Shown in pieces: positions 1-60,950 of a stretch of 60,950 bases of DNA (position 1 is its first letter; the number at the start of each line of letters is the position of its first letter). A model generated the notes under the pieces. It had not been told where the DNA came from, made no database searches, and saw only the letters and a list, made by a program, of their open reading frames with translations. The position numbers and the translations under genes are program-made. The stretch comes from a virus (Duplodnaviria > Caudoviricetes): IMG/VR virus record IMGVR_UViG_3300032102_000021, positions 1 through 60,950 of that record, one strand, 5' to 3'.

Positions 1-2
1 AG

Positions 3-1322
3 ATCGCGGCCAGCATCGTGGAGTTTGGCTGGACCCAGCCCATCCTGGTCGATGGCGACAACGGGATCATTGCCGGCCATGGACGTCTGGCTGCTGCGCG
101 CAAACTGGAACTGTCAAACGTCCCGGTCATTGAACTGGGGCACCTCACACCGGCGCAAAAGCGCGCCTACGTGATCGCCGACAACCGCCTGGCACTGGAT
201 GCTGGTTGGGACGACGAACTGCTGGCCTTGGAATTAGCGGAGCTGTCCGAAGCCGGATACGACCTGCTGCTCACCGGCTTCGACGATGACGAGCTTGCTC
301 AGATGCTGGCCAACATCGGAGAGACAGATGGTTCGGATACCGATGAGCCTGCTAGCGATGAGGACGATGAGGTCCCCGAGCCACCCAAGCAGCCGATCTC
401 CCGACCAGGGGACGTCTGGCAGCTGGGCCCGCACCGCCTGATCTGTGGTGATGCCAGCGATCCATCGGTGGTCGCCACTCTGATGCAAGGCGAGGAGGCG
501 AGCCTGTGCTTCACCTCGCCACCCTATGGCAACCAGCGCGACTACACCTCTGGCGGCATCGCCGACTGGGATGGACTGATGCGCGGCGTATTTGCGCAGC
601 TGCCCATGGCGGCCGATGGCCAGGTGCTGGTCAACCTCGGATTGATCCACCGCGATAACGAGTTCATCCCGTATTGGGATCAGTGGCTTGCCTGGATGCG
701 GACTCAAGGCTGGCGGCGCTTCGCCTGGTACGTCTGGGATCAGGGGCCGGGAATGCCCGGTGACTGGCAGGGTCGCCTGGCACCGAGCTTTGAGTTCATC
801 TTCCACTTCAACCGCGATACAGGCAAACCCAGCCGCAGACCCAACAAGACGGTGCCCTGCAAGTTCGCCGGTCAGGAAACCCACCTGCGCGCCGATGGTT
901 CCTCGACTGCCATGCGCGGCAAGGACGGCCAAGTCAACGGTTGGACCGCAGAGGGTCAACCGACGCAGGATTACCGCATCCCTGACTCGGTGATCCGGGT
1001 CATGCGCCATAAAGGAAAGATCGGCAAAGGCATCGACCACCCGGCGGCCTTCCCGGTGACGCTGCCGGTGGAGATGGTCGAAGCCTACACGCAGGAAGGC
1101 GAGATCGTGTTTGAGCCCTTTGGCGGCAGCGGCACCACGCTGATGGCCGCCCAGCGCACTGGCCGAATCGGTCGTGCTGTTGAGATCGCGCCTGAGTACG
1201 TCGATGTGGCGTTGATCCGTTTCCAACAAAACTTCCCTGGTGTGCCAGTCACCCTGGCCACCACAGGCGAGACCTTTGAGGTCATCGCCCAACAGCGACA
1301 AAGCGAATCCACCGATGTCTGA
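3..1322 (+). CDS. ParB-like N-terminal domain fused to beta-class DNA methyltransferase (SPPY, likely m4C); 5'-truncated by window edge
   Basis: IIAGHGRL and IADNRLA ParB/Srx motifs, TSPPY catalytic motif, FEPFGGSGTT SAM motif; frame is open from base 3. Confidence 0.9.
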   Translation: MAASIVEFGWTQPILVDGDNGIIAGHGRLAAARKLELSNVPVIELGHLTPAQKRAYVIADNRLALDAGWDDELLALELAELSEAGYDLLLTGFDDDELAQMLANIGETDGSDTDEPASDEDDEVPEPPKQPISRPGDVWQLGPHRLICGDASDPSVVATLMQGEEASLCFTSPPYGNQRDYTSGGIADWDGLMRGVFAQLPMAADGQVLVNLGLIHRDNEFIPYWDQWLAWMRTQGWRRFAWYVWDQGPGMPGDWQGRLAPSFEFIFHFNRDTGKPSRRPNKTVPCKFAGQETHLRADGSSTAMRGKDGQVNGWTAEGQPTQDYRIPDSVIRVMRHKGKIGKGIDHPAAFPVTLPVEMVEAYTQEGEIVFEPFGGSGTTLMAAQRTGRIGRAVEIAPEYVDVALIRFQQNFPGVPVTLATTGETFEVIAQQRQSESTDV

Positions 1323-2607
1323 ACCTTGGCTCTCCACTCATATCGAACGCTGGCCAACAGCCAAGCTCGTCCCGTACGCCCGCAATGCCCGCACTCACTC
1401 CGATGAGCAGGTGGCGCAGATTGCAGCTTCCATCGTTGAGTTTGGCTTCACCAATCCGATCTTGGCTGGATCTGACGGCGTGATCGTCGCAGGGCACGGC
1501 CGCTTGGCTGCCGCGCAAAAGCTGGGTTTGGACACTGTCCCGGTGGTCGTCCTCGACCACCTGACCCCGACCCAGCGCCGGGCACTGATCATTGCGGACA
1601 ACCGGATTGCTGCGAACGCCGGCTGGGACGATGCCATGCTGCGCATCGAACTGCAGTCGCTGCAGGAAGATGGCTTCAACCTGGACATCACCGGCTTCGA
1701 TGCCGATGCACTGGCCGAGATCATGGCCGGTGAAGAGACCACGGTCGACGGCCAGACCGACGACGATGCGGTGCCCGACGTGCCGGTCACGCCGATCTCC
1801 CGACCAGGGGACGTCTGGGAGCTGGGAAACCACCGCCTGCTGTGTGGCGACGCCGCCGACCCAGCAAGCTACGAAGCGCTGATGGCCGATGCACAGGCCG
1901 ACATGGTGTTTACCGATCCACCGTACAACGTCGACTACGCCAACAGCGCCAAGGACAAGATGCGCGGCAAGGACCGCCCGATCCTGAACGACAACCTGGG
2001 CGATGGCTTTTACGACTTCCTGCTGGCCGCACTGACTCCGATGCTGGAACGCTGCGCCGGAGCCATTTACATCGCCATGTCGTCGAGCGAGCTGGATACG
2101 CTGCAGCAAGCCTTCCGGGCTGCCGGTGGCAAGTGGTCGACCTTCATCATCTGGGCCAAGAACACCTTCACGCTCGGCCGTGCCGACTACCAGCGCCAGT
2201 ATGAGCCCATCCTCTACGGCTGGCCCGAGGGGCAAAACCGCCATTGGTGCGGTGATCGCGATCAGGGCGATGTCTGGAACATCAAAAAGCCGCAGAAGAA
2301 CGATCTGCACCCGACCATGAAGCCAGTGGAACTGGTCGAGCGGGCCATTCGCAACTCCAGCCGACCGGGTGACATCGTGCTCGATCCCTTTGGCGGGTCC
2401 GGCACTACCCTCATCGCCGCAGAAAAGTCCGGCCGCATCGGCTGGCTGATCGAACTCGATCCCAAGTACGTTGACGTGATCGTGCGCCGCTGGCAGGACT
2501 GGACTGGTCAGGAGGCCTACCGGGAAGCCGATGCGGTGAAGTTCAACGACCTGGCGGCAGCTGCAGGTATGGCGAGGCCAGCAGACTCAGAGAGGGCCGA
2601 CGCATGA
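1315..2607 (+). CDS. ParB-like domain fused to beta-class DNA methyltransferase (DPPY, likely m6A)
   Basis: ATG 1315 overlaps the upstream gene end; NARTH, AGHGRL, TDPPY, HPTMKP and DPFGGSGTT motifs. Confidence 0.92.
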   Translation: MSEPWLSTHIERWPTAKLVPYARNARTHSDEQVAQIAASIVEFGFTNPILAGSDGVIVAGHGRLAAAQKLGLDTVPVVVLDHLTPTQRRALIIADNRIAANAGWDDAMLRIELQSLQEDGFNLDITGFDADALAEIMAGEETTVDGQTDDDAVPDVPVTPISRPGDVWELGNHRLLCGDAADPASYEALMADAQADMVFTDPPYNVDYANSAKDKMRGKDRPILNDNLGDGFYDFLLAALTPMLERCAGAIYIAMSSSELDTLQQAFRAAGGKWSTFIIWAKNTFTLGRADYQRQYEPILYGWPEGQNRHWCGDRDQGDVWNIKKPQKNDLHPTMKPVELVERAIRNSSRPGDIVLDPFGGSGTTLIAAEKSGRIGWLIELDPKYVDVIVRRWQDWTGQEAYREADAVKFNDLAAAAGMARPADSERADA

Positions 2608-2852
2608 AACAGTCGCGTCTGATGTCCCTGGTGGAGTCGCTGGCCAATGTGCTGATCGGATATGGCGTAGCGGTGGCCACGCAGATGCTGCTGTTTCCGC
2701 TCTTTGGCGTGAACGTCACCATCGCAGACAATTTGTTGATGGGTTTGGTCTTCACTGCGATATCGATCGTTCGGAGTTACATCCTGCGACGCAGCTTCGA
2801 AGCCCTGCGGGTCCGTCAATCGGCCATGGTCTCTTCGACGATCTTGCAGTGA
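2604..2852 (+). CDS. Small two-TM membrane protein (DUF7220-like)
   Basis: ATGA overlap; two hydrophobic segments; SLVESLANV...RSYILRR pattern recalled from phage homologues. Confidence 0.7.
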   Translation: MKQSRLMSLVESLANVLIGYGVAVATQMLLFPLFGVNVTIADNLLMGLVFTAISIVRSYILRRSFEALRVRQSAMVSSTILQ

Positions 2853-3169
2853 ATCACGAATCCGGTGAGGTAAGGCAGACCCTTGGGGATGCCGTACTGC
2901 TTGCTGGTGTGGCGGCCAATGGTCCAGTCCATCCACTTGCTGATGGCATGGGCAACAGCGGCATCCATCGCATGGTCAGAGACCAAGCCGTCCTGGACTG
3001 AGTCTGCGAAATGTCTGCCTTGCTTGCTGTCCAGAAAGGCACGTACTGACTCAAATGGTTCGCTTGTGGCCTCGGCAACTTGGGCCATGGCGATCGGCCA
3101 GGCCACACTGGCGTGACCTCCCATCGTTCCCCAAAAGCCGTACGCTTCGTTTTGCGTGCTGAGCATCAT
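2816..3169 (-). CDS. Conserved phage hypothetical protein
   Basis: GFWGTM...FLDSKQGRHFAD...YGIPKGLPYLTGFV; AAGGGG SD-like sequence upstream. Confidence 0.7.
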   Translation of the reverse strand: MMLSTQNEAYGFWGTMGGHASVAWPIAMAQVAEATSEPFESVRAFLDSKQGRHFADSVQDGLVSDHAMDAAVAHAISKWMDWTIGRHTSKQYGIPKGLPYLTGFVIHCKIVEETMAD

Positions 3170-3180
3170 GTGGGCCCCTT

Positions 3181-3378
3181 TCAAGCGACCTGGTCTGCAA
3201 TGGCAGCGCCGTACTGGCTGCGCACGATGTCATAGACCATCCATGACTTGCGCTGTTCTTTGATCTGAGCGCTGTAGATGCGTCCCAGGCATGTGCGGGT
3301 CCACCTCATAAAAACCTCTGCCTTTGACATCTGGCGAAGATGCTGCGTGGTTCGTTTGGCTTGATCGATGGGGTTCAT
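3181..3378 (-). CDS. Small hypothetical protein
   Basis: 65-aa ORF with AAGGAG SD upstream, co-oriented with neighbours. Confidence 0.55.
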   Translation of the reverse strand: MNPIDQAKRTTQHLRQMSKAEVFMRWTRTCLGRIYSAQIKEQRKSWMVYDIVRSQYGAAIADQVA

Positions 3379-3405
3379 CTGTGTGCTCCTTGTTGCGATG
3401 TCTGT

Positions 3406-3436
3406 ATGAACGCTCTACTTGGGGATGAAGTAAAGC
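3406..3436 (-). promoter_or_regulatory. Bipartite promoter-like motif, copy B (GCTTTACTTC-N10-AGAGCGTTCAT on minus strand)
   Basis: Same spacing and 16/21 identity in the two boxes with copy A at 4607-4637; lies upstream of a minus-strand gene. Confidence 0.5.
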
Positions 3437-3478
3437 GATTCATCAAATTTTTTTGATTTGTCGCTTCTCGGAGACTGA

Positions 3479-3838
3479 TCAGCCAAGGCGTGCGCAATAG
3501 CGTCCGTAGTTCGACCCAGAGGGATCGATGAAGAGGTAAGGGCGACCGGGTGCATGCACTTCGACACACAGCCTGCCATCTCCGTAATAGCCACCCTTGC
3601 CATTGAGCCAATCACGAGACTGGAGCAGGTTCACTGCAAAGCTGTCGAACTCTGCTGGCTCCATCTCGCGGGTTTCGGTGATGTAGACGGTGCAGTCTTC
3701 ACTGCCAGCGATCTCGCTCATGGTGGTCGGCTTGCGGCCAAAGGGTAGTCGGATACCGAGCTCTTCGACTTCCATGGCTTTGCCGTCGAACTGGATGGTG
3801 ATGGGCTTGCGTTCAATCGTGATGGTCATGGTTTTCAT
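3479..3838 (-). CDS. Conserved phage hypothetical protein
   Basis: MKTMTITIERKP start with GAGG SD; DWLNGKGG and IDPSGSNYGRY motifs. Confidence 0.7.
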   Translation of the reverse strand: MKTMTITIERKPITIQFDGKAMEVEELGIRLPFGRKPTTMSEIAGSEDCTVYITETREMEPAEFDSFAVNLLQSRDWLNGKGGYYGDGRLCVEVHAPGRPYLFIDPSGSNYGRYCARLG

Positions 3839-3845
3839 GTGAGCC

Positions 3846-4343
3846 TCATGCGGCGTGGTAGGGATTGGTGATGCGGTAGACGCGGTCGGCATCTGGCTGT
3901 TTTTCTGAGGAAATTTCCAACCCCATCTTCTTTTTGAGTGCACCGGCAATGGCACCTCGGCAGGTATGCGGTAGCCAGCCCGTTGCTTGGCAAATTTGTG
4001 CGATGGTGGCGCCCTCGGGGCGCTTGAGCATGGCGATCACTTGCGCTTGTTTGCTGTTGTCGCGGGTACGTGGTTTTGCAGCCTTTGCTGCCTTTATGAC
4101 CTCATTGATCGACTGCGAACTTAAGGGCGCTCTGTGTGGCGCACCCAGGGCGTCGTAGCCCTCGGCTGCTAGGAACCAGTCCTTGCCGTCGTATGTGATC
4201 AGGGAGCGCTTGAACAAGCCGTCGATCACTTTCTGGCGCGCGCCGCCCTTGATGTTGTCAGGGAACCAGGTGATCTTGCCTTCGGTGTGCTGATGGGCAT
4301 GGTCCAGGATGGCGTGCTGGGCGGGTGTGAGTTGTGTGGTCAT
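3846..4343 (-). CDS. DUF3489-domain (winged-helix-like) protein
   Basis: SKQAQVIAMLKRPEGATIAQI..ATGWLPHT.RGAIAGALKKK.G signature. Confidence 0.85.
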   Translation of the reverse strand: MTTQLTPAQHAILDHAHQHTEGKITWFPDNIKGGARQKVIDGLFKRSLITYDGKDWFLAAEGYDALGAPHRAPLSSQSINEVIKAAKAAKPRTRDNSKQAQVIAMLKRPEGATIAQICQATGWLPHTCRGAIAGALKKKMGLEISSEKQPDADRVYRITNPYHAA

Positions 4344-4354
4344 GTTGAACCTTT

Positions 4355-4564
4355 TTAGTTGGGGTTGGTCTGGGTTGACGATTGCGTGGCGGCCATACGG
4401 CCCGCTTCAAAAGCCGCTTCCAGTGCGCTCTTGACGCCCCAGACGCTGACCTCATGAAAGTCGAGTCGGTCGCTCATTTGTGTTTCCAGGGTCTGGATGA
4501 AAAGGTGATCGAGTGCGATCTTTCCAAGCAGGTCCTGGATGGGCTGGGTGTTTTGTTTTTTCAT
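4355..4564 (-). CDS. DUF6900-domain protein
   Basis: IALDHLFIQTLETQMSDRLDFHEVSVWGVKSALEAAFEAG signature. Confidence 0.8.
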   Translation of the reverse strand: MKKQNTQPIQDLLGKIALDHLFIQTLETQMSDRLDFHEVSVWGVKSALEAAFEAGRMAATQSSTQTNPN

Positions 4565-4606
4565 CGTCTTGGCCTTTCGATTGCCTGATGTGTTGAGGAC
4601 GATGTG

Positions 4607-4637
4607 ATTGACGCGCTGTTCGCAACCGAAGCCAAGC
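4607..4637 (-). promoter_or_regulatory. Bipartite promoter-like motif, copy A (GCTTGGCTTC-N10-AGCGCGTCAAT on minus strand)
   Basis: Repeated at 3406-3436; about 40 nt upstream of the DUF6900 start. Confidence 0.5.
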
Positions 4638-4723
4638 TCTTTCTAATCCCGGGTGATTCACTCGTCTTTGCATGACAAAACGCATCCAGGAGGCCACCCA
4701 CTTGCACTGAGTAAATCGACACC

Positions 4724-5299
4724 ATGGGACTGTCCATTCGCGCCTACGCGCGCCACCGAGGTGTGTCGCATGTGGCCGTCAAGAAGGCCATCGACACGGG
4801 GCGCATCACGCCCTTGCCGGATGGCACGATTGAACCGGTGGTGGCCGATGCCCAGTGGGCGGCCAACACCACACCGAACCGTCGGTCAGTAACTGGCGAA
4901 GCCAGGGAAGTACCGCAAGCTCCCGCAGTAGCCCGCGAGATACCGCAAGCGTCTGCAAAAGTGGTGCGTGAAGCAGGCGAGCCTTCGACGCCTGCCTTGT
5001 CGACGGGCGGTACGTCACTGCTGCAGGCACGCACCGTCAATGAGGTGGTCAAGGCGCAGACGAACAAAGTGCGCCTGGCGCGCCTTAAGGGCGAGCTGGT
5101 CGATCGCTCGCAGGCCGTGGCCCATGTGTTCAAGCTGGCTCGTGCTGAGCGCGATGCCTGGCTCAACTGGCCAGCACGGATATCAGCGCAGATGGCCGCC
5201 GGCCTGAACGTCGATCCTCATGTGCTGCACGTTGCGCTGGACGCGGCTGTGCGCCAGCAGTTGCAGGACCTGGGTGACTTGCAGCCGAAAGTCGATTGA
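4724..5299 (+). CDS. Probable terminase small subunit (Nu1-like)
   Basis: N-terminal HTH (SIRAYARHRGVSHVAVKKAI), coiled coil, GELVDR motif; directly precedes the large subunit. Confidence 0.75.
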   Translation: MGLSIRAYARHRGVSHVAVKKAIDTGRITPLPDGTIEPVVADAQWAANTTPNRRSVTGEAREVPQAPAVAREIPQASAKVVREAGEPSTPALSTGGTSLLQARTVNEVVKAQTNKVRLARLKGELVDRSQAVAHVFKLARAERDAWLNWPARISAQMAAGLNVDPHVLHVALDAAVRQQLQDLGDLQPKVD

Positions 5300-5301
5300 C
5301 C

Positions 5302-7275
5302 ATGGACGAGTCGTTTTACGAAGGCTGGGACGCGATCGAACGCGCCTGGCGCGAAGGTCTGATGCCCGATCCGCTGCTCACGGTCTCCGAATGGGCAGAC
5401 AAGCACCGGGTGCTCTCCAGCAAGGCGGCCTCAGAGCCGGGACGTTGGCGCACCAGTCGCACGCCTTATCTGCGCGAGATCATGGATTGCTTGTCGCCTA
5501 TGTCGCCGATCGAGCGGGTGGTGTTCATGAAAGGGGCGCAGGTCGGTGGCACGGAGCTGGGCCTGAACTGGGTGGGTTATGTGATCCACCACGCCCCCGG
5601 TCCAATGATGGCCGTCTGGCCGACGGTCGAGATGGCCAAGCGGGCCTCCAAGCAGCGCATCGACGCGCTCATCGAGGAGAGCCCGGCCATCCAGGAGCGG
5701 ATCGCGCCAGCGCGCAGCCGGGACTCGGGCAACACCATCTTGGCCAAGGAGTTTCATGGCGGGGTGCTGGTGATGACCGGTGCCAACAGTGCGGTGGGCC
5801 TGCGCTCGATGCCGGTGCGCTACTTGTTCCTGGATGAGGTCGATGGTTACCCGCTCGATGTTGAGGGTGAAGGTGACGCAATCTCTCTGGCCGAGGCCCG
5901 CACCCGCACCTTTGCCCGACGCAAGATCCTGATCGTCTCGACCCCGACCATTGCCGGGGCTAGTGCAGTCGACCGGGAGTTTGAAGCCTCGGACCAGCGC
6001 CGCTACTTCGTGCCGTGCCCGCACTGCGAGCACCGGCAGTGGCTGCGGTTCGAGCAATTGCGCTGGGAACGCAGTCAGCCCGAGACGGCGGTCTACATCT
6101 GCGAAGGCTGTGGTGAACCCATCGCCGAGCACCACAAGACCTGGATGCTGGAGAACGGCCAGTGGCAGGCCTGTGCACCGGAGAATGCTGGACGCACGGC
6201 CGGGTTTCACCTCTCCAGCCTCTACAGCCCGGTGGGTTGGCGCAGCTGGATCGAGATTGCCCGCGCGTGGGAGTCAGCGGCGATGTCGGACACCCGTTCG
6301 GCATCTGCCATCAAGACTTTCAAGAACACCGAACTGGGCGAGACCTGGGTCGAGGAAGGCGAAGCGCCCGATTGGCAGCGCCTACTGGAGCGACGCGAGG
6401 ATTACCGCGTCGGCACCGTGCCCGCGGGTGGCTTGCTGCTCACCGCTGGTGCCGACGTGCAGAAGGACCGCATCGAAGTCTCGGTCTGGGCCTTCGGGCG
6501 GGGCAAGGCATCTTGGCTGGTCGAGCACCGGGTGCTGATGGGTGACACCGCTCGAGCCGAGGTTTGGTCGGCCTTGGCCAAGCTGATGGGTGAAACCTGG
6601 ACTCACAGCAGCGGCTGCCAGCTGAGCCTGGCGAGGATTGCTCTGGATACCGGTTATGCCACTCAGGAGGCCTATGCCTTCGTGCGCAGCGTTCGCGATG
6701 CCCGCCTCATGCCGATCAAGGGCATTGCCGGTGGTGCGGCGCTGATCGGCACGCCGACGGCGGTGGATGCGACTGCGAGTGGCAAGAAGCTGCGCCGGGG
6801 CATCAAGGTGTTCCCGGTGGCCGGCGGCATTGCCAAGCTCGAGTTCTACAACAACCTGCGCAAGAGCGCGGAGGTGGCCGAAGACGGTGTGACGACGATC
6901 TACCCGGCTGGCTACGTGCATCTGCCCAAGGTCGACGCCGAATACCTGCAGCAGATCTGCGCTGAGCAACTGATCACCCGGCGCGACCGCAACGGCTTTG
7001 CTCACCGCGAGTGGCAAAAGATGCGCGAGCGCAACGAGGCGCTGGACTGCTACGTCTACGCCCGCGCTGCTGCAGCAGCGGCTGGTCTGGATCGTTTCGA
7101 AGACCGTCACTGGCTCGAATTGGAAAAACAACTGGGCGTCGGTCCTCCCTCCGATGCCCCTCTGACTGATACCTCCGAGGCCACCCGAGAACAGAAGTTC
7201 GACGGTGGCCTCAGCACTTCTGGCAGCACAGCACCAGCTTCGCGCCGAGTGGTGCGCAGCCGATGGATGACCTGA
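5302..7275 (+). CDS. Terminase large subunit, lambda GpA family
   Basis: RTPYLREIMD, KGAQVGGTE (Walker A-like), LFLDEVD (Walker B), STPT, CPHC, GADVQKDR, RNEALDC. Confidence 0.97.
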   Translation: MDESFYEGWDAIERAWREGLMPDPLLTVSEWADKHRVLSSKAASEPGRWRTSRTPYLREIMDCLSPMSPIERVVFMKGAQVGGTELGLNWVGYVIHHAPGPMMAVWPTVEMAKRASKQRIDALIEESPAIQERIAPARSRDSGNTILAKEFHGGVLVMTGANSAVGLRSMPVRYLFLDEVDGYPLDVEGEGDAISLAEARTRTFARRKILIVSTPTIAGASAVDREFEASDQRRYFVPCPHCEHRQWLRFEQLRWERSQPETAVYICEGCGEPIAEHHKTWMLENGQWQACAPENAGRTAGFHLSSLYSPVGWRSWIEIARAWESAAMSDTRSASAIKTFKNTELGETWVEEGEAPDWQRLLERREDYRVGTVPAGGLLLTAGADVQKDRIEVSVWAFGRGKASWLVEHRVLMGDTARAEVWSALAKLMGETWTHSSGCQLSLARIALDTGYATQEAYAFVRSVRDARLMPIKGIAGGAALIGTPTAVDATASGKKLRRGIKVFPVAGGIAKLEFYNNLRKSAEVAEDGVTTIYPAGYVHLPKVDAEYLQQICAEQLITRRDRNGFAHREWQKMRERNEALDCYVYARAAAAAAGLDRFEDRHWLELEKQLGVGPPSDAPLTDTSEATREQKFDGGLSTSGSTAPASRRVVRSRWMT

Positions 7276-7484
7276 TGAGCACTTACACACCTGAACACCT
7301 GCAGGCCCTGCATGAAGCCCTGGCCAGCGGCGAGCACCGCGTGACCTACGAGGGCAAGAGCATCGAGTACCGCAGCGTGGCCGATCTCAAGGCCGCGATT
7401 GCCGAGGTCGAGGCCACCATCGCCCGTGAATCGGGCGCACGCAAATCGCGACAGATCCGCGTGACCACGAGCAAGGCGCTCTGA
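7275..7484 (+). CDS. gpW-like head completion protein
   Basis: 69 aa between terminase and portal; GEHRVTYEGKSIEYRS. Confidence 0.85.
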   Translation: MSTYTPEHLQALHEALASGEHRVTYEGKSIEYRSVADLKAAIAEVEATIARESGARKSRQIRVTTSKAL

Positions 7485-9016
7485 TGGCCTGGCTCAAAAA
7501 CCTTCGTCGCCGCATGTTCGGTGGCACGCCTTTCTATGACGGCACCGGCGGTGGTCGCCGGGCGCTGGCGTGGATGCCGGGCAACCCGGGCGCGGTGGCC
7601 GCTTTGTCACTGGCCCAAGACGAACTGCGTGCCAAAAGCCGTGACCTTGTTCGGCGCAATGCCTGGGCCGCTGCCGGCATCGAAGCCTTTGTGGCCAACG
7701 CCATCGGTACCGGCATCAAGCCGCAGAGCATGGTGCCGGACCAAACCATTCGTGAGGCCATCCACAGCCTGTGGTGGGACTGGTGCGAGCAGGCGGATGC
7801 CGCAGGCCTGACCGACTTCTCCGGTCTGCAGGCACTGGCCACCCGGGCCATGCTTGAGGGCGGCGAGGCGCTGATTCGACTGCGCTACCGACGTGTCGAA
7901 GATGGTCTACCCGTGGCACTGCAGATCCAGGTGCTGGAAGCTGAGCATCTGCCAACGACAATGAATCGGGATCTTCCCGGCGGCAATGTCATCCGGTCCG
8001 GCATCGAGTTCGACCGGCTGGGTCGTCGGGTGGCGTACCACTTGTACCGCTCGCACCCCAACGACGGGTTACTGGCTCCGATGTCCAGCCAGGGCGGCAT
8101 GGACACCGTGCGTGTGGATGCCTCAGAAGTCATTCACCTGTTCCGCCCCTTGCGCCCTGGTCAGATCCGAGGCGAGCCGTGGCTAACGCGGGCCTTGGTC
8201 AAGCTCAACGAACTGGATCAATACGACGACGCCGAACTGGTGCGCAAGAAAACCGCAGCCATGTTTGCCGGTTTCATCACCCGCATGGCCCCAGAAGACA
8301 ACCTGATGGGCGAGTCGGCGGCCGATGCGAATGGCGTGGCACTGGCTGGCATGGAGCCCGGCACGCTGCAGATTCTGGAGCCTGGGGAAGACATCAAGTT
8401 CTCGGCACCGGCGGACGTTGGCAGTTCTTATGCCGAATTCATGCGTCAGCAGTTCAGAGCGGTGGCCGCTGCCATGGGCATCACCTACGAGATGCTCACC
8501 GGCGACCTGACGCAGGTGAACTACTCGTCGATCCGTGCTGGGTTGCTCGAATTCCGCCGCCGCTGCGAAGCCTTGCAGCATGGGGTGATCGTGCACCAAC
8601 TGTGCCGCCCGATCTGGCGCGCCTGGATGGATCAGGCCTTGTTGGAAGGGGCCATTGATCTACCGGGCTACCGCAAAGACCGCCGCGCCTACCAGGCAGC
8701 CAAGTGGATCCCGCAAGGCTGGAGTTGGGTTGATCCACAAAAGGAATTCAACGCCATGAAGCTCGCCATCCGCGCTGGCCTCATGAGCCGCTCAGAAGCG
8801 ATTTCCGGCAATGGCTATGACGCCGAGGACGTCGATCGGGAAATCGCAGCCGACAACGCCCGGGCCGATGCGCTGGGCCTGGTCTTTGACTCCGATGCCC
8901 GGCATGACCAGGCGCCCGCACCGGAACCCAATGAAACCCAAGACGGTCAGGCCACTGACGCGTCTTCAGCCGATCCCATGGCTGCACCCAACGACAACCA
9001 GGACGCTCAACCATGA
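7484..9016 (+). CDS. Phage portal protein, lambda family
   Basis: LRAKSRDLVRRN, GIEFD, RPGQIRGEP, TGDLTQVNYSSIRAG, WVDPQKE. Confidence 0.97.
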   Translation: MAWLKNLRRRMFGGTPFYDGTGGGRRALAWMPGNPGAVAALSLAQDELRAKSRDLVRRNAWAAAGIEAFVANAIGTGIKPQSMVPDQTIREAIHSLWWDWCEQADAAGLTDFSGLQALATRAMLEGGEALIRLRYRRVEDGLPVALQIQVLEAEHLPTTMNRDLPGGNVIRSGIEFDRLGRRVAYHLYRSHPNDGLLAPMSSQGGMDTVRVDASEVIHLFRPLRPGQIRGEPWLTRALVKLNELDQYDDAELVRKKTAAMFAGFITRMAPEDNLMGESAADANGVALAGMEPGTLQILEPGEDIKFSAPADVGSSYAEFMRQQFRAVAAAMGITYEMLTGDLTQVNYSSIRAGLLEFRRRCEALQHGVIVHQLCRPIWRAWMDQALLEGAIDLPGYRKDRRAYQAAKWIPQGWSWVDPQKEFNAMKLAIRAGLMSRSEAISGNGYDAEDVDREIAADNARADALGLVFDSDARHDQAPAPEPNETQDGQATDASSADPMAAPNDNQDAQP

Positions 9017-10257
9017 CTTACCTTGCCTCCCGCCTGTTCGGGACGCCCTTACTCATCCACCGACCCAAGCTGGACGTGATTTTGTCAGTCGTCGGCCAGC
9101 GCCTCGGCATGGCCGATGTGCCTGCCATGCCCATGATGGACATGGCAGTTTTCCAACGGCCCCCGCTGGCCGCTGCACCTGAGGGCATTGCGGTGATCCC
9201 GATCCACGGATCACTGGTGAAGCGCTCGCTTGGCATGGAGGCCGCTTCGGGCCTGACCTCTTACGGTGAGATCGCTGCGATGCTCGATGCGGCCCTGGCC
9301 GATCCCCAGGTCAGCGGGATTCTGCTCGACATCGACTCCCCCGGTGGCGAGGCCTCGGGCAGCTTCGAGCTGGCCCGTCGTGTGCGCGAAGTGGCAGCGA
9401 TCAAACCCGTCTGGGCGGTGGCCAATGATGCGGCGTACTCAGCCGCCTATGCCATCGCGGCCAGTGCCCAGCGCTTGTTCGTGACGGAAACCGGCGGTGT
9501 CGGCTCTATTGGCGTGATCGCCCTGCATGTCGACCAGTCGGTCAAGGATGCCAAAGACGGCTACCACTTCACCGCGATCACAGCAGGCGCCCACAAGAAC
9601 GACTACTCGCCGCATGAGCCCTTGTCGGATGCGGCCAAAACGGAACTGCAGGGTGAGGTCAATCGGCTGTATTCCATCTTTACCGAACACGTGGTTGCCA
9701 TGCGCGGCCTGGATCTCGCTGCCGTGCGCGCCACGGAGGCCGGACTGTTCTTCGGCACGAATGCCGTGGCCCAGGGGCTCGCCGATGGTGTCCAGACGCT
9801 GGACGCCACCCTCAGCCAATTCCACTTGTATCTCAACGCCCGTAACCATTCGCCGTCTCAGGTGCGGGGCGTCATCCGTGCTGAGACGGCACTTCCTCAT
9901 AAGGAGCTTTCCATGCCTGACACCCAGGACATCCTTCAAAACCCCGTGGCTGACACCATCGATCTGGCCGAAGCAGAAAAACTGGTTGCACAAGCCAAGC
10001 GCGAAGTCACGCAAACCGCACAGGCGATTGCCGAGCTGTGCCTGCTGGCCGGCTGCCCCGATCGCGCGGCCGAGTTCATCGCTGCTGGCAAATCCCAAGC
10101 CGATGTGCGCCGCGTGCTGATAGACGCACGTGCCGCGCAGTCCGATGCCGCCGACATCCGCTCGACGATCACCGTGGACGCGGGCACCCAGTCGCTCGAT
10201 CGCCCTGAGACCTCGCCCATCGTGGCGGCCGTCAAGAAACTCACCGCCAAAGCCTGA
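9013..10257 (+). CDS. S49-family prohead protease with C-terminal scaffold (gpC/Nu3-like)
   Basis: DIDSPGG, AYSAAYAIA, VGSIGV; possible internal scaffold start MPDTQ after AAGGAG at about 9914. Confidence 0.93.
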   Translation: MTYLASRLFGTPLLIHRPKLDVILSVVGQRLGMADVPAMPMMDMAVFQRPPLAAAPEGIAVIPIHGSLVKRSLGMEAASGLTSYGEIAAMLDAALADPQVSGILLDIDSPGGEASGSFELARRVREVAAIKPVWAVANDAAYSAAYAIAASAQRLFVTETGGVGSIGVIALHVDQSVKDAKDGYHFTAITAGAHKNDYSPHEPLSDAAKTELQGEVNRLYSIFTEHVVAMRGLDLAAVRATEAGLFFGTNAVAQGLADGVQTLDATLSQFHLYLNARNHSPSQVRGVIRAETALPHKELSMPDTQDILQNPVADTIDLAEAEKLVAQAKREVTQTAQAIAELCLLAGCPDRAAEFIAAGKSQADVRRVLIDARAAQSDAADIRSTITVDAGTQSLDRPETSPIVAAVKKLTAKA

Positions 10258-10271
10258 GAAAGGAATCAGCC

Positions 10272-10649
10272 ATGCCCACCATCACCGAACAAAACAACCT
10301 CGCCGATCTCTTGAAGTACGAAGCACCCAACCGCTATTCGCGCGACGTCGCCACCATCGCCGCTGGCCAGAACCTGCCCTTGGGCACGGTGCTCGGTCGC
10401 AACACCAGCGATGGCAAGCACTACGCCATCGACCCAGCCGCCACCGATGGCACCGAGTCCGCCATTGGCGTCCTAGTCAACGCCATTGATGCCACCAATT
10501 CTGACCGGGCTGATGCCATCCTGATCGCCCGTCACGCCATCGTCGCCAAGACCGCCCTGGTCTGGCCGATTGCACTCACCGGTGCCCAGCGCACTGCTTA
10601 CGAGCAGCAACTGGCTGAGCGTGGCGTGCTGGTGCGTGAGAGTGCGTAA
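10272..10649 (+). CDS. Head decoration protein (gpD-like)
   Basis: Position between protease and capsid; TIAAGQNLPLGTVLG. Confidence 0.85.
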   Translation: MPTITEQNNLADLLKYEAPNRYSRDVATIAAGQNLPLGTVLGRNTSDGKHYAIDPAATDGTESAIGVLVNAIDATNSDRADAILIARHAIVAKTALVWPIALTGAQRTAYEQQLAERGVLVRESA

Positions 10650-10693
10650 AGCCTGTCACTGATCCGCCTGTTACCCAACCCATTCATCCCCTC

Positions 10694-10740
10694 GAACCCG
10701 TCTGGCCGTCTGGCTTGCGCGGGTTTCGTCATTTTTGGAG
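10694..10740 (+). promoter_or_regulatory. Stem-loop followed by CATTTTTGGAG RBS, upstream of major capsid gene
   Basis: GAACCCG...CGGGTTTC arms; similar element at 25260-25302. Confidence 0.5.
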
Positions 10741-10746
10741 CCTCAA

Positions 10747-11748
10747 ATGCAGAACCTCTTTGCCAACCCGGCCTTCAGCATGGCCAACCTCACGGCCGCC
10801 ATCAACCTGGTGCCCAACCGCTACGGCCGGCTGGAAGACCTGAACCTGTTTCCTGCCAAGCCCACGCGCTTTCGGCAAATCATCATTGAAGAGCGCAACG
10901 GTGTGCTCAACCTGCTGCCCACCATGCCACCCGGCTCGCCTGGTACTGTGGGCACGCGTGGCAAGCGCAAGGTCCGCTCCTTCGTCATCCCTCACATCCC
11001 GCACGACGATGTGGTGCTGCCCGAAGAGGTCCAGGGCATCCGCGCTTTTGGGTCGGAGACCGAGCTGGAAACCCTGGCCGGTGTGCTGGCCCGGCATCTG
11101 GAGACCATGCGCAACAAGCACGCGATCACGCTGGAGCACCTGCGGATGGGCGCCTTGAAGGGCGAGATCCTGGATGCCGATGGTTCGACCATCTACAACC
11201 TCTACGACGAATTCGGCATTGATGCGACCACCCTGTCGCTGGGTTTGGCGGATGCTAAGACCAATGTTCGCAACAAGTGCGTCAAGGTCCTTGGCGAAAT
11301 GGAAAAAGCCCTGCAGGGCGAATTCATGACCGGCGTGCGCTGCCTGTGCTCTCCGTCCTTCTTCGAGGCCCTGACCAGCCACGCCAATGTGGTGGAGTCC
11401 TACACCCGGTTCCAGGAAGGTGCCTGGCTGCGCGAAGACGTGCGCACCGGCTTCACCTACGGCGGCATCACCTTCGAGGAGTACCGGGGCCAGGCCAGCT
11501 CGGCCGACGGCACGGTGCGCAAGTTCATCGCGGACGGTGAAGCGCATTGCTTTCCCGTGGGCACAGTCGACACCTTCGGCACCTACTTCGCGCCAGCGGA
11601 CTTCAACGAAACGGTCAACACCCTGGGTCAGCCTGTCTACGCCAAACAGGCGCCGCGCCAGTTCGACCGAGGCACCGACCTGCACACGCAGAGCAACCCG
11701 CTGCCCATGTGCCACCGCCCGGGCGTGCTGATCAAGCTGACGGCTTGA
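10747..11748 (+). CDS. Major capsid protein (lambda E family)
   Basis: TLEHLRMGALKGEILD, GFTYGGITFEEY, QSNPLPMCHRP; GGAG SD. Confidence 0.93.
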   Translation: MQNLFANPAFSMANLTAAINLVPNRYGRLEDLNLFPAKPTRFRQIIIEERNGVLNLLPTMPPGSPGTVGTRGKRKVRSFVIPHIPHDDVVLPEEVQGIRAFGSETELETLAGVLARHLETMRNKHAITLEHLRMGALKGEILDADGSTIYNLYDEFGIDATTLSLGLADAKTNVRNKCVKVLGEMEKALQGEFMTGVRCLCSPSFFEALTSHANVVESYTRFQEGAWLREDVRTGFTYGGITFEEYRGQASSADGTVRKFIADGEAHCFPVGTVDTFGTYFAPADFNETVNTLGQPVYAKQAPRQFDRGTDLHTQSNPLPMCHRPGVLIKLTA

Positions 11749-11751
11749 TTC

Positions 11752-12060
11752 ATGCAAGCAGCCTTTGAGCGAGCAGTGGTGCGTCTGTTTGCCCGGCTGG
11801 GGGTGCCTGGCACCTACCGGCTGGCGGATGGCCGAGAAATCGCCACCCGGTTCATCTCCAAGCAGGCCGATGTCGTCGAGTCTTTCGGTGAGACGCGCTT
11901 GGCGCTGGCAACCCACCGATTTGATGTGATGGCCCGAGAGGTGATGTCTCCCCGCGAGGGGGAACGCTTCACCGTCGCTGGTCAGACCTATCAGGTGGTG
12001 GGTGAGCCGCTGGCCGATCGCGATCGCCTGATCTGGACCCTGACTGGCGCACCGGTATGA
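11752..12060 (+). CDS. Head-tail joining protein (gpFII-like)
   Basis: Size, position after capsid, beta-rich PREGERFTVAGQTYQVVG. Confidence 0.75.
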   Translation: MQAAFERAVVRLFARLGVPGTYRLADGREIATRFISKQADVVESFGETRLALATHRFDVMAREVMSPREGERFTVAGQTYQVVGEPLADRDRLIWTLTGAPV

Positions 12061-12716
12061 GGCTGATGGCTGCCTTGTCCGGTGACCTGGACCAAATGCT
12101 GGCGGAAGAAGTGCGCATTGCCGAACAGGCCGTGACGCAATCCATCCGCGAGACGACCGACGGTCTCAAGACCGAGTTGCGCAACCAGATCACCGGTGCG
12201 GGCCTGGGCCAGCGCCTGGCGAACACCTGGCGCGGCGAGGTCTATCCCAAAGGCCAGATGAGCATCAAGGCAGCGGGCCTGGTCTACAGCCGAGCCCCAG
12301 AAGTGGTCGGCGCCCATGACCAGGGCGCGACTATCCGCTCCAAAGACGGGTTCTGGCTGGCGATTGCCTTGCCCGCTGCTGGCAAAGGCCCTCGTGGCAA
12401 ACGCATGACTCCTGGTCTTTGGGAAAAGCTCCGTGGCCATCGCCTGCGCTTTGTCTACCGCCGGGGCAAGCCCTCGCTCCTCGTTGCCGAAAACCAGCGC
12501 GCTCGCCAGGGCCAGCGTGGCGGCTTCTCCGCTGCCTCGCAGAAGGCTCAAGCCAGCGGCCGAGGCCTGGTCACGGTGCCGATGTTCCTGCTGGTGCCGC
12601 AAGTCACCCTGAAGAAGAAATTCGACATCGACAGTGCTTCGCGACGCTGGGTCAACACGCTGGCCAACCGGATCGCCAACCTCTTCGATGAGGCTGAACG
12701 CAAAGGTGAAAGCTGA
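12057..12716 (+). CDS. DUF6441-like neck/minor tail protein
   Basis: Basic 219-aa protein at the gpZ-like position; GATIRSKDGFWLAI. Confidence 0.7.
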   Translation: MRLMAALSGDLDQMLAEEVRIAEQAVTQSIRETTDGLKTELRNQITGAGLGQRLANTWRGEVYPKGQMSIKAAGLVYSRAPEVVGAHDQGATIRSKDGFWLAIALPAAGKGPRGKRMTPGLWEKLRGHRLRFVYRRGKPSLLVAENQRARQGQRGGFSAASQKAQASGRGLVTVPMFLLVPQVTLKKKFDIDSASRRWVNTLANRIANLFDEAERKGES

Positions 12717-13159
12717 TGAGTCAACGACCCAGTCAACGTGAGAGCGCCATCGGCGCACTGTTCGCTGTGCTCGGACACCTGTCTTTGGGTGTGATGACCA
12801 AACGCAACGCATCCTTACCCGAGAGGCTGTCAGAGCATGCCATGGCCGTCTTGCGTGACGGCGAGATGGGCGAGCCTGAGGTGTCGCTCTCGCCACTGAC
12901 CTACCACTGGCAGCACCGGGTGGCGATCGAATTGTTCGTCGCCGACCCGAATGCCAGCGAGCGCGATAAGCGCATGGACGGCCTATTGGTCGAACTGGCA
13001 GCCCTGATCGAAGAGGACCGCACGCTTGACGGCGTCATCGAGTACGCCGAAATCGGTCCACCCAAGTTCGATGAACTGGCACCCGATGGGGTCAGTGGCA
13101 TCAAGGCTTGCTTGCTACCCGTGGTCCTGCACTACAGCAGCTCAGGTCCGCTGAACTGA
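12716..13159 (+). CDS. Probable tail terminator/completion protein
   Basis: 147 aa directly before tail tube; DRTLDG motif typical of gpU-like proteins. Confidence 0.65.
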   Translation: MSQRPSQRESAIGALFAVLGHLSLGVMTKRNASLPERLSEHAMAVLRDGEMGEPEVSLSPLTYHWQHRVAIELFVADPNASERDKRMDGLLVELAALIEEDRTLDGVIEYAEIGPPKFDELAPDGVSGIKACLLPVVLHYSSSGPLN

Positions 13160-13184
13160 AACCTATTCCCCAAGGAGAAACCTC

Positions 13185-14123
13185 ATGGCCCGTGCCTATG
13201 GCGCGAACGCCAGCCTCTTGGCCGCGTTCGAAACCACCTATGGCAGCAATCCGGTGGGCGACTACTGGAAGCTGCCATTTGTATCCACCACTCTCGGCTC
13301 CGAGCAGGGGCTCATTGCCAATGACCTGATTGGACTGGGTCGCGAGCCCAATGCGCCGATTCGAGATGTGATCAAGGTCGAAGGCGACATGGTCGTGCCC
13401 GTGGACGTGCGCAACATCGGCATGTGGCTCAAAGCTCTGCTGGGCAGCGCCACCACCACGGGCACCGGCACGCTCACCCACACCTTCATCTCTGGCAAGT
13501 CCAGTTTGCCAAGCCTCAGTCTTGAGACGGGTCTTCCCGATATCCCGGCCTGGTTTGTGGCGTCTGGCGTCATGGTCAACAGCCTGCAGGTGGGGTTTGC
13601 CCGTTCGGGTGCGGCCAATGCCACGGTCGGCCTGATCGCGCAGGGTGAGGTCAAGCAGGCAGCCACCATCGATGCCACCCCGACGACGCGAGACATCCTG
13701 CGGTTCAACCAGTTTCAGGGCTCCATCAAAAAGGGTGGCACTGCGCTGGGTAACGTGGTCTCGGCGCAACTCACGTATTCCAACAACCTCGAGCGCATCG
13801 AGACCATCCGCTCCGACGGCAAGATCGACGGCGCTGACCCCACGGTGGCCAGCCTGACTGGCAATTTGGAGGTCCGCTTTGCCGATACCCAGCTCATCGA
13901 TGCGGCCACCAACAACACGCCACTGGAGTTGACGTTCGCCTACACGATCGACGCCACCAAGCGCCTGACCTTCATCGCACATGAGGTCTACCTGCCCAAG
14001 CCCAAAGTTTCCATCACTGGGCCAGGTGGCATTCAAGCCACTTTCGAGTGGCAAGCCGCCAAGAACGTGGCGGCCAACAAGATGCTCACCGTCGAACTGC
14101 TCAACGACGTGACCACGTATTGA
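13185..14123 (+). CDS. Phage tail tube protein
   Basis: Thr/Gly-rich beta protein; ETTYG, LPSLSLE; AAGGAG SD; precedes chaperone and tape measure. Confidence 0.88.
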   Translation: MARAYGANASLLAAFETTYGSNPVGDYWKLPFVSTTLGSEQGLIANDLIGLGREPNAPIRDVIKVEGDMVVPVDVRNIGMWLKALLGSATTTGTGTLTHTFISGKSSLPSLSLETGLPDIPAWFVASGVMVNSLQVGFARSGAANATVGLIAQGEVKQAATIDATPTTRDILRFNQFQGSIKKGGTALGNVVSAQLTYSNNLERIETIRSDGKIDGADPTVASLTGNLEVRFADTQLIDAATNNTPLELTFAYTIDATKRLTFIAHEVYLPKPKVSITGPGGIQATFEWQAAKNVAANKMLTVELLNDVTTY

Positions 14124-14139
14124 TACCCAGGACTTTCCA

Positions 14140-14490
14140 ATGATCAAACTCAACATTCCACGTGAACCGCACTGGATCGCACTGGCCGCTGGCGTGCGCC
14201 TGCAGGTCCGCCCCGCCACCACTGCACTGGTCATGGCCGCGCGCCATGCCGCCTCCAAAGTGGCGGGTACCGACACCGCTGCCGCTGGCGAGCGCACTGC
14301 CACTCTCATCACCGAACTGGCCAAGCTGGCCGTCATCGCCTGGGAAGGCGTGGCCGATGACAAAGGTCAACCAGCATCCGTCACACCAGAAGGCGTGGCC
14401 GCTTTGATGGAGCACTGGCTGTTGGCCGATGCCTTCGAGCGCGAATACCTTGCTGGCCTGTACGCACTGGAATCGGAAAAAAACGCCTGA
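14140..14490 (+). CDS. Tail assembly chaperone (gpG-like)
   Basis: Between tube and tape measure; VIAWEGV motif; ends in slippery A_AAA_AAC. Confidence 0.85.
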   Translation: MIKLNIPREPHWIALAAGVRLQVRPATTALVMAARHAASKVAGTDTAAAGERTATLITELAKLAVIAWEGVADDKGQPASVTPEGVAALMEHWLLADAFEREYLAGLYALESEKNA

Positions 14491-14801
14491 AGGCCCGCAC
14501 CGCATGGCACTTTGGTGGTGGGCCGAACTATTGCAGTGCCTGCCTTCAAAGTTGTGCTGAGCCATGTCCCGAGTGTCCGTACACCATGAATGCACCCCTC
14601 AGCCTAGAAGGCTGGCAAGCGGCCAGTGCCATGGAAGTTTGTGCCAGTCAGTTGCGCATGAACCAGGGTCGTGTCGTGGGTCTGGATCTGAACGCTTGGA
14701 TGCTGACCTGCGAGTGCGCTGGATTGGACAAAGCCACGGCGATTGACCTGTTTCCGGCTGCAGAGGCGGGCCTGATGAGCACTTTTGAACAAAACGAATA
14801 A
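14478..14801 (+). CDS. -1 frameshift extension of tail chaperone (gpGT-like)
   Basis: Heptamer A AAA AAC at 14478-14484; the -1 frame is open from there to TAA at 14801. Confidence 0.8.
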   Translation, partial: KKRLKARTAWHFGGGPNYCSACLQSCAEPCPECPYTMNAPLSLEGWQAASAMEVCASQLRMNQGRVVGLDLNAWMLTCECAGLDKATAIDLFPAAEAGLMSTFEQNE

Positions 14802-14842
14802 CGCGGCGACTGATCTCTTTGCCTTGATCCGAGTGTTTCCCC

Positions 14843-17446
14843 ATGGCTGAACGCAATCTCTCCATTCGCCTGTCCGTGATCGACGGCGGCAAGGTCAAAG
14901 CCGAGCTGTCCGAGATTGGCGAGAAGGGGGAGCGCTCGCTCAAGAAAATAGAAGCCGCTGCCACCCCAGCCTCCGGTGGCCTCAAGCTCCTGTCAAGCGC
15001 CGCCAACGATGCCAAGTTCCAACTGCAGGCCGCCACGGACCGTCTTGGCATGATGGGCTCGGTGCTGGGCAAGTTCGGTCCTGCCGGTCTGATCGCCGGT
15101 GCCAGCATCGCAGCACTCGGTGTGGGCATCACGGCGCTCGTCATGCCGGTGGCCCGGGTGGGTGATGAGTTCTTCAAGCTCTCGCAAAAGACAGGGGTCT
15201 CGGTCGAGGCGCTGACCGCACTGGACTACGCGGCCAAGCTGTCGGATGTCAGCACCGAAGGCTTGACCAAGGCACTGCAAAAACTATCGGTTGCCATGTT
15301 CGACTCCCAGGTCAACGGCGAAGAGGGCAGTGCGGCGTTGAAGGCGCTGGGTGTGTCGGCCACCGATGTGCACGGACAGATCCGTCCGACCGAGCAGGTC
15401 TTGCTGGATCTGGCCGAGAAGTTTTCTGTCATGCCTGATGGAGCGGATAAGGCTGCTTTGGCGGTCAAGATCTTCGGCAAAGAAGGCCTGGCCATCGTCC
15501 CGTTCCTGAACCAGGGGCGCGAGGGCATTACAGCGCTGATGGAAGAAGCGCAGCGCCTGGGCCTGGTCATGTCGGAGGACGTGGCGCGTGCATCCGAGGT
15601 CTTCAACGACAACCTGACGCGCCTGTCTGCCATCTTCGAGGGCGTGCAGCGCCAGATCGGCGCAGCCGTCATCCCGGTCCTGGCTGACTTCACCGAGCAG
15701 GTCATCCTGGCTCAGGGCGAGACCGGCAGTTTCAGCAATGAACTGCAACGCATCACGTCCAACCGGGATGCCACGCTCGCGTTTCTGGAGTCGGTGGCTT
15801 CGGGTCTGGCATTCATCGCCGAGTCGGCGGTGCTGGCCAGGCGTGTGATTGCCCAGCCCTTTGACAGTCTGTCGGTGGTGGGCAAGGACATCGAGACCTG
15901 GTTCAAGACCGATTTGCTGCGCACGATGAAGTCCATGGGTTACGACCCCAAGGTCATCGATGCTGAAATCGCCAAACTGCAGGGCGCACGGGACGACTAC
16001 GTGCGCGCGGCCAACGACCGGCTCTTGAACATCAACCAGAACCCGGGCTATGCGGACCGGGTAGCCAAATTCTTCGACGAGCAGCGCCGCACCGTGCGCG
16101 TGATGGGCCAGAAGTTCGTGCTCGACACCGAGGCGCAGGCCAAGGAAGTGCAGGCGATTTACGACAAATTCCTGCCGACGCTGCCGCGCAAGCCCCGGAT
16201 GGAGTTGGACCTGTCCGGCTTTCAAAAGCCCAAGCCTGCTGAAAAACTCAACGAAGGCGAAGCCTTCCTCAACCAGCTGCGCTCGCGCCTGACCCGCACG
16301 CAAGAGGGTGAAGCTGCCGAACTGCGCGCCCGGGCCCTGCAGATCGAAGCCAAGGGCTACCAAGGGGTGGCGGCTGAGGCCGAGCAGTACATCCAGGTTC
16401 TCGAAGCCGTCGAGCGCCAGAAGGAAGCCAACAAAGCCTTCGACGCCTTTGAAAAAGAAGAAGCCGCCTCGCGCAAGATCACCGAAGGCTTGATTGGCGG
16501 CAACCGCCAGCGCATCGAAGCCCTGCAGTTGCAGCGCCAGATGCTGGACATGACCGATGCCGAAAAAGCCGCCCTGCAGGCCCGCTCTGATCTGGAAAAG
16601 GCTGCTGCCAATGCGCGCAAAGAAGCCAGCCAGATCGAAGACCCGGGCCTGCGGGCTCAGACCATTGAAGCCATCAACGATGCGTTGGCCAGGCAACTAC
16701 CCATCGTTGAAGACCTGGTGCGGGCCAACACGGACTATCAGCGCAGTTTTGAGTACGGTGCCAAGTCGGCGCTCAGAACCTATATCGACGACGCGACCAA
16801 TGCAGCCAAGCGCACCCAGCAGGTCACAGCCAATGCGTTTCGAGGGATGGAGGCGGCGCTCACACAGTTCGTGACGACAGGTAAGCTGGACTTCAAAAGC
16901 CTGGCCGATTCCATCATCGCGGACTTGGTGCGCATCCAGATCCAGCGATCCATCACATTGCCCTTGGCGAACGCGATGTCCAGCATGGACTGGGGTTCGA
17001 TGTGGGGCAGTCTGTTTCCGTCCGCGCAGGGCAATGTGTTCAACGCTCCGGCGCTTTCGGTCTACCGCAACACGGTGGTCGATCGTCCGACGGTGTTCCC
17101 TTTTGCCCAAGGGGCAGGTTTCACGAGCCTGCCCCGTATCGGCCTCATGGGTGAAAAACCTGGCAGCCCGGGCGAGGCCATCATGCCGCTCACGCGCATG
17201 CGCGATGGCGATCTGGGCGTCAAGGTCAACGGCGGAGGCAGCACCGTCATCGTCAATGTCATCGAGGCCGCCGGCAAAGGTGGCCAGCAACAGCAGCGCA
17301 CCGACAGCAACGGCAACCAGGTGATCGACGTCTGGGTGGAACAAATCACGGCCAAGGTCTGGGGCGATGTGGCGCGTGGTGCCGGTCCCGGCCCTGGCGT
17401 GCTGGCCAACACCTACGGCCTGAACCGCGTCGCAGGAGCCTATTGA
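14843..17446 (+). CDS. Tail tape measure protein
   Basis: 867 aa, Ala-rich helical; TGKLDFKSLADSIIADL and MGEKPGSPGEAIMPL C-terminal motifs. Confidence 0.95.
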   Translation: MAERNLSIRLSVIDGGKVKAELSEIGEKGERSLKKIEAAATPASGGLKLLSSAANDAKFQLQAATDRLGMMGSVLGKFGPAGLIAGASIAALGVGITALVMPVARVGDEFFKLSQKTGVSVEALTALDYAAKLSDVSTEGLTKALQKLSVAMFDSQVNGEEGSAALKALGVSATDVHGQIRPTEQVLLDLAEKFSVMPDGADKAALAVKIFGKEGLAIVPFLNQGREGITALMEEAQRLGLVMSEDVARASEVFNDNLTRLSAIFEGVQRQIGAAVIPVLADFTEQVILAQGETGSFSNELQRITSNRDATLAFLESVASGLAFIAESAVLARRVIAQPFDSLSVVGKDIETWFKTDLLRTMKSMGYDPKVIDAEIAKLQGARDDYVRAANDRLLNINQNPGYADRVAKFFDEQRRTVRVMGQKFVLDTEAQAKEVQAIYDKFLPTLPRKPRMELDLSGFQKPKPAEKLNEGEAFLNQLRSRLTRTQEGEAAELRARALQIEAKGYQGVAAEAEQYIQVLEAVERQKEANKAFDAFEKEEAASRKITEGLIGGNRQRIEALQLQRQMLDMTDAEKAALQARSDLEKAAANARKEASQIEDPGLRAQTIEAINDALARQLPIVEDLVRANTDYQRSFEYGAKSALRTYIDDATNAAKRTQQVTANAFRGMEAALTQFVTTGKLDFKSLADSIIADLVRIQIQRSITLPLANAMSSMDWGSMWGSLFPSAQGNVFNAPALSVYRNTVVDRPTVFPFAQGAGFTSLPRIGLMGEKPGSPGEAIMPLTRMRDGDLGVKVNGGGSTVIVNVIEAAGKGGQQQQRTDSNGNQVIDVWVEQITAKVWGDVARGAGPGPGVLANTYGLNRVAGAY

Positions 17447-17447
17447 T

Positions 17448-17801
17448 ATGGCAACTTGGCCCACAACATTGCCCCGGCCGCAGGTCGCGGGATACACGAT
17501 CGCGCCGGTGGATGTCACCGTGCGCACCGACATGGAGGCTGGTTTGCCCCGCGTGCGTCGCCGCAGTGCGGCACGCAATGATCAGGTGAGCGTTGGCTGG
17601 CGTTTCACGGATGCCCAAATGGCCACGTTTCGGGCCTGGTTCGATGGCGACTGCGCCAATGGAGCCAGCTGGTTCACGGTGGACTTGAACACCGGAGACG
17701 CGGGCTTGCGTTCTGTGCAGGCCCGATTTGTAGGTCCCTGGCAGTCGGAAATGCAGCCTGGCCAGCGCTGGCAGGTCAGCGCCAAGTTGGAGGTGCGCTG
17801 A
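17448..17801 (+). CDS. Distal tail protein (gpM-like)
   Basis: Follows tape measure; WP..LP.P, RTDMEAG..RVRRR, G..WF pattern. Confidence 0.75.
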   Translation: MATWPTTLPRPQVAGYTIAPVDVTVRTDMEAGLPRVRRRSAARNDQVSVGWRFTDAQMATFRAWFDGDCANGASWFTVDLNTGDAGLRSVQARFVGPWQSEMQPGQRWQVSAKLEVR

Positions 17802-18340
17802 TGCCGGACGATACCCTGAGCCTGGCGATCAAAGAGGCCTACGCCAGCGCTCCATCGAACCTGGTCATTCACCACACCCTGGAGATCTGGCATCCGAACT
17901 TTACGACGCCCATTCGGGTGGTGCGCGATCACGTGGATCTCACGGCCAAGCTGGAATCCAGCGCACCGCGCAACGCCAGTCAGTACGTCACCTTTGTGGG
18001 CTATGCCTTCGATGTCGTGCCGCCCGAGGTGACCCACACGGCCGTGCCGCAGTGTGTGATCGAGATCGACAACGTCAGTCGGGACATCCTGGCCAATGTG
18101 GAGGCATCCATGAACGGACAGCCTGGAAGTAGTGAATTGATCACTGTGACCTACCGGGCTTTTCTTTCTTCGGATCTGACTGCACCACAGAACAACCCGC
18201 CACTGATCCTCACCGTGATGTCGATTTCCGCCACGGTCTTTCGGGTGCGGGCCACTTGTGGCTTTCCAAACCTTGCCAACCGGCGATTCCCTGGCCTGGA
18301 CTACACGGCCGAAGTCTTTCCTGGATTGATTGCGCAATGA
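17801..18340 (+). CDS. DUF1833 tail-tip protein
   Basis: EAYASAP, HTLEIWHP, IEIDNV, C-terminal FPGL. Confidence 0.8.
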   Translation: MPDDTLSLAIKEAYASAPSNLVIHHTLEIWHPNFTTPIRVVRDHVDLTAKLESSAPRNASQYVTFVGYAFDVVPPEVTHTAVPQCVIEIDNVSRDILANVEASMNGQPGSSELITVTYRAFLSSDLTAPQNNPPLILTVMSISATVFRVRATCGFPNLANRRFPGLDYTAEVFPGLIAQ

Positions 18341-18732
18341 ACCCACAAACCCCTCACTGGGCCATCCAGTACATCGGCCTGCCTTGGGTGGCTGGTAGCA
18401 GCGACTGCTGGTCGTTTGCGCGCCAGGTATGGCGCGAGCAGTTTGGCTGGGATGTGGCTGCCGTCGATGTCAATGTCGCCAGTCGGCTGTCATCACTACG
18501 CGCTTTTGACGATCACCCTGAGTACGCGCACTGGCAGATCGTCAGAGACCCGCGCGAGGGCGATGCCTGCCTGATGGGCAAATCTGAGCGACCCAGTCAC
18601 ATTGGCGTGTATTTGGATGCAGATGGAGGGGGCGTGCTGCACTCCCTGGAAACGGTGGGTGTGGTCTTTACGCCGGTGTCGGCATTGCCCAGCGTGGGCT
18701 TGAGGGTGCTGTCATGGCATCGACGGCGCTGA
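18337..18732 (+). CDS. NlpC/P60 tail-associated peptidase (gpK-like)
   Basis: YIGLPW...DCWSF catalytic Cys, HIGVY His; ATGA overlap. Confidence 0.85.
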   Translation: MNPQTPHWAIQYIGLPWVAGSSDCWSFARQVWREQFGWDVAAVDVNVASRLSSLRAFDDHPEYAHWQIVRDPREGDACLMGKSERPSHIGVYLDADGGGVLHSLETVGVVFTPVSALPSVGLRVLSWHRRR

Positions 18733-21596
18733 GTTCACCCAGCCATCCGTTCGCCCACAGCATCACCGTCCGCAATCCTTTCCATCCGCACCAGGACCGC
18801 CAGATCACGGCCATCCCGGGGCCGGTGGCTTTGCGTGCGTTGGTGCCCGAGACGGATCAGCCCATCCTGGTGCTGCGCAATGGCGAAGCCCAGTTGCGAG
18901 CCACCTGGGATCAACCGGTGTGCTGCGGCGACCTGATCGCCATCATTGTGCTGCCCCAAGGTGGTGGCGGTGGTGGGTCAAACCCCCTGCGCATGGTGCT
19001 GATGCTGGCGGTGATGGTCTACGCGCCAGTGCTGGCATCTGAGCTGATCGGTATCAATGGCGCGGCCGTGCTCGGCTCGATGGGCGTATCGGCTGTGCAG
19101 GCAGGTGCCACCATGCTGGGCATGGCGCTGGTCAATGCGGTCATCCCGCCGCCCAAGCCCACCACGGCGCAGCAGGCGGCGAGTTTGGCCGCGCCATCGC
19201 CCACCTACAACCTGCAAGCGCAGGGCAATATGGCGCGGCTCGATCAGGCCATTCCGGTTCAGTACGGCAGGGTCTGTGCGTACCCAGACTTCGCTGCGCA
19301 GCCCTATGTCGAATACGCCGGTAACGAGCAGTACCTGTATCAGCTGCTGTGTCTGGGCATGGGGGAATACGCCATCGAGGCGATTCGCATTGAGGACACC
19401 CCGGTCGCCAACTTCGCCGAGATCGACTACGAGGTGATTGCGCCGAGCGGTGCGATCACCAAGTTCCCAACCAATGTGGTCAGTTCGGTGGAGGTCTCTG
19501 GGCAGGAACTGGCGGGAAGCCTTGGGGCGACCTACAGTCAGTCCGGAACGACGATCACCGTCAACTTGGCTGCGCATGGCTATGCCGTGGGCCGGGTGCT
19601 GTACCTGGATGTCACATCTGGTGCGGCGGTGAGCGGTGCCTATTCGATTGCCACAGTGCCAAGCGCCGATACCTTCACGGTCACGGCGGCCAGCAGTCTC
19701 GCGACCAGTGGCAACGTCACCCTGCAGCACTACATCGGCGGCTTCGTGGCCAATGCCGCTGGCTCCCAGGCCAACACCCTGGGGCTGGACTTTGTGCTCT
19801 CTCGCGGCCTGTATGAGGCCCAAACCGACGGCACCTTGAGTGAATTGACGCTCTCGGTTGCCATTGAGGCGCGGACGGTCAACGACCTGGGCGTAGCAAC
19901 GGGCAACTGGTCCGTCTTGGGTCAGCGCTTTTACACCGCCAAAACCACCACGCCGCAGCGCTACTCGGAGCGATTCACCGTGGCCGCTGGCCGCTACGAA
20001 GTGCGCGTGCGGCGCCTGGATGCCAAGCAGACCGATACGCGCTTTGGCCATGAAATTCTCTGGGGAGGCCTCAGGGCCTATCTGCCGGAGACACGGACCT
20101 TTGGCAACGTGACGTTGATTGCGATGCGCATGCGCGCTTCCAACAACTTGTCGGCCCAGGCCTCACGCAAGATCAATGTCGTCTGCACACGCAAACTGTC
20201 TGTGTGGAACGGCAGCAGCTGGTCAGCGCCGGTGGCCACGCGCAGCATCGCCTGGGCGCTGGCAGACGCCTGCCGCAACACCACCTACGGGGCCAAGCTT
20301 GCGGACGCCCGATTGGATCTGGCCGGGCTCAAGATGCTAGACACACTGTGGGCCAGCCGTGGGGATGAATTCAACGCCCGATTTGATTCGGCGCTGAATT
20401 TCTGGGAGGCGATCACCAAGATCGCGCAGGCGGGGCGGTCCAAGCCCTACATGCTTGGCGGCATCATCCGCTTCGCGCGCGACGGTGCGCAGAGCCTGCC
20501 GGTGGCCATGTTCTCGATGCGAAACATCGTGCGCGGCAGTTTCAGTGTCGAGTACCTGCTGCCCTCGGACGACATGGCCGATGCGGTGGATGTGGGCTAT
20601 TGGGACGCTGAAGTTTGGGCATCGCGCCGCGTCACTGCCAAGATGCCAGACAGCGCAGCCAGCAAACCGGCCAGGATCGAACTCTTTGGGGTGACCAGCC
20701 GCCAGCAGGCCTACCGAGAAGGGTTGTATCAGGCCGCCAGCAACCGCTGCCGTCGCCGGTTGGTGAAGTTCACCACCGAGATGGAAGGTTTCATTCCGGC
20801 CTTCGGTGACCTGATTGCCATCCAGCACGATATGCCCGCCTGGGGCCAGTTTGCCGAATGCACTGGGTGGAATGCGGCAAGTCGAACGCTCACGGTGTCT
20901 GAGCCGCTGACCTGGAGCATTGCCAATCACTACATTGGTTTTAGGACCAAAGCCGGTGGCGTGGACGGACCCTATGCAGTCAGCCGTGGTGCGTCAGACA
21001 ACGAGATGGTGCTGACGACCCATCCCGTGACCGTGCCTTACGCCGGACAGGATTACGAGCGCACGCACATCGCCTTCGGCTGGGGTGAGACATGGCGGCA
21101 GCTGGCCAAGGTCGTTGCCGTGCGCCCGCGCGGTCTGCACCAGGTCGAGATCGAGGCCATCAACGAAGACCCATCGGTGCATACCGCCGACCAGGGGGTC
21201 ACGGCACCAGCGGTGGTGACGAGCCAGTTGACCACGCTCTACACCACGCCACTGATCGCAGACCTGACCTTGAGGTCATCCACGACGGACAACAGCAAGG
21301 CTTTGCTGACCTGGACGCCAGCACCGGGTGCTGAGACCTACCAGATCGAGATGGCCGCGGGCAGCAACCCGTATGCGGCCAACCTGGTCTGGACCCGGGT
21401 GGGCGAGACCTCGGCCAACAACTTTGCGGTCACCGCGCTGTATGGCGCGCAGACCCTGATCCGGGTGCGTGGCGTGGGCCTCACAGCCGGGCCTTGGGTG
21501 GCGCTTTTCTACGGCAGCAGTGCCGACTACATGTGGGTCAGCGATGGCCAATTGATGTGGGAGGCCGATGCCGCCTCGTTGATGTGGCGCTATTGA
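18714..21596 (+). CDS. Tail tip / host specificity protein (TipJ family)
   Basis: 960 aa; IPVQYGRV..YPD, YLYQLLCLGMGEY, GRYEVRVRR, TRSIAWALAD. Confidence 0.92.
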   Translation: MASTALSSPSHPFAHSITVRNPFHPHQDRQITAIPGPVALRALVPETDQPILVLRNGEAQLRATWDQPVCCGDLIAIIVLPQGGGGGGSNPLRMVLMLAVMVYAPVLASELIGINGAAVLGSMGVSAVQAGATMLGMALVNAVIPPPKPTTAQQAASLAAPSPTYNLQAQGNMARLDQAIPVQYGRVCAYPDFAAQPYVEYAGNEQYLYQLLCLGMGEYAIEAIRIEDTPVANFAEIDYEVIAPSGAITKFPTNVVSSVEVSGQELAGSLGATYSQSGTTITVNLAAHGYAVGRVLYLDVTSGAAVSGAYSIATVPSADTFTVTAASSLATSGNVTLQHYIGGFVANAAGSQANTLGLDFVLSRGLYEAQTDGTLSELTLSVAIEARTVNDLGVATGNWSVLGQRFYTAKTTTPQRYSERFTVAAGRYEVRVRRLDAKQTDTRFGHEILWGGLRAYLPETRTFGNVTLIAMRMRASNNLSAQASRKINVVCTRKLSVWNGSSWSAPVATRSIAWALADACRNTTYGAKLADARLDLAGLKMLDTLWASRGDEFNARFDSALNFWEAITKIAQAGRSKPYMLGGIIRFARDGAQSLPVAMFSMRNIVRGSFSVEYLLPSDDMADAVDVGYWDAEVWASRRVTAKMPDSAASKPARIELFGVTSRQQAYREGLYQAASNRCRRRLVKFTTEMEGFIPAFGDLIAIQHDMPAWGQFAECTGWNAASRTLTVSEPLTWSIANHYIGFRTKAGGVDGPYAVSRGASDNEMVLTTHPVTVPYAGQDYERTHIAFGWGETWRQLAKVVAVRPRGLHQVEIEAINEDPSVHTADQGVTAPAVVTSQLTTLYTTPLIADLTLRSSTTDNSKALLTWTPAPGAETYQIEMAAGSNPYAANLVWTRVGETSANNFAVTALYGAQTLIRVRGVGLTAGPWVALFYGSSADYMWVSDGQLMWEADAASLMWRY

Positions 21597-21625
21597 GAGC
21601 CCAAGCAAAGAACAGGAGAACAATA

Positions 21626-21964
21626 ATGAGCGCCCCCAAGTACGACATCGAACTGGCGCAAGGCGAAACCTTTTTTACGGCACTCACGCTCGACGAGGGC
21701 GGTGCCGTGATGGACCTGCAAGGCTATGCCTTTGAAGGTCAGATCCGTGCCACACCTGAAAGTCCGACTGTGCTGGCGAGCTTTGGTTTTGATGAAAGTC
21801 GGCTCTCCAGCGGCACGGTGGCCATCACCTTGTCGGCGGCAGTCACCGAAAGCTTGCCGGTGCGTGCTTGCGTCTATGACCTCTTCATGACCAGCCCGGC
21901 AGGTATTCGCACCCAGCTGCTCAAAGGCAGTGTGTTGGTGTCCATGCGAATCACACGCGGCTGA
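21626..21964 (+). CDS. Small tail adaptor protein (BppU-N-like)
   Basis: QGETF, DLQGY...QIR, VYDL, LLKGSV pattern; AGGAG SD. Confidence 0.7.
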   Translation: MSAPKYDIELAQGETFFTALTLDEGGAVMDLQGYAFEGQIRATPESPTVLASFGFDESRLSSGTVAITLSAAVTESLPVRACVYDLFMTSPAGIRTQLLKGSVLVSMRITRG

Positions 21965-21982
21965 AGGGAGTCGAGAGACACC

Positions 21983-22186
21983 ATGGCCATCCGCATTTCC
22001 ATCACCACACCGAGGCAACCCGGAGTCACGGTGCAAACCGACACCCAGACCGTGCGGGTCCAGCCGCAAGGCGTGCGCACAGTACTCACCAACATTGGCG
22101 TCCCGGGTCCTACCGGCCCCAAGGGTGACAAAGGCGATCAAGGCGTGCTTGACCCCAACGCCGTGATCGACGCTGGCTACTTCTGA
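21983..22186 (+). CDS. Short collagen-repeat protein
   Basis: GVPGPTGPKGDKGDQG; ends in IDAGYF. Confidence 0.75.
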   Translation: MAIRISITTPRQPGVTVQTDTQTVRVQPQGVRTVLTNIGVPGPTGPKGDKGDQGVLDPNAVIDAGYF

Positions 22187-22220
22187 TTTTGCGCAGGTAT
22201 CAACTTCAAGGAGGGATTTC

Positions 22221-23420
22221 ATGCCCCAAACCCTACAGATCAAACGCTCGGCCACAACTGCCACGCCACCCACATTGGCTGTGGGTGAACTGGCTTGGTC
22301 CGAGGTTTCAGACAATCTCTTCATTGGCGAGAGCGGCAACGTGGTCACGCCGATCGCAGGTGCAGGCACGTTTGCCCGCAAAGCCGATAGTCTCGCCATC
22401 ACCGGTGACGTATCCGGTACCGGAACCCTGTCTTCTGGTGTCGCGGTCGCTTTGCCAGCCACGGGTGTGACCGCAGGCAGCTATGGCAACGCCACCCAGG
22501 TCGGTCAGTTCACGGTCGATGCCAAGGGTCGCATTACGGCTGCAGCCCAAGTGTCGATCACGCCTGCCTGGACGGTCATCACTGGCAAGCCCACCACACT
22601 GAGTGGTTACGGCATCACCGATGCCCTGGCCCTGACCACGGCAGTACCCAGTGCCCTGGCTGCCAGCGCATCGGTCGGCACGGCCACAACAGCCGCACGC
22701 GCCGACCACGTCCATGTGCTGCCCACGGCCGCCGCTGTTGGGGCGGTGGCCACCAGTGTGGTGGGCGTGGCCAATGGCGTGGCAGGGCTGGGGGCAGATG
22801 GTAAGGTGCCCACGGCGCAATTGCCGGATGTGGCCATTGGAGGCTTGAACTATCAGGGCACCTGGAACGCCAGCACCAACACACCCACCATCCCGACGGC
22901 GTCCAGCAGCAACAAGGGCTTCTATTACAAGGTGGCCACGGCCGGTAGCACCAACGTCAGTGGCATCACCGACTGGCAAATCGGTGACTGGATTGTGAGC
23001 AACGGCAGCGCCTGGGACAAGATCGACAACACCGATTCAGTCTCCAGCGTCAACGGCGCAACGGGCGCTGTGACCATCACCACCATCACGGGCAATGCAG
23101 GTACTGCCACGAAGCTACTGACTGCTCGAACCATCGCCATGACGGGCGATGTGAGTTGGACGTCCGTTGCTTTTGATGGCTCGGCCAACGTCACGGGCGC
23201 GGCCACCTTGGCCAGTACTGGTGTCGCCGCTTCCAGTTACGGCTCTGGGGCTCTGATCCCCACCTTCACGGTGGATGCCAAAGGTCGCCTGACGGCAGCA
23301 GGCACCACCACCAACACCCCCGCCTGGAGCAGCGTGACCGACAAGCCCACGACGCTGGCGGGCTACGGCATCACGGATGCCTTGTCCATAAGTGCTGCCA
23401 TCGATGGCGGAACGTTCTGA
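22221..23420 (+). CDS. Tail fibre protein with internal repeat
   Basis: Thr/Ala/Gly-rich; FTVDAKGR and KPTTL.GYGITDA occur twice; ends in IDGGTF. Confidence 0.85.
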   Translation: MPQTLQIKRSATTATPPTLAVGELAWSEVSDNLFIGESGNVVTPIAGAGTFARKADSLAITGDVSGTGTLSSGVAVALPATGVTAGSYGNATQVGQFTVDAKGRITAAAQVSITPAWTVITGKPTTLSGYGITDALALTTAVPSALAASASVGTATTAARADHVHVLPTAAAVGAVATSVVGVANGVAGLGADGKVPTAQLPDVAIGGLNYQGTWNASTNTPTIPTASSSNKGFYYKVATAGSTNVSGITDWQIGDWIVSNGSAWDKIDNTDSVSSVNGATGAVTITTITGNAGTATKLLTARTIAMTGDVSWTSVAFDGSANVTGAATLASTGVAASSYGSGALIPTFTVDAKGRLTAAGTTTNTPAWSSVTDKPTTLAGYGITDALSISAAIDGGTF

Positions 23421-23462
23421 GTTTTCTTCAACCCCTCTGCTTAGAGAAAAGGAGGCCTGTTT

Positions 23463-23666
23463 ATGGCTCAAGTCATCAAGGTCAAACAATCGTCTGTGGC
23501 GGGCAAGGTCCCGACCACGACGCAGCTTCAGTTGGGCGAACTGGCCCTGAACACCACGGACGGTAAGCTCTACTTCAAGAAGAACGTGAGTGGTACCGAA
23601 TCGATCGTGACGGTTTCTGCGTCGACCGCTTCTCAAGGTGAAAACACCTTGATGTGGTCCCAGTGA
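23463..23666 (+). CDS. Small fibre adaptor (Mtd/hyaluronidase N-terminal-like motif)
   Basis: IKVKQS...P...L..GELALNTTDGKLYFK; AAGGAGG SD. Confidence 0.75.
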   Translation: MAQVIKVKQSSVAGKVPTTTQLQLGELALNTTDGKLYFKKNVSGTESIVTVSASTASQGENTLMWSQ

Positions 23667-23679
23667 ACGGGAGATATGC

Positions 23680-24630
23680 ATGCCTGCATTGCCACCCATT
23701 TCCAATTTCACGGGCTCGACGGTCACCGAGGGTCAGTTCAAGACGGCGCTCAACGATTTGCGCTCGTACCTGGCAGGACTGCTCGGTACAGACGGAAACC
23801 CAGCGACTGCCCTGACCACGCTGGGCTCGCTCGGTTCCGGTTACGTCAGCAAAACAGCGACCTACACCGTCGTTGCCAGCGACCGTGGCCGGATGATCGA
23901 CTGCAGCGGGACTTTCACGCTGAACTTGACCGCCTCTGCCACGCTGGGTGCTGGATTCACCATCGCTGTGCGCAATTCAGGCACTGGGGTGGTGACATTG
24001 GATCCCAGTGGAGCCGAGTTGATTGACGGGGTTACCACCGTGACACTCGCGCCGGGCGAGGCCTATGACCTGTATTGCACCGGAACAGCCTGGAGAACAT
24101 CCGGACGAGTGCTCACCACATCCTTTGCCACAGACGAATACGTCAAACAGAGTTTCAGCCTGTTCCAGACGTTCAGTTCGCTGGCACCTGGAGCCAGCCG
24201 CTCGATTGGCTCACCGAGCTACATGATCTGGGCGAGTTACTCCAGCACGCAGTGGTCACGAGGCACCTACTACACAAACATGTTCTATATGGCATCGCAG
24301 GGCAAAAGCTCTGTGCAAGTCAACGTGGGCAACTGCCGGCACACGATCTGGAACTACAGCACCACCAAGTCGATGCAGATCAATCTGACGGCAGTCATCA
24401 ACTTTGCGGCTGATGACACCTATGGATTTCAGATCCGCCAAAACGGCTCCATTGTGGGCACCTATGGCACGTACTCGGCCCGAGGCGTGCAGACCTACAA
24501 CTTCGGCACGTTCACGGTGCCGCCCAACAGCACGGTCACGTTTGACCTGTATGGCTCGATCCTGAGTGGCTCCAGTGGCGACTCGATTTACGTGAACTCT
24601 TTCACGGCCACCTACATCCAGTTCGTTTGA
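23680..24630 (+). CDS. Tail fibre / putative receptor-binding protein
   Basis: N-terminal anchor, KTATYTVVASDRG fibre domain, aromatic beta-rich C-terminus. Confidence 0.8.
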   Translation: MPALPPISNFTGSTVTEGQFKTALNDLRSYLAGLLGTDGNPATALTTLGSLGSGYVSKTATYTVVASDRGRMIDCSGTFTLNLTASATLGAGFTIAVRNSGTGVVTLDPSGAELIDGVTTVTLAPGEAYDLYCTGTAWRTSGRVLTTSFATDEYVKQSFSLFQTFSSLAPGASRSIGSPSYMIWASYSSTQWSRGTYYTNMFYMASQGKSSVQVNVGNCRHTIWNYSTTKSMQINLTAVINFAADDTYGFQIRQNGSIVGTYGTYSARGVQTYNFGTFTVPPNSTVTFDLYGSILSGSSGDSIYVNSFTATYIQFV

Positions 24631-24636
24631 GGAGGA

Positions 24637-24873
24637 ATGATGCAGCGCCTTTATTTCAATTTCCAAAAAGGGGACGTCAGGCTTGTACCGCTGGAGGTTT
24701 GTCCTTCGATCGAGGACGAAACCAGCTTTCCGAATGCGGACATTCCGGATGACGTCACCATGGAGATGATCAGCTTCAAGGCCGTTGAAGGCCGCCTGGA
24801 TCCAGTCATCACGTACCCCTCTATTCCCATCACAGCACAGCCAGAGGCAGGAGGTAGCAATGGCCAGCCCTAA
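24637..24873 (+). CDS. Small acidic protein, possible fibre chaperone
   Basis: GAGGAGG SD; directly after fibre gene. Confidence 0.6.
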   Translation: MMQRLYFNFQKGDVRLVPLEVCPSIEDETSFPNADIPDDVTMEMISFKAVEGRLDPVITYPSIPITAQPEAGGSNGQP

Positions 24874-25240
24874 ATCCCAACTGAGCTTGATCAGCAACCT
24901 ATGGATCAAGCTGATGACCTTCGAGAGGGCCGGTGACGTCAACGAGGGTCATAAGCATGCCTTCGATCACCCCACCTTGCTGGTCAAAGGACGACTGCGA
25001 GTCGATGTGGATGGCGCTGTGTCGGAGTTCACCGCGCCTCACATCATCTTCATTGCCCGCAACAAGGTCCACACCCTGACCGCTCTGGAGGAGGGCACGG
25101 TGGCCGCGTGTATTCACGCCTTGCGTGATGGCGAGCAGGTGGAGGACATCGTCGCTCCCGCCATGATTCCGGCTGGCATCAATCCCAACCACCTGCCCAA
25201 CTTCATCAAGCCACTGGCCAAGGCCGATCACTTCGCCTGA
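24860..25240 (+). CDS. Cupin-fold protein
   Basis: GHKHAFDH...G.L.V and IFIARNKVH cupin motifs; GGAGG SD. Confidence 0.8.
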   Translation: MASPKSQLSLISNLWIKLMTFERAGDVNEGHKHAFDHPTLLVKGRLRVDVDGAVSEFTAPHIIFIARNKVHTLTALEEGTVAACIHALRDGEQVEDIVAPAMIPAGINPNHLPNFIKPLAKADHFA

Positions 25241-25259
25241 AGCACAGACCCTTATCTAC

Positions 25260-25302
25260 GCCCGCCTGGAGACATCCAGTGCGGGCATTTTGCATTTTGG
25301 AG
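25260..25302 (+). promoter_or_regulatory. Stem-loop (terminator/attenuator-like) before lysis cassette
   Basis: GCCCGC-CTGGA-gaca-TCCAG-t-GCGGGC followed by ATTTTGCATTTTGGAG. Confidence 0.6.
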
Positions 25303-25310
25303 ATCCAACT

Positions 25311-25607
25311 ATGGAAAACGCACAAGAACTTGGTTCGCCGCAGTCCATCACCCTGCGCCCCGAGGATCTGGATGACCTGCTCACTCGCGCCGCCGAACGC
25401 GGTGCCGAGCGGTGCCTGGCTCACCTCGGTCTGGAAAACGGTCACGCCGCACGTGACATTCGTGAGCTGCGCGATCTGCTGGAAGCCTGGCGTGATGCCC
25501 GCCGAACGGCTTGGCAGACCACCATCAAGGTCGTGACCACCGGCATCCTGGCCGCTCTGCTGGTGGGAGCCGCCATCAAGTTGAAGCTGATGGGCGGCCC
25601 CCAATGA
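25311..25607 (+). CDS. DUF6127-like membrane protein (holin/antiholin candidate)
   Basis: AAERGA..LAHLGLE...A.RDIRELR.LL.AW plus C-terminal TM. Confidence 0.75.
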   Translation: MENAQELGSPQSITLRPEDLDDLLTRAAERGAERCLAHLGLENGHAARDIRELRDLLEAWRDARRTAWQTTIKVVTTGILAALLVGAAIKLKLMGGPQ

Positions 25608-26080
25608 TTGAAACCTTGCTTGGTGGCCTCCTTGGAGGAGCCTTCCGTCTCGCACCTGAGATTCTGAAGTGGCTGGATCGACAAGGTGAGCGTGGCCATG
25701 AACTGGCGATGCAGGACAAGGCCCTGGAATTTGAGAAATTGCGCGGTGCCCAGCGCATGGCCGAGATCGGTGTGGCATCGGATGCGGCCTGGAATGTTGG
25801 CGCGGTCGAGGCATTGCGTGATGCTGTAGCCGCCCAAGGTCAGAAATCGGGTGTCGGTTGGGCCGATGCCTTGTCGGTCACCGTTCGGCCAGTAATTACT
25901 TACTGGTTCATGGCGCTGTACTGTGCTGCCAAGTCAGCCGCCTTCGTGGCCGCTGTCAGTGCTGGCGCTGGTTGGGGTACAGCCATCGTGCATGCCTGGA
26001 CTGAGGCGGATCAGGCGCTGTGGGCTGGAGTGTTGAACTTCTGGTTCTTGGGGCGTGTGTTCGATCGGGTGCGACCGTGA
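25604..26080 (+). CDS. Holin-like membrane protein
   Basis: VRPVITY and FWFLGR motifs of 3TM holin-like proteins; before endolysin. Confidence 0.7.
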   Translation: MIETLLGGLLGGAFRLAPEILKWLDRQGERGHELAMQDKALEFEKLRGAQRMAEIGVASDAAWNVGAVEALRDAVAAQGQKSGVGWADALSVTVRPVITYWFMALYCAAKSAAFVAAVSAGAGWGTAIVHAWTEADQALWAGVLNFWFLGRVFDRVRP

Positions 26081-26559
26081 TCGAAGTGCCAAAAACGGCT
26101 ATCGAGCTGGCCAAACGCTTCGAGGGGTTTGAGCGCAAGGTGACGAGCGGAATCGAGATCACCGCCGTTCCCTACATCTGTCCAGCAGGTTACTGGACGA
26201 TTGGTTATGGCCACCTATGTGATCCGAAGCACCCGCCAATCACCGAGGCCGAGGCCGAGGTCTATCTGGCGCGCGACCTGCAAACGGCACTCGCAGCCAC
26301 ACTGCGTTATTGCCCGGTTCTTGCCACCGAGCCCGAGCAGCGACTCGGAGCCATCGTAGATTTCACGTTCAACCTCGGGGCTGGGCGGCTGCAAACGTCG
26401 ACGCTGCGTCGGCGCATCAATCAGCGGGACTGGGCAGCCGCCACGTCTGAGCTACGCCGATGGGTCTATGGAGGTGGAAGAGTAATGCCTGGTCTAGTCA
26501 CGCGTAGGAAGGCCGAGGTCACACTAGTCCTTTCATGCTACTCGGGAGGGCCCGTTTGA
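26077..26559 (+). CDS. Endolysin, GH24 lysozyme
   Basis: FEG...Y.CPAG.WTIGYGH, FTFNLG, STL.R, W.YGGG...GLVTRR.AE. Confidence 0.95.
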   Translation: MIEVPKTAIELAKRFEGFERKVTSGIEITAVPYICPAGYWTIGYGHLCDPKHPPITEAEAEVYLARDLQTALAATLRYCPVLATEPEQRLGAIVDFTFNLGAGRLQTSTLRRRINQRDWAAATSELRRWVYGGGRVMPGLVTRRKAEVTLVLSCYSGGPV

Positions 26560-26638
26560 TTGACCATCTGATACGCTGCTTGTATAAAGAACGATTGTCA
26601 AGCCCGTCTGGGCTTCTTCTGTTCAAGCTCGAGATCAT

Positions 26639-28291
26639 ATGGCCAAGAAAAAACCAAAATACGGCGACGCAGCATTTATGGAGTATGCGCAAAAAATAGT
26701 CGACCACCCAAATTATGCTGACATGCCCGACACGATTGGCGAGCGCGGCGAAATTCAGTGGGAAGCACCATCAAATCGAAAATCTGGAAAATTCAAGGAC
26801 ACTCATCACAAACGGCGCGAGTGGTGGCGGCTAAAAGCACTTTCGATAGGAATTGATCCGAATACTGATAGCACGTGGATTAGCAAAACTGCAAAAGCAA
26901 TTCACCCTTTCGGGGTGAAGCCCTGTAAGACTTGCGGAAAAGAGCTTCAGATCGCGTACGCATATCCAAATGAGCACCTATTTGCCAGGATTCGCAAGCT
27001 ACCCTACATAAATGACACGTTTGAGCTATCTGAAGTGGAGCACGTCTGTGATCTCTTGGCGCGTCTAGATGAGCGCTTTGGGTCAAAATTGTATGAAGAT
27101 CTTCCAAAGCTCTTCGCAACAACATCTATTAGCATCCCACCTCTGGCAAAGACGTTTGATGCTTGGGAGCAATTTTTACGGGAAACGTACATCCCACAAG
27201 AGCCACGAATGCTCAGCCCTGGTGCGATGTCAAACCCTCCTGACCGGCTCGACGGATTCCACTCATTTAACCGCTGCTGTCGAGCTACAGCTGATACAGG
27301 CCGGTCCAAGGAAAATTTAAAGTCGTATGTAACTGATCGGCGGGTTTTTGAATATTGGGTGGATGGGGATTGGGTTGCTGCAGATCGCCTGATGGGTCAA
27401 GTGAGATCCAACCCAGTTTTCGAGCAAGAAAATTGCTTTAATGCGGTGCAAGGCGGCGTTCATCCCAAGCCATGCCAAGCTGATCACATCGGTCCGATAT
27501 CACTCGGATTCACGCATCGCCCACAATTTCAACTTCTGTGCAAAACCTGCAACAGCGGAAAAAACAATCGCATGTACGCCAGTGATGTGAGATTGCTGAT
27601 TGGCGTCGAGGCGGCTGGGGAGAGTGTCATCTCGTGGTTTGCCAAAGAGATTTGGAATCGCCGAAAGAATTCAGTTGGCGATGCTGAAACGGCGCTTCGC
27701 CTCAGCAAACTGCTTCGGGACAACCGCCATACATATATGTCCCTCCTGAAAGCACTTTTGGATCGTGGTTATTACACATTCCTCGCTAGCCTTTTGCATC
27801 TGGAAGCAGCGGATTTCGACCCTGAATTCGTTGGATTAAGTGCTATTAATCACCTCACACACTTTAATTCCATAACAAGAAATCCACGAACCACAAAGTA
27901 CGCGACCGAACAGAAAGCTAGGCGGATTCGAATCGCATTCACATCTCTGATCGACTACCACAGAAAGGAGAATCGAAGCGCGTTTGTCATCTCAAGCGAA
28001 TGCTCCGACGCGGAGTTCTCGGCAGGTTTTGCAGAGCTAGAGAGGCTGAAATCCCTAACAAAGGATCTCGATAAAAAAATTGCCGAAATCGTGGGTGAGT
28101 CCAAGGTGTCCGAGGCGGATCTTCGGGCGTTGGCAAATTCACTCCCCGATATTCTTTCAGCTAACGATGCTGCATTTGCGGTGGTTCGAGAACATTTCGC
28201 ACAAGGTATGCATGAGGTTGGCAAGGAACTAGACAGCATGTGGGGAGCCGACCGTTATGTGCGGTCGGCTCCTGGCGAAGTTATCGAGTGA
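26639..28291 (+). CDS. Type IIS restriction endonuclease, Alw26I/Eco31I/Esp3I family (HNH)
   Basis: HPNY..MP, CKTCG, LSPGAMSNPPDRLDGFHSFNRCCR, DHIGPISLGF...CKTCNSGKNNR; convergent with MTase. Confidence 0.9.
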   Translation: MAKKKPKYGDAAFMEYAQKIVDHPNYADMPDTIGERGEIQWEAPSNRKSGKFKDTHHKRREWWRLKALSIGIDPNTDSTWISKTAKAIHPFGVKPCKTCGKELQIAYAYPNEHLFARIRKLPYINDTFELSEVEHVCDLLARLDERFGSKLYEDLPKLFATTSISIPPLAKTFDAWEQFLRETYIPQEPRMLSPGAMSNPPDRLDGFHSFNRCCRATADTGRSKENLKSYVTDRRVFEYWVDGDWVAADRLMGQVRSNPVFEQENCFNAVQGGVHPKPCQADHIGPISLGFTHRPQFQLLCKTCNSGKNNRMYASDVRLLIGVEAAGESVISWFAKEIWNRRKNSVGDAETALRLSKLLRDNRHTYMSLLKALLDRGYYTFLASLLHLEAADFDPEFVGLSAINHLTHFNSITRNPRTTKYATEQKARRIRIAFTSLIDYHRKENRSAFVISSECSDAEFSAGFAELERLKSLTKDLDKKIAEIVGESKVSEADLRALANSLPDILSANDAAFAVVREHFAQGMHEVGKELDSMWGADRYVRSAPGEVIE

Positions 28292-31145
28292 CCTTCTCCA
28301 AATATTGCGCGGCTGAAATTTCGCTGCGCATTAGTGCCTGATATGTCGTGGTGGACTCGTGGCGATAACCAAGGTCACCGCCATCCTGTCCGGGCTGAAG
28401 GGCGGGCAGATCGTCTAGCGCCTCCTTTACCGACGGCGGTTGCGGCAAATCGCAAATCAAGTCTCTTGCAGACAGAGTCGAAATCATTGGGGGGGGAGAC
28501 TCTGGAACTTTTCCGGTGTTGTCGCCAACGATGATCACTCTGCTGCGCCGCTGTGGAATTGCATAGTTTTCGGAGTGCAGTTTCCACACAATAAGTCTCT
28601 TCGCGTGCTTCGACAATTCGTCTTTAACCATTTCGAAGACCCGCCCGCCCTCCATGTTGAGTATGCCTGTGACGTTTTCAAAGACAAAAATATCGGGCTT
28701 AAGTGCTGCAAGCAGCCCGCAGTAATCTCTAAAGAGCCAGTTTCTCTCGTCCTCCATAGAGCGTTTGTTGCCTGCGGTCGAAAATCCTTGACATGGCGGA
28801 CCTCCAAGAACACAAAGAGGCAAATCTTTATTTCTTGCCCCCTTTGCCTCCTTCAGAATCTGTTTTTTAACGCTGTCATCTGTGATGTCCCCAACTACAA
28901 TGTTCGAGTGAACATTCGTTCGATAAGTTTCGGCAAAACTCGCCTCTAACTCATTTCCGACAAGCGTTTTCCATCCTGCCCATCCAAACCCTAAGCCGAG
29001 TCCGCCAGCACCAGCAAAAAGATCTACGGCTTGTCCAACGATGTTCAAATGCCGAGCGACCTGAAATGCCAGCAAGGGAGGGACGGCATTTCCAATTTGC
29101 GTAGTGACCGAACCTTTGTTGCCTTTGAATATAAAGTTGTCAGGAAAGGATTGCAGTCGAGCGGCCTCCCTATGAGAAAGGGTTCTATGCTGCTCGTTGC
29201 TGTAATCGTAGTGAATATGGCACCCATTTCCAGGCCTGGTGAAGTAGGTGTTGATCGTGTACGAAGGCCTATCCGGGTGCAATCGTCCGTAGTATGTTGA
29301 TCGGCTTCCTTCTCCTTTGGCGAAGCTGATTCTGATGTTCTTTATTCGCTCGGAAGGAATGTCCTCAGGGATATCTTTCCAGTTCCCTCCAGGTGGAACG
29401 GAACGACAGATGCGCAAATCAAGCTCGCTAAGTGTCGCGGCGTAATGGTTTTCAATGCGTATCGCTTCTTTTTTTGATTTCTGCTCGCGAACTGCCATTG
29501 TTCTTTTAATCTCCGAAACGTCATTGGGGGAGTGTCCTTCGAGCATTGTCAATAAGTCCAAATAGACGTCATCGGGCAATCCATACCAGCTCGCCACCTC
29601 AACATCTATCTGGGCGGAATACGACTCCGAGGGTTCTCGTAGCTGTTTCTCGACCAGTTTTGATACCCGTTCTACATGCGTTCTGGATGATAGATCTGGC
29701 ACCCTTATCCGTCGGATTGCGCCTACTGATAAGTGATTTGTGCTGATTGATGCCCGCACTTGCGCTTCAAATATGACTGAGTTAAATATGCCAAGTACAG
29801 CAAGCAAAGTTTCATAGGGCATTCGCTTTGGTATAAGGACATTGAGTGAGTTCCCTGTCACTACACCAGGTGGAATGATTGTCGCTATTACTCGACGAGC
29901 TGAGCTTTGTCTTGCAACGTCTCTCCAAACTAGGCGATACAAATCGGAAGATGATGGAGGTGTGATCGTTCCTTTCAAAAATGCCGCTTCGCCACCGACC
30001 GGAGAGTAGCGAGTGATCTGCCTGCCTTTAGCAAATCGATGATTGCCTGTATCTGATAGCTTGCTCGCAATCCCTGTTTCGTCTAGCTCCCGCCCTAATT
30101 TGAAAAGGATATCCGCTCCGGTTTCGTAGTCACCTAGCCTTGGCAGATCGGCGAGAAAAGGCATCGCTCTTGCGATTTCTGGAGAGCTACTAAACCCAAT
30201 CGCATAGTGATTTTCTTCTAGAGAAGAAATCGATATTTCCAAGATGGGTGGCTGCGCATCCTGCTCTTTCTCAAAGTGCTGTATCACCTCGAGTGACCTT
30301 TTATCTTGTTGCCCTATGTTCCTGTGGCCAACAAAATATACTGCCGACTGGTCGACTCCTTCAAAAAGCCTTGCTTCTGCAGGATAGTGATGAACTGTAT
30401 CTACGGTATTTTTTGAAAATAACCAAGAACGCAAAGGCGCAGAAATTTGATCGCCGAGAATAGTGGCGGGCGCAACAATGGCAAAGTATCCTCCTGGCAC
30501 AATCAATTGCACAGAAGCTTCGATGCCGCAACGAGCCAAGTTGGCGCCCCAACCAGAAAACTTCCTAGTTGGCTTTGAATATGGATAAGCCTTTTCGAGT
30601 TGAAATACCTTTTCTTTCAAGAGTGAAACGTATGCGTCTTTGTCTTCTTGCTCAAGCTCGGCTAGCTCCCTGCTATCGGGCTTGATCGTTTCCCAGGGTG
30701 GGTTTGTTACACAGATATCAAAGGACTGCTGATTTTTTAACGCATGTTCGAATGAATCAATTGTTTGTGCGTCTACCTGCGCGACAGAGATATCAAGATT
30801 TTCAATTTTCTGTGAGATTGCTTTTTGGGCGGTTTTGATCGCCGATTGGTCGCAATCCCAGGCGGCGATTTGAAGAGATTTCGACGGAATTTTTCCTTGT
30901 TCGTACAGAGCGTCAATGAGCCAGCACAGCAGTCTTCCATCACCACAAAACGGGTCGATAATCTTTAGGCTTTCAGAAATCTCAAGGCGCTTGGTGACAT
31001 CAATCGCCATTGCTTTCCCAATCCTGGAATGCGTATAGAACCTGCCGGTTAATCGCTGCTCCAGGCTTTTTCCAACTTTGTATGTAGTTTCCACTCCCGA
31101 TGTGGCTTCAAGGAGCTGATTTAAATTCGAAGCAAACATTTTCAT
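28281..31145 (-). CDS. Fused m6A + circularly permuted m5C DNA methyltransferase (M.Alw26I/M.Esp3I type)
   Basis: GRFYT, DPFCGDG, NPPW; then REAARLQSFP and QIGNAV (motifs IX-X) before DLFAGAGG (I), GPPCQGFS (IV), ENV (VI), QRRSR (VIII). Confidence 0.93.
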   Translation of the reverse strand: MKMFASNLNQLLEATSGVETTYKVGKSLEQRLTGRFYTHSRIGKAMAIDVTKRLEISESLKIIDPFCGDGRLLCWLIDALYEQGKIPSKSLQIAAWDCDQSAIKTAQKAISQKIENLDISVAQVDAQTIDSFEHALKNQQSFDICVTNPPWETIKPDSRELAELEQEDKDAYVSLLKEKVFQLEKAYPYSKPTRKFSGWGANLARCGIEASVQLIVPGGYFAIVAPATILGDQISAPLRSWLFSKNTVDTVHHYPAEARLFEGVDQSAVYFVGHRNIGQQDKRSLEVIQHFEKEQDAQPPILEISISSLEENHYAIGFSSSPEIARAMPFLADLPRLGDYETGADILFKLGRELDETGIASKLSDTGNHRFAKGRQITRYSPVGGEAAFLKGTITPPSSSDLYRLVWRDVARQSSARRVIATIIPPGVVTGNSLNVLIPKRMPYETLLAVLGIFNSVIFEAQVRASISTNHLSVGAIRRIRVPDLSSRTHVERVSKLVEKQLREPSESYSAQIDVEVASWYGLPDDVYLDLLTMLEGHSPNDVSEIKRTMAVREQKSKKEAIRIENHYAATLSELDLRICRSVPPGGNWKDIPEDIPSERIKNIRISFAKGEGSRSTYYGRLHPDRPSYTINTYFTRPGNGCHIHYDYSNEQHRTLSHREAARLQSFPDNFIFKGNKGSVTTQIGNAVPPLLAFQVARHLNIVGQAVDLFAGAGGLGLGFGWAGWKTLVGNELEASFAETYRTNVHSNIVVGDITDDSVKKQILKEAKGARNKDLPLCVLGGPPCQGFSTAGNKRSMEDERNWLFRDYCGLLAALKPDIFVFENVTGILNMEGGRVFEMVKDELSKHAKRLIVWKLHSENYAIPQRRSRVIIVGDNTGKVPESPPPMISTLSARDLICDLPQPPSVKEALDDLPALQPGQDGGDLGYRHESTTTYQALMRSEISAAQYLEKVTR

Positions 31146-31147
31146 GC

Positions 31148-31354
31148 CTACAGAGTGTTCGTCGTCTGACCAGCCGACTTGACGTCGGAAGTCAAATCTA
31201 GAGGCATTTGTGCCGTGGTTTTCATGTAGTTTTGCGCTTCACGCAAGAACCAGTCCTTCAGGGTCATACCCTCCCGTGCAAGGGTTGAGTAGAGCTGTCT
31301 TTTGACCTCTGGCTCAACCTCGATGACGATCCTGCCGCTGCTGCCGATGCTCAT
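31148..31354 (-). CDS. Ribbon-helix-helix regulator heading the MTase operon
   Basis: RIVIEV strand followed by two helices with G.TLKDWF; 2 nt from MTase start. Confidence 0.7.
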   Translation of the reverse strand: MSIGSSGRIVIEVEPEVKRQLYSTLAREGMTLKDWFLREAQNYMKTTAQMPLDLTSDVKSAGQTTNTL

Positions 31355-31369
31355 ATGGAACTCGTGACA

Positions 31370-31397
31370 ATGTAATGTGATGGATGTTACATTACAT
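31370..31397. promoter_or_regulatory. Palindromic operator ATGTAATGT-N10-ACATTACAT
   Basis: Perfect 9-bp inverted repeat 15 nt upstream of the RHH start. Confidence 0.7.
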
Positions 31398-31516
31398 CAA
31401 GGGGAGGCGAAAGCCAAGGCCAATCTTGGCTGTTGCTGCCGATGGAGCGTGGCAACCAACGCTTGGGAAGTGCATAGGTCAGCGCTTTCTATCCATGAAC
31501 TTCAATTGAGGATGCT

Positions 31517-32542
31517 ATGGCCCGCTATTCAGAACACGACACAACCAAGATCTACCAAGCGGCTGATGCATTCCGGACCAACTGCCTCCTGAGCGACGGC
31601 TCGCTGCTGTTCGCCGACGCTTCCGTTTGGCGGCCTGACGTTCTTGATCGCATCCACAAGGCCTTCGTTGCCACTCCAGACGAAGGCGATCGCACGTTCA
31701 TCGACAAGTTCAGAGACCAGGTGGGCAAGGCAGGACAGGACGTTTCTCGCCTTGCAGCAGAGATCTTGTGCGTGTACTTCCTGTTCCCCTCCAGTGTTGG
31801 AGGAGTACGCAAGCGGCAGGTTGTGAACGAGGTCCTCGGCTGGGGCGGTGACAGCCTGCCGGAATCACACCCTGTGTCAGCAGCCTTCGCCAACGGGATC
31901 GGCAGTGGCGGCCAGGGCTACAACACCCGTCGTCCTTTCGAGATCGCCTTTCTGATCGAGTTCGCTATCGCATGGAAGAAGTTACCGCAGGATCAGCAGA
32001 CACACGTGGCCGCCGATCCGTGGCTTTTTCAAGAGCTCGTGGACAGCATTGTGGATGCCGAGTCGAAGCAGCTTCGGCACATGCTTCTTCACCTACTGTT
32101 CCCCGAACACTTTGAGCGCATAGCCAGTGGCAATCACAAGCGCAGAGTCATTAAGGCTTTCTCGGGGCTGGTTACAGCCGAATCAGAGGATGATGACCGG
32201 GCGATCTTGGCCATTCGCCGGGAGCTCGAAAAGCTGCTACCAAAACTGGAACTGGACTTTTACTGGTCGCCGTTGGTCGAGGCTTGGTACGATGACAGCG
32301 AAGGCGCATCTGAAGGCGCGCCACTGGAAATCATCCAGCACAAGAAGCAGATCGTCCTCTATCCCTTCGACCCATCCAAACCTGATACGCCACATGCCGA
32401 GCAGAATAGTCCCTGGAATTTGGAAAGCGGGAAAAGGATGGCGTTTGCCACCCTACCGCACGATCCGGACGATGCTGTGAAGAAATTAAATAATTTGATC
32501 TCAAGGCTGACTGCAGATGCCAGTCTCTATGCAAGCGCGTGA
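31517..32542 (+). pseudogene. mcrB: McrB-like N-terminal region lacking the GTPase domain, probably fused to an McrC-like tail by deletion
   Basis: LLHLLFPEHFERI and HKKQIVLY are typical of McrB-family proteins, but the expected GPPGTGKT Walker A does not follow. Confidence 0.6.
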
Positions 32543-32550
32543 GTTGAATA

Positions 32551-32796
32551 ATGACGAAATCGATCTTTTACTCTTGGCAAAGCGATTCCCCTTCGACGAC
32601 GAATAGATTTTTCTTGAGAGACTGCATCAAAGATGCGATTAAGAAACTCAATGGCGATGAGCTGGCTTCACGGAGTTTTTTTGACATGATCCGATGCTGC
32701 TCCTTGAGTAACACTCGTACCTACTCGGCCGTTGTTTGGGCGGAGAACATCGAATTTGCCTGGACCAGGGCATCTGGAGAAACTGAACGGGCTTGA
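32551..32796 (+). pseudogene. Truncated TIR-like/nucleotide-binding domain gene (YSWQSD family)
   Basis: IFYSWQSD...NR.F...I..AIKKL start; similarity lost after about 40 aa; ORF runs into the convergent gene. Confidence 0.6.
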
Positions 32797-34979
32797 TCCA
32801 GCGCCAGCGCTCGTGCCTCTGCCGTAAGTTGCATGCTAGCTCGATTGGAATCGTGAAGCCACAGCACGTAACAGGCCCAGGCTTTCAACGGCCCACCAAT
32901 TAAATTTGCAACTTCCGCAATCAGTTTGCACAGCCCCTCGTCTAGTGAGAGGTCGGTGACTGCACGTATGGTTTGCCTGAACCCTTGGCCTTTTGTTGCA
33001 GCCTTATTGAATGTCGCGATGATCTCTGCAGGCGCTGCGTTGACGATTTTGCGCAAGAAAGCAGGGATTTCAACGTCATCCATATTCCCGAAGCCAAGCG
33101 CATCAATCTGCATCGATCTTGAGCCCTGCTTGGAACGCCAAACAGAGGGCAAGGAAAAACTCTCGGCCACAAAAGGCGTACTCTCCGAAGCCATGCGGAA
33201 CATGACCGGTCCTGAATTGCTGCGGCGGCTAAATCGAACCTGGGACGCATCCATAACGACTGTGCTCGAACCACCCCAACCTGCAGCTAGCATTGGTCGC
33301 ACCTGATGAAGCGCCGGCATGCCGTCTGTTTTTTCAGTCTCTGCGCGCTCAATCACAAGTAACAGGTTGGTTTCGTCTGTCACCAACTGGTAGCGCTCGG
33401 CCATCTGCGCGCCAACGCTGCGGTCTGCTGTCAATCCGATCTCGCGGGCCGCGACAATCCGAGCGATCAGGTCATCTTCCCGAACTGTAAGCTCGGCCCC
33501 GATGGCGTCCAGACCGGCAATGTCGAGGAGAGGTGAACGCTCGGGGAGCACGGGCAGACGCATGAACAGGTGAATTGTTTCACCAGAGGCTAGGCGGCGT
33601 GGCATGGGACTGCACCACAGGGGGGTAGTGGGGGATTCCATTCGGGCTTGCACCGGCAGTGCAAGGCGAATCCGCCCCAGCAGCCGCTGTATTGCCGCGG
33701 TCATGCTTTCACGTGGTGTAGCGAATTCGCAGGCGCCACCGGTGGCTTCGGCCATTTCCCGCAGTAGGCTTTCGGCCGGTGCACTGCCTACTCCTAAGGC
33801 ATAGATCCGGTGGCCGCTGCGCCTAGCGTCGTCGACTATGCGCTGTGCATCCCAGACCTCGCCGTCGGTGATCAGCAGGACATCGGCCTCATCGGCATGG
33901 TGCGCGGTGCCCATGTGCAGCGAGAAGGTGTCCTGCAGGGCGCTAGCCATCTCCGTGCCGCCTAGGTCCGCTTCGGTGGTGTTGATGGCATCGAGCAGCC
34001 GCTTGATGTTGGCGGGCGTTCCGTCCATCACACCCAGGACACGCTGGGTCTGTGAGCCAAAACGACTGAGCGAAACCTGGTCCTCTGGCTTGAGCAGACT
34101 GGCCAAGGGCCGCAACGCTTCGCGTGCCTGGTTGATGCTGTTGCCGGCCATCGAGCCCGAGCAGTCCACCAGCATCTTCAGGCGCAGGGCTGAAGGCTTC
34201 TGCTGCGGAACCTCCGGACAGTAGCTGGCCACAAGCGCCGCATGCCCCTCACCACTTCGGGGGTCATTACTGGCAATGGCGAACGAACGTCCTTCCAGCC
34301 CCTCGAGCAGCAGCACGAAATCCCGGTCGAGCCACGCTGTGCCTTGCAGTTCGACGGTGACGCCAGCTTCGCTGCGCTGCTGCGTAATGGTATGGGTTGG
34401 GCTGCCAATGCGGGCTTGCCCGACGGCACCCCACAGTGTCACCGAGAGCCCGAAACGGTGCTCGGCCGCCAAGCTGGGCGTGGCCGCCTGGTCGGGCGAG
34501 AGTTTGCCCTGTGTAAGCGCATCTCCGTAGCGAGGTGCAATCGTCGTAGGGACCACCAGGCGGATACGACCTTGTTCGAAGGAGAGCAGTTGCGCGTAGC
34601 GAAGTTCGATGGTGGCCTCTTCCCCGGGCTTGAGGCTGCCCAGCGTGGCGATGAACAGATTGCCCTCGGACTTTTCCACCATGACCGGGGCATCACCTTT
34701 CTCTACCGCCTCTTCATAACGCTCGCGGGCCTCCTGGCGCGCTATCACCTGTCCCGTCATGCGCTTGCCACCCAGCGTGGCCTCTAGGCCCAGTAGCACC
34801 GATCCCCAGGCCAACGGAAAGGTGTAGACCACTTCCATGTTGTCGTCTGAGCTGTTGCTAAACGACTGGCGCAGCGTCATCGACAACAACAGGCCTTCGA
34901 GCTTGCCGTGGGCGCTGACCGATTTCAGGACCGGCTCTTCAGAGCCCAGGGACGTCAGGGATGGGTACTCATTCTTCAT
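32721..34979 (-). CDS. VIT + vWA domain protein (VWA5A/PARP4-like architecture)
   Basis: EVVYTFPL and A.ERYEEA (VIT), LDRDFVL, VDCSGSM MIDAS, GGTE, LITDGEV, A.ATGG; start MKNEY with AGGA SD. Confidence 0.92.
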   Translation of the reverse strand: MKNEYPSLTSLGSEEPVLKSVSAHGKLEGLLLSMTLRQSFSNSSDDNMEVVYTFPLAWGSVLLGLEATLGGKRMTGQVIARQEARERYEEAVEKGDAPVMVEKSEGNLFIATLGSLKPGEEATIELRYAQLLSFEQGRIRLVVPTTIAPRYGDALTQGKLSPDQAATPSLAAEHRFGLSVTLWGAVGQARIGSPTHTITQQRSEAGVTVELQGTAWLDRDFVLLLEGLEGRSFAIASNDPRSGEGHAALVASYCPEVPQQKPSALRLKMLVDCSGSMAGNSINQAREALRPLASLLKPEDQVSLSRFGSQTQRVLGVMDGTPANIKRLLDAINTTEADLGGTEMASALQDTFSLHMGTAHHADEADVLLITDGEVWDAQRIVDDARRSGHRIYALGVGSAPAESLLREMAEATGGACEFATPRESMTAAIQRLLGRIRLALPVQARMESPTTPLWCSPMPRRLASGETIHLFMRLPVLPERSPLLDIAGLDAIGAELTVREDDLIARIVAAREIGLTADRSVGAQMAERYQLVTDETNLLLVIERAETEKTDGMPALHQVRPMLAAGWGGSSTVVMDASQVRFSRRSNSGPVMFRMASESTPFVAESFSLPSVWRSKQGSRSMQIDALGFGNMDDVEIPAFLRKIVNAAPAEIIATFNKAATKGQGFRQTIRAVTDLSLDEGLCKLIAEVANLIGGPLKAWACYVLWLHDSNRASMQLTAEARALALDQARSVSPDALVQANSMFSAQTTAE

Positions 34980-35382
34980 GGTCTTCCTTCGTGATGCGGT
35001 TCCAGGCAGCCAGAACCTCTTTGGCCAATGCCCGCACTTGCTCGGGTGTGGCTTGCGCTTGCTCGGGGGACACCTGGACCTCGATGCCGGGTGCGATCTG
35101 GATATGGCTTTTGACTTCAACGGCGCCGAACGCCTGCGGCCGCGTGGGCACTGCCGGTGGTTCACCTGACAACACATCGCGGACACGCTCCAGTGAGATG
35201 CCAGCATCAGTGAGCTGCTTGATCCGCAGCAGTGCATCCAGGTGGGTATTCAGGTACCGAGCGCCTCGGTTTTCGCCTTGTGGCCGGGGAAGCAGGCCGA
35301 GCTGTATGTAGTAGCGCACCGTTCGCTTGGGCACTGCCGCCAGTGTGCAGAGCTCGTCGAGGGAGAAGGTTTGAGGTGACAT
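34969..35382 (-). CDS. MerR-family HTH regulator
   Basis: FSLDELC...VPKRTVRYYIQLGLLPRP...ARY...L.RIKQL...G.SLE. Confidence 0.9.
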   Translation of the reverse strand: MSPQTFSLDELCTLAAVPKRTVRYYIQLGLLPRPQGENRGARYLNTHLDALLRIKQLTDAGISLERVRDVLSGEPPAVPTRPQAFGAVEVKSHIQIAPGIEVQVSPEQAQATPEQVRALAKEVLAAWNRITKEDHEE

Positions 35383-35444
35383 GCTTGCAATGTAACACCA
35401 TTACTGTTAAATTAAACTGTCACATAAAAATAGAATCCCGACAG

Positions 35445-35507
35445 AATCGATCAGTTACTCCATCCCTTCGGGATAAGGCACTCCCGAAACGGGAGGTTTG
35501 ACGGATT
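35445..35507 (+). ncRNA. Candidate structured leader RNA 1
   Basis: Closing helix plus two hairpins just downstream of a TAGAAT -10 box (35431-35436); folded by eye. Confidence 0.3.
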
Positions 35508-35596
35508 GAGGTAGTTCGTGGTTTGCTGAAAAAGGACAAGGGCTTGATGGACAGGCCTGACTCCATTGAGTGCCACCAAGCCGAAAAGGAGAAAAG

Positions 35597-35842
35597 ATGA
35601 CTACCACCCGCCGCCTTACCGTGGATGCCGTAATGAAGATGGCAACCGCCGCCGCACAGAAACATGTCGACGCCTCGCCCGGTGATCGGAAGGCCAATGC
35701 CGATCTGAGCGCTGCAATCGCAGCCACCTGGGAGTTGGTGAAGGGTCGGCTTGGCTCGTCGGAGTCAGCCGCTTTGGACGGACTGATCACCAAACTCGTA
35801 GGCCGTCCAAATCAGGCCGGGCCTGAAAGCACCTCGAACTGA
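35597..35842 (+). CDS. Hypothetical protein
   Basis: AAGGAG SD, 81 aa, helical. Confidence 0.6.
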   Translation: MTTTRRLTVDAVMKMATAAAQKHVDASPGDRKANADLSAAIAATWELVKGRLGSSESAALDGLITKLVGRPNQAGPESTSN

Positions 35843-35854
35843 AAGTGCAGTGCT

Positions 35855-36199
35855 ATGGATGACACGCATGCGCCTTGGATCGAGCTTGATCGGGACGATT
35901 TTCTTGATGCGATCAGGCGGCTAAAGCCTAGCCGAATGCTCAAGTCATACCAGGCCAAAGAGCTGCAAATCGGTTTCGATGGCGCAGAGGTGACCTTCTG
36001 CATTGAAGGGGCTACCACCCGTCGACCTGCCCAGGGTGCCTGGAATGGCTTCGCATGTATCTCATATGGAATGCTGCTGCCCTACCTCAAGGTCAAGCCT
36101 GAAACAGAGCGTATGCGCCTCGTGTTCCACAACGGGCGCCTGAAGATCGGAACGGCTCGCCTCCAAGCGCGTTGGATCAGTGCGATCTACAGCGGGTGA
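35855..36199 (+). CDS. Hypothetical protein
   Basis: 114-aa ORF co-oriented in the gene run. Confidence 0.6.
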   Translation: MDDTHAPWIELDRDDFLDAIRRLKPSRMLKSYQAKELQIGFDGAEVTFCIEGATTRRPAQGAWNGFACISYGMLLPYLKVKPETERMRLVFHNGRLKIGTARLQARWISAIYSG

Positions 36200-36286
36200 T
36201 TGGCAAAACGTTTCTTGCGACAGATGACAGCCAAATTAATTATCGTTTTGAAAAGATATGTTAGGATCTGTGGAACATTTTGAGTT

Positions 36287-36404
36287 GGGCCGACGCCCAC
36301 GCCAACCTGCCTTCCCGGGCAAGGTGGATCGCGAAAGCGAATGTGGCTCCCTGTGGAGCAACCAAGCGGGAAGCGTCGGCCCTCCAGATCGGAGGGCTTT
36401 TTTG
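36287..36404 (+). ncRNA. Candidate cis-regulatory RNA (four-way junction with competing terminator/SD-sequestering hairpin)
   Basis: Perfect 10-bp P1 (36287-36296/36373-36382), three inner hairpins including a GAAA tetraloop, overlapping GCCCTCC/GGAGGGC hairpin plus U-tract. Confidence 0.65.
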
Positions 36405-36830
36405 TTTTCAGATTCCACCATTGATCCCGCCACCATCCAGGCATACCTGGAGACGCACTACCGCGTGCATGGCGAGGCCCCCTTCGTTCTACAAATCGAT
36501 CAGGTCAGTCCGGACCTGCTGAAGCTGTACGAGCGCTACAACCTGGACTGCGCCGCCTTCCTCACCGGCTGGAACCCCTTCAGCCGAGAGGTCAGTGAAG
36601 CTGAAAACCGAGATCGTCAGAAAGCGCTGGCGGCAGAACTGACCCGGCGTAGCTTGGCTTTTCTCGAAGGAATCGGCCAGCACCCGTCGAACAACTGGCC
36701 AGGCGAAGAGAGCCTCCTCGTCCTGGGCTTGTCTCTGGAAGCAGCCAAAACGCTGGGGGAGCGCTTCGAACAAAACGCGATCGTTTGGTGCGGCGCCGAT
36801 GGTGTGCCCCAACTCATCGTCTTGAGATAA
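36402..36830 (+). CDS. DUF3293-domain protein
   Basis: AY..T.Y, AFLTGWNPFS...EN, W.EES, A..LG.RFEQNAI; TTG start after GGAGGG. Confidence 0.88.
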   Translation: MFSDSTIDPATIQAYLETHYRVHGEAPFVLQIDQVSPDLLKLYERYNLDCAAFLTGWNPFSREVSEAENRDRQKALAAELTRRSLAFLEGIGQHPSNNWPGEESLLVLGLSLEAAKTLGERFEQNAIVWCGADGVPQLIVLR

Positions 36831-36931
36831 CGCATGGTTTGGTCTGACCGCATCACGCATCCAGACCGGGGGGATTTGATCCAGCTTGCCGCCCCCGACG
36901 CTCTGTCAAAGCGGCTAAAGAGGAGTTAGTA

Positions 36932-37216
36932 ATGTCCAGCGTCCAAGAAGCACTTCGCCCCACGCAAGCGGAAATCGAATGCATCCTGTCTGCGTCCGAC
37001 TCGTACATCGAGACGCTCAACATCAAGACGATTGAAGCGCAGCCCTGGCTGGTCGAACTGGTCATCAAGACGCAATTGCTGAGCGCCAAGAACCCAGCGG
37101 AAAAGCGGGTCAAGTCGCGCACCTGCATTGAGCGCACGCGCCTGGTCGAGATTCAGGGCGCCATCGGGAAATTCCTGCAACGCTCAAGCTCATCATATGA
37201 GCCTCTTTCTTCTTAA
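36932..37216 (+). CDS. Hypothetical protein
   Basis: GAGGAG SD; 94 aa. Confidence 0.6.
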   Translation: MSSVQEALRPTQAEIECILSASDSYIETLNIKTIEAQPWLVELVIKTQLLSAKNPAEKRVKSRTCIERTRLVEIQGAIGKFLQRSSSSYEPLSS

Positions 37217-37228
37217 TCTGGGGACATC

Positions 37229-37693
37229 ATGATGACTGGCCCACTAGATCTGAACCCCAACGTATACGGCGCAGGATCACGGATCCTGAGCAAAGAGGAT
37301 GCGCTGCGGGCCTACGCCTGGATGATGAACACCCTTGATGCTTCGCGTCTGGAGTCGCTGTTGGCAGAGGATTTTCACTACGCATCCCAATGGGTTTTTT
37401 CCGAGATCACGTCCAAGGCCGAATACCTTGCATACATCACGCCTAAGCTCGAGGCCATTCGGCGCTCGGGGGCCACTGTGTGGGCTGAGATGGGGGCTCT
37501 TGATCGAGAACTGCCAGGGCCTTGTGTCGTCATGGCTCAGGGCGATCGGGAAAAGCTGGCCGCAGTGGTTTTGGCGACCGTTGAGGGCGACAAGATCAAG
37601 CGACTCGATCTATGTGGTGCGCCTTCCCCACACTCAGCCAGGCGCTCCGGTATCTACCCGGGGAGAAATGACAGGGAGGCAGCCTCATGCTGA
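37229..37693 (+). CDS. SnoaL/NTF2-like fold protein
   Basis: LESLLAEDFHY, EGDKIKRL patterns. Confidence 0.6.
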   Translation: MMTGPLDLNPNVYGAGSRILSKEDALRAYAWMMNTLDASRLESLLAEDFHYASQWVFSEITSKAEYLAYITPKLEAIRRSGATVWAEMGALDRELPGPCVVMAQGDREKLAAVVLATVEGDKIKRLDLCGAPSPHSARRSGIYPGRNDREAASC

Positions 37694-38262
37694 CTGATCG
37701 AATCTCTGAAGCACTCGCTCTTGCAGTCCAAGCCCACGAAAAGCAAGTGCGCAAGGGAACATTGATTCCCTACGTGGCGCACCCAATGGCTGTGGCCTCG
37801 ATCGCCCTAGAGTTCGGAGCCGACGAAGATCAGGCGATTGCTGCACTCCTCCACGATGTACTCGAAGATGGGGGGGCACAGTACGGGCCTGTCATTAAGG
37901 AGCGTTTTGGCGAGCGAGTTCTGGCCATCGTAGACGGATGCACCGACGGAGTGCCAGACGCTTCCGGCCAGAAAGCTGACTGGGGCGAAAGAAAACGAGC
38001 CTACCTGGCCCACCTTGCTCAGGCTTCGGATGACGTCCTGCTTGTCTCGGGCTCCGACAAGCTACACAACGCTCGCGCGATCGTCAGCGACCTTCTGAAG
38101 ATTGGGCCTGACGTATTCAATCGCTTCACAGCCGGGCGTGATGGGACTCTCTGGTACTACCGGTCCTTAGCTGAAATCTTTGAACAACGCCGCGCTCCAA
38201 TGGCTGCCATCCTTGCGGCGGAAGTGATTCAGATAGAACAACTGGCGGGAGCCAATACGTGA
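37687..38262 (+). CDS. HD-domain hydrolase, RelA/SpoT-type (Mesh1/small alarmone hydrolase-like)
   Basis: AH..Q.RKG..PY..HP, ALLHDVLED, DKLHN. Confidence 0.9.
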   Translation: MLTDRISEALALAVQAHEKQVRKGTLIPYVAHPMAVASIALEFGADEDQAIAALLHDVLEDGGAQYGPVIKERFGERVLAIVDGCTDGVPDASGQKADWGERKRAYLAHLAQASDDVLLVSGSDKLHNARAIVSDLLKIGPDVFNRFTAGRDGTLWYYRSLAEIFEQRRAPMAAILAAEVIQIEQLAGANT

Positions 38263-39293
38263 CACTGATTGAACGAATTCGCGATCTGCTTAGATTAGCA
38301 GCGGAAGATCCGATTTCGGGCGGTCGCTTCAAGGAGGTCGTGACAGCTGAAGATGGACGGCAGATCACATACGATTTTCCCTTGGCCACAGGTATGGCAT
38401 GGAATGCAAAGAAAACCTGGTATTCGAGACAGTTTGGAGACCTGCCAAACTGGGTAATGTCGCTTCATCCTATGCATCGGATAAAGCTGTGTGACCTCGC
38501 CTTCGAGATCGGTCAAGAGCTGCCACAGGTGATAGAGAAAGAGGAGATGGCGCTCTACTTTACAAAAGGTCAGAGTGAGCTGGTGAGTTCGAACGCGCGG
38601 AAGGCTCCCGACTCAAAAAATTTTAAAGAGGACCAAAAAATGCCGGAGAAAAATGACGGGGAGCAACTTACCGAGTTTGAGATCGATGACTCGGGGACGC
38701 TGACCATGGCGGACTTTTGGGAGCCGAAGATTCGTTCGGAGTTTTACGAGTCTGTGTATGAGTCGTGGTCAGAATCCCCTGCGCATCTCGTAGATGCAAT
38801 GGAGGATTGTGAGCCACTTGCCTGGGCTGTTCACTCCATTTACACCGAAGTTCGAGACGAAATTCAGGCAGCGTTGGATGAGATCAGCGAGACTTCGGGT
38901 GCGTTTAAAAAGAGGACGACTGCCTTGAATGCAAGGCTCAAGGCAATGCCTGAGGAGCCAGAGGATGGTGTAGAGAATTGGCTGCTAGCGCTAACCGCTA
39001 ACGAGTACGAGGAACGCATTGTTCCTGAGATCGAGAAATGGTTTGCAAGCCCGCCTAACTGGAATTGGGAAGGCGACCACCTGCCCAGGGACGGAACTGC
39101 GCAAGGTGCGGCACTAGAGTTTTTCCAGAACATGGATGGGCATGTGCTTGAGGCCATCGGCGTGACTATTGTCGAAGGAGAGCATCCAGGAAGCACGTAC
39201 TACGCTGCAGAGTTGAAATGTGATGTCGATGTGGCGAATAAAGCTGCGGCAGCAGTAGGTATTCAGGTGCGATTTAAGAAGAGCAAAGGGTGA
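38259..39293 (+). CDS. Acidic hypothetical protein (possible internal start at 38640)
   Basis: GTGA overlap; C-terminal VEGEHPGSTYYAAEL; internal AGAGGA-N-ATG. Confidence 0.7.
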   Translation: MTLIERIRDLLRLAAEDPISGGRFKEVVTAEDGRQITYDFPLATGMAWNAKKTWYSRQFGDLPNWVMSLHPMHRIKLCDLAFEIGQELPQVIEKEEMALYFTKGQSELVSSNARKAPDSKNFKEDQKMPEKNDGEQLTEFEIDDSGTLTMADFWEPKIRSEFYESVYESWSESPAHLVDAMEDCEPLAWAVHSIYTEVRDEIQAALDEISETSGAFKKRTTALNARLKAMPEEPEDGVENWLLALTANEYEERIVPEIEKWFASPPNWNWEGDHLPRDGTAQGAALEFFQNMDGHVLEAIGVTIVEGEHPGSTYYAAELKCDVDVANKAAAAVGIQVRFKKSKG

Positions 39294-39297
39294 CCGC

Positions 39298-40410
39298 ATG
39301 AAGAAGCTCCTCACCTTTGATGAGATCAGGCGGTACTTGATAGACGATGATTACGTCCGCGATGAAATCATTTGGTCGTACAAAGACGACGCACCGACGA
39401 TTTTGAAGTCACTCGCTAGGGGTGAGGATCCTCAATTGACCGATGCTGATGTCGACTCGTTTTTGATGGACATGCTGCACAACGTCGGTCGTCTCTACAA
39501 GAGGTACACGGCGCATGGCTCCTACGGCAGCTATCACATCGATATCCGTGGACTTGGTGGTGTGTACTTCTACTGGGCTCCAGAGTTTGACACTACGGGC
39601 TACTTCCTATCGGTCGACGATGCATCGGATGCGATCGAACGGGATTGGTCGGACAACCTGACTTCGAGCAAAGGACGAACGTATCGCTCCCCATTTTTGA
39701 GAAATGCCAAGGCTACGGAAAAGGTACTGTCAGAGGTCGACGTTACGCCCTCCAATGCTGGGCGCAAGACTCTTGCAGACCATCATCACCTCTTTCACGG
39801 CGAACTCACAGACGCTCCAGGGCGCGATGAATCCTGGGATCACTATCTCCGTTACCGAGGCCAAGGACGTTGGGATCTCATCACCGAAAGCACGGACTTT
39901 TCTGGAATGGAGGACCTCCCGGAGGTCAAGGAGGTGATGAGCACGCGTCAGTTGGTCAAGTGGGCAATCGAACGCGATTCTGAGAGTGAGGAATCAAGTC
40001 AACGTCGCGGACATACCTCAGCCGATGACGATGTCGAGGAATCTGAAAAGGCTCTGGGTCCGTATACCGAGCGCTTGAGGGAAATCGCACTCGAAGTAGG
40101 AGCCACCTATTGCGTCAAATGCTTAGATGGATGGGCGGCGGGTACGTGGCCCACCATTCCGAATTTACGCGTCTTAAGAGTTGTCGGTGTCACTCGGCGC
40201 GGCGTGTGGATCAGGGTTTATCACGACGTCTATAAGGTTGAGACCACTCGCGGGGCAGCCTACATGTACCCCCCAGATCAAGACGGGCATGCCAAGGTGG
40301 TGCTGGAAACTGAAGGCTCCATGTCACCAGGGCGGAAGGTCAAACTCAACAGGGATATCCTCAAGCAGGTGGCCGAAAAAGAGTCTGAGCTTAATAAGTT
40401 GAAAGGGTGA
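39298..40410 (+). CDS. Acidic hypothetical protein
   Basis: 370-aa ORF tightly packed with neighbours. Confidence 0.7.
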   Translation: MKKLLTFDEIRRYLIDDDYVRDEIIWSYKDDAPTILKSLARGEDPQLTDADVDSFLMDMLHNVGRLYKRYTAHGSYGSYHIDIRGLGGVYFYWAPEFDTTGYFLSVDDASDAIERDWSDNLTSSKGRTYRSPFLRNAKATEKVLSEVDVTPSNAGRKTLADHHHLFHGELTDAPGRDESWDHYLRYRGQGRWDLITESTDFSGMEDLPEVKEVMSTRQLVKWAIERDSESEESSQRRGHTSADDDVEESEKALGPYTERLREIALEVGATYCVKCLDGWAAGTWPTIPNLRVLRVVGVTRRGVWIRVYHDVYKVETTRGAAYMYPPDQDGHAKVVLETEGSMSPGRKVKLNRDILKQVAEKESELNKLKG

Positions 40411-40919
40411 TCTTGAATTCCGAAAGAACCAGCGATGATCTTCAGAAAATTCCTGATTCTGAATTCGATCGTCCATTTGACTCTCCTTGGTACAAATTTC
40501 CAGCTGAGTTGGTTCGCGATGAACTGGTTCGTCGGTTGAAACTCAGGGAAGATTTGTCCTTGGATGAAAAAAGGATCAAATACAAAGAAATCATTGATCG
40601 CTGTAGAACGATTGGCAATATAGCTGCGTGGGAACAATTCCAAAACGACGTAGCCAATATTGACGAAGGTTTCAAGGACTCATTCTTACGTGCAATGGAG
40701 TCGAGCAAGGCTCGTACGGAAGAGATGAATGAACACTATCGTCAGTTACACGAACGTCATTCCCTACAGGAAGACCCATTTGAGGGAAAGGCGAAGCCTG
40801 GCGACTGGCGGCCTGATGGATCCGAACTATGCCCTGTTTGTGCTGGAGGTGGTAAGGGCGCTGACGGTCGTATATGTGGGAAGTGCAGCGGTCGCGGTTT
40901 TATCCGGCGGATTATCTGA
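40407..40919 (+). CDS. Hypothetical protein with C-terminal DnaJ-like zinc knuckle
   Basis: CPVCAGGG...CGKCSGRG; GTGA overlap. Confidence 0.7.
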   Translation: MILNSERTSDDLQKIPDSEFDRPFDSPWYKFPAELVRDELVRRLKLREDLSLDEKRIKYKEIIDRCRTIGNIAAWEQFQNDVANIDEGFKDSFLRAMESSKARTEEMNEHYRQLHERHSLQEDPFEGKAKPGDWRPDGSELCPVCAGGGKGADGRICGKCSGRGFIRRII

Positions 40920-41044
40920 ATCAAGGGGGCGTCGTGGACACTGTCTACTATCTTCCTGGATTCGGCGTACGTCCTGCGATTGATCTTCACGAGCAAATCG
41001 TATTCGTCGGCAATGTTCAAATCTTTTATGAATGGATGTAAAAC

Positions 41045-41335
41045 ATGCCCGTAGAAGGTCGACCCAAAGACGATACAAACCAAAATTCAGATTCAAGCTC
41101 CGTGGCGCCAAATTTTGATCAATATGGCAACCCGAGGTGGCCCTACCTAAATCTGATGAGTTGGCGACGCCTCAATTTCAAGTGTCGCAAGTGCGCGTGG
41201 TTTGGCGCTGGCAGCTTAGTCGAGATTGGCGAGGTAGATGATGAAATTACGGAGCTTGTGTGCCCGCATTGCGGCACGTTCATGGCAGCACTTTCACATC
41301 TCGTCGAGATACCTGGTTTGAATAAGGAGTCCTGA
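41045..41335 (+). CDS. Small zinc-ribbon protein
   Basis: CRKC...CPHC. Confidence 0.6.
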   Translation: MPVEGRPKDDTNQNSDSSSVAPNFDQYGNPRWPYLNLMSWRRLNFKCRKCAWFGAGSLVEIGEVDDEITELVCPHCGTFMAALSHLVEIPGLNKES

Positions 41336-41904
41336 TGACAAACATGGAGAGCCTGGTCTATCGGGACGACCCTGTAACCGAGGAGATCTATGAGGCTGCT
41401 GCGGTTGCTGCAGCTCAGTGCGGCTACGACCAGCTTGAGGAGGTGCTTCTCGATTACACGGTCCTTGACGTTCGTTGGGTGTCCAGTGATTCAGTGAAAG
41501 CGCTTTACCCTGAGTTTCTTGTAGCTCCCTGCTTTTTCTCATCTGATGAGATCGTTCGGGTCGACTGGCTGACGTGGGCAGTACCCAAACAATTCGATGG
41601 TCGTTACGAAGAAGCCGTGATTGGACGTTCGGAATCGATCGTCGTGGCCGTGTCGACGCTAATGGAGCGAACGGTGTTTACCTACGGATTGGGACCTGAA
41701 TACAACTGGCTGGAATGGGAAGAAGGCAGTTCAGTGCCAGCGGATCCGCCACCAGATGTTTTCGAGGCGCTAAATGAAGTTATCTCCGGTGACTGGCGTG
41801 ACGGCGTTAGAGAACATGCTGATGAGCATCCAACCTATCTCGATCGGATACACCCAAGCCTTCGTTCGGTTGTGGCTCAGGTCATCGCCGATAGGGATGA
41901 GTAG
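41335..41904 (+). CDS. Acidic hypothetical protein
   Basis: TGATG overlap, AAGGAG SD. Confidence 0.7.
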   Translation: MTNMESLVYRDDPVTEEIYEAAAVAAAQCGYDQLEEVLLDYTVLDVRWVSSDSVKALYPEFLVAPCFFSSDEIVRVDWLTWAVPKQFDGRYEEAVIGRSESIVVAVSTLMERTVFTYGLGPEYNWLEWEEGSSVPADPPPDVFEALNEVISGDWRDGVREHADEHPTYLDRIHPSLRSVVAQVIADRDE

Positions 41905-41906
41905 CG

Positions 41907-42740
41907 ATGGATCAGATGCGCTATCCACCGTGGGTAATCTTGCATATTCCGCATGATTCCAGCGTTATTCCCTCGAAGGTGCGATCTCAGTTTCTTTTGT
42001 CCGACGCGGAACTGAAGCTCGAGTTACAGCGCATGACCGATCACTTCTCTCACGCGCTTTTCGCAGAACCCCATGGCGATGCCACGGTGGTTCGGGCGCC
42101 AGTTAGTCGCCTGGTTGTTGATGTGGAGCGATTTCCCGATGACGCGACTGAGCCGATGGCAGGCCGCGGAATGGGCGCGATCTACGAAGTCACGTCTCAA
42201 CTGGCACCTCTCAGAAGGAAGTTGCCAGCACAGGAACGCGATACGCTGATGCTCGAGTGGTATCACTCTCATCACCATCGACTTGAAACCGCTGTTTCAG
42301 ATGCAGTGGTGAGGTATGGTCGATGTGTGGTGATCGATTGCCACAGCTTCCCGGGCACCGCATTGCCCTATGAGCAAGCGGATCCGGCTGTTGAACGACC
42401 GGACATCTGTATCGGCTCTGATCCGTATCACACCCCTGAATGGCTTGAGCAAGCTTTCGTCGAAGCTTTCTGTCGCGACGGTTGGCGCGTCTCAGTAAAT
42501 GATCCCTTTGCAGGAGCACTGGTGCCTGCAAACCGGTATCAGGTGGATCCAAGAGTGACGGCAGTGATGGTGGAGGTAAACCGTGATCTCTACTTGGACA
42601 GTAAAACTTTTGAGCCCAAGTTGGATTTCGGCCGAGTCGCAGATGCAATTAAAGCCTACTGTTTCGATGCTTTGGCCAACTGCTATGCCGAGTATTCCAA
42701 CCTGAGCGCGCGTCAAGCCACCTTGGCACGGGGAGCGTGA
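41907..42740 (+). CDS. N-formylglutamate amidohydrolase family protein
   Basis: HIPH, TD, SRLVVDVER, DCHSF, PDICIG, N.PFAG, MVEVNRDLY. Confidence 0.92.
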   Translation: MDQMRYPPWVILHIPHDSSVIPSKVRSQFLLSDAELKLELQRMTDHFSHALFAEPHGDATVVRAPVSRLVVDVERFPDDATEPMAGRGMGAIYEVTSQLAPLRRKLPAQERDTLMLEWYHSHHHRLETAVSDAVVRYGRCVVIDCHSFPGTALPYEQADPAVERPDICIGSDPYHTPEWLEQAFVEAFCRDGWRVSVNDPFAGALVPANRYQVDPRVTAVMVEVNRDLYLDSKTFEPKLDFGRVADAIKAYCFDALANCYAEYSNLSARQATLARGA

Positions 42741-43636
42741 TCATGTGCAACGCGTGGAACCACTCGCCTGAGTGTCGCTGCGGTTGGGGAGGTATGGGGC
42801 ATCTCGGGCGGGGTGGAAATTTCACTACTGACAGGTGGGTAGGTGTCACGTTCAAGACCTATCGCGAACTTTTAATCGGCGCCACCCACCCCAACGCACA
42901 TTGCCCAGTGTGTGGCGCCAAAGTCTTTTTCTACGAGTCATCGTACGGTGGTCGAGTGTTCTTTGATGACCTCGGCCCTCCATGGCCAAAGCACCCTTGT
43001 ACCTCGAGCAACCAGAAGTTGTCCTTTGTCAGGCGTATCGCGATTGACTTTCACAGCCGCGTCCACGTTTCGCCCCCTCCATTCCGGGACGGTTGGATGC
43101 CCTTTCTATGTGAAATCGTCGAGTCGATAGCAAGTGACCGCACCATCCAGAGGCTCGAGGGCTGGCTTGAGGGAGAGCGTAAGACCTTTTATGTTCGAGA
43201 TGGTATTTTTTCAGAAGGTGCGCCGTTTTTCCTAAGGAAAGAGGACGGCCAGTGGTTCGTTTCCACCCTAGCGGGCGACGCCGCATCTGTCGAGCCCAAA
43301 ACAGTTCGCGCGTTTGTTTTCGAATCGGAAGTCCATGATCTCGTGCCACCTGTAGTGACCAAGCCGCACCAGATCCAGCGACGACACAATCACAGACCGA
43401 CGCCTAGTTCTCGCTCTCGTCAAGATGCCCAGGACGCGAGTCAAAAGACTAAGCCCAAGGCGCCAAAGAAGAAAGCGCTCAAGCGTCGACAGCACAAGAA
43501 GCCAAACCAGCCGTCCCCGCCTCCACCCCTGGATCAACGGACAAGCATAGAGGTGGCAATGCAGGAGGCGCGCCAACGTCAGCGGGAGCAGACGACTCTA
43601 AAGAAGCCGTCGAGGGACATGTCGGGGGACGAGTGA
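42737..43636 (+). CDS. Cys/His-rich hypothetical protein with basic disordered tail
   Basis: CNAWNH..C.CGWG, CPVC...FFDDLGPPWPKHPC. Confidence 0.75.
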   Translation: MIMCNAWNHSPECRCGWGGMGHLGRGGNFTTDRWVGVTFKTYRELLIGATHPNAHCPVCGAKVFFYESSYGGRVFFDDLGPPWPKHPCTSSNQKLSFVRRIAIDFHSRVHVSPPPFRDGWMPFLCEIVESIASDRTIQRLEGWLEGERKTFYVRDGIFSEGAPFFLRKEDGQWFVSTLAGDAASVEPKTVRAFVFESEVHDLVPPVVTKPHQIQRRHNHRPTPSSRSRQDAQDASQKTKPKAPKKKALKRRQHKKPNQPSPPPPLDQRTSIEVAMQEARQRQREQTTLKKPSRDMSGDE

Positions 43637-43801
43637 TTTTTCACGTTGTCGAATTATTTCTGTTCTGGGGACCGGGACTGGATGTGCGAAGTTCGAGATC
43701 TCTCCTGTGAATTCCCATTTAATTTGGGCTCAATCAGTCGACTCCTTCGAAAACCTTCGATTCAACTCTTCGACACGCATGACTTTGTGCATCAGGTTTC
43801 G

Positions 43802-43881
43802 GCGAAATGAGGGAAATCAGCGAAATCAGAATCCCCACAAGGACTTACGGGCGTTTTGCTGCGGCGAAACGAGCGAAATGA
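43802..43881. repeat. 9-bp iteron-like tandem repeats (GCGAAATGA-like, 3+2 copies), candidate replication origin
   Basis: Copies at 43802, 43811, 43820, 43864 and 43873, immediately 3' of the DUF3987 gene. Confidence 0.65.
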
Positions 43882-43893
43882 GCTCTTGGGCCA

Positions 43894-45279
43894 TTACGCG
43901 AGTCGGTACACCCTTGTTGGCGTGCCAGGCGCATCGGCAGGCCGCTCGAATGACTGCACGCTGATTTTGGGTGGCGTGGCCGACAGTAGATGCTCCAGGC
44001 AGGAGTCGATTCGTGCTTTGGGTACTTTGCCTCTGAGGCATTCTGAGCTGATCTGGCTTCGCGTGGCCTGACCGTGTTCGCCCAGGAAGACCAACACACG
44101 GTTCGCAAGTTCCAGCACCTGTGCCAGCTTTGCATCTTCAACGGCGCTGACGAAGACGTAGCGCACAGACGCCGTGGCATGACGAATCCAAGCCATCGCT
44201 GCATCAATGTGCTGTGCATCGATCCTGGTTTGCAGGTCGGTCAGAGCCATCAGCATCGCCAATCGCAGCAGCATTGGCGCGTTGCGCTCAAGCAAGGCCC
44301 CAATTGCACCATCGTCAACGCCATCGTGCAGTTCACCTCGGTAGAGCTGAGCGTAGCGCCACTGCGCTTGCGGCGACAGTTCCATCTGCCGATGTGCGCG
44401 CTCGTCATGCCGGTCAGCGCGAACAAAGGCCAACACATCCAGCGTCCGAGCTGCCAGATGGTCGACTACCGCCTGTGGCGTCTCCTTCGGAAACGGCAAC
44501 ATTCGTGACCGCTCGGCCCAGATCATGAGAAACCGGTTGGCAAATCCGTTGCTCATTTCACGGGCGCTCATCAAGCCCGTCAGTTCGCTGGGCGAGATCG
44601 CGCCGCTTAGGCAGACGTGTGGATCGCTGGCGTAGACCCGATTGGATTTCGTGGCAGGTTTCAGGTCGATACCGTCCCAGCAGTCACGCAGTGCAGCCGA
44701 CAGTGTGTTTCCGTCGCGCCGACCCTGATGCAGCACGTTGGCGAATTCGGATTCGACCACCCACAGCCGCTTGTCCTCGATGGGGGGGACGTCCTGCCGA
44801 CCTTGTCGGTAGCCGTCGTGGATCAGCGCTGCCAGACCTTCGCGCGTTGACAATCCACCTCGGTGAATCTGAGGCGCGAACGCATCATCGATTGCACGTA
44901 AAGCGGCGTCGATGCGCAGCACCAGCGATACCGCGTCGCCCTTGCGCCCACGGCCGGAACGTCCGATGTGCAGGCAGAACAATCGCGTGTGGTGCCGTGT
45001 GTTTCCGATGGGCAGGTACACGCTACGCCCAACTGCGCAGGACAAATAAGCCATGAAATTCGCTGCGATGGCATGGGCATTCGTCTCTGTGCCGTCACTG
45101 CCCGCTCGGGCTACGTCACCTATCAACCCATACAGGCAGATGGGATCAGGCTGAGGCGCATTGCGATGGGTGTCGGGCGAGTCGTCATCAATCTGCTCAT
45201 CATCGAATGATGGGTGGCCTTTGACTCCGTCAAGTAGACCTTGCGCTGTTGGCGGGGGCAAAAAATCGCTGCTGTGCAT
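43894..45279 (-). CDS. DUF3987/YfjI-family P-loop replication protein
   Basis: G.SG.GRKG Walker A-like, LSTREGL, ESEFA, WDG, GFANRFL, C-terminal winged helix. Confidence 0.85.
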   Translation of the reverse strand: MHSSDFLPPPTAQGLLDGVKGHPSFDDEQIDDDSPDTHRNAPQPDPICLYGLIGDVARAGSDGTETNAHAIAANFMAYLSCAVGRSVYLPIGNTRHHTRLFCLHIGRSGRGRKGDAVSLVLRIDAALRAIDDAFAPQIHRGGLSTREGLAALIHDGYRQGRQDVPPIEDKRLWVVESEFANVLHQGRRDGNTLSAALRDCWDGIDLKPATKSNRVYASDPHVCLSGAISPSELTGLMSAREMSNGFANRFLMIWAERSRMLPFPKETPQAVVDHLAARTLDVLAFVRADRHDERAHRQMELSPQAQWRYAQLYRGELHDGVDDGAIGALLERNAPMLLRLAMLMALTDLQTRIDAQHIDAAMAWIRHATASVRYVFVSAVEDAKLAQVLELANRVLVFLGEHGQATRSQISSECLRGKVPKARIDSCLEHLLSATPPKISVQSFERPADAPGTPTRVYRLA

Positions 45280-45283
45280 TCAA

Positions 45284-46165
45284 CTATGCGTCGAGTGACT
45301 CGCATTCCACGATAAATTTGAACTCCGTCAGAATCTCCGGGTGGTGCTGCTGCAAGTACCGTTCGATCTCGGTGTTTTCTAGCCATTTGGCCAGGAGCTT
45401 GCTGGCCAGCAGCAAATTGAAAACATCCTGGCTGAAGGTTTGTTCAGCAAGTTTGTATTGCTCTTGCAGACTTCCCATCTCGCGCTCCATGTTGGCCATT
45501 TGTGTCGGACTCACACCGGCGACTTTTTTGGCGACGACCGCATCCACCAGCTGGTTCGGAGGTGTCGCCGCATACAGTGCATTGGCATAGGCCAGGGTGA
45601 CACAGTTGGCGTCCACCATCAATTCAACACACTCGACCTGACGCATCGGCTTCATTTTCTTCAAAATGCTGCCAAGGTCAGCCGCAAATTGCTGATCTTT
45701 CAGCAGTGCCACGGCCTCGGCGCAGATGCCGTCGAGCAGATTGAGCTTTCGAGTGATGGTGGAGACATCCAGGTCCAGTGCATCGGCCAAACGTTGCGCC
45801 GTGACCCCTTTTTCAACTGCCCTGCGAAGCATCACATGTTCTTGAACCGATGACAGACGGTTGATTCGCGTGTTGTAGGTGTAACTTTCGTCATCGGTGG
45901 ACTCCAGGCACAACGCTTCGGTGTGCTCCAGCGATCGCAGTGCCAGCAATCGCAAATGACCATCGAGTAGAACGCGGTGCCCCGTTTTCTTGTCCGCAGG
46001 CCCAACCGTCAATGGCTCGATGAGTCCGACGGCCTTGATGGAGGCTTGGATTTGCATGAATTTTCTGGTCGTCAATATTCTGGAAAGCGCTTTGCGTGAC
46101 GGCAAAATCAGGTCAAGAGGAATGGAGAGTGGATCCAACAGGAAGGCGAGGGACAGTTGCGCCAT
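45284..46165 (-). CDS. ParB/RepB-like partitioning protein (RepB C-terminal domain)
   Basis: SIKAVGLIEPL, LLDGHLRL, YTYN...N.LS..QEH, LKKMKP.RQ. Confidence 0.85.
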   Translation of the reverse strand: MAQLSLAFLLDPLSIPLDLILPSRKALSRILTTRKFMQIQASIKAVGLIEPLTVGPADKKTGHRVLLDGHLRLLALRSLEHTEALCLESTDDESYTYNTRINRLSSVQEHVMLRRAVEKGVTAQRLADALDLDVSTITRKLNLLDGICAEAVALLKDQQFAADLGSILKKMKPMRQVECVELMVDANCVTLAYANALYAATPPNQLVDAVVAKKVAGVSPTQMANMEREMGSLQEQYKLAEQTFSQDVFNLLLASKLLAKWLENTEIERYLQQHHPEILTEFKFIVECESLDA

Positions 46166-46166
46166 T

Positions 46167-47062
46167 TCAAGCTCCTTTCGGCCATACACGTTCGGCCAGG
46201 TACGTTGGCAAGGTGTCCAATCCTTCGGCCCGAAGCAAGGTCGTGAAGTGCTCATTGACCAGGAGTTGCCCCAAGGCGCCGATCACGAATAAGAGGCGTT
46301 GCTGGGCCGCCCCCGCCTTTTTGACCATCAGCTTTTGGCGTTCAACTTCCTTTTGATAGGTTCGGACCAGGCTTGATGCCGTGATGTCTACCGCCACACG
46401 TTGCGTACCCCGACCCAATGCACGCCCAAAGGTCTGGCGCTTTTCGATGATCCGACGGGCTTGGATCAATTGCTTTCCACGCAGCAAACCGGACTCGTAG
46501 GCGTCCTGCAGCGCGGCCTGTACAGCCTCATTGTTGTTGCCCGCGCCCACAATCTCCAAAGCCGCATTCAGCGGTATGCGGCCACTCTCTACCGCCACCA
46601 TCAGGCGCTCCTCTCCATTCTTGATAAGAAGCATGATCCCCTGCACGTAGTCAATGCTCAGGCCAGTTTTCTTGGCGATGGTTTTTTGTCATAACCCTTG
46701 GCCACCAGTTGCTGGATGCCCGCCAGCAGTTCGAGGGGGCTGGATTTGCGACGGGCGATGTTTTCCACCATGCTCATAATGAAGGCGTCTTCATCGTTGA
46801 CATCCACAACCATTGCAGCAATGGTGGTCTCGCCTAGGGCCATAAACGCTTTGAGCCTGCCTTCGCCACAAACGAGTAAGTATTTTTCAGCGCCATCGTC
46901 CCCAGGGCGCGGGGTCACAGTGATGGGTTTTTTGAGTCCGACGGATTTGATGTTCTCAACGATGCCCTCAAAAACCTGCTTGTTACGCTCACGCGGATTG
47001 AGCACCTCTATCCGGTCGACAGGGATCATGCGCAGATTGCCTATAGGCTGCTTTTTGGTCAT
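46167..47062 (-). pseudogene. ParB/RepB/Spo0J protein split by a 1-nt indel in an A6 run (46682-46687)
   Basis: 5' ORF has GLKKPI, LVCGEGRL and ENIAR; adding one A joins it to the 3' ORF via DKKTIAKKTGLSIDYV (HTH). Confidence 0.8.
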
Positions 47063-48624
47063 GATGCCCTCCGCAGGCGTGTGCGCTGGGCCATGCCATA
47101 GAAAAATTCCAGAGTGTCAAAGCGGTAGCTTTCAATTTCGATGGCATTGCGATCGGCCAGACTGATGCGCGGCTGCCCGAAATCCAGGCGCGGCAGGAGG
47201 TAGTAGTCCAATGGTGCATCGTTGGCATGGTTCAGCCGCACGGCCACTGTGATGTCAGGCGCCAGGCTGGTGTCAAATCTCACCTTCCAGCGGTTGCGCC
47301 CGTTGTCATGGGTTTGGCAGCGCGCCAGCACCAGGGACACCGTGAATTCCCTGTTGACCAACAGCAGGTCTGTGGCGGGATCCCTTTCAATGGTGCCACC
47401 CAACTCGCCGATGGCTTGTTCTGTCTGCGCGACGATTTTGGGGTGCAGTCGTCGCAAGAACTGGTTGGCTTCCAGGTATCGGTAATCTCGGTCGGGCGTG
47501 AACCCCACTGTTTGGTAGGCACGAATCAGGCTTCCAAATTTGTGGATGTAGGCCGAGGAGGAGGGCATTCCCTCGGTTTCGTCAATGATCAGTCCCGACA
47601 GATACCCCCGGTGCTCATAGAGATTGCGCAGCTTTTCGATCAGATCTTCCATGCTGTAGCGGTGCGTGCGCCCGCGAATGATCCCTTGTGCCATGTAGAA
47701 CGTTTCTGGTGGAACGATGGCTTCGAAGGCGCCCTCTTTCCTGACCCACTTGTCTGGCTCGTTGACGGTGCGCAGCATCTTGAGTTTGAACGAGATACGG
47801 TTGAACACGTTGTTGCCGATGTACTTTTCGTTGGTCAACACCTGATGCACCGTGGCCCGTGTCCAATTGCGCCCCAGGTCCGTGCGCACGCCTTGTTCGT
47901 TGAGACGAGTCGCGATTTCAGATTCGGACAGACCATGCTCTGTGAACCAGCGATAGATCTGGAGCACGTTTTGAACCTCGACGTCTGGCCCAGGCATCAA
48001 GATGACACGGTCGGTTTGCAGGCTTTTGTGCTCCCCGCGCGCCAGCTCCGCCTTCACGGATCCTGTCTGATCCAGTAGCACGCGCCGCAGTCCATAACCG
48101 GCAGGGCCGCCCTGGCGGTAGCCCAGTTCGATCAGTCGGCACTGACCGGCGAACACCTTGACCGAGAGTTCCCGGCTGTATTCACCGGCCATGGCGCGCT
48201 TGACGCCTTTGACGATGGTGGAGACTGGGGATCCATCGTTATCGAATTGTTCAGCAACGTACCGGACGTGAACGCCTTTGCGCTTGAGGAGGTGTTCGTA
48301 GAACGCCGCTTCGTCAGGGTCCTGAAACCGTCCCCAGCGACTGACGTCGTACACCAAGACCAATTTGAAGTCGATGGCCCCGGCGTCCACGTCCCCGAGT
48401 AGCTGCTGCAGTGATTTGCGCCCGCCGATGTTCAGACCGCTTTTGCCATCATCGGCATAGGTGCGAACAATTTCAATGCCTTGAACTCGGGCGTACTCGC
48501 GGATTTTGTCGGCCTGGTTTTCGGTGGAGTACTGCTGGTGCTCCGTTGACATGCGAACATATTCCGCGGCGCGAATGCGTTTGGACGGTTCCGTCTGTTC
48601 TCCTGTGGCCTCATTGTTTTGCAT
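47059..48624 (-). CDS. Large serine recombinase 1
   Basis: YVRMSTEHQ catalytic Ser, D.GKSG, DVSRWGR, G..GYG, LTNEKYIG. Confidence 0.95.
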   Translation of the reverse strand: MQNNEATGEQTEPSKRIRAAEYVRMSTEHQQYSTENQADKIREYARVQGIEIVRTYADDGKSGLNIGGRKSLQQLLGDVDAGAIDFKLVLVYDVSRWGRFQDPDEAAFYEHLLKRKGVHVRYVAEQFDNDGSPVSTIVKGVKRAMAGEYSRELSVKVFAGQCRLIELGYRQGGPAGYGLRRVLLDQTGSVKAELARGEHKSLQTDRVILMPGPDVEVQNVLQIYRWFTEHGLSESEIATRLNEQGVRTDLGRNWTRATVHQVLTNEKYIGNNVFNRISFKLKMLRTVNEPDKWVRKEGAFEAIVPPETFYMAQGIIRGRTHRYSMEDLIEKLRNLYEHRGYLSGLIIDETEGMPSSSAYIHKFGSLIRAYQTVGFTPDRDYRYLEANQFLRRLHPKIVAQTEQAIGELGGTIERDPATDLLLVNREFTVSLVLARCQTHDNGRNRWKVRFDTSLAPDITVAVRLNHANDAPLDYYLLPRLDFGQPRISLADRNAIEIESYRFDTLEFFYGMAQRTRLRRAS

Positions 48625-48793
48625 GGCATCCGATCGTTCAACGTTTGTAATGGATGCTCTCGAGCCTGCATTTCACTTCGCTGCAAGCCATGGTGCTGAT
48701 GGTTGTCAGCGCGGACGTACCGGTGAAGCGGTTGCCATGCAGGTTTTCGGGAGCATATTTGGACGCAACGGTAATGCCAGAGGCTCAACTCGT

Positions 48794-49204
48794 CTAACGA
48801 GTTATATCTTTGCACTCGTTCTCTTTGCATGGACAGTGGTGGCACACAGGGGAAATCTTTGCAATCCACTCGTCGCTCTTAGCAGCGCCGAAATTGGGGG
48901 TGAACTCGATTCGGTACAGACCTGACAGCGGAGCCGAAATGATTTCGGAATCGGTGGGTTGCTTTTTCCCGGCACCTTTTCCGTTGCCCCGGTAGTTGCG
49001 CCAATAATCCGGATTGCGATCCAGCCAAGCTCTTTGGGCGCGGGCTTTATTGTCAAGGTACACCTCCCCGGTGCGTGGCCGGGTTTGCCGCCAGCGTTTG
49101 CGCCGCTCTGCCTGGCAGGCAGGTGTCGAGCAGTAGGTTTGGTTTTTGACCCGTGGGTCAGGCAGGAAGGACTGGCCGCAGCAGGCGCAGAATATTGGGT
49201 GCAT
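48794..49204 (-). CDS. Small zinc-finger basic protein
   Basis: CACC...F.P.PR...Q.YCS..ACQ..R, W...NPDYWR.YR; GGAG SD. Confidence 0.65.
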   Translation of the reverse strand: MHPIFCACCGQSFLPDPRVKNQTYCSTPACQAERRKRWRQTRPRTGEVYLDNKARAQRAWLDRNPDYWRNYRGNGKGAGKKQPTDSEIISAPLSGLYRIEFTPNFGAAKSDEWIAKISPVCHHCPCKENECKDITR

Positions 49205-49416
49205 CAGATTTCTCCATACGAAAATTCGTATGGGAACTGTCAAAATGCTCCGTAGCGGGCGGGCAACAGTGCCGGATGGTCAACAGAACGGTCAACGAGT
49301 AGAATCTAGATTTGGCCCGCCCGTTGAGTGTGGGCGATGGTTGCCCTCAAGACACCTCGTTTTTATCCGAGCATGTCTACGAGGGTTTTGGTGTTTGGCG
49401 TACAGGAGCCTGTTCA

Positions 49417-49974
49417 ATGTTTAACGAGCGCAAAGCGGCGCAAATGGCGGCGTTCTTTCTGGGGCAAGCCCCGGAGAGCAGAATGCCGCATTTGAAGCTG
49501 ATGAAGCTCCTGTACCTTTCGGATCGCGAGGCCTTGCGGGTTTTCGGCTGGCCGATTTCGGGTGACCGACTGGTTTCTATGCCCCATGGGCCGGTTCTCT
49601 CTCAGACGCTCAACCTGATGGATGGCGACGTCGAGTCCCAGCCTGGCGGTTGGGAAGAGTGGATTTCCGACAAGGAAAACCACGAACTTTCGTTGCGCCA
49701 GCCCTTGGATGCGGCAGCCCTCGATGAGTTGGCCCCGGCAGAGATCGATGTGCTCAAGATCGTCTGGGGCAAGTTCGGTGCCATGGGCAAGTGGGAAATC
49801 CGCGACTGGACCCATAAGCACTGCGCCGAGTGGAAAGATCCGAAGGGCTCATCTATTCCTATCCAGTACGACGCAATGGCACGTGCGGTGGGCTTCGATG
49901 ATGCTTCTGCGAAGGAACTGGCTGCCCAAATCCACGCTGAGCAGGAAATCGATCGCATCTTCGCGGCTCTATGA
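49417..49974 (+). CDS. Panacea (SocA/DUF4065) antitoxin
   Basis: LKLMKLLY..DR...G.PISGD...M.HGPV, ..TH...EW; AGGAG SD. Confidence 0.9.
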   Translation: MFNERKAAQMAAFFLGQAPESRMPHLKLMKLLYLSDREALRVFGWPISGDRLVSMPHGPVLSQTLNLMDGDVESQPGGWEEWISDKENHELSLRQPLDAAALDELAPAEIDVLKIVWGKFGAMGKWEIRDWTHKHCAEWKDPKGSSIPIQYDAMARAVGFDDASAKELAAQIHAEQEIDRIFAAL

Positions 49975-50390
49975 GTCTGTTTCTTCCGCTGAAGCGGGCG
50001 ACGCTACTCATTCCGTCGGGACCGCAAGGTGATAAAGATCGCAAGCATCTTTTCATTCTGCTGACTGATCCTCATGGTGATGAGTCTGGGAGGACATGTG
50101 TTTTGATGGTCTCGCTATCGACCGTCAGGCAAGGCGTACCCCACGACCCCGCTTGCATTTTGTATGCGGGCGACCATGCTTTTGTGAAACATGACAGTTA
50201 CGTCGTCTACCAGAAGGCGCGCCTTGAGGAAGCTGACAAAGTTTTGCGCGGGGTGAAGAGCGGGCAACTTGTCCCGCAGGACCCGATGGATAGCGCCGTG
50301 TTCGCTAGGATCTGTAAAGGTCTAGAAGAGTCAAGACTGACCCCAACAAAATTGGTTAACTTCTATCTCAAAGCCACTGGCCAGATTTGA
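49971..50390 (+). CDS. Putative toxin partner (PemK/MazF-like fold inferred)
   Basis: ATGA-coupled to the antitoxin; HLFILLT...MVSLST...L..GDH.F.KHDS. Confidence 0.65.
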   Translation: MSLFLPLKRATLLIPSGPQGDKDRKHLFILLTDPHGDESGRTCVLMVSLSTVRQGVPHDPACILYAGDHAFVKHDSYVVYQKARLEEADKVLRGVKSGQLVPQDPMDSAVFARICKGLEESRLTPTKLVNFYLKATGQI

Positions 50391-50549
50391 CGGCGTTTAG
50401 GATGCTACTGTTGGCATCAGGATGATCCGGGGAGTGGTGGGAAGTCGTAGGTTCTCGTTTCTTACCCCCTCACATCCTACCTGACAGTATGTTTTGCCAC
50501 GTTTGGCACAGAACTACGGGAGGGTGGTCATTTTGGGTGCTATACTACA

Positions 50550-50773
50550 CCACCATTCATATAAATCCCGACTCTTATCAGTCGGGATTTTTTTTGCCCG
50601 TTCCCCCAGTGTTGGCGCGGTTCGGCGCAATTTCCTCTTGAGCGGCAAGACGGCCACGACGCCACTTTTTATGCCCTGATACCCCTTTTTCTGTCTCTAT
50701 TCTCTGCTGGTCTCTTGAGCGTTCAAGTTGCGTGGTCTAGCAAAATCAACGACTTGCAATGGGGTGGTTGCAA
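50550..50773 (+). repeat. 224-bp element-end repeat, copy 1 (att-like; starts CCACCA)
   Basis: Ungapped match to 52411-52634 with about 12 mismatches counted by eye. Confidence 0.92.
50563..50595. terminator. Intrinsic terminator-like hairpin within repeat copy 1
   Basis: AAATCCCGACT-cttatc-AGTCGGGATTT plus T-run; also present in copy 2. Confidence 0.75.
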
Positions 50774-50820
50774 TCGCAAAGCGCTATCCATCGCAGATTT
50801 GAAATATGAAACCCCGTCCG

Positions 50821-52275
50821 TCAGACCGGCTTGGCATGCGTTCGACTGGCTTTTTGAGGGGCATCTTCGGCGGCCAGGGGTAGCTCTGCCATGTCTTTGA
50901 TCTGCTGGATCAGCCCTGGCACGTCCATCTCAATGCGCATGCCATCGGGGTACAACGTGACGCGCTTAATCAACCGGAACAAGACGCCGGCGACCGTGAA
51001 CTCTGTAAAAAGATTCCAGGCCTCATCCAGGCGCAGCAGGGACTTTCGGATGCCGTCCTCATCAAGAACACAGTCGTCGGGCAGGTTTCTTTGCACCATC
51101 GGCAGCCAGGCCGTGGGATCTTTGAAATGCTGGCGCAGGTGTTCGGTAACGAACCGGTGAACCTCATCTACCGACAAATTGAACGGTGGCAGGCCGGCGG
51201 CCTTTTCTGCTTCGGTGGCCGGGCCCATGTAATAGCGGTACTGGCCCTTGTCGCGCAGCGAGGACTTGAACAGGGTGTACGGGCGCCCGTCATGCCAAAA
51301 CAGCCGGTTGCTCAGGGGGAACTCGAGCTCACTCCACCCCTGGTTGGGTACGCCCTTGCGCCTTGCCCGCTGCGCCAGCTTTTCCTGAACGGCTCGCCAC
51401 AGATCCAGGTCGATGATGGGTGAATAGATGCCGCTATGCCACTCGCCATCAAACTGCGCCTCTCCGATGTACATCCGGTTGCCGAACATCCGGTACAAGG
51501 TGGTGCGGTCCATGGGGCGGCCACCCCGGGGGTTGCCATCGCGCGTAATCCATTTCTTGGTCTTGACCTTCTGACGCTCAATCCACGCCATCAAATCTGC
51601 CATGGTCTCTGACGCCACATAGCGCCTGAAAATCTCACGCACCAAACTGGCATCGGACTTGTTCACTACCAAGCGTTGCTCGAAATCGACTTCGTAGCCC
51701 AAGGGGGTGCCACTGCCTTGCCAGCGCCCCTGGCGGCGCGTGGCAGAGAGCTTGTCACGGGTGCGCTCCCCGATGGTCTCTCGTTCGAACTCGGCAAAGC
51801 TGGTGAGTAGGTTCAATGACAAGCGGCCGTTGGGCGAATGGGTGTCAATCTGCTGGGTTACGCTGACCAGCTCGACACACTTGAGCCGCAGAAGCGGTAG
51901 CAGCACGTCAGTCAGGTCAAACAGGCTACGACTGAGCCGATCCAGTCGGTGCACCACGATCACCTCGACCTCGCCCTGCTGTACGAGCTCCATCAGGGCA
52001 CGCAGTCCCGGGCGATGAAGATCTCGAGCGCTTTCACCGTCGTCGGTGTAAGCCGGGCCAGCCAAACACCATCCCAAGCCAAACTGGCTGGCGACATACT
52101 GTTCGCAAGCCTCAATTTGCGCTGCAAGCGAGTTGAACTCGCCAGACTGGGCGTCGGCGACGGACACGCGCGCATAAACCGCGCAGCGCACAATGGGCTG
52201 CGACGGCTGCGACGGCTGGGGGGTTGCGGCGGGTGCTTGGATGGGGCTCACAGCCCACATCATCTCAAACAACAA
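50821..52275 (-). CDS. Large serine recombinase 2 (exact start uncertain)
   Basis: YARVS, RPGL, RLDRLSRS, FAEFERE.IGER, G..PLGY, N..YIG. Confidence 0.93.
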   Translation of the reverse strand: MLFEMMWAVSPIQAPAATPQPSQPSQPIVRCAVYARVSVADAQSGEFNSLAAQIEACEQYVASQFGLGWCLAGPAYTDDGESARDLHRPGLRALMELVQQGEVEVIVVHRLDRLSRSLFDLTDVLLPLLRLKCVELVSVTQQIDTHSPNGRLSLNLLTSFAEFERETIGERTRDKLSATRRQGRWQGSGTPLGYEVDFEQRLVVNKSDASLVREIFRRYVASETMADLMAWIERQKVKTKKWITRDGNPRGGRPMDRTTLYRMFGNRMYIGEAQFDGEWHSGIYSPIIDLDLWRAVQEKLAQRARRKGVPNQGWSELEFPLSNRLFWHDGRPYTLFKSSLRDKGQYRYYMGPATEAEKAAGLPPFNLSVDEVHRFVTEHLRQHFKDPTAWLPMVQRNLPDDCVLDEDGIRKSLLRLDEAWNLFTEFTVAGVLFRLIKRVTLYPDGMRIEMDVPGLIQQIKDMAELPLAAEDAPQKASRTHAKPV

Positions 52276-52410
52276 GGGCGCGGGTCACCTTGCTGGGAGA
52301 TCAGGGGAAGGCGGACAACGACCCGAAATCAAAGACTTTAGAGGTGAGCATTGCTCATGTTCTTGGAGAATGTTCCGACCTTTGCGGCCGGACGTTCATA
52401 CTTCAAATTG

Positions 52411-52634
52411 CCACCATTCATAGAAATCCCGACTCTTATCAGTCGGGATTTTTTTTGCCCGTTCCCCCAGTGTTGGCGCGGTTCGGCGCATTTTCCTCTT
52501 GAGCGGCAGGACGGCGACGACGCCACTATTCATGCCCTGACACCCCGTTTTCTGTCTCTATTCTCTGCTGGTCTCTTGAGCGTTCAAGTCGCGTGGTCTA
52601 GCAAAATCAACGGTTTGCAACGGGGTGGTTGCAA
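52411..52634 (+). repeat. 224-bp element-end repeat, copy 2 (probable left end of the rightward prophage)
   Basis: Direct repeat of 50550-50773 at an offset of 1861 bp. Confidence 0.92.
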
Positions 52635-52689
52635 CTGGCAAGCACTTCGCGGTTGGGAACTGGCAATGCGAATCTTGACCGACGGCCAC

Positions 52690-52712
52690 AAAAAAGCCGC
52701 CTCGAGGGCGGC
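52690..52712 (-). terminator. Intrinsic terminator of recombinase-3 operon
   Basis: Minus strand GCCGCC-ctcga-GGCGGC-TTTTTT just after the ORF ending at 52739. Confidence 0.75.
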
Positions 52713-52738
52713 CGTTTGCTTCGGTGATGTCCTTGTGC

Positions 52739-53224
52739 CTATTGGTAAGGCCCCAGCCTTGCCCGCTGAGCCGCCCACTCGGTGGGCAGGGCACCGCCGC
52801 GAATGAAGTGCTCCAGCGCCATCTTGCTGCCAGGTCTAAGACTGGCGTGGATGATCTTTGGATCCAGGTATGCCAGCTTCGCGATACGGCTTGCCTGACT
52901 GAGGTTCATCTCCTCGGCTGCAGCGATCTCCGTCAACGAGCCGAAACGACCATCGTCTAGCAGCCGCTGCCAGTGATGCGCCAACCCCAGAGCTCGAAGC
53001 AGCGGACTTGGTTGCTCAAGTTCTCGTTGCTGGCGTTCACGGGCCGCCTCGTCGTTGAATTCAATGGGTGTGTCGAACGGCGTGATCACCTTACGCCGCA
53101 CGCCCCGTTTGACCAGCGTCCATGGAATGTATGTCTCCATCTGCACGCCACCTGCCGGACGCGGGATCTGGAATGTCACCGGGGTTCCGATCACTTTGCC
53201 GAGGTCTTTTTTGCCCATCTTCAC
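52739..53224 (-). CDS. Recombinase accessory protein with HTH-like region
   Basis: ALGLAHHWQRLLDDG...S..EIA..E...L..L.P.I. Confidence 0.8.
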   Translation of the reverse strand: MKMGKKDLGKVIGTPVTFQIPRPAGGVQMETYIPWTLVKRGVRRKVITPFDTPIEFNDEAARERQQRELEQPSPLLRALGLAHHWQRLLDDGRFGSLTEIAAAEEMNLSQASRIAKLAYLDPKIIHASLRPGSKMALEHFIRGGALPTEWAAQRARLGPYQ

Positions 53225-53226
53225 TC

Positions 53227-53601
53227 CTATCTGAACTGATCAAAAAGTGCCCGCTGCTCGCTCCAGAGACTGGGAATACGGTTGCGGATCAGCCAATGCG
53301 CCGTCATTCGTCTGGGTTGTTTGCCGGCCATCAGTTCTTCAATCAGGTCGGGAGCCAGTAGCCCCATCCGGACCAACCGGTTCACGGTCGATGGTGTGAC
53401 GCCTTCAACTTTGGCAATGTCGGACCCGCTGGCGTATACGCCAGTGTCAAGGAGCTCTTGCCAAAAGAACCCACGACCGACCACATTGAGGATGTTGACG
53501 TCATGAACAGGGGCACCGCTGTCCGCGATCAGCCTGCCTGCCCGCCGCTTCAAATTCAGTGGCACGAAGGTGCTCTGGTCTGTCGACTCAGTGACGCTCA
53601 T
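53227..53601 (-). CDS. Recombinase accessory protein, paralogue of 52739-53224
   Basis: R...WQELLDTG...S..DIA..EG...L.LLAPD, LW.EQR. Confidence 0.8.
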   Translation of the reverse strand: MSVTESTDQSTFVPLNLKRRAGRLIADSGAPVHDVNILNVVGRGFFWQELLDTGVYASGSDIAKVEGVTPSTVNRLVRMGLLAPDLIEELMAGKQPRRMTAHWLIRNRIPSLWSEQRALFDQFR

Positions 53602-54968
53602 GTCGCCTCCATTTCGACCAACTCGGCACCGATGCTGTCCGGCGCGAATTCTTCAATCAGGTCCTTCCAGCCAACCTCTCGCCACTTCACTTTCAGCCCA
53701 CCGGTCACCAGGTCCACACGCTCGATCATCAGGTTCACGATGCGGTGCTTCTCAGCCGGGTAAAGCTGCTCCCAAACACTGCCCAGCTGGCGCATGGCCA
53801 TCACTGCGATGTCCTCGCGCACGGCTGAACCGTTTTTACGAATGAACTGGCAGACGCCAGCTACCGATTCAGGGCTGGAGAGCACGGTCTTGATCTGGGC
53901 CAACGCGGCGGCCTCGACCTCATCGGCCGGTAGGCGCGCGTAGGTTTTGCTGTCAGCACCGAACCTGGCCTCTGATTTCGAGAAGTAGTAGCGGTACTTG
54001 CGACCGTTCTTGTTGGAGTAGGTCGGGTACATCCGCTCCCCAGATGGGGCATACAACAAGCCGCGCAGCAGGGCATCCGTTCGCGAGCGCGCTTTGGTTT
54101 CCACCGAGCGCGTGTGTCCATCGCTGGCCAGGATTTCGTGGACTTGCCCCCACAGGCCGTGATCAATGATCGCGCTGTGGACGCCGGGGTGCCAGCTGCC
54201 CTTGTGGGAGATCTCCCCCAAGTAGAGCCGGTTGCGCAGCAGCTTGTACAGGTACTTTTTGTCTATGCGCGAACCGCTATGCATCTGGCCGTTGCGCGTC
54301 ACCCACGCTTTGGTGGTGAATCCTTCGGCTGTCAAGTTGGCTGCGATTTGTGTCGTCGAACCGATCGTCAGCATTTCCTTGAAGATGCGCTGGACGATGG
54401 CGGCTTCAGCATCGTTGACGATGAGCTGCCGGTTCACGACGTCGTAACCCAGGGGCGGCACACCACCCATCCACATGCCCTTGCGCTTGGATGCCGCGAT
54501 CTTGTCGCGGATGCGCTCACCCGTGACCTCGCGTTCGAACTGCGCGAACGACAGCAGCACGTTCAGCATCAACCGCCCCATAGATGTGGTGGTGTTGAAC
54601 TGCTGCGTGACCGAGACGAACGAGACCTTACGGCGCTCGAACACTTCGACCATCTTGGAGAAGTCCGCCAGGCTACGCGTCAGTCGGTCGATCTTGTAGA
54701 CCACCACGATGTCAATGAGGCCACGCTCGATGTCGGCCATCAGGCGCTTCAGACCGGGGCGTTCGGTATTGCCACCAGAAAATCCAGGATCATCGTAATC
54801 GTCGGCCACCGGTATCCAGCCTTCTGCACGTTGGCTGGCGACGTACGCATGCCCCGCTTCGCGCTGCGCATCGATGGAATTGAACTCCTGATCTAGTCGC
54901 TCGTCGGTGGATACGCGGCAATACACCGCGCATCGCTGGCGTGGCTTTTTGTTCGGGGTGTCGCTCAC
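53598..54968 (-). CDS. Large serine recombinase 3 (prophage integrase)
   Basis: YCRVS, DDPGFSGG..ERPGL, KIDRLTRS, FAQFERE, GG.PPLGY; GTG start overlapping DUF2924 stop. Confidence 0.95.
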   Translation of the reverse strand: MSDTPNKKPRQRCAVYCRVSTDERLDQEFNSIDAQREAGHAYVASQRAEGWIPVADDYDDPGFSGGNTERPGLKRLMADIERGLIDIVVVYKIDRLTRSLADFSKMVEVFERRKVSFVSVTQQFNTTTSMGRLMLNVLLSFAQFEREVTGERIRDKIAASKRKGMWMGGVPPLGYDVVNRQLIVNDAEAAIVQRIFKEMLTIGSTTQIAANLTAEGFTTKAWVTRNGQMHSGSRIDKKYLYKLLRNRLYLGEISHKGSWHPGVHSAIIDHGLWGQVHEILASDGHTRSVETKARSRTDALLRGLLYAPSGERMYPTYSNKNGRKYRYYFSKSEARFGADSKTYARLPADEVEAAALAQIKTVLSSPESVAGVCQFIRKNGSAVREDIAVMAMRQLGSVWEQLYPAEKHRIVNLMIERVDLVTGGLKVKWREVGWKDLIEEFAPDSIGAELVEMEAT

Positions 54969-55417
54969 TGGAACTCCTCCGCAGGACGGCGCAGGCCAAA
55001 AAACAATGGTCCTGACCATGAGCTGCCAGAAATGTGGCGTGCCACCGCCGACAGGCTCTTGAAGTACTTGCCCTCGTATTCAAACGTCCCCTCGGCGGTA
55101 ACTTTCACATAGTGGTCACGCTCGGCCCATTCACGAACCAAGACCGTGCCGGGAGCCAGAGTGATTTCAGGGCCTTTGCGGCGGGTTTTGATCTTGGACT
55201 GCCGGACACCGATGTTGGCCAGGCGCCGGCGCGTATCAGGATCCAGCCCACCAAAGGCTTCTTCCTGAAGCTTGTATGCAATTCGGGACTCAAGGTAGAC
55301 GCGGTTGGTCTTTTCCGGACGAGATTTGAAGAAGCGATCCCACAGAGCCCACAGGTCTGGCAGCGGGATCGATGGCAGGGAGGCCACTTGTTTGGCCACG
55401 GATGATGTGTCGTTCAT
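54965..55417 (-). CDS. DUF2924-domain protein
   Basis: RIAYKLQE..FGGL, PGTVLVREW, YEG..F.SLSAVA..I.G..WSGP.FFGL. Confidence 0.92.
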   Translation of the reverse strand: MNDTSSVAKQVASLPSIPLPDLWALWDRFFKSRPEKTNRVYLESRIAYKLQEEAFGGLDPDTRRRLANIGVRQSKIKTRRKGPEITLAPGTVLVREWAERDHYVKVTAEGTFEYEGKYFKSLSAVARHISGSSWSGPLFFGLRRPAEEFQ

Positions 55418-55608
55418 GACAACTCCTCTTGTTGAGACGGGGTTGTATGAACGCGCTGGTCGGGCATAAAGCCAAGGTGAACCGGGCTCTCTGCTGGCTC
55501 ATTAGCCACATAGCTGCGGTCGATCGCGGTGGCCAGGATGGCGCAGATTTCCTCTGCCCTGGCACAGGGGGTCATCTCCGCTGGAGATAGGAGTTTGATG
55601 ATTTGCAT
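55414..55608 (-). CDS. Small hypothetical protein
   Basis: ATGA-coupled to DUF2924; P.EM...R..EI..ILA. Confidence 0.6.
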   Translation of the reverse strand: MQIIKLLSPAEMTPCARAEEICAILATAIDRSYVANEPAESPVHLGFMPDQRVHTTPSQQEELS

Positions 55609-55701
55609 GACGGCTCATAAGAATTGCAACCGTCTTTATGGTCCGCCAAATCGTTCGAAGCGGATGGCAACGTAGAGCAATGCTATTGCTTTCTGTATTT
55701 T

Positions 55702-55741
55702 GCAAGATTTTCTTGCTTAACGGATCTAGCAAGAGTAGAAT
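55702..55741 (+). promoter_or_regulatory. Sigma70 promoter (TTGCTT-N17-TAGAAT) overlapped by GCAAGA inverted repeats
   Basis: -35 at 55713-55718, -10 at 55736-55741; TCTTGCT-N10-AGCAAGA at 55711-55734. Confidence 0.7.
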
Positions 55742-55764
55742 GACGTTTTCGGAGGTGCCAAACC

Positions 55765-56886
55765 ATGCTCGACAAGATCTCGCACAAGCTGATCGGCTTC
55801 CGCGTGAAGGCGGCGCGCGAGGCCAAGGGCTGGACGCAGGATCAGCTTACTGAAGGCCTCGGTCTGAACGACCGCCAGTCGGTTTCCGACATCGAAAACG
55901 GCAAGCGCACGCTGCGGGCGGAGGAAATGCTCGCCCTGACCGATCTACTGGATCGGGACATCGAGTTCTTCATCGACCCCTTCGCCGTTGCGGGTGAGGC
56001 GCAATTCAACTGGCGCGCCGACCCCGGCGTGTCCGAGGACAGCCTGGACGGCTTCGAGCTGAAGGCTGGCCAATGGATCGGGCTGCTGCGCTGGTTGCGC
56101 GAACAGCGCGACAGCCGGGCCAGCGTGCTCAAGCGCGCCCTGCGCCTGTCCACCCAGTCGTCCTACGAGGATGCGCAGGAGCGCGCGGAAAGCCTTGCCG
56201 CAGAGCTTGACCTGGGTGTCATTCCTGCCGAGACCCTGATCGACAAGGTCGAGCGCGAACTGGACATTCCGGTGCTGTTCGTCGACACGGTCGAGACCGC
56301 AGACGGCAAGTCGATCTCTGGTGCCACCTGCCACTTGGAGGAGATGGGCGTCATCCTCATCAACCGCAACGAAAGCGAGGCTCGGCGCTTCTTCGACCTC
56401 GCCCACGAACTCTTCCACGCGCTGACGTGGGATGCGATGAAGCCCGAGCATCGGGAGTCGAACTCCTTCGAGGAGCGCACCAAGGGGAAACGCGTCGAGC
56501 AGTTGGCCAACAGCTTCGCGGCTGCGCTGCTGATGCCGCGTGCCTCGCTCGACAAACTCATCGACAAGGAACGCGTCAACGACATCGCGCATCTGTGTGA
56601 GGTCGCGGCCTTGCTGCGGGTCGCGCCGGTGGCGCTGGCATGGCGGCTGTTCAACCTCAAGCTCATCGGTGACGACACTCGGCAAAGTCTCTCCCAAGAG
56701 AAGCAGCGGCCCTCCGTGTCCGGGCCACCCAAGCGTTTCTCTGCGTCCTTCGTGAAGATGCTGCACGAGGCGCTGGAGAACGGACGGCTGTCGGCGCGCA
56801 AGGCCGCCAAAGCCATCGGCATTGGCCTTGGTGGGCTGACCGAGCTGTTCGGCCAGTACGACCTGCCCGCTCCGTTTGAGCTTTGA
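55765..56886 (+). CDS. XRE HTH fused to ImmA/IrrE zinc metallopeptidase
   Basis: ARE..GWTQ...VSDIENGKR; R.FF.LAHELFH (HEXXH); E..AN.FAA.LLMP. Confidence 0.95.
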   Translation: MLDKISHKLIGFRVKAAREAKGWTQDQLTEGLGLNDRQSVSDIENGKRTLRAEEMLALTDLLDRDIEFFIDPFAVAGEAQFNWRADPGVSEDSLDGFELKAGQWIGLLRWLREQRDSRASVLKRALRLSTQSSYEDAQERAESLAAELDLGVIPAETLIDKVERELDIPVLFVDTVETADGKSISGATCHLEEMGVILINRNESEARRFFDLAHELFHALTWDAMKPEHRESNSFEERTKGKRVEQLANSFAAALLMPRASLDKLIDKERVNDIAHLCEVAALLRVAPVALAWRLFNLKLIGDDTRQSLSQEKQRPSVSGPPKRFSASFVKMLHEALENGRLSARKAAKAIGIGLGGLTELFGQYDLPAPFEL

Positions 56887-56898
56887 GGTGAATACCGT

Positions 56899-57420
56899 AT
56901 GCCTCAAGTGCGCGTATTCGTTGACACCAACGTCATTCTCGAAGCATTTCGCTCACGGTGCTGGACAGCCATCACCACGCACTTCGCCGTCGAAACGGTT
57001 GACAAATGCGTCGAGGAAACGCTGACCGGCGACCCCACCGATCCTCGCCATGTGGCAGTTGCGCCCGCTGAACTGCATGCGGGCCTCACCGCCCGGCATC
57101 CCGTCACCCGCAAGGAACTGGCCGCGCTGGTCACCAGCCAGCCCGGCTGCATGACGCTGGACGACGGCGAAAAGCACCTGTTCGCGTGGTTGCATGCCAG
57201 CGAGCTCCTGCCCAGCAACGTCATCGTTGTGACCACTGCCGACAAGGCGGCCCTGGTGGCATCAAATGGACTGGGCTGGCTCAACAGCATGACCTCGCTG
57301 GAAGACCTCGCCCGCAAAGCGGGCGTCGGTCGCGTCAATCTCGACGCCTTGGCCTTGCAGTACCGTGAGGACTGGCTGTCCAGCATCAAGACCAAGATCA
57401 TGTTGGGAATCATCCCGTGA
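56899..57420 (+). CDS. PIN-domain protein (putative RNase toxin)
   Basis: VFVDTNVILE, EE, LDDGE, TADKAA acidic motifs. Confidence 0.75.
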   Translation: MPQVRVFVDTNVILEAFRSRCWTAITTHFAVETVDKCVEETLTGDPTDPRHVAVAPAELHAGLTARHPVTRKELAALVTSQPGCMTLDDGEKHLFAWLHASELLPSNVIVVTTADKAALVASNGLGWLNSMTSLEDLARKAGVGRVNLDALALQYREDWLSSIKTKIMLGIIP

Positions 57421-57486
57421 ATGTCGAAACGCGCTGACGGCGCCGACGCAAGGAAGGCCACTCAGCATCAATCCAAGGAGCATTGA

Positions 57487-59751
57487 GTGGCCCAGAAGTC
57501 TCACAAGAACAACAAGCACATCGCTGAACTGATCGAATCGGCAACCGTCACCGCGCTGCAGCTGCTGGCGCAGGTCGATAAGTTCGCCATGCTCGGTGGT
57601 ATCGATGCGTCTCTGCCTGACGATCAGGCGCGCGCGGCGCTGCGCGAGCACATCCTCAAGATCAAACGCGAGGACATCAGCATTGCCGATCAGGAGGCCG
57701 TGCGACTCCTCCAGCTCGTCCGATTCCGTACCGAGGAGATGCTGGCGCACGCCTATCGGGAACTGGAGTTCGAGCAGCACGCAGAGATCTCCACCTTCGA
57801 CAAGTCGGCGGATGCGATGACCCGGCTGATCTGGTTGTACGTCAAGGCGTCGCGCGTTTTCGACCAGATCGAGACCATTTACCTGACTCACCATTTCCAC
57901 GGGCACAAGAAATTCCTGGGGTTCACGGTGCGCGACGGTGACGGGCGCGATTTCCAGTGGACGCCGGAAGTCGAGAAGAAGCTGCACGAAGGCGTGGGCG
58001 AAATCCTCGAGCTGGACGACGAGGCCAAGCAGAACTGCGAGCTGATTCACTTTGAGATGGACGAAGGCGGTGCAGACGCCAAGCGACGCATGCACTATCT
58101 GGTCGTCTATCACCCCGGGAAGATGAAGTTGCTGCGGCAGATGAAGGATCGTCGCCGCGATCTCCTGGTTTTCACACCCGCACTGGAAGCGACGCTGGTG
58201 TACGACCCGGCAGCGAACAAAGTGCATGTGCTCTCGGACAAGCTTGGCACGGCGCAACGCCTCGCGGATCGCTTCGTTGCGGTCGGCTTCGACAAACCGC
58301 TATCAAAACAGCCTGTCGGGGCCATCAGCTACGAGCTGGGCATGTTCAAGAGCTCGGTCAATCTGCGCGAGGCAACCGCCAAGGGCGCGGTGATTCTGGA
58401 TGCATGGATTTCGTCGCTCACCGTGACCCTCGGGCATACCCGGCACAGCGTCACTTTTGCGATGGCGAACAGCGACAGCGTCTGGAGCGTTTCCGACAAG
58501 CATTTCGGCGATCACAACCCCTTGTCCAGCTGCCGTTCCGTGATCGAGGTGAAGCTCTCGTTCTCGATCCGTTTCGACGGTGAGCAGGATTCGCGCGCGC
58601 TGGACATCACGGTCGATCATCGGGGTTCATGCAATCTGCTGAACCTGCCTGATCCACGCCTGCGCCAATGCGGTGAAGACATCCTGACCGCACTGGGCGT
58701 GATGAAGCGCGTCGAACCGGCGAAGGTCGGTGCCGACCTTGCTCTTTTCCGAGCCGAGATGAAGTTGCTCGATCTTGCAGGCCACGAGGCGGATGGACAC
58801 CTACTGACAGCGCTTGGTCTGACTGCCGCCGATCTGGTGAGTAAGGGTCTGCTCAAGCAGAAGGCTCCGGGCGACTACATCACCGTTCCCGTTGAGGATG
58901 AGGACGGCCAGCAGGGGTTCCGCCGACTGAAGGTCATGTTCAACAGCACCAGCACTTCGGCGATTGATGACGTCACCGGCGAACGCTTCGACCTGGCTGA
59001 AGGCGACCTTTGCCGATACGACATCAGCAAGGGCTACCTGCGTGAACGTCTCGACGAGTTGCTCCGTCCCCAACTGGTCGACATGCCGTTGACCGTAGAC
59101 GAAGAGGAGCCCTATGTGCTCGGCAACTACCGGATGGGCGATCAGCGCATTCCGGTCGCGCTGGTGTCCCGGCTGTGGGAGCCCAAGCACGCAGACAAAC
59201 TTGACACAAAGCTGCGGCAGTCGAATCTCGGCCTCACCATCGTGTTGTCGACGACGGCCGGCCAGCCGCGCCGCTACCTTGGGCCCGGCATCGTTGTCTC
59301 ACTGGATGCGCTGGCCAAGGACGTCAACGGGAAGGTGTCGATTGATCTCGCGCCGGTCGATGCAGAGATTCGTCGTCGGCAATCCCAAGCGTCCGTGATC
59401 GACACGCCGCGTTTGATCAAGGACGACGCACGCAGCGGCACGCTGCACGGGCCGTGGCCCGATCCGTGGACGCTGACCAAGAAGGAATGGCTCGATGTGG
59501 TCGAGGTGTTCGTCAATGGATGGACATCCGGGCGGCGCAAATGGTCAAAGGCGCAGATCGAGTCTGCATCTGGCGTTTCATTTCGCACGATGGCCGAACT
59601 ATTCCGAGGCGCACCGGAATGGCAGACGTATTTCCGTGGCGCAGATGGAAATGCCAAACCCCGAATTTGGGAACTGAACATCGGCACCCCCGACTATCTG
59701 GGCTCCGTGCAAGCCAGTGGCGACGAGCCAGCGGAATCCGAAATGGCTTGA
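57487..59751 (+). CDS. 754-aa uncharacterised protein
   Basis: Long ORF with host-like codon usage, AAGGAG SD and GTG start; no catalytic motif recognised. Confidence 0.85.
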   Translation: MAQKSHKNNKHIAELIESATVTALQLLAQVDKFAMLGGIDASLPDDQARAALREHILKIKREDISIADQEAVRLLQLVRFRTEEMLAHAYRELEFEQHAEISTFDKSADAMTRLIWLYVKASRVFDQIETIYLTHHFHGHKKFLGFTVRDGDGRDFQWTPEVEKKLHEGVGEILELDDEAKQNCELIHFEMDEGGADAKRRMHYLVVYHPGKMKLLRQMKDRRRDLLVFTPALEATLVYDPAANKVHVLSDKLGTAQRLADRFVAVGFDKPLSKQPVGAISYELGMFKSSVNLREATAKGAVILDAWISSLTVTLGHTRHSVTFAMANSDSVWSVSDKHFGDHNPLSSCRSVIEVKLSFSIRFDGEQDSRALDITVDHRGSCNLLNLPDPRLRQCGEDILTALGVMKRVEPAKVGADLALFRAEMKLLDLAGHEADGHLLTALGLTAADLVSKGLLKQKAPGDYITVPVEDEDGQQGFRRLKVMFNSTSTSAIDDVTGERFDLAEGDLCRYDISKGYLRERLDELLRPQLVDMPLTVDEEEPYVLGNYRMGDQRIPVALVSRLWEPKHADKLDTKLRQSNLGLTIVLSTTAGQPRRYLGPGIVVSLDALAKDVNGKVSIDLAPVDAEIRRRQSQASVIDTPRLIKDDARSGTLHGPWPDPWTLTKKEWLDVVEVFVNGWTSGRRKWSKAQIESASGVSFRTMAELFRGAPEWQTYFRGADGNAKPRIWELNIGTPDYLGSVQASGDEPAESEMA

Positions 59752-59857
59752 GGGACACGCCCTTGTAATTTCCGCGTGATTTCTGCGTTAAGGCTGCGAA
59801 ATATCGCAACCCTTGCGGCGAGAAAGTAGGAGCACCCCAACAAAAGGAGTGCTCCTC

Positions 59858-60121
59858 ATGCAAAACCAAGTCCCTTCCATTAAATCCGGCCGGAAACTGA
59901 TCCGGTCCCTTCCGGACGGTGCCACCCGCATCGCCCTCGACGAAAACGAGCTCGCCATCCGCTGGGGGCTGTCCGTCAAGACCCTGCGCCGCTGGCGCCA
60001 GGAACAGATTGGCCCGATCTTTTGCAAGCTCGGCGCCAGCGTCCGGTACCAGATCTCTGCCATCGAGCAATACGAGCGCCAAGTAGCTCGGTTCTCGACC
60101 TCTGCTCGCGCTTATCAGTGA
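59858..60121 (+). CDS. AlpA/excisionase-like HTH DNA-binding protein
   Basis: LDENELAIRWGLSVKTLRRWR...GP.F.KLG..VRY. Confidence 0.88.
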   Translation: MQNQVPSIKSGRKLIRSLPDGATRIALDENELAIRWGLSVKTLRRWRQEQIGPIFCKLGASVRYQISAIEQYERQVARFSTSARAYQ

Positions 60122-60132
60122 GGAGGCCGGCC

Positions 60133-60609
60133 ATGACTGATCTGACCGTCTTTCCCGCCGAAATCGCCGAGATGTCGATTGCCCAACTGGCCAGCCTGTC
60201 TGCCCGGCAACTCTACGAGGTCGACTCTAACCTCGACCAGGCGATCACCTGGCTCAAGACTGCACGTACCAAGGTTGACACCGCGTTGGAGCAGCGCTTC
60301 GGTGCCCAGGGCCGTGAAGCCCTCCGTGATACCGGACGCGACTTCGGCACCGCTCACCTGAAGGCCGATGGCCTGCACGTGAAGTTCGAGTTGCCCAAGA
60401 AAGTGTCCTGGGACCAGAAAAAGCTCAAGGCCATCGCCGAACGCATCGTCGCCTCGGGCGAAACCGTCGAGAGCTACCTCGACGTGAAGCTGGCGGTGCC
60501 CGAGTCCCGTTACACCAACTGGCCGCCGGCCCTGCAGCAGCAGTTCGCCGATGCCCGCACGGTGGAGGCTGGCAAGCCAACCTTCACCCTTTCCTTCGAC
60601 TCGGAGTAA
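60133..60609 (+). CDS. Conserved phage early protein
   Basis: GGAGG SD; DFGT, LPKKVSWDQKKL, V.ES.Y..WP, F..ARTV..GKP.F. Confidence 0.8.
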   Translation: MTDLTVFPAEIAEMSIAQLASLSARQLYEVDSNLDQAITWLKTARTKVDTALEQRFGAQGREALRDTGRDFGTAHLKADGLHVKFELPKKVSWDQKKLKAIAERIVASGETVESYLDVKLAVPESRYTNWPPALQQQFADARTVEAGKPTFTLSFDSE

Positions 60610-60614
60610 CGGCC

Positions 60615-60950
60615 ATGAGCGCAATCATTCCCTTCCAGTTCGAAGCGCACGCTGTGCGCGTCCAGGTCGATGATCAGGGGCAGCCGTGGTTCAACGCCAC
60701 TGATGTCTGCGATGCCCTGGAGATGGGCAATCCGTCGCAGGCGATCAAATCCCACGTCGACGCAGAGGATCTCCAGAAATTGGAGACCCTCACGGCAGGC
60801 GGTCGCCAGCGCCAGAACCATGTCAATGAATCGGGGCTGTACGCCCTGATCCTCGGTAGCACCAAGGACGCCGCCAAGCGCTTTAAGCGCTGGGTGACCC
60901 GCGAGGTTTTTGCCGTCGATCCGCAAGACCGGCAGCTACGCAGTTCCCGG
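60615..60950 (+). CDS. BRO-N phage antirepressor, 3'-truncated by window edge, with an apparent 1-nt insertion at 60906-60910
   Basis: PWF.A.DVC..L, VNESGLY.LI..S.K..AK.FKRWVT.EV; LPSIRKTGSY continues in a shifted frame. Confidence 0.88.
   Translation, partial: MSAIIPFQFEAHAVRVQVDDQGQPWFNATDVCDALEMGNPSQAIKSHVDAEDLQKLETLTAGGRQRQNHVNESGLYALILGSTKDAAKRFKRWVTREVFAVDPQDRQLRSSR

Follow-up and report, generated by a model that had tools for sequence, protein, structure and literature searches.

[quoted passage not shown] Why should a phage genome encode a protein of another kind that carries a copy of it? In the window, by which we mean the whole stretch of DNA analysed (a complete IMG/VR record of 60,950 nt), the sequence DDVEIPAFLRK is read at 33080-33048 on the minus strand as residues 634-644 of a VIT-vWA protein, and the translation agrees exactly with the position originally predicted for it. 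The tail is thus on a VIT-vWA protein and not, as in FtsZ, on a tubulin-like GTPase; the FtsZ model TIGR00065 had no match in the window, and the only Pfam domains in the protein were VIT and VWA. Searches of the literature found no published description of a VIT-vWA protein combined with an FtsZ tail, in agreement with the original prediction, which knew of none. The sequence comparisons set out below indicate that the FtsZ-tail copy in VIT-vWA proteins is maintained by selection, and its bearer probably either docks on the proteins that hold the division ring or competes for them.

Structure and mobility of the MerR-VIT-vWA cassette

The genes, their domains and the promoter discussed here all lie on the minus strand. 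For the VIT-vWA gene (32721-34979, 752 aa plus stop), the most likely start is the ATG at 34979 (MKNEYPS...) and not position 35237, where the listed open reading frame of 838 aa begins, because the upstream part of that frame overlaps the MerR reading frame (34969-35382) and because an identical 752-aa protein and homologues of 751-757 aa align from residue 1. Directly upstream is a gene for a 137-aa MerR-family regulator (34969-35382; MerR_1, E 7.5e-15), whose last 11 nt, stop included, also form the start of the VIT-vWA gene. This gene order was found in 21 of 21 genome loci as well as in the window, which bears out the predicted coupling to MerR. The span first noted, 32721-35382, comprises both genes, and the promoter (35388-35416) is just beyond it.

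The regulator has a winged HTH at residues 1-72 (PF13411, 55.2 bits against a cut-off of 21.6); a Pro-rich linker joins this to a small C-terminal unit of one beta-hairpin and one helix. In its AlphaFold2 (AF2) model (mean pLDDT 88.5), helices are seen at 64-71 and 113-136 and the hairpin at 92-104, and the model has no long coiled-coil dimerisation helix. Foldseek matches were to N-terminal domains of the MerR family only (65-78 columns, rmsd 1.3-3.3), and no NCBIfam equivalog scored above its cut-off.

As read from the sequence, the cassette promoter consists of a -35-like TTTAAT (35416-35411) and a -10-like TACATT (35394-35389), with a predicted operator dyad, ACAGT-aat-GGTGT, at 35407-35395. 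Only 6 nt separate the -10-like element from the MerR ATG, a distance that points to a leaderless or near-leaderless cassette mRNA. Most of 18 other loci have a TTGnnn, an ACAGT-N3-ACTGT dyad within a spacer of ~17 nt, a TAnnAT and then 5-8 nt to the ATG. A consensus promoter scan did not call this promoter, and no terminator was found after the VIT-vWA gene. In classical MerR activators, the operator dyad occupies a promoter spacer of 19-20 nt, whereas the spacer here, which holds the dyad, was counted at 16-17 nt (window and loci L027 and L015), a point against the operon model set out below. Control by LexA was considered and dropped: a LexA-type box reads CTGT...ACAG, and the promoter dyad is ACAG...CTGT, the reverse arrangement.

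The VIT domain of the second protein (residues 18-128; 34596-34928) was recognised by PF08487 (E 1.9e-25; 89.6 bits against a cut-off of 26.5) and has confident beta structure in the AF2 model. The vWA domain (residues 265-420; 33720-34187) matched Pfam VWA, VWA_3 and VWA_2, with the VWA match at residues 270-419 (E 1.5e-16; PF00092, 61.6 bits against a cut-off of 23.8). When set beside the eukaryotic VIT-vWA proteins, i.e. VWA5A, PARP4 and the inter-alpha-inhibitor heavy chains, the phage-borne protein has an intact MIDAS, with D272, S274, S276, T342 and D372 invariant in 83 aligned sequences. The AF2 model, made from an 83-sequence alignment (mean pLDDT 82.5), had ITIH1 (6fpy/6fpz) as its top Foldseek match, at E 1.8e-29 and, for 6fpz_A/6fpy, a TM of 0.42-0.51 over ~600 columns. 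Domain order and fold are common to the ITIH heavy chain and this protein, as expected from the VWA5A-type architecture proposed at the outset. Sequence identity to ITIH, VWA5A and PARP4 is nevertheless ~15%, and the present protein is bacterial and cytoplasmic, its C-terminal region being made up of the FtsZ tail and a helical domain. The best NCBIfam match was to the marine proteobacterial sortase target protein TIGR03788, likewise VIT-vWA, at 202.7 bits against a cut-off of 551.65 and confined to residues 26-474. Unlike the sortase target, our protein shows no signal peptide or sorting signal, and its N-terminus, inspected by eye, has no hydrophobic segment. Pfam and NCBIfam searches found no effector domain (nuclease, pore or NTPase) in it.

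Between the folded core and the tail is a variable linker (residues 575-606; 33162-33257), predicted to be disordered (pLDDT <50), in which the commonest residue has a mean frequency of 0.18 and gaps make up 33%. After the tail comes the C-terminal helical domain (residues 645-752; 32724-33047), with six helices and no known family. It is modelled confidently over residues 650-751 (pLDDT ~90), had no Pfam match at E <= 1, and in the Atlas gave neither a match of at least 0.9 nor a TM of at least 0.5; feature matches at 0.84 can serve as a lead only.

Contig comparison delimits a portable cassette of 2.77 kb (32663-35428) containing the promoter and both genes. A 23,896-nt contig of run X5 matches the window across 32663-35428 only, with 77 differences, and is unlike it on both flanks. 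Its left break recurs in contigs of runs X21 and X22 and its right break in a contig of X20, and the letters next to the breaks are the same. The window has the cassette among the accessory genes of a temperate phage of lambda-like type, adjoining a type II restriction-modification (R-M) system; loci elsewhere are near R-M genes, integrases, a gene like AbiEii and one associated with Cas. The claim that this is a mobile-element protein holds in part. It is supported by the phage accessory region and these other contexts, but no relatives at E <= 1e-20 were present among 50,697 deposited phage records, and IMG/VR held only distant vWA proteins (identity at most 31%, 11 loci). A scan of genomes with a single protein as query, not an alignment, gave 6 loci.

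Some further features of these loci can be recorded here. A 28-nt direct repeat, 75% identical, is found near the cassette ends (32546-32573 and 35433-35460) and may be due to chance. Metatranscriptome contigs 90-97% alike, from three runs, cover parts of both genes; since such libraries can contain DNA, these contigs are no proof of transcription. A link to DNA damage through neighbouring genes was judged too thin: there is a UmuC-like gene at locus L001, SprT-like genes at L004 and L005, and SRAP and WYL-WCX genes at L005. L004 and L005 lie on one and the same island.

Likeness of the tail to FtsZ and its conservation

The predicted likeness to the FtsZ C-terminal peptide proved to be real, and it covers ~38 residues instead of 11, is conserved across the family and has a predicted-disordered setting (residues 575-644 including the tail, pLDDT <50 in the AF2 model). 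The FtsZ-tail module (residues 607-644; 33048-33161) consists of a PSVWR box (611-615) and the DDVEIPAFLRK core (634-644). It aligns with residues 386-423 of the 426-residue FtsZ of Polaromonas, and the VIT-vWA copy from Polaromonas is identical to its own FtsZ tail at 37/49 positions (E 7e-20). Judged by such alignments, the homology of the tail to Burkholderiales FtsZ is far beyond chance. The core, (D/E)-I-P-A-F-L-R-K, is the same in both proteins, many family members carry the full ...IPAFLRKQAD, and PSVWR is a second, lineage-specific box common to Burkholderiales FtsZ and the VIT-vWA tail. The window tail has diverged, with 20/38 residues identical to Polaromonas FtsZ (E 2e-10, BLASTP) and an end reading ...RKIVN where FtsZ has ...RKQAD, which counts against docking. 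In FtsZ the tail forms the end of a disordered linker, and the same holds in the VIT-vWA protein, where the preceding sequence is variable. In contrast to the extreme C-terminal peptide of FtsZ, however, the window tail is internal and is followed by 108 residues that include the helical domain. The residues I374 and L378 of E. coli FtsZ are critical for binding of ZipA, FtsA and MinC (PMC4117426), and their equivalents are kept in the family, the window protein having E-I-P-A-F-L-R-K at 637-644.

Conservation of the motif in VIT-vWA homologues, which the original prediction had named as a check, could be confirmed for most near homologues. Of 120 such proteins, 101 have the core motif; it is also present in 160 of 256 homologues of at least 650 aa and in 63 of 150 representatives of clusters at 50% identity. 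Among 163 motifs, the P was present in all 163, the F in 160 and the L in 160, and I, V, L or M occupied the position equivalent to E. coli I374. Three proteins carry the motif twice. In only 9 of the 163 cases does it form the exact C-terminus, which is its place in FtsZ; the other 154 are internal. The conservation score of the core (0.67) matches those of the folded domains (VIT 0.70, vWA 0.67); the PSVWR box scored 0.52 and the linker preceding the tail 0.18. Counting against a general requirement for the tail, a regular expression did not find the motif in 96 of the 256 homologues. Members in which the tail is missing or decayed are scattered in the tree, the 8 rows scored as having none needing 8 changes, so the core protein must be able to function without it.

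If the tail addresses host proteins, it might be expected to resemble the FtsZ tail of its own host. When 9 tail-bearing genome copies were compared with the FtsZ tails of 18 genomes, the own tail was the best match in 4 of the 9, and its ranks in other tail-bearing genomes include 2, 3 and 4. In a permutation test, the number of top ranks had P 0.0006 and the sum of ranks P 0.0095. Two of the 9 copies have their own FtsZ at ranks 15 and 18 of 18, which counts against host matching; these two poor matches may reflect recent transfer or mis-binned contigs. Family members with a gamma-type tail had gamma-type FtsZ tails as their best match. In one genome, the tail equals the own FtsZ tail at 34 of 42 residues, with identical codons at 14 of the 34; in another, 29 of 39 residues are equal, with identical codons at 13 of the 29. 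Since the synonymous sites have diverged, it is selection and not recent DNA transfer that keeps the tails matched.

Possible functions of the tail

On the sequence evidence, the most likely role is at the divisome, as a dock or competitor linked to stress. We hold, with a little more belief than doubt, that the cassette is a portable MerR operon whose product uses its tail to occupy FtsZ-tail receptors, thereby placing a conditional brake on, or tag at, division. The MerR regulator would bind the ACAGT-N3-ACTGT dyad in its own promoter and control both genes. The first ~570 residues of the VIT-vWA protein adopt, according to fold prediction and search, a fold like that of an inter-alpha-inhibitor heavy chain, made up of VIT, a metal-site vWA and a beta/helical module. 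The flexible linker that follows bears a copy of FtsZ's final ~40 residues, in the form found in the host lineage. The copy would most likely occupy the receptors of the FtsZ peptide, i.e. FtsA, ZipA, MinC, ZapD, SlmA or ClpX. Upon induction of the operon, such occupancy would lead either to recruitment to the division site or membrane, or to competition with FtsZ filaments for their anchors. More speculatively, the vWA/MIDAS core might hold a second ligand and the C-terminal helical domain might multimerise the protein. The net effect would most likely serve the mobile element or the stressed host.

Candidate receptors can be found in the relevant genomes: ftsA is beside ftsZ in 11 FtsZ loci, and ZipA_C and ZapD matches are present in 4 of 4 Burkholderiales genomes carrying the VIT-vWA family. 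A precedent for interference comes from E. coli, in which ectopic FtsZ fragments from the junction between the linker and the final 15 residues have a dominant-negative effect (bioRxiv 10.1101/2022.01.04.474984). The affinity of monomeric tail peptides is low (20 uM for ZipA, 50 uM for FtsA and 81 uM for SlmA; PMC4117426), so competition would need a high copy number or multimerisation. A complex prediction for FtsA (alignment of 11) with residues 596-752 (alignment of 83), made without controls, gave no answer (score 0.00) and counts neither way. A bolder proposal is a division checkpoint by self-mimicry, in which the host-matched tail of these mobile, MerR-switched proteins plugs the membrane anchors and regulators of the Z-ring and so pauses cytokinesis during DNA damage, heat or prophage induction. 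We regard this as doubtful; if true, it could explain the radiation protection of ~200-fold by a Limnobacter VIT-VWA protein.

The tail could alternatively be a turnover signal, with the VIT-vWA protein as a ClpXP substrate or competitor that accumulates when the protease is busy under stress, although we think this quite unlikely. A review of degrons reportedly contains the FtsZ tail peptide. The listed binding partners of the tail include ClpX (PMC4117426), and the Limnobacter protein is very low basally and strongly induced (bioRxiv 10.64898/2026.05.23.727404). However, the PSVWR box and its flanks are matched to FtsZ as well, and a simple degron would not need them. Moreover, the 154 internal motifs are followed by a folded domain of ~100 aa, and an internal peptide before a folded domain is a poor place for a C-terminal degron.

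Less likely still is an anti-phage guard, in which a phage attacker binding the decoy tail would set off the vWA core or lift the control by MerR. The original prediction had offered a related role, a decoy or sensor for phage inhibitors that target FtsZ. The R-M system next to the window cassette and the R-M, AbiEii-like, integrase and Cas-associated genes around other loci would suit a guard, as would a weak PADLOC match of the MerR protein to mad1 (E 2.1e-7). The VIT-vWA protein itself matched 0 PADLOC families, which leaves the decoy or sensor without support. Its lack of a nuclease, pore or NTPase domain and the finding that MerR is the sole conserved partner gene also argue against a guard, and we are not aware of any phage protein directed at the FtsZ tail.

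We assign an even lower probability to an internal switch, in which the tail binds its own helical domain, the vWA/MIDAS or the C-terminal domain of MerR in autoinhibition or co-repression, its FtsZ likeness allowing free FtsZ tails or receptors to flip the switch. Co-occurrence of the tail and the helical domain in most members, the unusual conserved C-terminal domain of MerR, and the gene overlap, which suggests coupled translation, are all in keeping with such a switch. The AF2 single-chain model, on the other hand, packs the tail confidently on no domain (pLDDT <50 through residue 644), the tail of 9 motifs is at the C-terminus, after the helical domain, and the matching to the host is better explained by a host receptor. 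Finally, it is very improbable that the tail is a relic without function, left by an old fusion to the 3' end of ftsZ: repeated loss or decay of the tail and the fairly diverged window copy would fit a relic, but protein identity that persists despite synonymous divergence, conservation equal to that of folded domains and matching to the host FtsZ would not.

Comparison with known systems

The stress link in the dock-or-competitor role is drawn by analogy from LT3126, a VIT-VWA protein of Limnobacter thiooxidans. Gamma rays, heat and oxidants all induce this protein, and its overexpression raises survival ~200-fold (bioRxiv 10.64898/2026.05.23.727404). Like the Polaromonas bearer of the tail, it comes from the Burkholderiales; it has 708 aa, is patchy in distribution and thought to be horizontally acquired, and is likened to our family by description, not by sequence. 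Through LT3126, a stress link of the MerR-linked VIT-vWA family is possible. The same report, whose main text mentions neither MerR nor FtsZ, describes a 5-fold rise in LT3126 mRNA without slower growth, which counts against a brake (bioRxiv 10.64898/2026.05.23.727404). In size, LT3126 resembles P0037 and P0029, two members that lack the tail, and for this reason a tail may play no part in its effect. Docking at the divisome would offer a testable mechanism for this reported radiation-protective gene, and would assign a role to a large group of bacterial VIT-vWA proteins now labelled "Ca-activated chloride channel family protein".

For FtsZ biology, co-conservation of the PSVWR box in the mimic suggests that this box, in the linker of Burkholderiales FtsZ, serves as a further binding site. 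A natural competitor would in addition serve for the study and perturbation of the tail receptors. A host-matched tail on a natural and widespread non-FtsZ protein would, if true, amount to short-motif self-mimicry aimed at the bacterial divisome, of which we know no earlier example.

Division inhibitors linked to stress or prophages include SulA, lambda Kil, DicB, MciZ and SidA/DidA. The proposed role is like theirs, i.e. a conditional division brake on a prophage or island with a dedicated regulator, and the likeness is in the proposed role only: the known inhibitors are small and bind the globular domain of FtsZ, MinC/ZipA or late divisome proteins. To our knowledge, no known division inhibitor carries FtsZ's own tail. 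A genomic tie between vWA proteins and FtsZ is also seen in the FtsZl1-vWA operons (Makarova and Koonin 2010, PMC2875224), where a whole FtsZ-like GTPase gene stands beside genes for vWA proteins, often secreted or membrane-bound, OmpA-like proteins and GTPases. In the family described here, by contrast, FtsZ is represented by its tail alone, as part of a cytoplasmic vWA protein that has MerR as its sole partner.

The FtsZ-like tail and the protein that carries it

The peptide DDVEIPAFLRK is encoded on the minus strand at 33080–33048, exactly where the original prediction had placed it in the VIT-vWA protein. The ORF containing it is listed from 35237. Judging from the ORF call and the homologue alignment, the true start is most likely the ATG at 34979, giving a protein of 752 aa (32721–34979), because the upstream extension sits within the ORF of the MerR gene, which overlaps the VIT-vWA gene on the same strand, and because an identical 752-aa protein and homologues of 751–757 aa align from residue 1. 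Pfam places the VIT domain at residues 18–128 and the VWA domain at residues 270–419. No hydrophobic N-terminal segment was seen when the protein was read by eye, so it is probably cytoplasmic.

The core of the protein is a folded, ITIH-like structure with a metal site. In the AlphaFold2 model, built on an 83-sequence alignment (mean pLDDT 82.5), residues 18–560 make up a confident body of VIT, vWA and beta/helical parts, and the best likeness of this whole body is to inter-alpha-inhibitor heavy chain 1 (6fpz/6fpy; E 1.8e-29 over ~600 columns). The MIDAS residues D272, S274, S276, T342 and D372 are invariant across the alignment. The pLDDT is below 50 across residues 575–644, and residues 650–751 form a confident six-helix domain, for which no family match was found.

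For comparison of tails, ftsZ genes were taken from genomes carrying relatives of the VIT-vWA protein. In Aquabacterium, Polaromonas and Tepidimonas, FtsZ closes with a PSVWR-type box separated by some 20 residues from a terminal ...(D/E)xEIPAFLRKQAD; the linker of the window protein has the same order, a PSVWR-type box followed by the EIPAFLRK-type core. By BLASTP, Polaromonas FtsZ residues 386–423 (of 426) are identical to residues 607–644 of the window protein at 20 of 38 positions (E 2e-10), and the VIT-vWA protein of Polaromonas matches the FtsZ tail of its own genome at 37 of 49 (E 7e-20). The E. coli FtsZ tail is DYLDIPAFLRKQAD; its residues I374 and L378, reported as critical for binding of ZipA, FtsA and MinC (PMC4117426), have their equivalents in I638 and L642 of the window protein.

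The upstream box is a second conserved feature of Burkholderiales FtsZ, lying about 25 residues before the terminal peptide (FtsZ loci L009, L010, L011 and L019; also L029–L033, L039 and L040). In Comamonadaceae-like genomes its sequence is PSVWRxxR, elsewhere P(A/T)V(F/I)RxxR, with a (V/I)(D/E)A(L/M) motif after it. The VIT-vWA tails also copy this box, for which we know of no assigned partner.

Conservation, host matching and loss of the tail

Conservation of IPAFLR among VIT-vWA homologues, which the original prediction had proposed to check, was borne out. The core motif occurs in 101 of 120 near homologues (exact IPAFLR in 84), in 63 of 150 representatives of 50%-identity clusters (exact in 35), and in 160 of the 256 retrieved proteins of at least 650 aa, a floor that left out 7 of 263. 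Of the motifs, 154 are internal and 9 are at the extreme C-terminus, with two motifs in 3 proteins, and the C-terminal region scores at least 60 against at least one of 19 FtsZ tails in 147 of the 256. In the 83-row alignment, the frequency of the commonest residue is 0.67 in the core and 0.52 in the PSVWR box, beside 0.70 in VIT, 0.67 in vWA and 0.18 in the linker just before.

The tail is accessible, maintained by selection and matched to the host. In the Polaromonas genome, the VIT-vWA tail equals the FtsZ tail at 34 of 42 residues, with identical codons at only 14 of those 34; for another genome, G719, the shared residues number 29 of 39 and the identical codons 13 of those 29. The residues are thus shared while many codons differ, so it is the likeness of the protein sequences that is maintained, and a recent transfer of DNA does not account for it.

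Host matching was scored for 16 genome-linked VIT-vWA proteins, whose C-terminal regions were compared with a set of 19 FtsZ ends (the last 45 residues of each) drawn from 18 genomes. Five loci were left out: L034 and L024 were missed by the marker pattern, and the FtsZ of the genome was not in the set for L006, L027 and L028. With a best score of at least 45 taken as a tail, 9 of the 16 proteins passed, and for these the FtsZ of their own genome ranked 1, 1, 1, 1, 2, 3, 4, 15 and 18 (permutation P 0.0006 for four top ranks, P 0.0095 for the rank sum). The two poor ranks belong to a Fimbriimonadaceae MAG, whose island is closely like one in Tepidimonas, and to a genome with a gamma-type-looking tail. 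Our reading of both is that a transfer was recent or a contig was wrongly binned; they still count against a simple host-matching rule. Other family members have a ...DYLDIPAFLRRQAD-type tail, which best matches gamma-type FtsZ tails.

The loci L004 (Tepidimonas), L005 (the Fimbriimonadaceae MAG) and L006 (a Tepidimonas MAG) have near-identical MerR proteins and upstream DNA though two phyla are named, and the L005 tail is closer to Burkholderiales FtsZ than to its own FtsZ, as would be seen if the island had moved recently or the contig had been binned wrongly.

Homologues without a regex match show either decayed remnants of the tail or clean loss. In an unrooted tree made by a quick method from the N-terminal 575 residues of 83 rows, hand-picked from 263 against redundancy, the tail is present in 63 rows, weak in 12 and missing in 8. 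The 8 tail-less rows require 8 separate changes, at least 5 of which are forced by well-supported branches of this unrooted quick tree, a pattern that fits an old tail lost repeatedly. The proteins of L004, L006 and L003 keep the VIT-vWA core and a conserved ...AAGWGG segment, followed by a different C-terminal region without the FtsZ tail; alternative targeting modules may therefore pair with the core.

The mobile MerR/VIT-vWA cassette

The MerR-family partner (137 aa; 34969–35382, minus strand; Pfam MerR_1) is obligate and comes with a shared putative operator: in each of the 21 distinct genome loci, as in the window, the gene immediately upstream of the VIT-vWA gene encodes a MerR homologue. 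In its model a MerR winged HTH is joined by a Pro-rich linker to a small domain, a beta-hairpin plus a helix, that stands in for the usual long coiled coil, and Foldseek matched it to MerR N-domains only. Upstream of most copies there is a TTGnnn element, a dyad ACAGT-N3-ACTGT within the ~17-nt spacer, and a TAnnAT element ending 5–8 nt before the ATG. In the window, these positions read on the minus strand as 35416–35411, 35407–35395 and 35394–35389, respectively. Such a layout indicates putative autoregulation through the dyad and a nearly leaderless mRNA.

The window, itself a complete IMG/VR virus record, has genes for lambda-type terminase, portal, protease, decoration, tape-measure, tail-tip and lysozyme proteins at 5–26.5 kb and partition and serine-recombinase genes at 44–55 kb. 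Between these blocks is the accessory region, where the cassette adjoins a type II restriction-modification pair. In a 23.9-kb contig from another source, the match to the window is limited to 32663–35428 (77 differences), with both sides unlike, and the break points are common to further contigs. The cassette is therefore mobile, with promoter, MerR and VIT-vWA moving together over 2.77 kb. In other loci, the pair has integrases, restriction-modification genes and various repair genes for neighbours, and no further gene is conserved beside it. Few genomes carry the family (4 of 401 in a phylum sample, 11 of 401 in an order sample and 4 of 400 in a class sample), and at E <= 1e-20 it was found in none of the 50,697 phage records on deposit.

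Just outside the break points there is a 28-nt imperfect direct repeat (75% identical; 32546–32573 and 35433–35460), which may have been left by recombination or may be coincidental. An 81-aa ORF (32551–32796, plus strand) starts 9 nt past a 341-aa ORF (31517–32542) and runs antisense into the VIT-vWA 3' end; because the left break at 32663 falls inside it, this ORF may be what remains of a gene that the incoming cassette interrupted. Neither ORF has a Pfam match at E <= 1. On the other side, two small ORFs of 90 and 114 aa, without a family (35570–36199 and 36258–36830, plus strand), are divergent from the MerR gene, with a DUF3293 protein near them. All three are common to the Polaromonas island L001 at 53–72% identity (tblastx) and not to the island L002, so a subset of cassettes may carry extra genes.

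The restriction-modification pair (26639–31145) consists of an endonuclease of the Alw26I/Eco31I family (PF09665, E 1.3e-187) and a methyltransferase of 954 aa, in which an N6-adenine module is fused to a C5-cytosine module; GC content is down to ~0.50 across this stretch. The accessory region also holds an HD_4-domain protein (37687–38262) and an N-formylglutamate amidohydrolase-family protein (41907–42740), both on the plus strand. Further along are ParB/RepB-like genes (45284–47062), three large serine recombinases with Resolvase plus Recombinase domains (47059–48624, 50821–52275 and 53598–55019, minus strand) and an HTH-M78 (IrrE-like) protein (55765–56886).

Possible roles of the tail

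We infer that the tail would engage receptors of the FtsZ tail. The hosts have such receptors: ftsA adjoins ftsZ in 11 loci, and of the carriers within Burkholderiales, 4 of 4 have ZipA_C and ZapD matches. In E. coli, fragments from the FtsZ tail junction, expressed ectopically, are reported to be dominant-negative (bioRxiv 10.1101/2022.01.04.474984). Monomeric FtsZ tails are reported to bind weakly, at 20–81 uM (PMC4117426), so that a simple competitor would have to be abundant or multimeric; recruitment to the division site is just as good a reading. For a Limnobacter VIT-VWA protein, induction by gamma rays, by heat and by oxidants is reported, as is protection on overexpression (bioRxiv 10.64898/2026.05.23.727404). 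Presuming that this protein belongs to the family and has the tail, these data would fit a checkpoint-like role, but in the same study growth was not slowed by a 5-fold rise in its mRNA.

Among other explanations, a turnover signal for ClpXP is unlikely, an anti-phage decoy is less probable than that, and an internal switch ranks lower again. A functionless relic is disfavoured by both the codon data and the conservation data. The original prediction knew of no description of a MerR-coupled VIT-vWA protein with an FtsZ tail mimic, and full-text literature searches found none of an FtsZ tail within a VIT-vWA or other non-FtsZ protein; by the titles and abstract openings of the matches listed, the literature with the peptide string deals with FtsZ itself. 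Motif mimicry is known, and so are division regulators; this combination and the proposed mechanism are not, as far as we are aware.
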